A stretch of 62,365 bases of DNA, filler included, from Collodictyon triciliatum (taxonomy: Eukaryota), in NCBI GenBank assembly GCA_043381765.1. It is 17 parts of 17 records of this genome, joined end to end, with 100 filler letters (N's around TTAATTAATTAA, not from the genome) between each part and the next. Parts side by side here need not be neighbours in the genome. Positions count along the whole stretch, not along the records: positions 41,744 to 45,098 come from JBHJMP010007436.1; 16 more parts are not named here. One strand, given 5' to 3'. The notes below the pieces were generated by a model. The model worked only from the letters and a program-made list of their open reading frames with translations, was not told the DNA's origin and searched no databases. A program made the position numbers and the translations under genes. Positions 1 through 62,365 of this stretch are shown in pieces. How positions within the stretch are numbered: the first letter of the stretch is position 1; each line of letters begins with the position of its first letter.

Positions 1-1973
<1,973 letters not shown>

Positions 1974-2412
1974 AGCACACTAATATTAAACCATTTAGTG
2001 TTAAAAGATACTAAGTAAGTATCGGTATGTGAAGCTGTACTAAACCAACCATTTTATTTTATTTTATTTTTCCAAAAAAGAAAAAGAAAAGATATAGACA
2101 AGTTTCTCTTAAATAAAGAGGTTACTGAAGAAAAAAAAAGCTAAAAATATAAATGTGGCATAAAAAAGGTGGTTGAAAATCCAAACATATATAATATCGA
2201 TGATCTATGTCTGAACAAAATAGCAAATGACGAGAGACCCTCTTTTCGTTCCGTGGATATAAGCTTATTTCCAGATGATTTTCAAGGCGGGATGACTTCC
2301 TGGGTAATTTTTTTAAAAGAAAAATGAAACCCGAATTCCTTTTCGAACAGTTATTTAAGTTGTTTGGAATATCATGGCAGGAAAATAAGTAAAGAAATTA
2401 GAGTATTTGCAC

Positions 2413-3214
2413 TCACAACCAAATCCCATCACCCCATTCGTGGTGATCGCTGCTAACGGACGAACGAAGATAGTATTCTTGGTTTTCTAGGACAACTTTG
2501 CATACAAGTGGAGCGACTAATGGAAATTCATGGAGATAACCAAATATGAAATTCAAATATCGCATTGCAGTGGTTAACATGTCTGTTGATTTCAATTGAT
2601 ATGGCTTATACTTTTGAGAGGACTATACTGTAGTTTAAATACAACGATCCATTCGATATTAAGTGGATTCATAAAGAAAGTAGCAAATTTTGGATGAACT
2701 CTTGTACAGTTTAAGTCATGATTATAGAAGGGTGCAATCATAGAAGTAATGTGGCAAAATGGGGTCGAGATTAACCTGAGTGTAATAGTGGAGTGGAGGA
2801 ACCTTTCACTAAGGAGTCATAGGAAATAAAATCCAATAGGTATGATTAATGGTTAATTTGGATTCAATTTCTTCTTTGGAAACTATTTTAATCTTCTGTG
2901 CGCAATTTTCACATTGGATTGTTAATATCAAGAGATGTATATTTAGGCGACTGTAGCGTACTTGTCAGAAAAATTCTTGCGCGTTCGAAGTCAGGTTTGA
3001 CTAAATCATGCATTAAATCGATTAGAAATATAAACATTTTTTCCAATAACAACTATCAAGGCCAAGGTTGACCCATTGGTGATAATAGGTTAAAATGGTC
3101 CAATGCTGAAGGTGTCTCAGTCATTATAGAGACACATTCAATACCCTCAGGGACGGGAAATTGGGAGTATCGAGGCAGGTTCTGTGGTGGTAGCTTGCTT
3201 TCTTTGGACCCCAT
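2413..3214 (-). pseudogene. Intronless decayed ORF starting MGSKESK (unknown family)
   Basis: One reading frame continues for ~200 codons through scattered stops; it starts with a myristoylation-like MGxxxSK; no splice structure is seen. Confidence 0.3.
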
Positions 3215-3366
3215 CGGCTTCAGTACTTCTTTGAGCAACCTGGAGTGGCTATCGTTAAAAAAAGAAGAAAAATAGGGAAAAAAACAAATAAAAAAAACAA
3301 ATAAAAAACAAATAAAAAAACAAATAAAAAAACAAATAAAAAACAAATAAAAAACAAATAAAAAAC

Positions 3367-3466
3367 NNNNNNNNNNNNNNNNNNNNNNNNNNNNNNNNNN
3401 NNNNNNNNNNTTAATTAATTAANNNNNNNNNNNNNNNNNNNNNNNNNNNNNNNNNNNNNNNNNNNN
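3367..3466. other. Artificial contig linker (N44-TTAATTAATTAA-N44, stops in all six frames)
   Basis: The same 100-nt linker recurs at ~6831, 10293, 13755, 17217, 20677, 24136, 31272, 34730, 38187, 41644, 45099, 48553, 52006, 55459 and 58912. Contig lengths fall from ~3366 to ~3353, indicating size-sorted concatenation. A separate ~545-N scaffold gap lies at 27594-28138. Confidence 0.97.
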
Positions 3467-4487
3467 TACCAATGTTAGATTTTAACTAAGAGTTATGATG
3501 TGTTTATCATCACAGTGTTCAATAACTCAAATATTGGAAATAAAGCGTGGGCATAAGTAGACCAGTAAATGAGTAGGTGATTACGTATGCATATATGGCT
3601 TGCTAGTATGCACACGAATGTTTGAATATGGAATAATATTGTGATTTATAGAACAAAGATATATACATCGTGAAGACGGGCGCATCGCGACGCTCTGCGT
3701 TGACTTCATGTGCTACGTAATCCCTGTATGTTCAGTCCGAACGATAGCAAAAGAAAAACCCCGTTAGACATGATTAACACTTGTGATATATTTTCTAGCG
3801 GCATGTGTATATTTCGCGAATATCCTCTTCTTTTTTACATAAAAAAAGACTGAAAAGCTGGGCTATGTAAAACCAAGAGTGCGCCTCGTAAAATATTGGT
3901 AAAGGGGATTATTCGGTTGTTGCGTATTGTACTATTTTCGCTTAGTTTTGTTATTCTTTCTTTTCGGCTCTCTTGTTTGGTTCATTCAGCTCCTAAACAT
4001 CCTTTGAAAAAAAAAAAAAAGAAAATAATCGTAATGCCATAGAATACATGAAGCTTTCAACCCCGTCGGAAATACCTCCAGCTTGAAACAAAATGGCCTG
4101 GGAGGTTATTTTGTTGAATGGGTTTACAATTATCACTGAATAAGTGAGTTAAATAAAGAAAAACTCTTGTCGACCAACCTGAGCTTTTTTTTTTATTTTC
4201 TTTTTTAGACATAGGAAACCGTATCTTGTTCGATTTGCGAAACCTCAGAATAGAAAAAAATACGGCAAGACTTTCAGGGCGCCTCCAAGTATATGATCGG
4301 CCGTTCTTCCTTCTTCCTTCTTCCTTTTGTTGTTGTGATCCTTTTTTTTCTTTTCTGATGATTGATCCAGGTTTGATTGGAAAATGAAAACAGAGGAATC
4401 GTTGTTCCACATTTGCTTTTCAAATAAGGCATGATAAAACTGTCGAAAGTTTATTTGCTTTTTTTCTTCGTTCCGTAACCGATTGTT

Positions 4488-4792
4488 TCACTTGTTTTTG
4501 GCATCAAGTTGCTCTCGAGAAATGTGAAAACGTGGAGGAGTTTGGAGAGCCAGCAAGCAAGAGAGGCCGGTGTAAAGAATAAGGAGAAGAACTATTGCGA
4601 AAATGAGTACAACAACGACTTCGGGAGTAAAATAATCTAAAAAAGATTCCTCTTCGTCGTTTTCCAGTGTCACCTGTTTTTTTTCGATGGTATTTTAAAT
4701 ATAGTTAATGAATGTTATAAGCAAAAAAATCTTAATAAAATAAATAAAAATAAAAATAACCGCTTAAGTTTGATGTAAGGTACTTTCTTTGG

Positions 4793-4823
<31 letters not shown>

Positions 4824-6430
4824 CAAAACAAAACAAAACAAAACAAAACAAAACAAAACAAAACAAAACAAAACAAAACAAAACAAAACAAAACAGTACA
4901 AAACAAACACACCTTATATTCTTTGGCCTGGTAACTGAGATAAGACGCGATAAATGGGCTCTTCAAATCTTCCAGCATGGATTGAATCAATTCATCTATA
5001 TAAAGTTTCATTCGGTTTATTATACCAACAATCAAATTGAAGAAAAATAAGGACAAATCAAATATTTCATTCAATTTTACCTGCTTCTTTCAAAGCCTTT
5101 CCAGAGTCCGTATTTTTGTAGCCACGGTTCGGAAGCAAAACAAGGTGCAATTTTTTGCTTGGTACTTTAGTAATCTCCTTTAATTGATTAACAAATCAGA
5201 TAGTAGGAAGGAAGCATGAAATGATACATCTTTATCCAAGAAATGTCAGTTAATTTATACGTCTACATCTTTGAATTTGATGAAGTTGTCTACGCTATGG
5301 CTTATGTAAGTAACATCTGTGGTGTATTTGTTTGTTTAAAACAATGTCAGCATCAAAAACAATCTTTTTTTTAAAAAAAAAAATCTAATTAAGATATTCA
5401 GAGAACAGGTGATCATGGATAATGATCCTAATTTTTTTTTTGAAAAGAGAAAAACAATAGCTTTCTCGTTCTTAAAACATACTGGTATCAGCGTATATTT
5501 GTGTTTCAGGGCTGGAGCTGCAAATCTCGACAAGGTGACGGGCGAATGGCATATTTTGATCAGCAGAAACCCATGAAACAGAAGATTCTTCAGTCATGGA
5601 CCTCTGGATTATTAATGACTGTCTTAAAAATACGGTAACTATTTAACCAAATAGACATACGCTGTTAACAATATACTCGAGTTAGATCTGTGGTGAGATA
5701 TTTTTATTCCATTGTTTTTATTAATTTTTTAATTAATATCGTGAATACAAGATTAGTGAGGTCATATTCCCTTACTTTAAGAAACTTTACAGTTCCGCCG
5801 TCTTTTTTCGCCGAAAATGCGTTAGCATGATATGAGAATTCCGTAGCACTCACCTAATTATAGTGTCCATATACCAGGTAGTTGAGAGACAAACCAACGT
5901 TAAATGCTTCTAAAGAAACGTTTATAATCAAATATTTATGTTCACGAATTTCTATGCTGTCTGAATCCAATAGATAGAGAAATAGAAAAATTAGATATAT
6001 ATTGTGATAATAATAATAATATCCTTAAAATCAAATAAAAGAAATAATATCATTATTGTTTCTATTCAAAAAAAGTGATACGGGAACGCACATCAGCATG
6101 TAAGAATAAAAAAAAGTCCGGTTTGTTATCGAGCTTTTGCATCGACAATCCCTACATAAGGTAATTTGTGTGGGAGAATTTTTGTAAGATATATGTCTTG
6201 TTCATAAGAGAAAAGGTATTTTGTGTTGAGACGTGGGAGACATAAAGTTATGACGATACCAGTCCTCTGGGATGATAGAGGAAAAGTATACAAATGACCA
6301 AAGAAACTGTGAAACCAACCGCAAAGCTATCGCACGAGTTTGAGAACCAGCAATTAAGTAAGCTCGTTATGTCTTCGGTTTTGACAGATTTTGTGACTTC
6401 CTTATTTGTCCCAGAGCCCAGCAAACTGAA
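4488..6430 (-). CDS. ATP6AP1: V-type ATPase accessory subunit Ac45/Voa1-like, multi-exon
   Basis: The last exon, FLDYFTPEVVVVLIFAIVLLLILYTGLSCLLALQTPPRF, matches the Ac45/Voa1 C-terminal TM signature (F.P...TM..LQTP.RF). Several upstream GT-AG exons are present; the 5' end is unresolved. Confidence 0.72.
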
Positions 6431-6930
6431 TTATTTGCTTGCTTGTGAGTTTGATATTTTATCACCACATACCTTAGCCCATCATATTTTAGCCATTTCT
6501 TCTTTGCGTTGCTGTTTCTAAAAGGTAGCCACGGCTGACAGTATATAATGTTGAGAAAACTTTACACGTACCCCGGCTTCGTCCACAGTAAACCGAAGTT
6601 GTCTGTGAAGGTTGGACTGATGCAAGAGAGAGCGCAGACAAGGACGATCGAGGCGCTCGCAGCCCTTTGAAGAACTCTCGGCATTCTGATGCAATCGAGC
6701 TATAATCTGTCATGAAGCGCGTTATGAGCCCTTGAATTGAGCAATGGTAAAAAAAAAAAAAAAAAAAAAAAACAGTCACATCTGGTGTGAAGAAAAAAAG
6801 TGAAATTCATCGTTTTGGGTTTTTTTCTTTNNNNNNNNNNNNNNNNNNNNNNNNNNNNNNNNNNNNNNNNNNNNTTAATTAATTAANNNNNNNNNNNNNN
6901 NNNNNNNNNNNNNNNNNNNNNNNNNNNNNN

Positions 6931-7210
6931 CGCTCGCATTCTTCGCTACTCTGACCGCAAGCGAAGAGAGATGTGGGAATGTGTCGTGCGATATCTCCCA
7001 CAGCATATCCAACCCCTGCTACCCACGCAACCAATCAACCAGTTGGGTCGTCCACCTGACCAACTCGCTTTCACTGACTTCTTTCCAGTGCTACCCTCTC
7101 CATGGTAATGTCTTCTCCTACTCGCGTTTGCTCTCTCCCATGCGCTCCCATCACGCCCCCTTGTATGGCATAACCTCGCTACACTTTGAATCGAATAAAG
7201 GGAAAAAAAA
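6931..7210 (+). mobile_element. 3' end of non-LTR retrotransposon family A
   Basis: An open frame ends at TAA 7106-7108, followed by a ~100-nt UTR, AATAAA and an A-tail. A near-identical copy is at 31372-31484 and a TSD-flanked fragment at 23928-23954. Confidence 0.75.
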
Positions 7211-7356
7211 TAACCTTTGGGCTCCTCTTCCGTCGAGTAGACCATCTTTCCAAGAATTTTCAAAAGGAGTAAATGTATTTTTATATTTTTAATTGTATAT
7301 ATTGAGAAATTATTTTCTAACAAAAAACTAATTAAATTAAATTTAGAGGATTATAG

Positions 7357-10104
7357 AAACATCTAGTGCTTCGTATTCAGCGCTCTATGTAACATGTTTT
7401 GATTTATTTCATAATTTTGAAAATATGTCAACATTATACCTATCATATATACCAATTTAATAATAGTTTGAGGAGGCTGAAGAAATACCGCAGGGAATCA
7501 TCACCATTATTAGCACACACGTCTATGGCTCTGAACCTCTTTGGGAAGATATTCCTGATAAAATGGGGGATTCCGTTATGATTCACAATTCAATCATCAA
7601 ATCAGTAATTTTCAACCTCCAATTTTATATTATCAATTTAATGTGCTTAATATCCACAATTTTTTTTTATTAGAACTGCGCCAAGTTCCACGGTTTTATC
7701 AGTCAAAACGATGGAGAATATTTTGTTATTGCTTTTCCGAAACCTTTAGATGCCATGAAGTACATTTTTCCTTTATTCTATTCAAATTTAGATGCCTTTA
7801 AGTATAAAAGGAGCGCATCATAGTAAATTGGAGTGTGATAAATTAAAAAACAAAAAGAGGAGTACAATTTCATGTAAATTAAAATCTAGTTTTTGTTTGG
7901 AGACACAAATTTTACTTAATGAGGCTGAATGGCCTGATGATTTAATGAAGCACGAATATGCGAAGGAAATACCTGAGGCAGATACTAGGGGACTCAGGGT
8001 CCAGATGGTATTGTAACATTAGCTTTAAATAATCATGGCAATGACTAAAACAATATGTACGGTATTCAGGCTGTTCTTGTTGAATATTAATCAATAGGGT
8101 ATCGATTGTGGTCCATGTAATTGCAAAGTTGACGACAAAACATCTCGTGCACAATTCTTCGGAAAGGTTCTATTTACATTTGAATGAGTTGTGCATATGA
8201 TGACAGTCATGACAAATCTGTGTAGGCCGAGGAAAATTTTTTTTTACATTTTACCTCCTAGACTGTTTCGAGGGCTATGAAAATCAGTAAAACCAGTCGG
8301 GGTGGTCAAATAATATTCACTGATAGTATTTATCAGGTGGACATACACATTTACCATTTCATTCTAAAATTCAATAAATAGTATTAAATTTAACGTAGGC
8401 CCTGGATGAGAGGGTTAAAGCCCTAGAAATTGGTAATATTATCAGAATAATACCCAATCGCAACATATTCTCCGAAGCTAAGTTACTATACGAGGTCTGT
8501 ATTTTGTGTACTATGTCATTTTATACCAAAATTATTGCGTTCCTTTATGATGTCTTTCGGAAAGGATATTTATGATATTTACTTGTTAGTGAAAGAATCA
8601 GAATATCTAAAAATAAAATAAAAAAGGTTAAGATTTAGTTTTACACTCACCATGAATATCTTAAATACTTTTAGATATGCCCGAAGAAAATGATAAAAAG
8701 AATTGAATATCATAATCAATTAAATGCAAGTGGTTATAATAGCCACAGAGACCGTGTAACGTCCTTTCCTTTATAACGATTTCGATGATATGTGTTTAAT
8801 TTCTAGCAAGAAATGTTAAAAAAAATTGGTGAATATAGGGTGGGAACTCAGCTCAGGAAAACTATATGATTAATATTCCATCCCATAAAGACACTGAGAC
8901 CCCATGCTTGCCGTCATCCCCAAAAATGATCAGTATTGGTACACTTGCAACGAAGTTAATGTCACAAGTTTCTCCATATGAAGAATTACAACCTCCGAAG
9001 CTTTGACCGAAGAAATTTTGGGAGATAGATATGAAGGATTTAGAATTTGAAAATAAATCTATGGGATCTGGGACATATGGATCCGTTTTTGTTGCGATAT
9101 TTAAGGTTTTTTTCTTATTCAATCATTTTAGAAATCCACGTAGTATATGATGCTGTATAATTCACTTATATATTTGATGAAAGGGTGAGAGGGTTGCTGT
9201 GAAGAAAATAACACCCCAAAACTCATACGAATCATATATTGCATTTATTTCCGAAGTTTCGATCACAAGGTTAGCGATACTTTCTCAATTTTATGTTTCT
9301 CTTGTCAAAAAATTTTATTACATAAAGGGTCCATTTTTCGCTTTTTTCCCTAAAGATGATTGATTGGTTTCTTTTAGACACCTTATTGAAGAAAACCAAA
9401 AAGTAGAAAACTGTATTCGCCGCTATGATAGTTCTTTTCTTTATATTCTTAAAAATATGGCTTGATTTTTAGAAAACTCAATCACCCAAACATCATCAAA
9501 TTCGTTGCTGCTTGTACTGATCTGCCCGACCTGGCCCTGGTCATGGAATTAGTTGAAAGAGGAAACTTGAAACAAATTCTTCAGGATATGCTGGTTCCGA
9601 TAAGTAGAATCGAAAAGTGAGGGACTAAAAATTCAGTTAGTCAAATTGGTGACATTCTGGAATGATTTTTTTCGTAATTTATTCTTATATACGTGTTTAA
9701 GAGGTAGACATCGCCACGTCGATTTTTACCATATGGAGACATTAAAATGGTTTTCTTAACATCATATCATCGTTGGTGAGGGGAATAGTTGATAGTATGG
9801 CTTATCTACACTCGTCGTCTCCAATAATTTTGCATCGAGATTTAAAGTCGGCCAATATTCTAGTAAGCAATTGATAAACATCCTGCCATTCTCTGGTATG
9901 TAAAATATTTTCCAAAAATAACTAAAAAAAAAAAAGGGACCTCAATAGGATGACTTAAGAATCCGATTGGAAAACTAATGAAATGGGAATAATTAGATAA
10001 CAAACTCATTTCAATAAAAGATTTGTGACTTTGGATTCTCGATGGTAAAGGCCAATAACAGGACTATGACGAAGTGTGGAACAGCAGCTTATCAGGCACC
10101 AGAG
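7357..10104 (+). CDS. Degenerate class III nucleotide cyclase domain followed by a TKL kinase (partial, possibly a pseudogene)
   Basis: Cyclase-like exons: PQGIITIISTHVYGSEPLWE, NDGEYFVIAF, LLNEAEWPDDLM..RGLRVQM, VSRAMKIS..GGQIIF. Kinase exons: FWEIDMKDL..GSGTYGSVF, VAVKK, LNHPNII, ILHRDLKSANIL, ICDFG, MTKCGTAAYQAPE. An in-frame TAA sits at 10015. Confidence 0.8.
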
Positions 10105-10197
10105 GTATTGTGTTCAGAAATAAGGCACTATCAATTTTTTCGATTTAGGTGGCTTATTTACTTTGACCACGTTCGTATAAAACATGCAATCATAATG

Positions 10198-10292
<95 letters not shown>

Positions 10293-10663
10293 NNNNNNNN
10301 NNNNNNNNNNNNNNNNNNNNNNNNNNNNNNNNNNNNTTAATTAATTAANNNNNNNNNNNNNNNNNNNNNNNNNNNNNNNNNNNNNNNNNNNNGGTAGCTC
10401 AACCTAAACTCAAAAAAAAAAAAAAAAAGGCAAGATCGACTCCCTCGACTCGCGCAAGTGGCCAATCACCAGTTCTTTTTAATTTTTACGATATTATTGT
10501 CCAGGTAATTTGCCAGAAAGAAAGCTGCACGCACCGCTGTTCTGTGACAGGCAGTTTCGGACCGTTCTGCTTCCCACAGTCCTTCCTGTCTCACTGCTTG
10601 AATACTTTTTTTTAAAAAATCTCTTAATCTCTCCCTTCCATCTCTTTCTCTCTTTCTTCTTTC

Positions 10664-10696
<33 letters not shown>

Positions 10697-10827
10697 TTTC
10701 TTCCTTCCTTCCTTTCTTTCTTTCTTTCTTTCTTGTTTGTTTATCACGGTTGAGTGCTTCGAGCTTCTTCATTTTTCATCGCTTCGGTGGGACTTCCTCG
10801 TGGAGGCTTTGAAGCACAGTGCCTTGA

Positions 10828-13568
10828 ATGCCAAAGGACATGAATGGTATCGCCCTTGAGGAAAATATAGCTGTTGTTCAACGAAACGAGAATGGAGAAC
10901 TATTGAATGAAAATGTGAGTTCTAAGAGCTCTGAGTGGTTTAAATATGCGAACTATGTTGTCTATTATCTCTATTACCTCTATTATCTCTATTATCTCTA
11001 TTATCTCTATTATCTCTATTATCTCTATTATCTCTATTATCTCTATTATCTCTATTATCTCTATTATCTCTATTGTCTCTATTGTCTCTATTATGTCTAT
11101 TATGTCTATTATGTCTATTATGTCTATTATGTCGATTATGTCTATTATGTCTATTATGTCTATTATGTCTATTATGTCTATTATGTCTATTATGTTATCT
11201 ACAGTGCTCTAAAACTATGTTTTATTCTGCTTCTATTTTGTGAAAATTCCTGCGCCTAGTCTGATGATAAAAAAAATGTAGTCTGGCTCTATTGGATTAG
11301 ATGGCTATGAAATTGGGAAGCTTATTGGGAAAGGTCAGTATTCAAGTGTATACATCGGACGGCGAAAGGATGCAACACAACAAATTGTGGCCATCAAAAG
11401 AGTGGAGGTACAAGAAAACTTAATATACTTAAACTTTATATTAACGTTGCACAACATTTTGTAATGTCTCCAAAAAAATCCAGAGAAAAGGAATATGGAA
11501 AGCGTGTTGGGCGTTTCAACCAGTATTACTTATTCCGTAGAATTAGCTAGAGCATTCACATCTCTTTATCAGATATTTGAGCTCAAGGAAAAAACTCGGA
11601 AAAAATGCCTTCGAGAAGTGCGGTTGCTTCAGTCGTTGGATCATCCCCACATCATCAAATGCTTTGATGCATTCATCCAGGATAATGAATTGATTATAAT
11701 CCTTGAATGGGCAGAACGCGGGGATTTGAGGAGGTTGATTAGGAAGGCTGCGAAAGAAGGCAAGCAATTCGCAGAGAAGGATGTTTGGTAAACAAGTTTA
11801 ATTTAGCTCTTTTTATGTCCCTTCCTTTTTATTTCCTGTCCATTTTTTTCTAAAAAAGAAAGAAAGAAATACGTAATTAGATCTAAAAACTTGATGTGTT
11901 GGCCTCCTGCTGTAACTTCTTGTATCTTACAAATTAAACTATTCTGAAATATCCCTTCAGGGCCTGGAGTTATCAAATATGTCATGCAATTCAGCACATG
12001 CACGAACGGAGAATTATGCACAGAGGTAATATATAGCAAGAGAATCGCATTCTGATGCAGAAAAATACGACCTGCACAAAAGAATTTCACATGTGTTTTA
12101 TTTTCTTCATCCTCGTCCGCCATTTTCTTGATATTGTCGACATGTTAACATATCCAAAAAAAATTAGATATCAAACCGGCAAATATATTTGTTAATGCTT
12201 CGGGGGTGCTGAAACTTGGTGATTTGGGACTAGGGCGGCATTTTAGGTATGTGTTTGTCTAATTGTAAGGTTTATTCATATATAAAACTCTTTCGAAGAG
12301 AATTTCGACCCTGTTTTTCTTTAAACGCCCTATCCGACGAAAACCGTTTGTGTCAACATCATTCAGTTTTGAGTCTGTACAAGCATTTTCAAAAGTTGGA
12401 ACACCTCTCTATATGAGTCCTGATGTTCTCGAGGTTTTTATTTACAGAGAAAACAATATGTCATGTTTCTTGCTCTTTTATGTTTTTTTTTAAAGACAAA
12501 TTATTTTTTTTTTTTAATAATTCTTGTATATAGGGTGGTGGTTATGATTGGAAATCAGACGTTTGGAGTGTTGGCGTTCTATTGTATCCTTGAATGGCTT
12601 TTGAATCTTTATTTACATATTGTTATTGATATTGTTATTGTTATTGTTGTTGTTGTTTTTGTTGTTGTTGTTGATCGTAATCTTAATAACAGGCTTGAGT
12701 ATTCATACATTCGCTCAAATATGACAGAAAAAGTGTAATTTAAATGAGATTGTAGTAAATCCTTAATCAGTCAAGGTATGAGCTCGCCACTCTAAAGTCT
12801 CCCTTTATGGATGAGAGCTCAAATTTATACGGTAGAAAATACTCTTTGATTATTTGAAGAATAGCATGTTCCCAGAAAAGATAAAATATTATGAAGCCCT
12901 GTGCGAATGCCATCTGCAAAGTGTGTAAATCATTTGCAATTATAAAATGTGTAGAAATATACCGTAAAATACAAAAAGGGTCGTATGAACCTCTACCAGA
13001 GAATTTATCTCTGCCGGTGAGCTCCAATTACTAGACCATCCTAATCACTGACAACGAATAATTTGGCCTTAGGATTCAATACAATTTATCTTAAATTTTC
13101 ATGTTTATTTCAAAAAAAATCATAAACTGATGTGGAAAAATTCCCAGCTTCGCGAGATCATAAACTCCATGCTACAAGTTGACCCGAATTCGAGACCCGA
13201 TATGAAAACAGTCTGCGACATGATTCTGCGAGTTGGTAAATATTTCGACTAATTAGATGAATCCAACACCCCGTTGTGGCCATCATATATATCTTGTATC
13301 AACTGTTTCCTCATCTACCTTTTAATATAGTATCCCCGCCCGATAAGAATCTTCCTGCTGAGGTTTGCCATAAATTGTTGTTTGTTTTTTCCCTTTATTC
13401 GATTTAAATAGGTTTCCTTTAGATTATGTTTCGACCTTTATTACGTGTTTGTAACACGCTGCTTTGATGTCTGTAGGAAGAGCTCGAAGAGGAAGTTGAT
13501 TTGTTCTTTGAGATAACGCTTGACAAACTAAAGCTTTTGAATTATGAAGTCCTCTTTTGCATTCCACG
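10828..13568 (+). CDS. NIMA-related (NEK6/7-like) kinase with a C-terminal IFT57-like segment, 3' truncated
   Basis: Exons give IGKGQYSSVY, VAIKRVE, KKCLREVRLLQSLDHPHII, IMHRDIKPANIF, LKLGDLGLGRHF, KVGTPLYMSPD, YDWKSDVWS, YELATLKSPF, DPNSRPD. The last visible exon reads FFEITLDKLKLLNYEVLFC. Confidence 0.92.
10963..11192. repeat. 9-mer intronic tandem repeat (TATTATCTC/TATTATGTC)n
   Basis: Direct inspection; it lies in intron 1 of the NEK gene and creates spurious YYL/SII ORFs. Confidence 0.9.
12584..12775 (+). other. U12-type (minor spliceosome) GT-AG intron
   Basis: 5' site GTATCCTT, branch motif TCCTTAAT at 12760-12767, no pyrimidine tract, and an AG at 12774-12775 that restores the frame WSVGVL-L-YELA. 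Confidence 0.85.
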
Positions 13569-14159
13569 GTTGGAATTTTTTTTATTAGTTTACGTTTATA
13601 TTTCGTTTCTCAAAATAGCATTTGTGTGAGTCAAGTCCAGTATTAAACCCTTAATGCTTTTTCTCTCTACATGAAAAAAAAAAAAAAAAAAAAAACAAGA
13701 ACCCCACCCCTATTTTTTCCCCTTTTTTTCTATCTTCTAAAAATAACAATTACANNNNNNNNNNNNNNNNNNNNNNNNNNNNNNNNNNNNNNNNNNNNTT
13801 AATTAATTAANNNNNNNNNNNNNNNNNNNNNNNNNNNNNNNNNNNNNNNNNNNNAAGAAAAAAAAGAAAAAGAAAAAAAGAAAAAGAAAAAGAAAAAAAA
13901 GAAAAAGAAAAAAAGAAAAAGAAAAAAAGAAAAAAAAGAAAAAGAAAAAGAAAAAAAAGAAAAAGAAAAAAAAGAAAAAGAAAAAAAGAAGAAAAAGAAA
14001 AAGAAAAAGAAAAAAAGAAAAGAAAAAAAGAAAAGAAAAAAAGAAAAGAAAAAAAGAAAAAAAAGAAAAAGAAAAAGAAAAAAAAGAAAAAGAAAAAAAA
14101 GGCATTTTTTGAATATAGTCAATTAGAAACAAGCCATAAATTGTGTCTGATAATAAAGC

Positions 14160-14763
14160 CTACGCTCTGAAAGTGAAATCTGGAATGACCGACAGGAATG
14201 GGAGAAAAATTATGCAAAACCAATAAACCCAGGACTTGGTCAAATTTTCTTTGAAAAAAAAAAGAGGCTTATCAAGGAAATAATTCAAAACGCAAGAGTA
14301 CTAGAATTAAAACAATATGAGAAATGTTCCTTTTTTTTCTTCTAAAAAATTGCTTGACGTAAGACTTGAAATCAGTAATTTTTCAAGTATCACTCTTTGA
14401 TGGATACGTATAACACCGTACATATTCGATGGGTCAAGACCATCTAAATGACAATGAATAACTAGTATAATGTAAAACCCTCCGATTGACAAGAGAATAC
14501 CCAAGAACTGTAGAAGTGTCCAATGCCTACATTTATATAGACGTAAAGTGAGCAAAGAACAGTTCGAACCATGTATATTAAATCAAGAGAGAAACATACA
14601 AACGATACACTTACTTTGTCACAATAATAAGTCTGTACGTCACGGTCAATATGCATACAGTGGCAAGGACCGTTCCCATGACCCAGATACCGCCGTTCTG
14701 GATTATTTGAGTGAGTCAATACCTTGTAATACTCACCCAATGTAGTAATTTAAAAGAAAGGAT

Positions 14764-14813
<50 letters not shown>

Positions 14814-17120
14814 ACAACAAACAACAACAACAAGAACAAGAACAAGAACAAGAACAAGAACAAGAACAAGAACAAGAACAAGAACAAGAACAAGAACAAG
14901 AACAAGAACAAGAACAAGAACAAGAACAAGAACAAGAACAACAACAAAAAACATAAATACGAAACGACATTTCATATACAATAGGTAAGTGTACCTTCCC
15001 ATGTTGCAAATACATATCATCTCCGAGGGAAAAGAAAACCCCAAAGAAGTTTACTATCGAGTGCCAAAGAGCATACATCATCCATTGAATAAGTTTCTTA
15101 ACATAGCCCGACGAGGTTAAACACACATGAGCGAATAGGTTTGTAAAATTCAGGCATATAAACTTCAAAATGAAAATACTCGATACAAACGCGATAGGTA
15201 TGGAGAAGGCATATAAGACTTGCTGCAAAAAAGGGTTGATTAAGTGGCTACCTTCGGAGAGAAATCAGATCGTGACTGCACGGTCATATATAGTGCCGGA
15301 TTGCTCATTAAAATATCCTTATGCTTTATTTGGCAATACATAGGCATGAATAACACATCTTAGAAATAATCACATATAAATTGAGATGGTAAACCAGCAT
15401 ATAATTATTATCATCTTATGAAAAATACAATACCAAGTCCTGCTCTAGGATAGCCAACAGGAAAATGGGCAGAGATGTGTAAAAAATGTTGTAAAACATC
15501 ATTAAATACGGGTCGATGATAGTCTATTCGATTGTATTACAGTTAGAAATTTAATAAAGCAGTTTGATGGGTACCAATCTAGAGAAAGCTGACTTATAAT
15601 TAGCAATTAACATATACCCTCGGTCCTGCACAAAAGTTGAAAGGAAGAATAAAAAAAAAAAAAAGAAGCAATTAACATATACAAACCTGCCCTGTGAAAG
15701 CAGAACAAAAGGCAAAATAGATGATCGGCAAAATGAATGACATGCTTTTGTAGTATGAATAAAGTATGAGAACTGACATTCTCCTATAACACCACCGGCC
15801 ATGCACTAAAAGCAACTTTCCAAGAAATCTATATGAAAGAATTGAAATTGTCAGAGGTTTAGATGTTCTATCATTAAAATAGTGTCGCGTGAATAAGATT
15901 AGTTTGCTGTAATTCATAATGCGATAGCAGATGATTGACATCCAATAACCAAATACGACAGGAATTTTGAATTCTTCACTGCAAATATACTTTTTTCAAG
16001 CGATAAAGACTGGTGTAAAGAAAAAAATTATACGCGAATTGAGACAAGGCATAATCTGAGGCTCTCACTGCTTGCCTTCCTTCTCGACCGATGATTCCGA
16101 CGCCAACTTTAGCCTCCTGTATCATACTTCAGGGATATATGTTTAGACTTATTTCCCGCATCAAGGATTGCCTGATTTAGTGCAAATCAGATTCGGAATT
16201 TGGAGACTGTTTATATCCCCAGGTTTCCATGGATAATTATTATGATTATTAGGATATGCATACCTGACGTCATTGCCGCCGTCTCCAACAGACAAACAAA
16301 TCGGCTTCTTCTCTGAACTTTGTACGACTCTTACCACAAGAGCCTAATGCGTCGATTTTTTTAAGCACAAATAACAAAACAATATTCAGAATGATGAAGA
16401 AAATCTAAAATTATATTATTTATACTAGCGAAAAGAACCAAAAAAGACCGTACATTGGATATAAAAGAAAGAGATAAATAACCAGGATTGTCTACTAACA
16501 TAGCAAAAATAGTCTCAAATACGATTGTTATATTTTTATTTTTAAAAAAGAAACCTTCTGTAGTGGGGACATACGACAACACACCACACTCTGACATCTC
16601 ATCGCGACAGAAAGGAATAATTCCTGCAATAGGTTTGTTAACTAAATCCAGATATCTCATATAATAGCATAAATGAAAAGAATATTTAGAAGGGCATATA
16701 TTAACCGGGAAAAACTCGAGGGCGCATGTTATTGCTTCTCCGTCGATTACCAGCCCTATCGGCTGGGGATACACGACCATGCCATACCATATGATGTGAA
16801 ATAGTTTGACATTTGGTTAGTTCTCCTTTTGAAAAGAAAAGAAAACTTCTTGCATGGTTTTCTTTTCAAAAAAAAAAAACCACAACAGCAAAAATTAAGA
16901 CATACTACCTTCCGTTCCATTTCAATGTTTACATCAGATAATGATTTTTCCTCAGTAATTATGTTAGGACTTTTTCTAAACCCAGAGAAAAGTGGAGGTA
17001 AGCCGGCAGAATGTTCTGGCTGATTCACAACTGGTTCATAAGGGTCCTTATGAGGGAAAGTCTTTTTCCCAGCACCATAATTATACTTTTCTGCCGCGGA
17101 GCTCATGATTGGGTCTGTGC
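14160..17120 (-). CDS. P4-type ATPase (phospholipid flippase), C-terminal half
   Basis: Exons give [79 protein letters not shown] and NPALY. Confidence 0.95.
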
Positions 17121-17431
17121 TTCCTTCTGTTGACCAAAATGTCGATCAATATAATTGCCCGACCCCCTTTCCCCCGAAAACAAACAAACAAACAAACAAA
17201 CCAAAAAAAAAAAAAANNNNNNNNNNNNNNNNNNNNNNNNNNNNNNNNNNNNNNNNNNNNTTAATTAATTAANNNNNNNNNNNNNNNNNNNNNNNNNNNN
17301 NNNNNNNNNNNNNNNNTCTTTTTCTATCTCCCACACATCCCCACCTACTTTGGAACTACTTGCCTGATGGTTGAATGAAAGATTGTTGAGACGGGCTCAA
17401 CAGCTAAGACTTTTAGAATAAAAAAAATAAT

Positions 17432-17700
17432 CTATTCAATTAAATTGTTAAATAAATAATCGCTTGTTGCAGCGGTGCCAGCACCTGGTGTAATTTCAAC
17501 ATAAAAATGAAACATCAATGTGTCCATATCAAGTTCCATGCCGATTTCGCTCGGTACGTTCCAAAGAATTCTATCTGTCAAGGTTGGTTCAAACCGACCG
17601 CCGTTAAAAGGAGTTATTTTATAAATTTGTTTCGCGCAAGAACTTTGTAATTGTAGTTTTTGACACGCATGTCTTTTGCTTCAGAGGGAAATTCAGTCAT
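17432..17700 (-). pseudogene. Polinton-like virus/virophage-type major capsid protein N-terminus (decayed)
   Basis: With one A-run frameshift it reads MTEFPSEAKDMRVKNYNYKVLAR-KQIYKITPFNGGRFEPTLTDRILWNVPSEIGMELDMDTLMFHFYVEITPGAGTAATSDYLFNNLIE*II. This fits the I.P.NG..F.P..I.F.IP...LD...F pattern of PLV-type double jelly-roll capsids; it has no introns. Confidence 0.6.
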
Positions 17701-17705
17701 ACATT

Positions 17706-17759
<54 letters not shown>

Positions 17760-17761
<2 letters not shown>

Positions 17762-18120
17762 ATGTCGTTGGACATAATCCGCGCCCTGTCGAGGCAAGTA
17801 CGTAAGTCTGGCCGAGGTCCTGAATTCCGGAGCCGATGGCTGATGCGTTTTTAAGTTTCCAGTCGGTATTTCCAAGGGTTGTCAGCCCTTTCCCCAGAAT
17901 ACTCGCGGCGGTGATTGCGCTCACCAGCGGGTGGGCAATTGTATGAAAAGCAGGTTTTAGTCATGTTCCCTGCAGCCCCAACTAAACCAGTCCGCAGCTT
18001 GCTCGATTTAAATCAGATTATGCTCTGTCCAATCCTTGTAGCTTTTTTTATTGCGTTGTCTGTGTGTCGCGTGAGAAATCGACCGATACCCCTGGCTTGT
18101 TTTCTAACATCAACAACCAT
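17760..18120 (-). pseudogene. Small basic Gly/Ala-rich ORF directly upstream of the capsid remnant (putative viral core or membrane protein)
   Basis: MVVDVRKQARGIGRFLTRHTDNAIKKATRIGQSII* ... HPLVSAITAASILGKGLTTLG..ASAIGSGIQDLGQTY; frameshifted and intronless. Confidence 0.4.
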
Positions 18121-18191
18121 ACTCTGGCCAAGAAATTTTATACAAGTTACATTATGAGCTATCGATTCTATACCAAATTGAATTTAAGAAT

Positions 18192-19668
18192 ATGTCTTTG
18201 ACTTACGAAAAAACTAAAAATGGTCCAACAAAACATATGCAAGTAAATGAAAGAGTAGCGTTTATACAAAATTTATTGAATATCACTGAAGAAGAAGTGG
18301 AAAAAACAAATAGACCTCAGAAAAAATCAGGCTCAGATCCAAAAAAAAAAAAAATAGCAGATGCTATTTATAACAAAGTTTATTTAGAAGCAGAAGTATT
18401 AACTTAGAAGTATCCCTTTTCACAAAAAGTTCTTGAACAAAAACTTGCTTGACCATCATCCGAAAGAACTGAGGCAGTTACAAGTGCAAAAACGCCAATC
18501 ATTCCACCAAATACATCCAAAGCTTCAGCTGCAACTCCTATTCCAGAACAGACATAATCATTTTACGAGGAAAATACTATAAATCAAGCAATAGACTTTA
18601 TGGCAACTCAAGTACTATCACCAGAAATTTATGAATTAATTGCCAATAGTTATAAACCATCAGAACAACTACAAGTAACGTTATTGAGAAAGTATGAGCC
18701 ATTTGGGTTGCCCACTGGTAAAAATAAAAGCCAGTATAATTATTTAATTAATAAGATAGCTCAAGAAATATACAAAAGTTTTTCAGATCCTATAGCAGCG
18801 GCCAATCAGGAAATAGACATGATATTAGACGGTTATATAGCTGCTTTAAAAGCATATTGATTTCAATATACCTGAGGATATAACCCTAATGCTTCAGAGA
18901 AAGGTTACTAACAACTTTCAAATTATTATACATAGCTTACTGTTTTGTTTTTAAAATAACCCGTTGGGACCTTCCAAAAATACCAGAAAAATGAAGTGAA
19001 CTTGAAATTATTGAAGGAGAAGATGAAGGATTTGCTCCAGCCATGGGTAGGTCTGTTTCTATAGCACCTGAGCAAAACCAATATATAGAGGATGAACCTG
19101 ATGAGGAACAAAAACATATTGTGATTACTACATATCACATTAATGCGAGAGTTGCAAAGCTTAAGGACAGATATACTAATGATCGGAAAAAGGAAATATT
19201 TAATATTACAACACTACAAAAAACAAAGAAAAAAAACTGCAGCAGGAACTCATATACATTGGCTTGCAAATGATCCATGAAAAGAGCTTCCCAAAAGAAA
19301 TTTAGTCAATTCTTCTGCATTTCGCAATTAATAAAAAAAAAAAAATGAAAATCTTGATGAGTGGGCTTAATCTCCCCAATTTCAAGTTTTATACGATTTT
19401 TGGACTAGTATTTAACAGAGACAGAGTGTGAAGTATTAATTGGTATCATGAATGGCGATGATGAAATAGTTTGCGACCAAACACTACATGAATGTAACCA
19501 GGCAAAAGGAATACTTTTAACCCGTACGGCAGAAGAACAGTTATATAATGAAGAACTTGAACGTAGAAACAAAGAACAAGAACGTACTTCAAGAGTTGAC
19601 GAAGGAGAACTAAGAAAACATAAAGATGAAAGATTAGCTAAAATTAAAGCCGAGCGTGAAATTGCAGT

Positions 19669-19752
<84 letters not shown>

Positions 19753-19760
19753 AAGAGAAA

Positions 19761-19793
<33 letters not shown>

Positions 19794-19924
19794 CCGAAGC
19801 AGAAGCAAAACGAGACTTTGAAGTGTATAATGAAGCGTTAAAAAAAATTAAAATTTTACTTAACGAACGAAAAACTGCATATGATCACGTCATAGCAAAC
19901 GGAATTTTGTGCCTGAAGGTGTAG
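18192..19924 (+). pseudogene. Long intronless decayed ORF with a coiled-coil C-terminus, probably part of the same endogenous viral element
   Basis: The ORFs at 18192 and 18600 share one frame, separated only by single TAG, TGA and TAA codons. No splice sites are seen. It is divergent from the capsid cassette. Confidence 0.55.
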
Positions 19925-19959
19925 AAAACAAAACTCTTAAAACTTGCACAGTTGTCGTA

Positions 19960-20480
19960 TTCTAAAAAACACAGTTAGCAAAACAACAAGTTAGGGAAAA
20001 TAAAACAACTGACTGGCCTCAACTTACACAAGACGTATCAAAATATTGCGATGCGGAAGTACACTATGGACTATGTGGATAGCACGCATATACTCACGCA
20101 AAGCAAGACTCAACAACCAACTAGCCATTCCTGATAATAGACTGGATGACGTCATACAAATCTCTTTCCTCAATAGCTTTCTTCGCCATCTGCACGTTCT
20201 TTATCACAAACCTTGCGAGAAGATACATGTGGAAGGAAGCTGAGAAGGATATTAAACCTCGCTTTGTATCTCTCATGAGGCACAAGACCCAGGCTACAGG
20301 CCAAACCGCAGAATGCAATTGCTGATTGCTGACTACTCCTCCGCCACCCAGCCACCAAGTAGCGTCCATGCAAACGAGGACTAGCGAGCCAAATCCAACA
20401 TCTCCACCATCCTGCACAAATCAAAAGAAAATAGAAATAGAAATAGAAATAGAAATAGAAATAGAAATAGAAATAGAAAT
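19960..20480 (+). mobile_element. 3' end of non-LTR retrotransposon family B with a (GAAATA)n tail
   Basis: LWTMWIAR resembles the W.IW..RN motif at the C-terminus of L1/Tx1-type ORF2. Region 20330-20420 matches 52106-52200. Confidence 0.65.
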
Positions 20481-20581
20481 AGGAAAGAAAACTAGCGACT
20501 AAAGAGTGATTCGCTTCTTGCGTTATGATAAATAAACAAATGAGAATGCAGATGAATTCATATGGAGCAGTTTTCGGCCGC

Positions 20582-20676
<95 letters not shown>

Positions 20677-22816
20677 NNNNNNNNNNNNNNNNNNNNNNNN
20701 NNNNNNNNNNNNNNNNNNNNTTAATTAATTAANNNNNNNNNNNNNNNNNNNNNNNNNNNNNNNNNNNNNNNNNNNNATCGTCCAAAAAAAAAAAAAAAAG
20801 AAAAAGAAAAGAAATGCAAAGATTATGATTATCATTATTTATCGGCTTCATTTAAGCTTATTTGACATGTTCGAGAAGAGCTTGGTTGGGAATGGGTTGG
20901 TAGGACGCGTGTCGGGGAAGCTCTTGCGAAGGGGTGTATGAGGGCATGGGGTATTTACCAAGGAGGGCAGGCATGAAATAGAGCGGGGACAATCCTGTTG
21001 GGTGTGGTTTTTGTGGGGTCGAAGCTCGGCGTAGATATGTTATCTCAGTCCTCTCTCATGCGAGCACTCTGTTGGTGACGTCATTTTCTTCGAGATGTTG
21101 TGGGGTGTGCTCCGTTGTCCGGCGAAGCACACCCCGGCTGCCCTGGATTGGGTATAACTGAGGGCACAGGAGGACGGCCCAGGGAATGCACGATACAGGG
21201 CCGGAATCACACACACCGCGCACCCTGTGGGGTTCGTACCAAGTTCGCGCAGGTTAGACGCTGTCCCATGCCAGCTGGATTACAACCTCTGCCCCATAAT
21301 TACATCTAGTCATATTAGACCCCTCCGTTTCAATCAGCATCTTCCATCCCTCATGCGAGAATTATTAATCATTTATCTAGATTGGCTTGTAAAGATATCG
21401 CGTTTCTTTCATTCAATACGTTGTAGATGGATTTCAAATTGAGATGAGCACGGTTATGTTGTAAAATTTAATATTTTTCATCCATTTGTTTGTGTTGGAT
21501 TGAATGCCCCTGATGAACAAACTTTGTTTATAGAATAGCCATCCGTCGTAATCTAACATCGGACTCACTTACTGAGGACCATAGCTCTTTGTTAGTGATG
21601 TGCCCATAAAATTGAGAAGCATCCGGGCAAAACAAATAACAGTTTGTTTTTGTTGCCTTTTGCTATTCTTTTTGTATATATTTGTACCTTTTGCTTCGTT
21701 TTGTTATTTAAAAGAGGAAACTACGACACTTCAACCGCTACGCTTACGAACACTGTAAGAAGATGTTATCTGTATTACAAAATAATAGGGTGCTTCAATG
21801 TTCTCTCTTGAAGAGAGGGTAAAAGGCAGTAATAGGTAGGTATGGATGATTCCTTTGAAGTGCTGGGGCGAATCCATACTCGTCTTTTACAAAGTGGATG
21901 AGGCGTGTCGTTCTTTGGTGTAGGTTGTCTCGAAGGGTCTCTCGAGGTTCTATTTGGTATTGTATCTGTCCGGTACATCCAGAGATGGACGACCTTTTTG
22001 TAGAGTTATTGTGCTAATGCGTTTGTCACAGCTATTCCCTTCCCTCCGAACAGCGACCTTCACGCTTCTTTGAATTGCTTCATCAAAAAAAATACACTTC
22101 TCCTGGTTAGATAATTATTGCAACGTCTCATCTTCTCATATATTTCCCATGCATATCTCAGTTGGCACTCGAGTATTTCTTCGACTATTCTCTTACCTTA
22201 TATATTCAACTTCGAACTCAGATGTTTCCTCTAACTCATTCATTCCATTTTTACTTATTCATTTTACAGTTCTACTAGTAGTATTTTTAATTGATTAATA
22301 ACCAAAGCTAGATGGATTTTTACAATGTGTGATAAAATTTGCATGCATGATACTTGAGATATTACTTATTCTCCTCTAGGCGGTTCTACGAAATGAGCTT
22401 TAAGTTTTTTGGGGGTAAGCTTCCGATTCCATTCTTGAGTTTCCAGCAAATAGGAGCACAATGCCCCCTACCCTTTAACCTTTTGTGTTTTCTTTTCTAA
22501 TCAGAATAAATTTTCCGACACTCTTCCCTCGGCAATACATTTCTGAGCCTCATGCAAGTTTGTCTTTATCTTTTCCAAGTATCCCTGGTGTCAGGTTATT
22601 CGTGTCAACCGTCCCTTGAATCAGATTTTAGGAAAATATTGAGTCCTGGCCTGTAATAAAAAAAGGACATTTTCCTCGTCTGGGTTTGTTGAATTATTAT
22701 ATGCAAACTATATAAATTTAAGTATGTTATCCCTGTTGCCCAGACACTTGTTCCTATGCTCTCATTTTATCTTGTATCATCTCGATTATTCGTTGTGGCT
22801 ATTCGCTGGATTCTTG

Positions 22817-22848
22817 TTTTTTTTTATTCTTCCTTTCAATTTTGTCCA
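22817..22848 (-). mobile_element. Truncated family-B LINE tail with a diverged 16-bp TSD
   Basis: The insert CAAAATTGAAAGGAAGAATA9 lies between ATTCGCTGGATTCTTG (22801-22816) and ATTCGCTGATTTCTTG (22849-22864). Confidence 0.7.
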
Positions 22849-23927
22849 ATTCGCTGATTTCTTGGTGTTTTATGATAGGCATCCGCATTCCTCTTCATGA
22901 ATTCCATTTTAAATGTCCAAAATCTACTAGCGACTCGGCTGTCTCTGTTGGACGTAACTTGTTTCATTAGTCTGTGGAAGTTGAATATCTGCCTATGAAA
23001 AAATCTGGAATATCCACGACTGTTGTTGTTGGTTTGTATGCTCTGGACTATGCGCCTTCGTCAAATGCTCCGAAAATAACACTGCACATTCATTAACTTA
23101 CATCGATTTCGGTATATGGGTAGTGAAATGAATCTCGATATCGTTCCACAGTAACTCTGAATCTTTTGTTAGTTACTCTGCTTCGCGTGGTTTGTGATAT
23201 TATATCCTTTTCTTTTGGCAGAATTAACAATAAACTGTATTTTATTTATGTAACTTTCACGCTTGTTCAAAAATGTTTTTAGTTTATCATCTCATATGTT
23301 TGGTTAGTCCAGGGTTTTCATTCTTGTAGGTGTCCTGGTCGTCATACTATAACGGTACTCATCTTATTCGTCTTTGAATCCAAAATCTCTCATTGTAGGT
23401 CATATAAATGTGTTCATTTCTGAGAAAGAATCCTCTTTTTTTTTCTGCTCTCTCCTGGAATGGTCTTTTTTTCTGAATGATACCCTGGTCTTAAGAGTCC
23501 ATATCTTTTACGAACGATTGATGTTTTTCGTAGATGTTGTCGCATATTTCTATATGCCAGTTCTCTTTTTCTTTCTCTTTTTCTTTCTCTTTCTCTTTTT
23601 CTTTTTCTTTTTCTTTTTCTTTTTCTTTTTCTTTTTCTTTTTCTTTTGGTTTTCTCCATTGGTATAGACAAGGTTTTTAAGCTTATTTACGAACTGACCT
23701 CTGAATAAGAAACAACGAAAGCGATACCATATCCATTGCGTGTGATTATTGAGTGGCTCATCTCTGTGACAAAATATGTGGTTCTAATTTTGATACGCCT
23801 CACAAATTAATTGTAGTTTAGCGCTCTTCCATCGGGCATTTTTATCTTGTAAAATCCTTCAATTTTGTCGCAGACAATCTCATATTACACACTCGTTCTC
23901 TTGAAATAGAATTGGTTGAAGACCTCG

Positions 23928-23954
23928 TTTTTTTTTCCTTTATTCGATTCAAAG
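23928..23954 (-). mobile_element. 27-bp family-A LINE tail with a perfect 11-bp TSD
   Basis: CTTTGAATCGAATAAAGGA9 is flanked by TGAAGACCTCG at 23917-23927 and 23955-23965. Confidence 0.85.
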
Positions 23955-24034
23955 TGAAGACCTCGAATCCAATAGAATCTGCACCTCTACGTTCCAGTCT
24001 CCTACCTTTCATAAACTATATTTTGATATAGTAG

Positions 24035-24135
24035 CCCTTTGGTTTTGCACAAAAACCACGTTTCCCTTTGGTTTTGCACAAAAACCACGTTTCCCTTTGG
24101 TTTTGCACAAAAACCACGTTTCCCTTTGGTTTTGC
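24035..24135. repeat. 29-bp perfect tandem repeat, at least 3.5 copies
   Basis: Unit CCCTTTGGTTTTGCACAAAAACCACGTTT runs into the contig end. Confidence 0.92.
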
Positions 24136-24299
24136 NNNNNNNNNNNNNNNNNNNNNNNNNNNNNNNNNNNNNNNNNNNNTTAATTAATTAANNNNNNNNN
24201 NNNNNNNNNNNNNNNNNNNNNNNNNNNNNNNNNNNTGGCATGATTCTAGGCGATGCCGCTTTGATTGGATAAGTCTCCAAATAGTTTGGAATGGGAAAT

Positions 24300-25982
24300 T
24301 TTCGGACATCAACGGTATTTTTTTCTAAATTGACATTCAAACAAATTCAAAGAACAAAAAAAAATTGTTTAGATTTAATAGAAAGTAAATATAATAGAAG
24401 AATAATCTGTTAGAAAGTATACCAAAATCTCTTTTCATTTCGTTATTGAGACAAAAATTTAAGAGTTATATTAAAATTACTTAAATCATAAACAATAACA
24501 TCATTCGTGTGCTTGGAACCTCCGCTGTCGTATGCACCCCCAAAAATAAACATTTTGTCTTTATATATTACCGGGGCAGCAAATATAACCGCTTGTAATG
24601 GAATATCAACAGGCGGATACCATTTCAAACTTGCTATGAAAGAATTTGAAGCTTAAGAATATTTTTTCATAAATAACATTATATCCATTCTAGAAAAAAA
24701 TTTTTGAAAATTTTACTCATGTTGAAGGTCCAAACTTTGGAATGGAAAATATCGTATGCATCCATTCCACCAAAAAATATTAGGGTGTCCTTGTAAGTCT
24801 CCATTTGAGTAAATCGTAGTAAAGCCTGGTTTTCATCGTTTTTTTGCAATCCTGAATGATAGGCCCTCCACATAGAGGTTTCTAAAAAAAATTGAACATT
24901 TTTTCTTTTTTTGTAAAAGAATTTCTGGGTTCATTCCCTTTATGTAAGCGAATCATACCCGTATTGAAAACCCAAAAGTTGTATTCTATGTACCCATTTG
25001 TTCCTCCATAAACATATATTTCATTTTTATAGGTAGCACAACTGATTTTGCTCGCGGGCTTTATTGCATTCGGGGATAAAAATTTCACATTCTCCCATTC
25101 GTACGTATCAAGATTTAGAGATAGAAGGTCATTGGCATTGATAAACCCCTTCCACAATGATCCTCCGAATATGTAAAACTGGCATTATCAGATAATATAC
25201 AGGAGGGGTTGAAATTAAAGTTATTCTATATAAAATTTAAGCTTACATATTAGAGTGGAATATGAAATAAAAAATACTCTATCCTATTAAATGAAAATAA
25301 ACCTTGTTTCCAATAATAGACGAGCAATAAAATAATCTGCGTTCGGGGTATATCCCTTTTGTCATTTCCCATCTCCAAGAAAGGCTTGCTATAGTATTTT
25401 TTTAAAGAATTATTTTTATAGAACCTCGATGGAGCCGAATTCAATATATCAATATAAATGTAATTTATGAGTATCAACAAAATAAGTGATTCTAAATACA
25501 ACTTGTATTGAATATCCAAAGCCTCTCGAATATTGGAATTGAGGATTCATATTCTGCATTCCCTCTTCATTATTTTCAGTGTTGTTAGAGTTTTTTATAA
25601 GAGCCGAAGGGAATTCAATTTTTTTTTCGATACGATGTATTTCATGTAAGAAAAATAAATCATTACTCATCTCCAACAAAGTAAATTAGTTCTCCTCTTG
25701 CAACAGCAGCAGTACTCTGGTGAGTCATTGGTTCCATAGATTGATACGTCCAATCTTAAGAGGAGGGTTAGATCATTCATTTCGATTTCTGAGACATCTT
25801 TTTTTTTTGGAGGGGGGAGGGGGGATATATATGTATTCCGAAATGTTTTTCCAAAAAAAAATATCAATCAAAGATGGAATTGGTATAAAAAAAATACTTC
25901 CTATAGCCCCTTTTGCAGCATCGGCTTTCAGTATGATTGCGTAAATAAAAGCAAGAATAACCTTTGCTTTCATTCTATTCAT
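24300..25982 (-). CDS. Kelch-repeat protein, multi-exon, partial
   Basis: Repeated blades: FYIFGGSLW..NDLLSLNLDTYEW, IYVYGG..FWVFNT, LIFFGGMD..VWTFNM, MFIFGG..NDVIVYDL. Confidence 0.85.
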
Positions 25983-26389
25983 TTATCCTATATAAGCATT
26001 TATTATAAGGTATCCGAAAAATACTGAAATAGAGAATATTGTGTATTAGCATAATTTTTTTTATTATCAAACATTATTCATATAACTGTATTGATATAAG
26101 AGGGATAATCGTGTTTAGTATTTCATCTGGTATATTTGGATCAAATAAAGAAAAAAATCATGTGGTATCGATACTAGGTCAGTATTAAGTTTAAAAATAA
26201 TGGTTTTTTTATTTCAGATCAAATGTTTTTGAAAAAATCTTTTCCTATTTTCTATTATACGTCTCTATATTAACCAATAAAATACTTAATTTGAATGTAG
26301 ATGATTATGGGTCTATTTTTGTGTTTCTACTCTATGTTTAAAATTGCATCTTAAAAATAAAATACCATTCCTTTTTTTTACAAGTCATT

Positions 26390-26660
26390 TTCTTTGCAAT
26401 TTTTTAGAAGGATGGTGCATTTTATATAACGAAATGTCGCCGTTACTTTTTCTCAAGCCTGATTTTTTTTAATGTCATTGACAGGTGACATCTCATCGAA
26501 TAAAATGTCGCCGTTACTTTTTTTTTCTAGCCCGATTTTCTTGCAATTTTTTAAATGGAGGATGCGTTCTATATAACAAAATGTCGCCGTTACTTTTTCT
26601 CAAGCCTGATTTTTTTTAATGTCATTGACAGGTGACATATCTCGAATAAAATGTCAGCGT
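26390..26660. repeat. Imperfect tandem duplication, period ~148 bp
   Basis: AAATGTCGCCGTTACTTTTTCTCAAGCCTGAT..GTCATTGACAGGTGACAT occurs twice. Confidence 0.8.
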
Positions 26661-27242
26661 CGATTATTTTATTTATTTTTTTTTTTTGCTTTTTTATATT
26701 ATAATGTAAAACTTATTTGTTGTGTTTGATACTAGAATATGAACTAAAAGTCTAATAAAATTTAAGGACCATTCTGTTTCTTCTGTATTCGAATAAGAGA
26801 TTTTTTAATTCAACGGGGTTTCAATGAATTCATCCATTTTTTAATTTTATAATAAAATGAAGTACCATCCCGTTTCTTCTGTCTTTGATTAAAGTATTTT
26901 ATTAATCCAAAAAGATTTTTAATGGACTTGGCTTGCTTTATTATTTTCTAAATAAATATTAATTTCTGGCCCCAGAATTCGCCAAAGAACCAACCAATAA
27001 TCTATTCAAGAGGGTCTCGTATAAATGAGTGAGAGACACACACATATTCATTGGAAATTAAACCAATCTTTAAAATACTTGCAATGTATGACCAACACTT
27101 ATCCACTATTCAAATAATATGATCCTTACCATTTTTTGCTTCAATAATAATAATAAAACAAATTTATGACAAAATTATCTCACCTTTATTATTGAAACAA
27201 GAAATTATATCATACACAAAAGTTCAACATAGACTTGAAATG

Positions 27243-27593
27243 CCCGCGCCTGATTTTCAATCAAGCTTCCCGCGCCTGATTTTCAATCAAGCTTCCCGCG
27301 CCTGATGGAAAACACGAGCCGAGACGGGGAGATCGGTGCAAGCCGCGACCCGTCGAAGGCTTTGCAAGTTGCAGCCAGTTCTTCTGGTTCCAACGCTGGC
27401 GCGGAAAAACCCCGAGTTGCACGAAAGTCTAGGAAGACCCGTGCAAGGAAGCCGCCTGCAAGTCTGTCTGATCGGACAGTATTTTTGCACGGGGTCGAGC
27501 AAGTCGTTTACAACAAGAACAAGGCCCGCAGGCTAACAGATGCGCTCGCCTCCTTCTTGAAAGCGAACAAACTTTGGGAAGAGTCCATCCAAT
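27243..27593 (+). mobile_element. 5' end of a non-LTR retrotransposon: 26-bp tandem monomers followed by an ORF1-like frame
   Basis: CCCGCGCCTGATTTTCAATCAAGCTT x2.5 runs into the ATG at 27305. The ORF is intronless, GC-rich and basic, with an RRM-like RTVFLHGV, and enters the scaffold gap. Confidence 0.55.
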
Positions 27594-30084
27594 NNNNNNN
27601 NNNNNNNNNNNNNNNNNNNNNNNNNNNNNNNNNNNNNNNNNNNNNNNNNNNNNNNNNNNNNNNNNNNNNNNNNNNNNNNNNNNNNNNNNNNNNNNNNNNN
27701 NNNNNNNNNNNNNNNNNNNNNNNNNNNNNNNNNNNNNNNNNNNNNNNNNNNNNNNNNNNNNNNNNNNNNNNNNNNNNNNNNNNNNNNNNNNNNNNNNNNN
27801 NNNNNNNNNNNNNNNNNNNNNNNNNNNNNNNNNNNNNNNNNNNNNNNNNNNNNNNNNNNNNNNNNNNNNNNNNNNNNNNNNNNNNNNNNNNNNNNNNNNN
27901 NNNNNNNNNNNNNNNNNNNNNNNNNNNNNNNNNNNNNNNNNNNNNNNNNNNNNNNNNNNNNNNNNNNNNNNNNNNNNNNNNNNNNNNNNNNNNNNNNNNN
28001 NNNNNNNNNNNNNNNNNNNNNNNNNNNNNNNNNNNNNNNNNNNNNNNNNNNNNNNNNNNNNNNNNNNNNNNNNNNNNNNNNNNNNNNNNNNNNNNNNNNN
28101 NNNNNNNNNNNNNNNNNNNNNNNNNNNNNNNNNNNNNNCAGGAAATCGTCTTTGCCGATAGATAACATGAGCTTCGTGCAATATTACAAATGGCTTGGAG
28201 AAAAGTCGGATGGTCTATACAATGTAGTGCATGTTTTCTTGAACAATACAAAGTAAACACCGTTCGATAAAGGTATTTTTCTTTTAATAATCTAACAAAT
28301 AAATATAAAAGAAAAAAATACTCAAAAACGACATCCTATATTAATCACGAGACCATTAAAATAGAACTTAAAACAAAAATCCGAAGCAGATTTATACACA
28401 CCAGATGACGGCTTTCGAATCACTGCGTTTCACGTCTGGAAACAGAACTTTGATTTATTGTAGAATGATAATAAAAACTACATTCATTCAATAAACAAAC
28501 TAAAATTCACCGCAATTCAATAGATTTTTATCATGAGTCCATTATTTTTAATATTATAGTCACTCAATAAAAGCAAATGTACAATGACATATATTCCATT
28601 CCTTGATAAAATAAATGAATCGCTTTACTTCTGGGACAATATGCATGCATATACTTTTCAATAAAACATATTTTCATGCAATTTTTGTATCAGAGATACA
28701 AAAATTGTACGTATCACCACTCATAATAGTAAATCATTGTGCCGTGCATCAGAAAAATACGAATCAGAACACATGAAATGTAATTGTATTTTCTTTCTTT
28801 GATTCAAAAAATATAAAAATTACTTCAAAGAACATTATAATTATCATAAAAATATCATATAAAAGATGTATATATGATATTATTGATTAAAAATGAAGTA
28901 TTAAAATATTATTATTATTTATAAGCGTATAAAGATCCTGGGAAAAAACCTCATAAATCATAACAAACTCGTCTACTAAGTATCACCGCTTGGTAATATA
29001 TTCACCCATACATGGACATGCTGTGAGAAAATTCGAGGCTCTCCGAAAATTCTCTGTCACTTCTAATACTTGCAGTACATGGCCCCGCCGGCCGGCATTA
29101 GTAAATTGGGATGAACCTGGGATGAACCGTTCATCTCGCTCCAAATTTTTGACCGGCCGGCAGGGCTTTGTTCATCCCATGTAAAATTGTAGTATATTCG
29201 TGGAATAAATTGTGAAACTAATATTTCTATATTGATATTTTCTTTCCTATTAGAGATGAACCTGGTTTATCAATTATACAACTGCAGTGTCACCTTCTTG
29301 ACCGCAGCACCTTCTGTAAGGTCTTTGTTTATAATATGTATTATAAATACATATATATATTGTGTTTTGGTTCTTCCCTTTTTGTGGTTTTTTAATATTT
29401 AGTCAAGTTGATTCAATATAAATATTTTGTTCTATTCTTTTTTCCTTATTTCATACAAGAATTCTCTCCCTTTTTTGCTCTCTCTGTCTTCTGTTTTTTC
29501 TCTCTTGTCATTATTTTGTTTTCTCTGCTTTGTATTCTTTCTACACTATAAACAATTTGTATTTTCGTCCCCTACCAACACTTTATTTTACAGGTTATGT
29601 TCCATAATTTACACCCAAATGTGCTCTTTTTGTTATCTTTCGCTTCTATTGTTCGCTCCTATTGTTCGCTCTCTTGGTCGTGTTCATACTCTTACCATAT
29701 TTTCTTGTTGTTTGCATTGTCGTTTCTGAAATGCTTTATGCTATTCAATTTCAATATTTCTTATCCTTTCATTATTTTCATTCACAACTAACTTTTCATA
29801 CAAGCCCATCGATCGTTATCTTTCTTTTTTTTTCACAAAGAACTAGCTTCACTATATGCTTCTTTCAATTTGTAACTTTTCTCAATATACATGAGGGGAT
29901 ACGAATGAGCTAATAATTCATCTATTGTAACAAGATGTCTTTCATCTTTATCCGAAACGCACAACTGCCTTCAATATGGGCCCAACAAGTACATCGCACT
30001 GTAGGGAATATATAAAACTCATTTAATTGTATAGATGAAGAGACTATACACTTTACTCTTTGATCATTGAATTTTACTCTATTC

Positions 30085-30610
30085 CATGTGTTGCATGCTC
30101 CATGCTCTTTGCTGTATGGTTTATTCTATGTATTATATGAATTATGTGCTGAATGGTAAATGATGTATGCTGTAAGCCATATGTTCTGTGTTATATACTG
30201 TATAATATATGATACATGATTTTTGCTCCATACTCCATGCTTCATACTCCATGATCTATGCTCTATGCTCTATGCTACATATTCTGTGCTCCGTTCTCCA
30301 TGATGCATGCTCCGTGCTTTATGCTCCATGCTCCATGCTCCATGCTCCGTGTTTTATGCTCCATGCTCCATGCTGCATGCTCCGTGCTTTATGCTCCATG
30401 CTCCATGCTGCATGCTTTATGCTCCATGCTCCATGCTCCATGCTCTGTGCTCCATGCTCCATGCTCCGTGCTTTATGCTTCATGCTCCATGCTCCATGAT
30501 TTATGCTCCATGTTCCATGCTCCATGCTCCATGCTCCATGCTCCATGCTCCGTGATTTATGCTCTATGCTGCATGCTCCATGCTTTATGCTCCATGCTCT
30601 GTACTCTATG
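30085..30610. repeat. (CCATGCT)n heptamer satellite
   Basis: Direct inspection; it explains the MLHAPCS ORFs. Confidence 0.92.
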
Positions 30611-31371
30611 ATGAATTTTGTATACTTCTTTCTCTGTGCTTTATACTGATAGGATATGATAAACGCTACATTCTCTATACTCTGGAATCTGTTCTTTGGG
30701 TTTCCTTGTCGAAATTTCTGCTTCTGTTCTTTTGAGTTTTGTATATAAATTATATCATATTTGTCTCTTTTTTTTCCAAGTCTGTCATATACATACTCTC
30801 TCATATCATCTCTGCTCTACTATTATGTTCCAATTTATATCTACTCCACATTTCCACACTCTTTTCCATATCTATGTATGGATGTTGTTTTTTTCCAGTG
30901 CATTCTTTATTTGAATTTTTTATCTTTTTGGATTTATTCTCTTCACCACTAAATCTTTTAAATCGTTTAATTACTTATATTTATTGTTCTTTAATGATTC
31001 ATCAAATGGGATCCTATTTTGATTGTTATTGGGTTATATGCATGCATGGAGGGTAACTTGATGTGTGCGGCGATTATGCTAATAACAACATAAAAGGGGG
31101 TTGCAATTCTATAAATTAGAAAGAGAAAGTGAAGTTTGCAATTGAATCCTGAGGTGTCCGCTCAGCCGAAGATTCGCGTAGTGAGCAAGATTCGGAATTG
31201 TGGAGTTCATTTTAAAAATCCGAAAAATCATACGGAGGGGGGGTCCCCTTTAGGGGCCCGGAGTTGTTTTTNNNNNNNNNNNNNNNNNNNNNNNNNNNNN
31301 NNNNNNNNNNNNNNNTTAATTAATTAANNNNNNNNNNNNNNNNNNNNNNNNNNNNNNNNNNNNNNNNNNNN

Positions 31372-31484
31372 CTCCACGGTAGTGTCTTCTCCTACTCGCG
31401 TTTGCTCTCTCCCATGCGCTCCCATCCCGCCCCTTTGTATGGCATAACCTCGCTGCATTTTGAATCGAATAAAGGGAAAAAAAA
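31372..31484 (+). mobile_element. Family-A LINE 3' end, second copy
   Basis: Near-identical to 7098-7210, with the stop kept as TAG, then AATAAA and an A-tail. Confidence 0.8.
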
Positions 31485-31744
31485 GTAGCGCAAGCATCAG
31501 TGGCGCAATCACAAAGTACCGTATGACCAAAGGATAATAAACGAGCAGATCGAAGTTTGTGCAAGGCAATAATATTGAAAAGTCTATTACTCCAAATAAT
31601 ATACACGACAAAAGTAGAGTGAACATCTGCAAACTAAAAAAGGTTGTGTGTCAAAACTCATAATCATTCTTTTCTTTTCTTTTCTTGATTATATGGGATT
31701 CTATTACTAATTTCATATATATTCGATTTTAAATTTCGATTACC

Positions 31745-34480
31745 TAAGCAATCTTATATTCTGCTTGGTTTTTAATGATTCTTGGTATCGAAATTCTTCT
31801 TCGCTAACGAATCTAAGGTCACCCAAGAGTACCATTCTGCCTCTGCATATCCTCGCCAGAATGAAAGGATTCTGTACTTCGGGTTTTTCCTATATACGTT
31901 TTAACAGAGTCTAAAGTTGAAGGTCAAAAAATGCAATAGCAAATTGACTAATATCACCTCTTCGTTTCCTTCAATCTCGCCATCCAAAATATCTTCACTC
32001 TCTGGTATGTAGCCCTTTTGTTTTTCTTCATAATAACTCGCGTACGCACTTTTATTTTCAATGGAATTTGATAATCGTTGCAAAGACCAAAATGTTTCTC
32101 CGTCCATTTCCGCTTTCTTGTCGAATATTACCAATGATTCCTGTAATGCGTTATGTAATTTAAATATTCACTCAAAATCCGATGAAATTTACTCACTCTG
32201 TAATTTCGTGTCATCATCCAGTCCTGTTTGCTTGATTCATCAACCACAACCTCCCAAGCTGATGACAGTTGTGCTGCCTTTAAAGCTTTCTCCATACCTA
32301 TTGAATTTTGTAAATCTGTTAAATGTCAAAGTATATGTAAACTAAAAAGATGATTAATCTGTATTGATTTTTACTAGCCTTCGTAAAAACACACATGAAA
32401 TGTATGGAAACTAATTAATACTTCACATAATGTTAAAGCTATAGAAAAACCTTTTCCGATTATGTGAAAGTTTGATTGTGATGACCGAATCATGCCACCT
32501 TCAACTTTTCCTTTTGCGATTCCGATTGACACAACAACCTTGATTTACAAGATATTCTCACGTCGCTTTTCTTTTAAAAGATAATGACTGAAGGTATTGA
32601 ACTAAATTGAATTTACTTTGTCTAAATTCAAGAATCTGACATCTGAGAAGATTTTTCTGGCAACTTCAATCAAACATATAGCATCTTCTCCAAACAGTCC
32701 GGATACCCCCTTCAGTTAATGAAGGAAAATAAATAGTAATTTTAGAGAGAAAGCATTGATTTATTTTACCCTTTTGATTTTTAATCTATTTCCATATAAT
32801 ATTGTACTCTGAAAGGGTATATTCAAATGCAATTATTTTATTCTTCCTTTCAATTTTGTGCAAAATAGTGTAGATGTTGGCTTTGGTTCGTCTATTCAAA
32901 TGCAATAAATATTCTCTTACCAAAATAGATAATCCTGGAACAGAAGTTGAATTCGGTCAAGTTAATCGTGGTAATATTTTCTTCTTTTATACGGAATTCA
33001 CATGTAAGAAAAATAAAAACGAAGATAGTACCCATCATGCTTATCTTGTGCACGCGTTTCCTATGAGTTTTATGTATAGTTTTGGCGAATTGTTCGTCCT
33101 TTCATGTATAGGTTAATTGATTAAAATGAACCTCTTCATCTGCTGGATTATTTTCCTATACAGCATACTTGTTGATCAGTTTAACCATTTCTGATCGTTC
33201 TTAAATTTTTGGAAAAAATATAAATAAAGTCGTACGTGTGAACGTGTTGTATTTCCCTTCTGGTTTTATCCAGTTTTTCACGGATATCGAATATTGGATA
33301 TATATTTATGCATATCACGTAGCATTCTGAGTATTCGTAATTTGATGTAAAACTGGATTCCATGACATTGTTGAGAACAGGTCTATACGGTATTCATAGT
33401 TTTTTACAATTTAAATTATCAAGTACAAATAATAAGGTATGCGAGAATCTCAAAAGAGCGACTTACACGGGGTAAATATTCGATAGAATCTCTTTTCTTT
33501 TCATCCTCAATTCATGAATCTTTTGTTTTATAAAATCCATCTTTTTCCGCGCGTAATAAGAACTATTTTCATTTTTCGGTTAGCATTGTTATTGAATTTG
33601 GTTTTATAAGAAATGTCACTTTTTTCTTTCCCTTTCTAAGGGCCTAAGGATGACAAGGCTCAAGAGCGTGGTTAGGACGAGTGGAACCATACAACGGTAC
33701 AAAATCACGGCATCAACAGAGAAAAAAAGTATGGTTATAAACGGGTATAAGTTTGCAAATAAGGTTATGAGCAGTATCGACTCATTATTTCCCGGCAGGA
33801 TAGTCACAAATGTCTATATTATTTAAAATAGACTATTAAATAGATGGATTGATATCTATAAAGAAAAATGAAGTTTTTTTGTTGGAAAAAAATTGAAATT
33901 AATTAATATTTCAACTTTGAATACTACATATTTGTTACCAAAACTGTAATTTCGATCTCTGATTGGATTCTATCATAATAAATTGCAATATTGAGGAGTC
34001 CAAAAAGAGCGATGATGCACAAAAAATTGATGGACACAGCCTGGTAATATATGCTACAAACGAATTTTTAATGAAATTATTTTGGTGTGAATAAAATATT
34101 ATTTAAATGTGGGTATCATCACGAGTTGCTCTTATCTTTCGAAAATCAACATACCTGTAATTTTTACTTTTATTTATATTTTTTTGGGCTTTCAACCAAA
34201 TAAAACCGAAGATGAGTACATTTAAAAAGCCAAGAGCGGCTAATGCTCCATAATTTAACATGGCAGGTTCCGATCCAATACTACAAAATTCATGGGTTAT
34301 TATTATTTTATCACCCAGAATGATATATTATGAAATATTAAAAAAATATTTCTCTTACAAAATCGATGCGATGATACCATAAAGAAACAGGACTGAATTT
34401 ATTGCTACAGCAACTGGAGCAGCATTTTTTGCTGCGTATTTTTGGTACTCGCCGTTCAGGTCTTCATGAGCAAATCTAAA
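31745..34480 (-). CDS. Multi-pass membrane protein with a degenerate class III cyclase domain
   Basis: Hydrophobic exons at 33616-34480 are followed by GVSGLFGEDAICLIEVARKIF / VVVSIGIAKGKVEGGMI..FHIIGK / GMEKALKAAQLSSAWEVVVDES, which parallel cyclase motifs (VSGL; IGIHTGPVVAGVIG..IWGD; VNTASRM..IHISE). Confidence 0.6.
32834..32892 (-). mobile_element. 59-bp family-B LINE tail with a perfect 14-bp TSD, intronic
   Basis: Matches 52163-52220; flanked by TATTCAAATGCAAT at 32820-32833 and 32893-32906. Confidence 0.85.
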
Positions 34481-35109
34481 TAATACCAGAGAAAAATTAT
34501 ATGAATATGTGTCTGATTCATCAAATTAATGAAGATAATTTATTTGAATAATTTAGAATGTGTTTTCAATTAGAATGTTTTTTTTCATGCGTCCGGCTGT
34601 GATTAGAATTTCATTGATTTTTATCTTAAATTTTTATCTTTTTTTATCTTTTTTTATCTTTTTTTATCTTTTTTTATCTTTTTTTATCTTTTTTTATCTT
34701 TTTTTATCTTTTTTTATCTTTTTTTATCTNNNNNNNNNNNNNNNNNNNNNNNNNNNNNNNNNNNNNNNNNNNNTTAATTAATTAANNNNNNNNNNNNNNN
34801 NNNNNNNNNNNNNNNNNNNNNNNNNNNNNTCTCTTGTTTCTCTTGTTTCTCTTGTTTCTCTTGTTTCTCTTGTTTCTCTTGTTTCTCTTGTTTCTCTTGT
34901 TTCTCTTGTTTCTCTTGTTTCTCTTGTTTCTCTTCTTGTTTTTCTTGTTTTTCTTGTTTTTCTTGTTTTCCTTTCTTTTCCCTTTCTTTTCCGTATTATT
35001 TTTTCTGGGTTCATACTTCGTTTTTCTTCCGATTTTCTGTTTTCCGGTTTTCCGATCTTCCGGGGGGTTGATATTGTTTTCTCTTGATTTTCCTTTTTTT
35101 TCATTCTGA

Positions 35110-37653
35110 AGAAGCATGTGTTGTGAACTTTATTGTGAACTCCATGTGCGTTTTGACCATGAAATTCACCATCGTATATCGTGCGTGGTTGCAGACCCGA
35201 ACCAAGACCCAGAAGATGAGGCCATGCTTCGAGAGGAAGAGCGACTTTTTCAGGCACATCTCGTAAGTTTATAAGCCATGAGCATTTTATTATACGACAC
35301 ATGTACTGTTTTTGGTTTTTGGTTTTTATTTATTTATTTATGTATTTATGTATTTATTTATTTATGTATTTATTTATTTATTTTTTTACACATACCTTCT
35401 CTCCCTTTTTCCACGCTGTTTTTTATTTTGTTTTTGTTTTTGTTTACTACTATTTGCTTTAAGAATACGATGACCGATAGAAGCCCGCAATGAAGGGACA
35501 CAGCCCTATCAAAGGCACGTATGTGATTGACCCAATACCCCACCTAAGCCCTGGTAAACCCGAAATAGGCTGCATTCCAAGCGAGAGAGGCTGAGCTTGA
35601 TGCGTATGCACCAGACCAAACGTCGTCGGTCGGCGTGGCGCAGTTTGTCAACGACCCGAGAGAAAGCCAACACGCCGCTTATGCAGCTCTGAAACTCGCG
35701 CTGGAAAACCCGATTGTGCACCCACCGCCTGACTTGAATCAGCGGTATCTGATGCCCACAAACGCCGCCGCGCTCAAGACAAAGCCACGCGTGAAGCGTG
35801 AGAAGCCCTCTGGTCGGACAAAACCTGATAGCGGCGGCGGCGGCGATGAGAAGGAGGCTGTGAGCGTGTCACAAGTAGAGCAGGTCCTTGACACGATGAA
35901 GAAGCGTCTCGAAGTAGTGGAGCAGAATCTCGGTGAGCGCGAGTGGCTGTATACTTTTTGTGTGGATTTTTTTGTTTGTAATTGTTATCAGTGTAGTCTC
36001 CTGTGATTTCTCATCGCCCCTCGTTCCCTTCGCCTTCATTACGCAGCGGCCGTTCTTCACAACGAACATGTGCTGAAGGAGTTTCCACAGTCCATTCGGC
36101 TGTTGGAACGTGCACAGCGGGAGTTTGACAAGCTGAAAAGCACGCCCATCCAGCCACCGGAGCCCATGTCATGAACAGACGAAGCCGTGTTGTACCACTA
36201 GCCCATCGCAGAAAAACTAAACAAAACAGCATACATCCACACAGAAACGAAGCCAAAACACAATAATAATAAAATGATAATGGTAATAAAAATGATAATA
36301 ATTAATAACGATAATAAAATAAAAATGATAATAGTAATAATAACAATAAAGATGATAATTAAATGATAATGATAATGATAACAATAATAATTAAAGGAGA
36401 GATGAGGAGAGAAAAGAACAAACCAAAAGACGAAATATATATATATATAAAATAATGAAATGCAAGTAAACGAAAAAAAGGAAGAAAAATAAACAAGTAT
36501 ATAAGCGGAAAGACGACAAAGCAGCGTCATGGACGCCGCCGCCGCAGCAGCAGCAGATGCGAACCGCTCGCAGAGTCCCCAACGCCCAAGTCTGACCAAC
36601 TCGCACAGTCTCACAAGCACACTTCACCGCGTGGAGCAGCGCCAGGGCGAAATCCGCCGCAACCTGTTTGCCCTCAAGAGCCAGATCAGCACCCTTCAGC
36701 CTCCACCTGAGCCGCACTCGGCTGCAAATCCTCTCAGGTGCGAACGCTCCTTGGCGCAAACATCCTTTCAAGACGCTTCTGCCGATCATCACAGCCGCTC
36801 TCTCGCCTCGGAGCCTTCCAGAAGCTCCCCTTTGCTCCCCGGCTTCTCGGCACACGAGGCCGGTCCGATTTCTCCGACTCAAGGGCCTTTGCTGCAAAGC
36901 GAGTCCTGCTATCCCACAAGAAGCCCTCTGGCGCCCGTGCGGCGGTGGCAAAGCTTCTCCCATGAACATGAGGATGCTTTGGACGGCTCTCAAAGTATGT
37001 CCACCCGCTCAGTCGCCGCAGCCGGCGGGAAAGATCCGTATTATTTATCGAGGTTTATTATTTATGCTATCCTTTTCTTAATAAGGTTCATATATTTATA
37101 GATGTTTTTTTTTTATTTCACAGCATCAATCGACGAGTTGGCTGACTCTGTGCTGCGTGGTAGCGTGCTTGATACTGACTTGTCTTCGGCATTCGACGGA
37201 TACGCGTTGGATCAAAGTTTTGGTGGGGATTCTACAGGGTCATTAAGGAAGAGCCAAAATCCTTCTCCTCCAACAAGGTATTTTCTTCTTGTTTCTTTGG
37301 ATCTTCCTTAAAAATGAATAGATAAATAAATAAATCAACCTACAGATAAAATAATACATATATAATTATGTGATTAAAGAAGACCACGCGATTGTCTTAT
37401 CTTTGCATTTGGGGAGACTTTGTAATTACTGGAAAAATTCACATATCTGTACTCATATACTCTTATCATCGCCTTTGCACGTTTTTGGGTGTATTTAAAT
37501 CTTGTTGAATATATTGTTCTCTTTCAGCTTCTCTATCACTTCCAAATATTATTTTTCCTTTATTACACTAGGGATATAGCGGTGTCAAATTCCATACGGC
37601 AAATCAGTTCTCAGAGAATGATGGCAAATGAACAAGAGAATAGAACGCCCGAT
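35110..37653 (+). CDS. Hypothetical multi-exon protein (Cys/His-rich exon, coiled coils, Ser/Pro-rich region)
   Basis: GC-rich open segments at ~35110-35262, 35570-35930, 36520-37037 and 37123-37277, most bounded by AG/GT; no family recognised. Confidence 0.5.
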
Positions 37654-38762
37654 GTAATCATTTGTATCAATTGTAAATAATCAAATAATGTATTCATATG
37701 AGCATACTTACAGGGGACTCGCGATGCTGTAGTCCTAGAAATCGAAAGCAGTTTTCATGATTTATTAATAAAATGTTATTATTACTATCATTATCAGTAT
37801 CATTATCAGTATAATTATCAGTATAATTATCAGTATAATTATCAGTATAATTATCAGTATAATTATCAGTATAATTATCAGTATCATTATCAGTATCATT
37901 ATCAGTATCATTATCAGTATCATTATCAGTATTATCATTATTATCATTAGTATCATTATCAGTATCATTATCAGTATTATCAGTATTATCAGTATTATCA
38001 GTATTATCAGTATTATCATTATTATCATTATTATCATTATTATCATTATTATCATTATTATCATTATTATCATTATTATCATTATCATCATTATCATCAT
38101 TATCATCATTATCATCATCATCATCATCATAATTTTATTACTAATAGCGAAATTTTCGGAGTAAATTAATTCATGAATCCTCGTGTNNNNNNNNNNNNNN
38201 NNNNNNNNNNNNNNNNNNNNNNNNNNNNNNTTAATTAATTAANNNNNNNNNNNNNNNNNNNNNNNNNNNNNNNNNNNNNNNNNNNNTTTTCTTTTCTTTT
38301 TCTTTTCTTTTCTTTTCTTTTTCTTTTCTTTTTCTTTTCTTTTTCTTTTCTTTTTTCTTTTCTTTATTTCTTTATTTCTTTATTTCTTTATTTTTATTTC
38401 TTTTTCTTTTCTTTCTCTTTTCATTTTTTCATTTTTTCATTTTTTTCATTTTCTCTTTTCATTTTCTATTTCTTTTTCTTTTTCTTTTTCTTTTTCTTTT
38501 TCTTTTTTTCTTTTTTTCATTTTTTCATTTTTTCATTTTTTTCATTTTCTCTTTTCATTTTCTATTTCTTTTTCTTTTTCTTTTTCTTTTTCTTTTTCTT
38601 TTTTTCTTTTTTTCTTTTTTTCTTTTTTTCTTTTTTTCTTTTTTTCTTTTTTTCTTTTTCTTTTTTTTCTTTTTAATATTCGGCTGCGCGATGCACAAAC
38701 CTTAGCAAGCAACAAAGGCAGCGCATAAAAAGAAAAGCGAGCACCCACTGACTGGCTCCTAG

Positions 38763-40610
38763 ATTCAAGGTGTGGAACTCCGCCCGAGCGCATCGGACGA
38801 GAAGAAGACGGTGCGCAAATACCTGATACACTATCTCGGGTGGAACAAAAGCTGGGACGAGTGGGTTGAGGATGACCGCATCCGCCCTTTGAATGAAGAG
38901 AATCTCCAGCTGATGGCCGAACTGGGGAAAAAGAATCAACCGTCTGAGTCGAAGAAAAGAGAGAGGGAAAGAGAGAAGGAAAAGGACAAGGACAAGGAGA
39001 AAGACAAGGACAAGGACAAGGAAAAAGAAAAGGACAAAGAGAAAGAGTTGGATAAAGAGGAAAAGGCTAAGCAGAAGGCTAACCAAGCCGCCACCCCTGT
39101 TCAGAACTCTAAAACTGCCTCTCAAAGTAAGATGAACTGCTCAAATCGTGAAGTTGAATAACATTTTGTTTCATTTAGTCGATTTGTTTTGTATCTTTTT
39201 TTGTATCTTTTTTTGTATCTTTTTTTGTATCTTTTTTTGTATCTTTTTTTGTATCTTTTTTTGTATCTTTTTTGTATCCATTTTTATATCTTCTTTTTGT
39301 ATCCATTTTTATAAATATTAAAATTCAATTATATTTTTATAACTGACCTGATATCATCATCCAATATTATTATTTTAAAATGAATGCATTAGCACCAAAG
39401 AAGAGGAAGATCGATTCGATTGTTGAGACGGTAACACCAAGCCTCCAGTTTATTCATCCATCTATTTCCACTTTCATTTCATTATTTAAAGTATCTTGAT
39501 AGTATATATCGTTGAAGATTTTATTCTCTCCTCAAATCATTAGGAGGAAGAGACAGCCAGCAAGGTCGAAATAAAGTTTCAACTACCCCCTGCGTTAAAA
39601 AAGAAGCTGTACGAAGATTGGTATCTGATTAACACGGAAAAAATGGTAGATGAACCAGATCTCATTCTTGGATTTTTTTAAGAACTATCACAGTGAATGC
39701 CTGCATCTCATCTATTTTATTCCTCAGTTGCTCAGCACACCACCAAAAACTTCGGTATCTGCAATCATGATAGAATATCTCCAGTCCAAAAATAGGTATC
39801 GAACAACATTCCATCCAAAGAATTCTCTCTATCTGTCTCACGTTTTGTCCAGCTTTTGTCCAGCTTTTGTCCAGCTTTTGTCCAGCTTTTGTCCAGCTTT
39901 TGTCCAGCTTTTACAAATTTGACGCACATATAGAGACCACGGGCAAAAACAGATACATGATGTAATGAATGGTCTATTGGATTATTTCGAGGCTGCTTTT
40001 GAGAACCTCTTAATATACAAATTTGAAAGACCTCAAGTAAATAAGATGGATTTCTCGTCTCCTTTCTTTTTCTTTTCCTTTTTCTTTTTCTTTTTCTTTT
40101 TCTTTTTCTTTTTCTTTTTCTTTTTCTTTTTCTTTTTCTTTTTCTTTTTCTTTTTCTTTTTTTTTTTCTTTTCTTTTCTTTTCTTTTCTTTTCTTTTCTT
40201 TTTCACTCTATACATTATAATATCATGCAATCAACACCCCGCATTATTTTCATGCGTATAGGTGTCCCAATATTTGAAAGACAACGAAGGAACACCAAAC
40301 ATGAAGCATGCCAATCACTTTGGAGTAGAATATTTACTGCGGCTTCTCGGTATAAACCAAGAAAAGCATTCCCTTAGTAATTGAGAAATCCATGATACTT
40401 ATTCGTCTTCTTTTTTACATAGTCAAATTCCCAGAGTTGCTCGCCAACACAGACATGGATGAAGAGGCTGTGAAGATTACTCAGACACGCGTTACAGACT
40501 TTATGAAGTATGAAGAAAAGAGAGAGAAAGAAAAAAAGAAAGAAAGGAGAAATAGAATATGCTCGTAAACATTCAGATTTTTAAACCAAACATATGATGC
40601 TAATGTTTGA
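38763..40610 (+). CDS. EAF3: MRG15/Eaf3 chromodomain-MRG protein, 5' truncated
   Basis: YLIHYLGWNKSWDEWV (chromo barrel); LPPALKKKLYEDW, GLLDYFEAAFENLLIYKFERPQ, FGVEYLLRLL and VKFPELL (MRG domain); stop TGA at 40608-40610. Confidence 0.93.
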
Positions 40611-42096
40611 GGAGTTTCTGCTGACACCATCATCCGCTAGTTACTTGGCGAAAAACATAATCGAGCTATCGTCCACCTATGAAGCTGCCAGCCTCGCATA
40701 CATCCGATCTGCCGAGAAATAAAATCACCCTGATAATCAATAAAGGACATTGCGCCAAACTTCATCGCTCGTGGGCGATAGCCAGATTCTTCATTCTTTT
40801 GCCGAAAAACTATGCCTAAAGAATGACGTGATGACAGCAAAGATGCGAGGCATCCAGGCTCTGATACCTGCGACTTCTTTTTGTATTTTTTTTGTATTTT
40901 TTTTTGTATTTTTAAGGAATTTATTGTATTTTCTGTCGACCTATGATTTACGCCCGACAGAGTAGGAAATTTATTTGAGCAAAACTGAGTGGTGACGCCA
41001 ACTGCACTGATACAATCAGAGTAATTCGTTAACATTTATGTTATTAGTGCATTATATTATTGATAAAATTCACAAATCAGCCACACAGCATGAAAATTGT
41101 TGAAATAGTTATATTTTCCGCATTTGAAATGGTATCGATACCACTCAACCGCAAAATATTTTCGCCTGCAACAACCAACCGCGCTTTGATCACCGCGCAT
41201 CCAGCGTGTTCATCGGTCATCTGCCTGGCAGACTCAAAGCCGTGTGCACCGTGTCTCGGCGAAGGTATCCGGTGAGGCTTAACCGATCGACCGACCCGCC
41301 AATTTTGTTCTTTTTGGAGAGAATATTGTTGTGTGTTTCGATTCTCTTGGCTTTTGACTTTTGGCTTTTATGTCCACTGCCTTTCTTTTGATTATATACA
41401 TATACTTCGCTTCATTTTATATCGGCTTGTGTTTTTTTCTTTTGGCGCCCTTCTTCTCCAAACCTGACGTTCTGGCTGTTTGACTCTTTTCTTGACCTCA
41501 CCCGGGCCTCTTATCCGGACTGCAAAGTCTGGGCGACATACGGATAGAAAACACATGAAACCACCTGAGAACAAAAAACAAAAAAACAAAAAACAAAAAA
41601 CAAAAAACAAAAAACAAAAAACAAAAAACAAAAAAACAAAAAANNNNNNNNNNNNNNNNNNNNNNNNNNNNNNNNNNNNNNNNNNNNTTAATTAATTAAN
41701 NNNNNNNNNNNNNNNNNNNNNNNNNNNNNNNNNNNNNNNNNNNTTTATCTCTTTTTGAAAAATAAAGAAACATAAAGAAAAGAAAAGAAAAGAAAAGAAA
41801 AGAAAAGAAAAGAAAAGAAAAGAAAAGAAAAGAAAAGAAAAGAAAAGAAAAGAAAAGAAAAGAAAAGAAAAGGACAAGAAAGAAGATGGATGAGAAATGA
41901 AAATATATGAAATTTTAATGTCAATAATGGCCTTTGATATGCAGAGACCATATCAACTGAATACGAAATGAAGAATTAGGTCCGTATGGGTCACATGATT
42001 TCTTTGTCGAAACTCGTCATAAGCTTTCCCCGCCAATATATTTATAAAGTGAAGTACAAATATTTTTAATCAACCTTTTAATAACAAAAAACTTAC

Positions 42097-44184
42097 ATTG
42101 TTTCGCTGCTAAATGCATAATCCGCAGACTGTTGATTGGCAAAATCTTCATAAACATCTTCTTTTATTGCAGTATCTTCGTAAGTACTCGAATGCTTAAA
42201 GCTGCCAAAATATCCCTCAAAGTCCTCGTCATATCGATTAGAACAAATGTCATAAGTGCCTGGTCGAAGGTGGCCATACTTTTGAAGAAATCCCTCCTTC
42301 GAAAGCATATTTTTCTTCATTTTTTCCTAGATTTATATGCAATTTGATGCCAGATTTAGAGCTTTAATAACATCAAGGCGCCTGTTTTAATTAAAAAATT
42401 TTTTATTATTACTGATGTATATCCTCACCACATCTTTTCCAAGAGTCTTACTAACAGTTTCCAAAGAGCACATAAAAGTATCGACCTCACTTTGTGATAT
42501 TACGTCATCTGTAACTAAAGATTGCAGAATTTGACGGGATATGAATGCTGCTCGAGCCAATCCAGCAAATGGCTTAGTGCCGTATCGTTTACAATCCTCT
42601 AGAAGGAAGTAGATCTTTTGCACAATATGCATATCCGAATCTAGAATCGCGGTATGTCTTTTCTGGAGCTTTTCAATCTTTGCCAACTCTTTCTGAACAA
42701 TACCTAAAAATTAATAAACTTTATGAATTTTTCTGCCAATTAATTTTAAACGCGACATTTTAGAAGATTTTTTGGTTTTATTTTAATATTGAAAAAAATG
42801 CAATTTGGGGTAGAACACTGAACTGTCGCATCAAATCATAAATTGATAAGTATGCTATTTAACAAACCATTATCTGCATTAATAAGATTTTCTGTCAGAG
42901 TGAGCAAGGATGCTTGGATTTCTTCAAGCTCGCTCATTTTGAAGCCATATCTTAACAATTCTTGCATTTCCTGGCGGATATTCGGATAGTAGCATGTAAA
43001 TGCGATGTTAAATTCCACTTTGTCATGGTTGGATGGACTCAGTCTTAATTTCTCTAGGTAATAACTTTTAAAATAACTCGAATCAGCACCTAACACAAAT
43101 TTATTTAATCAACAAATATGTAATTTTAGCAACGATATACAAAGAACCACAATCATGCGATAAAAATTTTTTAATGTGAAATTAATCTTGTGATTAGCCA
43201 TGTGAAAGTTTTGTTTTTGTGCTCGCGTTCAAAATTCATATTTGCTTACTTGACGAGTTTGTCAGCAAGTTGATTAGGAATGTCCTTCGGAATAAAAGAG
43301 TTGAAGCTAACACGTGAGTCGATGTATGGCCTCCCCAGGAAGGAGATCATCAGAGGAAATGCACCCATGTTTCGATATCCATAAGCATCTCGCTGAGATG
43401 CCCATACGGAGTCTGTGATCAACTCTCTGTACAAAGACAGAGCCAAAGGGCGTGGCTTAATCCCGATGATTTCAGCCGGGTTCCAATCGGGCATGACACC
43501 GTAGACAGTTCCTTTTCCAAGCAGGTCAATGTGGCCTTGGTCCATCATATTCTTTAACTTCTCACAAGTCTTCCTATGATAGTATAGAAGCTTGTCGCTG
43601 GCCACTGGCTTCAGGATTCGCGGTACCGACGCAATAGGGCGAACTTGGAGAAGATACAAGATGTTATAATCGTCTTCAGAGCAAGTGGAATCGCGGGGCA
43701 TATTTGGCTCACAAAAAGAAGGCATCGGGTTGTTCCACAGATGGAGCAGTTCGTGCGAGGTTAGAATGTCGATAGTACGAGCCGGAAGAAAAGGTGTGCC
43801 TGACTCTGGATTTGTAACAAAGACCTGCTTCCTAGGAGGTTTGGAGAGGGCAAACTCGATGTCGAGGAATGGGCAGTTGAAAAGAACACAAAGCCTTTCA
43901 GCCAACGCGTAGATACGCACATGCATGGAATCGCAAGGAGGAGTCGGTGCATTGCTCAGTCGGGTGATTGAGACAACATCGGCCACAGACGTGTCACCCG
44001 AGAGCCCGCCTGTCACAGCAGAGGTATGTCCGGCTTTGTCATAGCTCAGGTGGTAGTATGCAGATAGGCTTTCTGGGTCGGCCGTCAACAGGACACCACA
44101 CGCAACTGGCTTCTCAAGGCACTGCTGTACAATGACGTGCTGTGTGTCGGATAGCACATCACACACACAAAGCGAAGCAGAAAA

Positions 44185-44251
<67 letters not shown>

Positions 44252-44926
44252 ATAGGAAATATTTTGATAATACACATCTTGACTACTTGGATAATTAAAC
44301 AGATAGATAACTCAACGTTCGTAATAATTCAAATACCACACGAAACATCAATAATTTATCAAGAAATAGAAATAGAAATAGAAATAGAAATAGAAATAGA
44401 AATAGAAATAGAAATAGAAATAGAAATAGAAATAGAAATAGAAATAGAAATAGAAATAGAAAAAGAGACACCCCAAAAAATACGAGTGAAAAGTATCGGA
44501 CAAATAACAAAGCTCACAAAGAACAAATACTAAAAGAAAATTCGGTAGACCGAGGCTCGCCTCACACAGAACAGCTCCTACCTGATCGGCCTCAATCGGC
44601 AACCCGTACGAGTCAAAGACTCTCTCGATGGCCGCAGCCACACTTGCCGTGTCCTTTGCCGGGATATGAGACACAGTCAGAAACGCTCCGGCCATGGACG
44701 AAAGGTTTGTGTCTTCTCCGCTGTTGCTGCTTCGGACAAGCACACTGTCACCCCAGAGCGGAAGTTCCTCGCCAAGAGCGCTCATCAAAGCAGCGCGTTG
44801 GTCGGGCCTTCGCCACAGTCCGTGTGTCACAACAAAGAAGCAGGGAATCTCTTCGAGTGCTTCTCGGCGCAGATGCGGCGCTGCCCGCCAGAGATTCTCG
44901 GCTTTTGTGCCAAAGTCAAGCGCCAT
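42097..44926 (-). CDS. L-glutamine kinase-like (Campylobacter Cj1418 family; PPDK/PEP-synthase-like ATP-grasp), spliced, 3' truncated
   Basis: Five GT-AG exons (44582-44926, 43250-44139, 42868-43064, 42429-42703, 42097-42326) join in frame: [100 protein letters not shown]. Confidence 0.85.
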
Positions 44927-44981
44927 GGGTAGCTGTTGGTTGGCCTGTTTTTTTTGTTTTGTTTTGTTTTGTTTTGTTTTG

Positions 44982-45018
<37 letters not shown>

Positions 45019-45067
45019 TGTTTTGTTTTTGGTTTGTTTTTGTTTTTGTTTTTGTTTTTGTTTTTGT

Positions 45068-45098
<31 letters not shown>

Positions 45099-45198
45099 NN
45101 NNNNNNNNNNNNNNNNNNNNNNNNNNNNNNNNNNNNNNNNNNTTAATTAATTAANNNNNNNNNNNNNNNNNNNNNNNNNNNNNNNNNNNNNNNNNNNN

Positions 45199-46110
45199 TT
45201 TTTCCGAGGGTCTCTTCTTAGGGAAGACAAGGGTGACTCTCCAGGGGAGCTTGCTTTCTGTTCCATTTTGGGGCTGTTCATCGAAATCATGGTTCTTAGC
45301 TAGTGCCTGGGCATAGGCCCCCAAATCCTCCTCTGTTGGTTCTTTTTGGGTTGGGGGTGTCCTTTCAATATTTTTTGTCAGGGCCTCAGCATATGTGGCT
45401 CTATGTGTTGGACTCTCTCTGGGCTCAAGGCTCCTGGTTTCTTCTAAGGAGTGGTACCTTTCTGATTGCATCGAGGTCTCTACTTCCTTTTCATTCGGTT
45501 GTGGTTTCTCAGTGGGCATGCCATAGTTTGTTTTCTTCTTGACTTGTTTGTTAGAGTTCTCGCTACTACGTTCCGTGGCGGTTTTGGCAGGAGAGGATTT
45601 TGTGTTGAGGATTGCATGTCCATGTCCGGGCATCGCCGTTTCTTCGCTAGCAACTGATTGTCTGGTTTCCACCTGGGCTGGCTTTTGTTTGTTAGCCTGT
45701 TTTCGTTTGCCTGTGGATACCTCGGGGTTAGTAGGCGTGTCTTTAGTTGTAATCGGGGCTGGGGCTGGGCTCTTATATCCTTTCGGAAGAGTACTTGCTC
45801 TAGAGGGGTACCCTCCGACCATCTTGCGCTCCTCGTTGGTTGGGCTCGTCCGCGTGTATCAGGGGAATGAGGATTTACAAGATAGCTTTGGGCGAGCTGG
45901 TCTTATTAGTTTCTTGGGTGGGCACAATACTATTGATAGAAATTTATGCTCTGCAATCGAGATGGCAAGACGAATCCCTGTCCATTGCTGGCTAAGGACA
46001 CGATACTTTCCGATATATTTTTTTTTTGGTTGAAAATCCTGGTGTCCGCGCTCTTGAGAATTTTCTCACTTTAGGAGCAGTCAGGTTCGCAGAGCAGGTG
46101 AGCAGTGTAT
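45199..46110 (-). mobile_element. 5' UTR and gag-like ORF1 of a non-LTR retrotransposon (partial)
   Basis: An intronless low-complexity ORF of over 200 aa with TYAEAL/AYAQAL motifs, open to the contig end. Confidence 0.5.
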
Positions 46111-47359
46111 CTCTCTCTTTGACTAGGTAGTGGTAACCACTTTATCGGATTTAAATAACTCTTGGACTGAACCCAGTTAACATCGATTAGATGAACGATT
46201 AATTAGTATTCAAAAATATTGTTACAGTGAAATTTTAAAACAGGATATTGATAAGTGTGCAACCTTGAAGACATATTTTAGCTGGAATGAGAGTGTTTGA
46301 GCGAACGAGAAGAGCTGAAAGGGCCTGTCGGTGATGAATACTGTCGTGTTTTCTTTTCTCGGGAAGCAACTCCGAGTCTGATGGCTGAGTCTTTCATAAT
46401 TATAAAAGTCACTTCCTTATCGTTGCACTTTCGGGCTTTCATTACATCTCGTAGTTTATTGTACATATTCGAGCAGTTTGCGAAGGAAAGGATTTTTCAT
46501 TATTTTCGTATAGGTAAATGAAGCAGTCTTTTTGTCTTTAAAGAATTTGCTCTATATCGCTTACATTAATTGGGGTATGTCAGTCACTTATTATTGATTG
46601 AGAGTCTGTATCCCGACGCAAGCTCGCCCCTTCACATGATGTTCACGCCATTAGAGTTCTGGTCTCATGCGATTTCATTATGAATTCAATTGAATCTGTG
46701 GAGGTGTATTAATAAGCAATAAAACAATATCCATAAACATTCAACACTACGAAAGATAAGCAAATGAGAAAAGGAAAGAACTCAGTTTGGACATCCCATA
46801 CCATTTTTATAATAGGTTATAATATAGATTGAAAATATTTACAATTTGTGGTATGTCGAATACTGCGTCATAAATTTTCCGAATTTTTGCAGCAGGAATA
46901 CACGTCGTGCATCATTGGGTGATATCGCACCTGGAGCATTCGAGAATGTTCTGCCTTCCCAATCACCACACGAGCCACACACCGCACACGAGCGACACAC
47001 AGCCCAATCCGTCCACTATATATTGAGATGGCCGCATCTTCATTCGGACGGATGATTCGCCGGCCTTAGTGGGATATTTAACCTTCGTCCCGTCGAAATC
47101 GCTGCTGCCTTGCGCTCTGCCTTTCTCGCCACCTTATCACATCACTCATTCGCAATGCGCGTTCTATTCTCTGTGTGCACAACCGCACTGCTCTCACCCC
47201 AGCAACCCCAGTCTGTGTTACTTGTCAAGTGCAGTCGCAAAACAAATAAACACCGCTGTGCACTAACACAACCCAGTCCACCCGCCCACACAGCCCCCAG
47301 AACCCGTCCACACAACCCCCAGAACCCGCCCAAGCCGCCCCCGCCCCACTTCTGTCGGC

Positions 47360-48552
47360 ATGGCCGACGAGGCCGCGCTTTTAGAAGAAGTCCGAAAGAT
47401 CGCCGGGGAATCCGACATCGCCTCTTTAAAAAGCTCCAAGAGTCTGGATCTCCGATCCAAGAATCTGACTTCCGTACTGCGTGGTGTCTTCTTGTTGTCT
47501 GGTGTGAAAATATTGGGCCTTGATGGCAATCAGTTGTCATCGCTGCCTCCACAAATATCGTGCTTGACTGGTCTCACGGCTCTTGGTGTTAGTGACAATC
47601 AGTTGTCGTCGCTGCCTCCAGAAATATCTTGTTTGATTGGTCTCGAATGGATTAATGTTGGTGGCAACAAGTTGTTATCACTACCTGCTCAAATATTGTG
47701 TTTGACTGGTCTGAAAAGATTGGAACTTTTGGGAAATCATTTGCCATCGCTGCCTCCACAAATATCGTGCTTGACTGGTCTCATAAAACTTAGTGTTGAT
47801 GGCAACCAGTTGTCATTGCTGCCTCCACAAATATCGTGTTTGACTGGTCTCACACGGCTTAGTGTCAGTGAAAATCAGTTGTCATCGTTGCCTCCACAAA
47901 TATCGTGTTTGACTGGTATCACATATCTTAGTGTTAGTGACAACCCGGTATGTTTTTTTTATTCATTTACTACTATTTTTATTTATGTTAAAAAGAGAAA
48001 GTCACTGACAACAATACATGCAGATGGAGGAGCTTCCACCACAATTTACATCGCTCACAAATATGAGGACGCTCTACATCAAATACGGTGGAAGAATGAA
48101 CATAAAGAGAGCGCCGCGTGGCATCACAGCCCTTCCAGTGTGGAACAACACATCAAACGAGGACTACAAACACATCCGAAAGCTGCAGCTCTACGACCCC
48201 GTAAACACATAAAGATAAAAAAAATAACAAAGAAAAGTATCCTAAACACACAAAAAAAACAGGAAGACGAAATTCTAAAGCCGGGATGGACACCAAGCGA
48301 GGCATATATCCAGCTCCACTCGCTGAATTTCACGGGAAGAAACATCTCCGCGCTTCCTGCCAACATCTCCCTCCTGGTGAATCTGAGCTCCATCGACATC
48401 AGCCAGAACAAGGTATGTGAAACAAAATCACCGTAATAAGCATAAATCTTAATAATCGATAAACAACAAGTCCAAATGATTTGGCACTAATTAAATTTCT
48501 GCATGATGACCACATGGCATCACTCGATATATCCACCAACCTGATTAAACTC
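47360..48552 (+). CDS. Intracellular leucine-rich repeat protein, 3' truncated
   Basis: About seven 23-aa repeats L.VSDNQLSSLPPQISCLTGL; GT-AG introns at ~47948-48023 and ~48201-48262. Confidence 0.9.
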
Positions 48553-49065
48553 NNNNNNNNNNNNNNNNNNNNNNNNNNNNNNNNNNNNNNNNNNNNTTAA
48601 TTAATTAANNNNNNNNNNNNNNNNNNNNNNNNNNNNNNNNNNNNNNNNNNNNCCTCAAAAAGAAAAGGAAAAAAAAAAAAAAGAGACCGTGTGGGATTTT
48701 TGGTGGTGCTTCTACCGCGCTTTATTGTCACAATTGTTGCTTGATGTAATATGGTTGGGTGTGTGTGTGTAGATTGTGGCTGGTTTGCTTATTGGTATCG
48801 GTTGTTGCTGGCTCATTTGCTTCGGATGTAAAAGACTTCTTTGGCACGAAAGCAAAGATTGTGTGTGGTGTTTTGGGAAATCATGACCATCGACACTTAC
48901 AAAATGGTTTAAGCGTGGCTGGAGCAGCATGGCCCATATCAAAAATATGGCTTCCACTTTATTCATTTGTTAACACAAAGCAGCTGAAAATATACAAGAC
49001 AGAATGGAATAAAATAGAATATAAAATAGAATAAAATAAAGAGCAAATATAATTCAAAAAAGTTA

Positions 49066-51598
49066 TCAATACTTGCAAATCTTTCCTTCTGCGAGCGAAA
49101 CATAGAAATGCGACTTGCCAAATACTGCATCCATGGGTTCATTCGTGGAAATAATCTTCAAAAGCTCTCCATCTTCGGTATAGAAAGCGATGCGATTATT
49201 ATGCGAATCTATCACCACAAACCCATTATCCACACTTGCAGAGAGCGAAACCAATCCGCCTACTTGCTGAATAGGAATGTCTCTAATCCAGGACCCGTCA
49301 TTTGAATAGCACCGAACTACATCCCCCCTGTAAGCCAAGGCTAGTATCTCGTTGGCCTGGTTCACCGCTATCGCTTGCACCCCATCAAAGTCTATTGCAA
49401 AGGACGCCTCCCATTTTTTTGTATCCCTCCATTTCTGAATGCATGGACCGGACGGGTTGCTCACAAAGAGGTTTCCATACGAGTCGAAAGCGACACCGTG
49501 TGGTGTTCCCATGTACAACGGCCGCTCTATCTTTCCAGGGATAACTAGAAGAAACTCAAAGTTTTCCTTAAAGATTTGGACTCTGTGGTTTCCTGTATCT
49601 GAAACAGCTATGATTCCTTGGTCCGATATCGATATGTTGCGAGGGTAATAAAATTCTCCTGGATTTGCTCCTTTACGCCCGAATGTCTGAACGGGGATAA
49701 GTGTTGGGTTATATACCCGGACGCAATGATGGAATGGATCGATTATATGGACGTACCCATCCCTGGGGTCGATAGACACTCCATATGCACCCACATTTCC
49801 GACAGATTCTTTTTCATCGACATCGATTCTGTCGTGCGGGGGTGTGGATATTACCACGGTTTCCTCGGGTTCTGAGATTTCTTGTATATCTCTCTCTATC
49901 ACATTCGTGATAAAGACAAGGACCCACTCTTTGCACAGGTGCTTTTCGATGGGTCTATTAAGCGAGAGCTCTAATGTATCGGGCATTTGCATTTGCACAT
50001 AGTATCGACGCCTCTCAGCAGTACAAGGAGGATTCTTTTGATTTAAAATCTCGTCCAAGTTGTGGAGTGTGTATGGAATCAAAAGGCTACATCCTGTTTG
50101 TTGATAAAAGTCTACCGCCTCCATGTACGCCTCCACTGAGCCGTTCAATCGCATCTCTAAACCGGTGACAGAATCGTAGTTTTCCTGTACTCCGAAAATC
50201 AAGTCCCGTGATTTTTCTTTGACCTGAGAATAGTTTGGAATGAAATAAATCAATAAATACCACATCCATGTCACATATAACGATCAGGAGACAGGTTTAG
50301 TATATTTCCGAAATAGGAGATTTCCAAGTCTCTTAAAGTATTTGATTCGTTTTCTTTTTCCATTTTAGTGACCAGGAAATACAAGCTAAATTGACTTTTC
50401 ATACTTATATCTGTGGATATAGCAAACATGGCAAGAGAATGCATGCAATTATGCCATACCGCTTCCTTGGCCTCTATTTCTAGTACATCTAATCGTTGGC
50501 GTAACTCTTGAAAATATGACTTTATATTTGCTGCTTGGCTATCAAAAGTATCTGTCACCTATATCAACATACATTTGTATAAGCGCCTGCAGAGAAAAAT
50601 GGGAGAAATAAAAAAAAACTATTTTTCGATCATTACAAATCGTAAAAAAAATTATAGAATTCATAATAGATCGAGTAATTGAAGGGCTGATCACCGATGA
50701 AATGTATTTCTTGAGAGGCAACTTTAAGGTTTCCAATTCAAGAATACGGTCATTGACCCTCTTTAGGAGCTCATCTCCTTTCTTGAGATAGGCCTGAATG
50801 GATTCATCCACAACTCGCAGAGGATGTACGGTGGTTGATTTTATATCTTCGTCGCGGCATACTGAACATTTGAATGGATTCAAATGACAACATTCACATG
50901 CCCATTTAATTGGCTGTCGGTGATGTTTTGGACATCCTTTTAGAACCTCGTTTTCTTCGAGGTCTTGAATAACAAGGGCATTACTAGTTGCAGATTTTTT
51001 TTTCGTGTTCAAAGCTATTCAGCAGTCTTCTGGGAGAGTGAAGGAAACCTCATTTAAATAAGAATGATATGGTATGGAATGAGAATACACTTACACTACT
51101 GTATGTAATTTATTTAGGTGGAAGTGATTATGCTCCTCTAAACACTTTGGGCATAATGGCCCACAACCTGTTTGGCAGTAATACGGGGCCATAGATTTGC
51201 ATCCAATACATGTGTACATCCTTTTTTTTGAATCGAGGAGCTCGCGTAGCTTCCCAAGGATATCAAACTTTTCTAAGCTCAGCATCTCCTCCTGCGATAG
51301 TGTAGACATATCTCCACAGATGAAGCAGGTGACAGCTCTGTCTAATTCAGATGCAACAGACCAGTCATCCTTAATGCAGCTATAGCAAAATGCATGTTGG
51401 CATTTGAGGAAACGTGGGTCGTCGATGGTAGAGGAGCATCTTTTGCAGGTCAGAATTCTTTCCAGATTGCTTCATTTCCATTTAATTGAATGGGTTGTTT
51501 CAGTTAAAGAACGTAAGAGCAGTGTATTTTTATGAATATAAGTCATGTATCCATAAAAAGGTATTGACTAACCTATGACAACCTCGCTTGCGGATCAT
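49066..51598 (-). CDS. TRIM-NHL-like protein (RING, B-box 1, B-box 2, coiled coil, NHL repeats)
   Basis: RING: CKRC..PRFLKCQHAFCYSC..CFIC. B-box: CIGC..YCQTGCGPLCPKCLEEH..H. B-box: CPKH..CECC..CSVC..H. NHL: FGRKGANPGEFYYPRNI..VSDTGNHRVQIF. One junction needs an A-run correction near 51000. Confidence 0.85.
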
Positions 51599-51938
51599 TT
51601 GCTATTGCCTTGGTTATTATGATGTCTCTCCCACGGAAGACCGGAGAAAAGCTTCCAATATTATCAATTGTGTTTTGCCGCTGTAATCCTCTCCAGCTCC
51701 TAAGTGAAAGAAATTGTTTGTATGTGTATATAAAAATATGAAAGGGTCATATCCGACAGTTAGACATTCGAGTGGTTCCATTCATACGAGTAAACCAGAC
51801 CTAAGAAGGGTGCGAATATTCTCAGCAATCAGCTCTGAGTGATTTCTTGGCCGGATCGGCTTTCCTCTTTGTGCAGGAAATGAACACTCTTTTGCATTTT
51901 CCATCTCTCTCTTTTTTTTTTTTTTTTTTTTATTCTCT

Positions 51939-52005
<67 letters not shown>

Positions 52006-52105
52006 NNNNNNNNNNNNNNNNNNNNNNNNNNNNNNNNNNNNNNNNNNNNTTAATTAATTAANNNNNNNNNNNNNNNNNNNNNNNNNNNNNNNNNNNNNNN
52101 NNNNN

Positions 52106-52220
52106 ACCGACTACTTCTCCGCCACCCGGCCACCAAGTAGCGTCCATGCAAACGATGGCTAGCGAACCAAAGCCAACATCTTCACCATCCTGCACAAAAT
52201 TGAAAGGAGGAATAAAAAAA
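52106..52220 (+). mobile_element. Family-B LINE 3' end
   Basis: Matches 20330-20420 and ends in GAATAAAAAAA. Confidence 0.75.
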
Positions 52221-54391
52221 CTGAAAGCAAACCGAGAAATTCCTGATATGCAATATTTTAGAAAATAATTCAATTTTGAATGCAATTGGTGAATAAATCA
52301 AATAAAAAGCCTTTCTTTACATTAATTTTCATAAAAAAATTACTTGTATTAATCACATTGAAGGTAATGGTCTTGGAACTAGTTTTTCTATCAAATAAAA
52401 ATGAATTAGAAAAATACAGATTCTAATATATTATAAGTTTATATCTTAAATAATAAAATGCAAGTAGAGACCCACACTTTTAGAATGCCAGTAAAAAGAA
52501 GATCTACATATTCAGAAAATATATTAAATAAACTTTTATTGCTTATTTAGTAACATCTTGAAGTAATATAGGTAAAATTATATCCTCTTTTTAGAGATAT
52601 AATATATATCTTTCTGCTCAAATGAGGAAATACTTAAGAAATACTTGAAAATGAATCCAAGAATTATTAAACTAAAAAGGGATAAATTTTTCAAATGCGT
52701 CATTAAAAAAATTTAAAACTAAACATCACAATAAAGCCTATTATTCATGTCTCTTTAAGACAAAATTATCAATGAATAAGATATTGATTAGTTACTAGCA
52801 AACAAAACAAGTTCTCGAGGAAATAAAAATAAGAAATCTGTAAAAAAAAGCCATTTATTTTTCAGTTGCTCACAAAATCAAAATGACCATATGCCAAAAA
52901 TTCATATCAGTCATTTAAGAAGCGACTGAATCATAAGCCCGATTTATTTATATAAAATTGGTGAAAATATATATAAATGTTATCTTAAAACATCTCAGCC
53001 TTCAATAAAATTGCCCGAAAGACATAACATTGAAAAGAAAAATTATAGAAATGTATTATCAAATCAATATTAACGGCACATACTGACTTAAAATTTGAAA
53101 CTTAAGTCCGGATATCATATACAACATCAATATTACGGTATCATAATGATTCTATAAAAATAAACACATAATCGATGCAGAAATAGTTTAACAGAAATTC
53201 AAGCCTATCAGGTACGAGATATATTGGTGATTATGAGACCATCATGAGAACCCTATCCAAATAACACCTCAAGAGAGAATTTGGTCATCAATCATTCTCC
53301 TCATTTGACGCTAACAACAAAAAACGCAAACACCAGACATACATAAGACGTGTTCGATATATTGCATGACTAAGTTCAAAGATTGGTAACTAGAGTATTG
53401 GATACTTAATTCAATACATAGCTAACAAAAAGAAAAATCGAACGATAAAATGTGCTGATATAATACCATTAGCTTTATATACAAAGACAAAAGATATTAA
53501 AAAATTCTGAGGAATAGGTATAAAAAAATTATCTAAATTGAGCTATTAGAAAATGACATGTGCCTTTGATTTAATCATCAATTTTCTTCTCTTATAACAG
53601 TATCAAGCACATCCAAAAACTGAATTAGACTTAAAAACTTTGGTTAGAATAGCCTATGCGTACAGATCCTCTCATTACTTTCGATCTCTCTAATCTACTC
53701 TTTTTATACCTATTTTGGCACTAAAACTAAAACCTCACTATCCAAGGGTTTACACAGTCTCTCTCATAGCTTATTATACTATTTTAAAGTCAAAAGTATT
53801 TACCTTTTTGCTTACTTGGAATAAATAATTAAAGAAACCAAGAAATTGATACAAGAAACCGAAATAGATGAGACTTCAATTTCTCTAGGAATATCTTCTT
53901 TTTTAAACTTTGAAGGGATGAAAATATAAACATCTCTGACACGCAATAAGTTCTATAATTAAACGCGCATTAACATCGCACATGTTAAACACGATCTTTA
54001 GAAATTACATTTATAGGATTTTCTCGAAGAACAGCATTATCCTCTTAGCCAGGGGATCGATAGAAACACTAAATGTTGATATATTACTGACATTAGTCTA
54101 TATTAATCAAATTTAGTATATAAAATACTCTCATAGCCTCTGAGCACTTTTCAACTTTTCAAATGAATTAAAAAACATGAATTAATTCATTAAAATTCAA
54201 TAACTTTGCGGCAATTAACAAAATTTCAAAAAAATACCAGTAATTTTTGCAATTGGCTCCAATATATGATAATACAAAATATATTTCATTTTTCTATAAT
54301 GATTGAAAGTCTTAAAATTAAGTTGATTATCATCATTAATACATGAAAATCTCTATTGAAATATTGATAAGAAATTTGAATTAAAAATGTA

Positions 54392-54610
54392 ATTAGTATC
54401 GATTGCTATTGTATCTACTACTGTCTAATGAATGTAAATCTTGCCGCTATTATGCCTATTCATCTGATAAATTGGTAGCTGTGCATTTTATCTTATCTTT
54501 TGAAATACATTATTAGTATCGATTGCTATTGTATCTATTACTGTCTAATGATTGTAAATCTCGCCGCTATTATGCCTATTCATCTGATAAATTGGTAGCT
54601 GTGCATTTTA
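54392..54610. repeat. 99-bp direct repeat, period 120 bp
   Basis: 54392-54490 and 54512-54610 are nearly identical. Confidence 0.9.
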
Positions 54611-55279
54611 ATTTATGTATTGATCAATTTGATTTCCACTTTTGAATTCCTATATATTCAAATTTTAAAAAATCTATTATATAATAATAGTTTCATTTTT
54701 TAAAAAAAATCAGCATATATAAAGAGGAAACAATGCCACCTCGAAAATTTCATCGGCTGTACCACTTGACCACAAAACAATCTATTTCAACAGGATGTTA
54801 GATATTACGGACAAAGAAGCCTATAATTTGATAGCTAGATTCTATTAATCCACCCACCTGGCCACGAAAATATATCTCTTCTGTTAAACACATAATCAAA
54901 CTGCCCGATCATCTTGCTCCTAAAAAAGTATTATCCTACACTCTTTACACTGCTTGAACTATTATGTATCTCAATATTTTATTACAATTCTAAAAGCTTT
55001 ACTTGTCCATTTCTGCGTTTTATTTTAATCACCTAGCTCATATATATTTTTTGAGACGAATTGCTTAAGTATTTACACGATGATGGCTTCTTATGATCAA
55101 TAACTCTGATCATCTCTTTATTAATGCACATATCACACATTGAATTTAATATTTTCATCACTTTCTATGCAATTTTAGACAAATGCTCTCTCAAAGAGCA
55201 GATCGAACTCAACCATTCATGTTTTCTTTGGCTTAATTATTATGTTTTTTACGGCTAAATATAGTTTAGAACCGACAAT

Positions 55280-55458
55280 ATGCGTTGTTTGTTTACAAAT
55301 CGCTTTCTGAGTGCGACCTTTATTGTGATTGCACTCGCACTCTGTACCACGTTTGCTTCCGCATTCACTGAGGACGACGTCTGGAGCGAAGTTCGCCGTA
55401 AGCTAGACAGCTATACACCGCTTCCAAACATCGCACTCATCATTGGGGACGACCGTGG
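55280..55458 (+). CDS. Secreted protein N-terminus (possibly a beta-lactamase-like serine hydrolase)
   Basis: A signal peptide is followed by WSEVRRKLD..LPNIALIIGDDR; truncated by the contig end, so the family guess is weak. Confidence 0.5.
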
Positions 55459-55558
55459 NNNNNNNNNNNNNNNNNNNNNNNNNNNNNNNNNNNNNNNNNN
55501 NNTTAATTAATTAANNNNNNNNNNNNNNNNNNNNNNNNNNNNNNNNNNNNNNNNNNNN

Positions 55559-56469
55559 CCATCAATCTCAAAATTTTCAATATTCGGCATTCCTTGAAAG
55601 TCTGGAATCGTTCCTGTAATTTGATTCACAAAGAGATTCAGATACGTAATACTTGGGAGATTAAAGTCTGGAAGATTTCCGTAAATGAAGTTGAAGCTCA
55701 TGTGCAAGGAATCCAACAATTGGAACTTCTCAAAAATAGCCGAGGCAGCTTCAATGTTACCGTTGAGATTGTTTCCATGCATACTGATTCTGAATATGGG
55801 ACATGTGTTGCTCTATAAATATAAAAGAAAATATGTCAAGATTGAAATCAAAAGAGATTATTATCATACAAGAAATTACCTTATAGTCTTCATCCAAACA
55901 GCTCTGATGACACGATATTCCATACCAATCACATAACGGAATACTTTCATTCTTCCATCCAGTGTTCTGAAACCAATTATCGCCGCCAAGTAAATCGTAA
56001 AGTTGGACAAGCAGTTCGTATTGGGTCCCAGTATTTCCATCGGCCACATTTCGGTTCTCTCTATTCTCCAACCCTCGTTCTCTGTTTCTACTTCGTTTTG
56101 GCGAATGGATTTCTTTGTAGAAATCGGCCTTACTAGATGTTAGTTTTCTTCCGTAATTCCATTCAGCACCATGTCCATTTTCTGGCGAGTATTCTCCATC
56201 TTTGCAGCCATTCATCAACCCTGGAAAGTTATCCTCACTCTCTTTTAACAAAGGACATGTCTCATCGTAGTAGCTCAACAGAATTTGGAACGCATCTTCA
56301 ACGTTCATGGAAAGCAACTCATCTCTTGAATACTGGCATCTGTTTTCCTTATTTGAGTCGAAAGTGTATTTTATAAAACATCATAAATCAACACATACCT
56401 TTGACGTGGATGAATTGAGGATGCCGCTGAAACAATGAAAACGATGGAAACAAAGGCAACCAGAAGCAT
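55559..56469 (-). CDS. Secreted or receptor-like LRR protein with a plant-type LRRNT cap, 3' truncated
   Basis: Signal peptide MLLVAFVSIVFIVSAASS; cap LVQLYDLLGGDNW..TGW..LCDWYGISC; LRRs NNLNGNI, NFIYGNLPD and NQITGTIPD. Confidence 0.88.
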
Positions 56470-59400
56470 CGAATTTCTGGGATATATTTAAAATTAAGAC
56501 TAATTAATCAAATGTATTGATCACAGATTGAATTAGGATACGCACGTTGCAGGAATTTTGGGAGATGTTCTTCTCGATTCGAAGAAATTATTGCGTTGGA
56601 AATTAGTTCTTTTTTCGTCAGGTGAGTGCATTTCTATCCTATTGCAACCAATTTCTCAGTATAAGTTGAATATCATCAGTTCTGCTGATATTTTATTCAC
56701 CAAACATAGGAATATTCAGCAAACATGATTTCAAGAATACTCATAAAATAAAGTAATTCTCAGATCGAAGCTTAATTTTGTGTCTATTTATCGAATATTA
56801 TTGATTTTTCATGTGATATAATGTTGATACGATGAAAATAATGCATTATTTATAAAAATAAATCAACACAAACATATTGCGTAGAAAAAAATGAATGAAT
56901 TTTATAGTGTATAATTATTTTTTTTATTATTTGATTCTATAATTTTTCCATTAACTGTCTTATTTATATTTTAACTTTCCTTCTGATATATCAATCTCAT
57001 ATCCGTAAACCACTTGTCTTTTCGTACACCCATATATCATGATTCAGTATTTATAATTCTCTCCTTTTTCAACTTCATGTGAACCAGATAAATAATTTAT
57101 TATTCATCATCTTTGGATATTCACCGATAACCTAAAACGTTTAATTGTAAATAAAAATGAATTTTGATAGATAAGAATATCATGAGTTTGTGCTTCATAT
57201 GAGTCGATTCACGACTAAAATAATTAAAAGAAAATGGATCTATTTGCATATAATCATTGTGACGGCTAGAACTTTAGTAATTCCTAAAATCATAAATGTC
57301 GGTTCAAAATTATAAGAAAAATGTTCTTGGTTGTTGCATTCATATAAGTTGCTATTCATCATGATAATGAAAAATATTAGGATAAGAAGAACCATTTATT
57401 TGAATCCTCTTAGTGTTAACCATATAATTACTCAGTAATTAATCAAACAATCAGAGGTTAAAGCAGCCATATTATTAGATAAATTATATTGAATCAAATA
57501 TTAAAGAAACCCTGTTTGCTTGACTATATCGAATAATTAGTATATGAGAAAATGATATCACCCTGGAACACGACTTCCGATAAAATTTGTTCTGGATTTA
57601 AAAGTCTAAAATTGAGTATATGAAATCTTGCTTCAGTTAGCTGGATTACTAATTGTTTTAGAACTATGCTTACTCATGAAGTACGCCCATATGTGTATGG
57701 AAATGGCCAAGCGATGAGTCACATCCTAATATTCGGTAAACTTACATTAACAAATGATTGAAACACCAAAATATGTATTGTGAGAGCTGGGTATCATCTC
57801 TAAGAGGTTCAGTGATTAGCAATAAGTTTCACTATATATTTGCATGTATTCATCTGTTTCATCGTGATTATTTCATTCTCTATAAAAAGGCTCTCAATTT
57901 GGATTCAAATCAACCAACTATCTTAAAAATCCAATCGTATGTCAGTTCCCATATTCATATTATTCATTAAATCAAAACCAAAGCACTCATAATTTATATC
58001 GATAAAAATTTGACTTTACTCTTTTGAGTATTAAAAGCGATATGTTTTATGTAAATTTTATATTTCATTGAGCTCTAAACCATGTGATTTTTAAGTTCCT
58101 TTGGAACCCAAGATAAAATCAGTGTTTATAAAAAGCTAAAACTCATTATGATACAAAAATAAAAATAAAAGGTATTGATAGCATTCAATTTACAATTTAC
58201 AATCACAATCATTTCAAGAGATATTTTAGAACTGAAAGTTTAGCTATTCGATTGGTTTAAATTTCTATCTATGCAGACAAACTGAATCCTAATTTTTGAA
58301 TATTTGATAGAAAAAAGATTAATTTAGATTATCAATAAAATTGTATATGCATTAATATTTGTACTCGGCCATATTTTGACCAAATAGGAATAAATAGAAC
58401 AATATCAAGTATTTATTAATACGATAGAATCACCAATATGAGACAATCATAGAAGCCATACTGTATGTATTGAATAAAATAAATAAATCATTATATAAAC
58501 CAACACAAATATACGAAAATATAATTTGTATGCATAAAAATGATTTTTTAATATATTTGAATGATGGTAATTGTAAACCAAAAAAAGGGCGTGAACCATG
58601 TACCATATCCTTGGTTAGTCGGGGGAACGTAATAATACATATAACAAATACCTTTTCATTACCTCTGATTCATTTGGAATTGGAAGGGGGAGGGTGGGTT
58701 TGTTGAATTTGATAAATCGACATCTATATAGGCAAGGGAGAAAATTGAACTAATTTAGATGATATAACAACGATTAACTATTGTATTGGTTTATTTATTG
58801 AGCGATAAACCTACAAATCATTTCACTTGGAGAAACGAACAAGGTCTAGTTAGGTGAGGGGTATGGGCGTGAAGCTGTGGACAAATGATTTCAGGACGGT
58901 CAAGGGGAGGGNNNNNNNNNNNNNNNNNNNNNNNNNNNNNNNNNNNNNNNNNNNNTTAATTAATTAANNNNNNNNNNNNNNNNNNNNNNNNNNNNNNNNN
59001 NNNNNNNNNNNTTTATTTGTTCTTATTCTTATGTATTCATATTTATTTTAATATTATACACTATATCGATTCCTCAAATTTACTATCATAATAAATGAAA
59101 GCATGACTCAATTGCAAATTCATGGAGCTTGTAATTTCTTTTTCTATCTCCTTGATATATTGTTCAAGCAATTGATTTCTACCTTTATGGCAATATGGAA
59201 CTCAAGGAATGTTGCGAGGTTTAGACAGAGTCATTAGCCGTCATCCAGAACTACCGACAGAACCTCGTGTGACCAAGCAATATATGCCCTCATTCTAATG
59301 AAACACAATTACCCTTATTTTTTCACTTATTAAACTCAAATTAAACTGGAAGAGAAAGTTGGTTAATAGGCGCGTTTAGGAATTCAAAAGAACATTCACA

Positions 59401-62365
59401 TTATATTTGTTATGATTGTGACATTATTTATCATAAACATTCATGGAAAGGGCATATAATTTAATGAGATATTTCATACGATGTTAAGAGACTCGACTTA
59501 TAGCTGAGTGAAATTATTTGCATTCCAACTGACAAGAAAAGATTGGCTTTTGCAGACGAACCTGTAAAAAAAGCTCGTTATTCAAAGATACTATTAAAAA
59601 AATACATAGATAAAAGACAAAAAGAATCTTTGATAATCACTTTATACAAAAATATTGATATTTTAATACATCCTTTTTTCCGTTCTTCAAATGTGTTCAA
59701 ATTTTTTTGTGTTACTATTTTACACGCAGGAACTATCGGAGGCAGTTTGTATTCTTTCAAAAACACGGCATGGACCAGGGTGTGAGAATCTGTTGTGAAA
59801 AATATATCAATTTTTCGTTTACATCTTGTATATTAAAGAAAACCTGGAGTCCGAGTTCGCGTGAAGGAAAGCTGCTCCACTGATTTATATACAGGAGAAA
59901 TGTTAGTCAGACACCTCATTGTGAACATGTTTTACACACATATATATTTCTTAACAACTAAGTAATAGGAAACTCATATTCAATTATTTTTTCCACTTTT
60001 ATTTTTTAATAAAAATATGAAGAAAAATTCGATACCTCTCAACACCAACTGCTCTGTCTTACATGCACATTTTTGAGAAAAGCAAATATTATTGTTCAAG
60101 GTTTATTCTTTATTTATTTCTATGCTTCTGAACCACACTTGGCATCCCTAACACACCACTCATTACATCTTGTATAATGCCAGAAAAAAGATTTGGGGCC
60201 GAGTTTTATTCTCAGAAGTGGGTTTCCGTTTAGTTAAATAGAGTTTGCATCCCATGAGACCAAATTATAGCCGAGCAAGTTGTTAAATTTAATGGAATAT
60301 TTTTGGATTAATATATGCGCTCCATAAACCAGAGATTCTATTATTTAAATTATATGAAGATAGCAAAGGTATGAATAAGACTCTGAAATAATAATTATAT
60401 TTGTGCATATTATATCCACTTTGTAGCCTAATTTTTCTTTGGTGATAAAATACTCGAGAATTAAGCATACATTTTGTTAGATTTATTGTTCGACTGTATA
60501 ATGCTGTTTTGGTTCTGAAGACGTATATATACCAAGTTCATGAATTTTCCAATTATATGTGTTCCTTTTCACTAATGTTTTTGTATCTCACACCTTTCAA
60601 TTATTATATTTCAAGTAGCCTTTCATCATATATTGAACATCATAAACCGTTTTTTTTTTTCCATTTATTTTTGAAGCTAGAGTGTTTCAGTTTTTAAAGA
60701 TTGAAAGATTGGTTATTGTGTAATATCAGTCCTTAGATCGAGTATGAATTGTTTAATCAAAAAAAGAAATCTATATTTTTCATACGTTGCAGTATGCGAT
60801 TGCTTTGTATTTATTTTTGTCTGAATCCTCTGAATATGTTTTGAATATATGACTGGAGCTATCTTATTTAATATTAATTATTCTCATTTATTTAATGCAC
60901 TTGGCAAACAAATAGTTTGGCGACACAATTTCGTTTAATACAGACAAATTATCATGTAATGAACTATATTGAGTAACCACTCATCTTTTACATAAAATAT
61001 GCATCATTGATTGAGTTTTTCCTCATATATGTCATTTTTTTTTTAAAGATTCTAATTCATACGTCAGGCTTGATGGATTATTCTCTTCTTTTTTCTAAAA
61101 TCAAAACTCAATCTATTAAATTTTTCTTGGTATTCATCGATGTTAGCAAACATAGACAATGTTGCCTCAATGGTTTCGTTCATATTTACTTGGGAAGATG
61201 AAGTTGAATGAAATCATAGCATGAGACAACCACAGTGAGCTATGACTATATATTTGACCCCGATACTCCACGACTAATGTCCCGGAGGCCTATAAAAAAC
61301 ACTTCAACAATTGAACAGGGTCAAGTGAAGCTGTAACAACTAGCCGATTATGTCGTCATATATTTCTCACAGCTCTAATTGAAGTTTGCTTGCATATTAC
61401 ATCATTTCAATCGCATACTAAAAGACATTATTATTGAAAGAATACACAAAAAATATTGGCAGCATTGAATAGAACCGTCATATGAGATATACCAATTTTC
61501 TTACATTTTCTGCAATTATTATCATCTTGAATGTTCTCATACATGACAGGAAAGAGGCTCGTTATTATTTATGCCTATGATTTCTTGCTATTGCATGTGG
61601 AGGTTGACGGTTTCTTATCTTCAATATGTTATTCGCTAAAAGTTGTAAAATCCAAAAAAAAAAAAATACAATATTGATAAAGTTGCAGGGTCATGTACGC
61701 AAAATACCTTATGAATAAATACTGGAGTTGGTAAATGTAATAAGGAGCGGTTTTTTATACTTTTTTTCTATTATCTCTACTGATTAAAGTACACATTTTA
61801 GTTTACACGATTTAAACCTCAAGTGGAAGTACGAGCACCAATTCCTGTTTTCATGATTATATGGGTGGTTTGTGAAAAATTTGAACATATTGATTTTTCT
61901 AATACGTATTGGTACTTCAGCTTATATTTTCAATATTTTCAATATTTATGATTTGGCATTGTGACTTTTTCACAGATACCGATGGTTGGTAAATATCACT
62001 AACAGTTTTTTAGTAATATTAAGTGTTGTTCTTTCATCCTTCCTATAACGCATTTAACCATTATTCTCATTTTTTTCTTTAGGCTGTATGAAGTGTGCGC
62101 TTAATGAAAAAGGGTTTGCTACTGCATCAATATTCATTACAATAAGTCAATTGTCACAAAATACCTCCGTCCGCCAGATTTATATCTCACAGGATACACA
62201 ATTATTTTACTGATGATTTAGTCCAGCTATCACCCAAATCGGAGCTTGCATCATAATGGAATCACTAAAAAAAAATAGTCTAAACCGGAAAAAAGGGCAT
62301 CTAGTATTTATGCTTCTTTATTTCTTTTGATGGCGCACGGTCCTTCTAGAGAGCATATACACCAT

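Follow-up and report, generated by a model that had tools for sequence, protein, structure and literature searches.

Introduction

The L-glutamine kinase Cj1418 of Campylobacter jejuni acts through a phosphohistidine intermediate and releases AMP and Pi; in Campylobacter this type of enzyme opens the route to phosphoramidate decorations on sugars. In Campylobacter volucris (L003) a 777-aa protein that scores 1105 bits on the NCBI family model NF004508 is encoded between two methyltransferases and a gamma-glutamyl-CDP-amidate hydrolase (NF045546), and a nucleotidyltransferase and an APS-kinase-like gene come next; an O-methyl phosphoramidate transferase and KpsS lie on either side of the group. 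Because the gene sits in this O-methyl phosphoramidate cluster, NF004508 is the family of Cj1418. On the same model 561 bits were obtained for a partial C. jejuni protein, and fusion proteins were found in which NF004508 is joined to Cj1417/Cj1416-like or Cj1415-like domains.

In the literature consulted, O-methyl phosphoramidate and the glutamine-kinase route behind it are presented as peculiar to bacteria. Glutamine kinase activity within the family is known for Cj1418 only (PMC6429109, PMC11800397). A 2019 review gives O-methyl phosphoramidate as identified only in Campylobacter, and a 2024/2025 paper extends candidate O-methyl phosphoramidate clusters to archaeal Borg elements.

Structure of the Gene

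The window, i.e., the whole stretch of DNA analysed (62,365 nt), is made up of some 18 pieces, each about 3.35 kb long, with 16 artificial linkers (44N-TTAATTAATTAA-44N) between them; as it joins unrelated contigs, the sequence beside the contig discussed below is uninformative on this gene. The gene lies on the minus strand (44926-42097, with the ATG at 44926 and the last exon base at 42097) of a contig of 3.36 kb (Table 1). Its five exons amount to 1937 nt, that is 645 codons plus 2 nt free of stops, in agreement with an earlier note on this DNA, which had described five exons with canonical GT-AG introns spliced in frame to about 640 aa within the same outer coordinates.

Table 1. Features of the contig that carries the gene (positions count along the window).
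Feature	Position	Strand	Details
Contig with the gene	41744-45098	.	Flanked by artificial N/TTAATTAATTAA linkers; N runs 41644-41743 and 45099-45198
Exon 1 (345 nt, 115 codons): start codon and N-terminal part of the ATP-grasp domain	44582-44926	-	NF004508 positions 8-111, E 1.3e-13, 49.9 bits; P0001 residues 1-113; donor CAG/GTAGGA
Intron 1 (442 nt, GT..AG, GC 0.26)	44140-44581	-	Two microsatellites inside
Exon 2 (890 nt): remaining ATP-grasp domain, with a 13-residue motif, W..QRD.YGYR and R.SFNSFIP	43250-44139	-	NF004508 E 4.6e-70, 236.6 bits, match ending at profile position 343
Insert of about 55 residues, approximate coding region within exon 2	43672-43845	-	Alignment columns about 224-281; common with the Diphylleia protein, absent in six bacterial family members
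Intron 2 (185 nt, GTAAGC..TAAAAG, GC 0.28, phase 2, codon split)	43065-43249	-	Both borders in X1 metagenome DNA contigs at 100% identity
Exon 3 (197 nt): central helical domain begins; HDK.EF motif	42868-43064	-	NF004508 positions 343-412, E 4.2e-18, 64.7 bits; P0001 residues 398-466
Intron 3 (164 nt, GTTTGT..TTTTAG, GC 0.24, phase 1)	42704-42867	-	X2 contig match ends at 42704, 7 letters unplaced
Exon 4 (275 nt), with a 17-residue motif	42429-42703	-	NF004508 positions 410-509, E 5.3e-27, 94.2 bits; X2 contig over 42465-42704
Intron 4 (102 nt, GTGAGG..ATCTAG, GC 0.27, phase 0)	42327-42428	-	Spanned by an X3 freshwater-metagenome DNA contig (42309-42547) with 0 differences; uncovered by X2 contigs
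Exon 5 (230 nt): 17-residue motif and variable linker, ending AT/GTAAGT	42097-42326	-	NF004508 positions 503-552, E 5.7e-15, 54.4 bits
Presumed fifth intron start, up to the (AAAGA)n microsatellite at the contig end	41744-42096	-	All three frames closed; no further coding match; (AAAGA)21 at 41774-41881
(TTTTTG)n microsatellite at the other contig end	44948-45098	.	Starts 22 nt upstream of the ATG

The introns have a GC content of 0.24-0.28, as against 0.37-0.58 in the exons. Reading through any one of the four yields 3-6 in-frame stops, and only one of their lengths is a multiple of 3. The acceptor of intron 2 is ttttaaaag/T at 43065/43064, the use of an upstream ttag being a choice that would break the frame. 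At splice junctions 2-4 no alignment gap occurs within 12 residues on either side when the product is compared with the transcript ORF of Diphylleia described below and with the bacterial protein P0028, and exon 1 begins without an N-terminal extension relative to the bacterial proteins.

Assignment to the Cj1418 Family

Scanned separately, all five exons have NF004508 as their sole strong match, in collinear order over profile positions 8-552 of 789. The separate scores sum to 499.8 bits over 70% of the profile, the curated NCBI cut-off for the whole protein being 501 bits. The best PEP synthase model (NF004881) reached only E=0.07, on exon 1, and the rifampin phosphotransferase model NF041857 gave no significant match. 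Among Pfam models only a sub-threshold PPDK_N hit was obtained (exon 1, E 5.5e-5), and a search of the whole window with Rfam at gathering thresholds gave no match.

The string of motifs that the earlier note had given as matching Cj1418 is likewise borne out, with all six present in the spliced product and in a Helicobacter protein, five in the C. volucris protein and four in the partial C. jejuni protein, which ends ahead of the other two; profile and tree point to the same family. Nor does the gene group with ordinary pyruvate phosphate dikinase or PEP synthase, an outcome which that note had named as refuting its reading, given the marginal PEP synthase score and a position nested in the NF004508 tree.

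Conservation extends well beyond the motifs. Of 108 columns that are at least 90% conserved in 54 bacterial rows 97 are kept, including all 13 in exon 3, 48 of 49 in exon 2 and most of those in the CKRYGT and GHLRPGTY blocks. Six of the 11 missed columns are missed in Diphylleia too and four fall within a misaligned tail; the changes at these conserved residues include replacements of W by F, of L by H and, within CKRYGT.PFAG, of L by K. Taken together, the gene is with high confidence a genuine eukaryotic member of the Cj1418/NF004508 family.

Closest Relatives and Origin of the Gene

The closest relative is P0001 (EukProt EP00002_Diphylleia_rotans_P018718), an 852-aa transcript ORF that headed 6000 scored sequences with E 4e-98 (runner-up 3.6e-57) and, in an exhaustive library with 1507 matches at E<=1e-3, came first with E 1.3e-98 (runner-up 1.5e-47). 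It shares 55-60% identity with the window protein over about 570-630 aligned residues (56% between exon 2 and its residues 108-397) and scores 852 bits on NF004508, above the 501-bit cut-off. Literature searches found no functional description of this ORF.

Two very large protein libraries yielded no further eukaryotic relative beyond Diphylleia rotans; as far as these searches show, the family is not widespread in eukaryotes. A near-length search for fragmentary eukaryotic relatives returned bacterial-type fragments only, with no EukProt entry among the 120 matches listed of 324 at E<=1e-20. In JGI metagenome contigs, exon 2 patterns and clade-specific patterns (e.g., MHIVQKI) found no relatives of the eukaryotic clade among 92 and 596 matched stretches, respectively. 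Three proteins with high local identity (P0305, P0312, and P0389) were considered as clade members and rejected as they lack the insert.

The window gene and the Diphylleia ORF form a clade, supported at 100 (SH-aLRT) in two trees with 56 and 35 rows and at 100/100 in a careful 26-row tree. In all three trees this clade is nested among bacterial NF004508 proteins, in the same tree as the Campylobacter/Helicobacter clade, with the group P0018/P0009/P0026/P0028 as its sister (support 96, 96, and 99/96); the cluster of this sister group has one named member, a Polyangiaceae bacterium. The stem of the protist clade is long, at 0.52-0.66 changes per column.

Several features tie the gene to its host. 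The earlier note had pointed to host-type microsatellites in the first intron, and these were found as (AAAT)18 at 44182-44254 and (AGAAAT)17.5 at 44362-44466; the latter unit occurs on another contig as (AAATAG)n (20429-20490), and the repeat types of the contig ends (AAAAC/AAAGA) appear again at 4795-4907 and 1-97. Eukaryotic domains are encoded on other contigs of the window. Among them, the exons of a P4-ATPase on the contig at 13855-17216 have their best match in Diphylleia P0400, in 8 collinear pieces at 48-85% and one overlapping piece at 34%, as compared with 51-67% for two other eukaryotes, and the gaps between these exons resemble the introns of the kinase gene in size and GC content. 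Since this gene, on a separate contig, also matches Diphylleia best, the host, a freshwater protist, is regarded as a relative of Diphylleia, and acquisition of the kinase gene probably predates the split between the two.

In two freshwater metagenomes, DNA contigs that include intron 4 or the two borders of intron 2 match the intron-containing gene at 100% identity. Two contigs of X2 cover exons 4 and 5 only, one match ending at a predicted acceptor; that X2 represents RNA is only a guess. The read matching of the contig part beside the (AGAAAT)n repeat listed no spliced read junctions, its uncovered parts carrying no weight. The window and the read contigs differ at four positions, two synonymous and two non-synonymous, which are too few to judge selection. 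A piece of the X8 metatranscriptome and record 1 of X1, with matches of 32 and 34 nt, were taken as belonging to other organisms on account of their unlike flanks.

These observations leave a negligible probability for bacterial contamination or a chimeric assembly artefact. Such an origin might be suspected from a contig of only 3.36 kb with a single gene of an overwhelmingly bacterial family; however, the four GT-AG introns that interrupt the otherwise collinear ORF are AT-rich and contain in-frame stops, identical sequence with introns occurs in independent metagenome DNA contigs, a eukaryotic transcript that has the insert in common is the nearest relative, and the microsatellite types match those of other contigs. 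The claim that the introns argue against a bacterial contaminant, made in advance of these searches, therefore holds and is strengthened by the host-type composition.

Import by a giant virus, as an endogenous viral element, instead of direct transfer from bacteria would also bring a gene of this family into a eukaryote, and a contig of a giant-virus MAG (L009) does encode a member. The viral protein is, however, a triple fusion that groups with P0160 and P0191 in a long-branched clade of their own, and it is not the sister of the protist proteins, which are unfused; its best segment has 33% identity to exon 2. A viral origin was rejected on this tree placement and is regarded as extremely improbable. 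The history proposed from the outset, in which a bacterial gene was acquired, gained introns and became resident, is instead what the nesting among bacteria in three trees, the GT-AG introns and the host-like composition support.

The C-Terminal Phosphohistidine Domain

The window gene is a partial member of the NF004508 family of which two-thirds are visible. The swivelling domain with the catalytic histidine (PF00391), which enzymes of this class require for catalysis, was found neither in the contig nor anywhere else in the window, and tblastn with P0001 across the window gave no match past residue 597 of that protein. Its absence from the contig is attributed to the contig end, 353 nt past the GTAAGT donor of exon 5. 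The Diphylleia orthologue does carry the histidine domain, with the motif GG.NSHMAIRAAELG.

It could be argued that the copy is truncated or decaying: with the histidine domain lost, it would terminate at the TAA behind exon 5 and have no function or a purely regulatory one. Without use of the exon 5 donor an in-frame stop follows at once (ATG TAA), closing the frame after 646 codons, and the window is devoid of sequence coding for the missing domain. Against this stand 645 codons without stops or frameshifts, high conservation, a consensus donor (GTAAGT) after exon 5 and the completeness of the Diphylleia orthologue. In addition, one X2 contig covers 42097-42321 and continues for 690 letters beyond 42097, roughly what the ~210 missing residues would require; this extension is hardly genomic, we infer, because the contig in the window enters an (AAAGA)n repeat, about 110 nt long, after no more than 216 nt. 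A truncated copy is consequently regarded as very unlikely, and the gene is probably full-length, including the histidine domain.

Proposed Function and Significance

The explanation that best accounts for the data, and a likely one, is a nuclear protist gene of bacterial Cj1418/NF004508 descent that was acquired before the split from Diphylleia. A bacterial gene for a three-domain kinase of the PEP-utilising type would have been transferred before the host and Diphylleia diverged, and would then have gained at least four, probably five or more, spliceosomal introns, taken on a base composition like that of its host and acquired the insert of about 55 residues that is specific to this lineage.

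In structural comparisons, the AlphaFold model of P0001 (pLDDT 88.4) has full-length rifampin phosphotransferase (5hv1) as its best match, at E 2.5e-18, with PEP synthase and ATP-grasp ligases ranking next; the region of the insert is modelled with low confidence (pLDDT 52-62). By analogy with Cj1418 and with this fold, the N-terminal ATP-grasp domain (exons 1-2) would bind ATP, and the C-terminal swivelling histidine domain, which lies off the contig and is present in the Diphylleia orthologue, would take up phosphate and hand it on to a small substrate bound in the central helical domain (exons 3-5). Judged on likeness to Cj1418, glutamine kinase activity of the protist enzyme is slightly favoured. 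Together with a cytidylyltransferase, an amidotransferase-type hydrolase and a 3'-kinase, such an enzyme could supply a CDP-amidate donor for the phosphoramidate decoration of glycans; that this protist has the complete phosphoramidate pathway is possible, though doubtful.

In view of the long stem and the altered conserved residues, substrate specificity may have shifted; family and fold would then be kept while a different amide, amine or hydroxyl compound took the place of glutamine, or the enzyme would serve outside any glycan pathway. This is consistent with the clade-specific insert in the ATP-grasp domain and with the six substitutions common with Diphylleia, all at columns that bacteria conserve to at least 90% and several within the central domain; furthermore, rifampin phosphotransferase, the nearest solved fold, combines the same architecture with a very different substrate, and the partner enzymes are not known for these protists. 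No solved structure of an NF004508 protein was found from which the substrate residues could be read. On the other hand, 97 of the 108 conserved columns are kept, including all those in exon 3, and the clade lies deep within NF004508, amid bacterial groups with members that are fused or adjacent to enzymes of the Cj1415-1417 type, so that a shifted substrate is considered rather unlikely.

Returning to a glutamine kinase of bacterial descent, the gene is a hint, read from sequence, that P-N compounds may be synthesized in some eukaryotes. More speculatively, diphylleid-type protists might possess the full route from glutamine kinase to CDP-amidate and place P-N groups on surface glycans or on a metabolite while, independently, a giant-virus lineage would have the first three steps fused in one protein; the latter would correspond to the triple fusion of 1273 aa encoded amid glycosyltransferases in the giant-virus MAG (L009:3255-7073). 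The proposal as a whole is tentative and is viewed as less probable than not. If pathway and viral fusion were both read correctly, the phosphoramidate decoration of glycans, so far described only for Campylobacter capsules, would reach eukaryotes and their viruses.

The family of the first pathway enzyme has been retained in eukaryotes since before the host and Diphylleia diverged, two members of a deep eukaryotic lineage that has been little studied. The gene offers a concrete and testable lead to protist P-N chemistry as well as a clean case of a gene captured from bacteria that later gained introns. Interest is tempered by the fact that transfers of single enzymes from bacteria to protists are common and that only two-thirds of the gene are visible.

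Comparison With Known Systems

The closest described enzyme is Cj1418 of C. jejuni (L-glutamine kinase, EC 2.7.3.13; NF004508/PRK05849), which the window protein resembles in profile family and in the motifs of the ATP-grasp and central domains, and the Diphylleia orthologue also in the three-domain layout and the histidine motif. Identity amounts to 37% over 559 aligned residues with the C. volucris protein and to 34% over exon 2 with the partial C. jejuni protein. Unlike Cj1418, the protist gene resides in a eukaryotic genome, is split by introns of the spliceosomal type, encodes an additional ~55 residues, lies outside a capsule gene cluster, and is found on a contig without the histidine domain; its nearest bacterial relatives are the group with the Polyangiaceae member and not Campylobacterota.

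The Diphylleia rotans ORF has the insert and the six clade-specific substitutions in common with the window protein; it is complete at 852 aa with its histidine domain, and is known as a transcript-derived ORF only. The giant-virus fusion of L009 and P0160 are likewise NF004508 members (781 and 807 bits) from eukaryote-infecting or eukaryotic genomes; unlike the protist gene, both carry fused Cj1417-like and Cj1416-like domains, belong to a separate clade and show no introns.

Among enzymes of other families, the rifampin phosphotransferase RPH-Lm (5hv1, 5fbs, 5fbt) matches the modelled Diphylleia orthologue across all three domains at 15% identity and presumably works in a similar manner, with an ATP-grasp domain, a swivelling histidine and a substrate domain; its substrate is, however, the hydroxyl of an antibiotic rather than an amide nitrogen, and it has a separate NCBIfam model (NF041857). 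PEP synthase and pyruvate phosphate dikinase have the PPDK_N ATP-binding and the PEP-utilizers mobile domains in common with the protist enzyme, whereas their central domain is unrelated and their profile scores are marginal.

Structure of the Kinase Gene and Its Contig

The kinase gene of Collodictyon triciliatum is encoded on the minus strand of the piece 41744-45098, begins with an ATG at 44926 and comprises five exons (see the table) that sum to 1937 nt, i.e., 645 codons plus 2 bases, free of stops. All four introns (442, 185, 164, and 102 nt, from first to last) start with GT and end with AG; their GC content is 0.24-0.28 vs 0.37-0.58 in the exons, the length of three of the four is not a multiple of three, and in-frame read-through meets three to six stops in each. 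The acceptor of intron 2 that keeps the frame is ttttaaaag/T at 43065/43064, the upstream ttag being excluded. Junctions 2-4 of the spliced product are gapless within ±12 residues compared to P0001, an 852-aa transcript ORF of Diphylleia rotans, and to the bacterial protein P0028. An earlier note was correct on the coordinates, on how many exons there are, on the type of splice site and on the length. Intron 1 carries (AAAT)18 and (AGAAAT)17.5, the hexamer unit recurring on another contig (20429-20490). Directly 3' of exon 5, AT/GTAAGT could be the donor of a fifth intron; without splicing there, the frame would close immediately (ATG TAA), and the last 353 nt to the contig end, with all three frames closed, lead into (AAAGA)n.

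Along the coding sequence (42097-44926, minus) third-position GC steadily decreases, the first 100 codons having 0.59 and the last 45 having 0.31, and exon GC declines from 0.58 to 0.37. This could reflect a 5'-to-3' composition gradient of the host or a GC-rich donor gene that has been ameliorated only in part.

The window contains 32 runs of 44 N, paired around TTAATTAATTAA into 16 artificial linkers, and a single 545-N run, and consists of about 18 unrelated pieces of ~3.35 kb each, arranged from longest to shortest. Being a chain of separate contigs, it makes gene neighborhood uninformative, and any reading based on it would be wrong. A/T-rich microsatellites lie at most contig ends, and the AAAAC and AAAGA types at the ends of the kinase contig are seen again at 4795-4907 and 1-97. 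The microsatellite at each end of the kinase contig explains the break of a short-read assembly at these points.

Positions of the kinase exons and of other features in the window
Feature	Position	Strand	Description
Exon 1	44926-44582	minus	spliced kinase reading frame
Exon 2	44139-43250	minus	spliced kinase reading frame
Exon 3	43064-42868	minus	spliced kinase reading frame
Exon 4	42703-42429	minus	spliced kinase reading frame
Exon 5	42326-42097	minus	spliced kinase reading frame
545-N run	27594-28138		
(TGCTCCA)x54 array	30224-30599		overlaps open frame 30322-30816 (minus; no Pfam family)
9/12-nt array	37776-38127		TTATCATTA/ATTATCAGTATC
220-aa open frame	45199-45858	minus	Pro/Thr/Lys/Glu-rich, no Pfam family; start of next contig, unrelated to the kinase gene
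Leucine-rich-repeat protein	47267-48433	plus	intron-free ORF, 388 aa; DNA repeats with 69/138/207-nt period
NHL-repeat ORF	49069-50283	minus	intron-free, 405 aa; on another contig than 47267-48433

Assignment to the Cj1418 Family

A Pfam scan of the exons detected PPDK_N on exon 1 alone, below threshold. In the NCBIfam scan, NF004508 (PRK05849.1, 789 positions), the profile for the L-glutamine kinase Cj1418 of the Campylobacter O-methyl phosphoramidate pathway, was the sole strong match of each of the five exons (E 1e-13 to 5e-70; the separate exon scores add to 499.8 bits). The matches are collinear over exons 1-5 (8-111, one ending at 343, 343-412, 410-509, and 503-552). PEP synthase models, for a group that the earlier note had named for comparison, gave E=0.07 at best, and the rifamycin phosphotransferase model had no match to the exons in the same scan. 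The six motifs listed in that note are all present in the spliced product and in a Helicobacter protein, five of them in C. volucris and four in a truncated C. jejuni fragment; the claimed Cj1418-family identity was right. With NF004508, a partial C. jejuni protein that represents 989 database sequences reaches 561 bits; its identity to exon 2 is 34%.

Profile matches and gene context identify NF004508 as the Cj1418 family. A Campylobacter volucris locus encodes a 777-aa NF004508 protein (1105 bits), with an O-methyl phosphoramidate transferase (NF058596) and two methyltransferases ahead of it, and followed by the gamma-glutamyl-CDP-amidate hydrolase NF045546, a sugar-phosphate-type nucleotidyltransferase and an adenylylsulfate-kinase-like protein, with KpsS two genes beyond the latter. 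Downstream of the kinase this order equals the Cj1418-1417-1416-1415 order of C. jejuni, as given in PMC11800397. In addition, members of the family are fused with Cj1417-like plus Cj1416-like domains (P0160 and the giant-virus contig L009) or with a Cj1415-like domain (P0134). The latter protein (975 aa) joins an adenylylsulfate-kinase-like domain to a full NF004508 kinase (948 bits) and is one more Rosetta-stone link, here from the opening step of CDP-amidate synthesis to the final one. Such fusions tie the whole NF004508 family to the CDP-amidate pathway.

Relatives and Bacterial Origin

A word-indexed search of 5.8 billion proteins with exon 2 (8000 candidates scored, 6000 at E<=1e-3) returned P0001 as best match, with full coverage, 56% identity and E 4e-98, the second reaching 3.6e-57; the matches below P0001 among the candidates scored were bacterial-type proteins of 760-810 aa, several bearing the JGI name glutamine kinase. 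HMMER, run exhaustively over 1.84 billion representatives, likewise put P0001 first (1.3e-98), ahead of a match at 1.5e-47, among 1507 at E<=1e-3. P0001 is EukProt EP00002_Diphylleia_rotans_P018718, a complete ORF; tblastn against the window retraced the order of the exons as far as P0001 residue 597, with no counterpart for the C-terminal ~250 residues. Both eukaryotic proteins carry, flanked by the blocks LDIEFA and LYLLQVRPI, an insert of ~55 residues that is absent in six bacterial ones. The matches listed in a near-length fragment search and two scans of JGI metagenome contigs yielded no further member of the eukaryotic clade.

Three maximum-likelihood trees (56 rows quick, 35 rows quick, 26 rows careful) were built from a hand-picked plus random subset of 269 proteins, the representative sample being restricted to 740-830 aa. 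In all three, the kinase and its Diphylleia counterpart form a clade (100, 100, and 100/100, respectively) whose sister is the group P0018/P0009/P0026/P0028 (96, 96, and 99/96), and the pair lies within a spread of bacterial lineages, the Campylobacter/Helicobacter clade among them. The bacterial origin claimed earlier agrees with this nesting; the trees are unrooted, and the direction from bacterium to eukaryote is deduced from where the family occurs, in hundreds of bacterial lineages vs two eukaryotes. The sole organism name in the sister group, a member of the P0028 cluster labeled Polyangiaceae bacterium, is only a pointer to the donor lineage.

Residence in the Host Genome

A scan of 117 ORFs of the other contigs detected domains of eukaryotic type: a P4-ATPase C-terminus and MSL3 chromodomain/Tudor-knot, protein kinase, Kelch, RING, NHL and LRR domains. 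The best database match of the P4-ATPase exon 15675-15995 was a Diphylleia rotans transcript (73% identity; second 58%). Judged by these sequences, the assembly is that of a eukaryote with Diphylleia as its closest sampled relative, though of another strain than the one sampled. The C-terminal ~320 residues of this P4-type phospholipid flippase (contig 13855-17216, minus) were recovered by tblastn as nine pieces of 75-258 nt, eight of them collinear (48-85% identity to Diphylleia) and one overlapping another (34%); two other eukaryotes showed 51-67%. The gaps between the pieces (79-294 nt, GC 0.25-0.36, gt..ag borders visible in several) look like the kinase-gene introns.

The kinase and its Diphylleia counterpart share 55-60% identity, a divergence similar to that of the native flippase gene and consistent with a single acquisition in a common ancestor and vertical inheritance since then. 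Intron density, at about one per 480 coding nt in the kinase gene vs one per 110 nt in the flippase, is as would be expected of a later arrival. Altogether, the four introns, the eukaryotic sister P0001 and the nesting among bacterial proteins uphold the proposed acquisition and residence: the kinase is a bacterial-type enzyme acquired from bacteria and domesticated in a eukaryotic host.

Reads were compared over 42097-44150, without the intron 1 repeat; any single run held at most 17% of the sampled words. Contigs from two freshwater-metagenome DNA runs matched at 100%, one covering intron 4 with both flanks (X3) and others intron 2 at both borders together with some of exon 2 (X1). The gene with its introns therefore exists in nature independently of the assembly; fresh water is the organism's habitat. 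In a further run, X2, which comes from a named organism and whose RNA nature is a guess, one contig covers exon 5 from 42321 to 42097 and continues for 690 letters, about the length of the missing ~210 residues plus a short UTR; a second covers exon 4 (42465-42704), its match ending where the acceptor is predicted and leaving seven unplaced letters. Introns 3 and 4 are covered by neither, a pattern that spliced transcripts would give. No spliced joint was seen among the matches listed for the compared interval; splicing is likely, and expression is only suggested.

A Kinase Fusion on a Giant-Virus MAG Contig

The 64,930-bp contig L009, from a giant-virus MAG in IMG/VR, carries at 3255-7073 (+) a 1273-aa ORF of three fused parts, Peptidase_C26/GATase (NF045546-like, 124 bits), NTP_transferase and a complete NF004508 kinase (781 bits). 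These correspond to Cj1417-, Cj1416-, and Cj1418-like steps, all within a single protein. Its neighbors are Nucleotid_trans, DUF3431, LicD, TOD1/MUCI70 glycosyltransferase-like and asparagine-synthase-like ORFs. The kinase part of P0160 (1266 aa) is 79% identical to it, and P0191 falls in the same long-branched clade. The literature matches listed for phosphoramidate genes in giant viruses (Borg and Legionella papers) made no mention of them; the O-methyl phosphoramidate cluster of the Borg paper is in Borgs, not viruses.

Significance

Judged by title and abstract start, no eukaryotic glutamine kinase or Cj1418 homolog was found among the literature matches listed, several plant and oncology papers being chance word matches. 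Those for methyl phosphoramidate and eukaryotes concerned Campylobacter, other bacteria and Borg elements, and those on gene transfer in Diphylleia rotans did not include the kinase gene. The eukaryotic occurrence is undescribed in the literature searched, which lay outside subscription journals and supplements. The finding is real, a member of the Cj1418 family in a new host domain. Its weight is lowered because single-enzyme transfers into protists are common, the gene is incomplete on the contig, its expression is only suggested, and a pathway or P-N product is so far hypothetical. The boldest reading, in which diphylleid protists and, independently of them, a giant-virus lineage carry out phosphoramidate chemistry on glycans, seems doubtful, and would be of high interest if true.

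Conservation, Fold, and Proposed Mechanism

The kinase keeps 97 of the 108 alignment columns that are at least 90% conserved in 54 bacterial rows, which rules out a decaying pseudogene; of the 11 missed, six are common to Diphylleia and four are an alignment artifact in the truncated tail. Relative to the bacterial proteins the N-terminus has no extension, so that a cytosolic location would be the simplest reading.

A PDB sequence search matched the His domain alone, with no solved structure for the N-terminal two-thirds of the family. An AlphaFold2 model of the Diphylleia ortholog (41 homologs) reached pLDDT 88.4 and pTM 0.87, with the ~55-residue insert as its main low-confidence stretch. 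The Cj1418 mechanism reportedly involves a histidine intermediate (papers by Raushel). In the C. triciliatum gene, exons 1-2 would encode the ATP-grasp part and exons 3-5 part of the substrate domain, the catalytic histidine domain presumably being encoded by exons outside the contig. The reaction would be that described for Cj1418, L-glutamine kinase, EC 2.7.3.13 (PMC6429109). Its product may pass on to a cytidylyltransferase, a hydrolase and a kinase in turn, like that of Campylobacter. Against the PDB, the Diphylleia model matched Listeria rifampin phosphotransferase best, in six full-length structures with E from 2.5e-18 to 1.6e-13; PEP synthase and ATP-grasp ligases ranked next. This similarity points to an architecture of ATP-grasp, helical substrate and swiveling histidine domains, the same three-domain fold as that of the Listeria enzyme at 15% identity.
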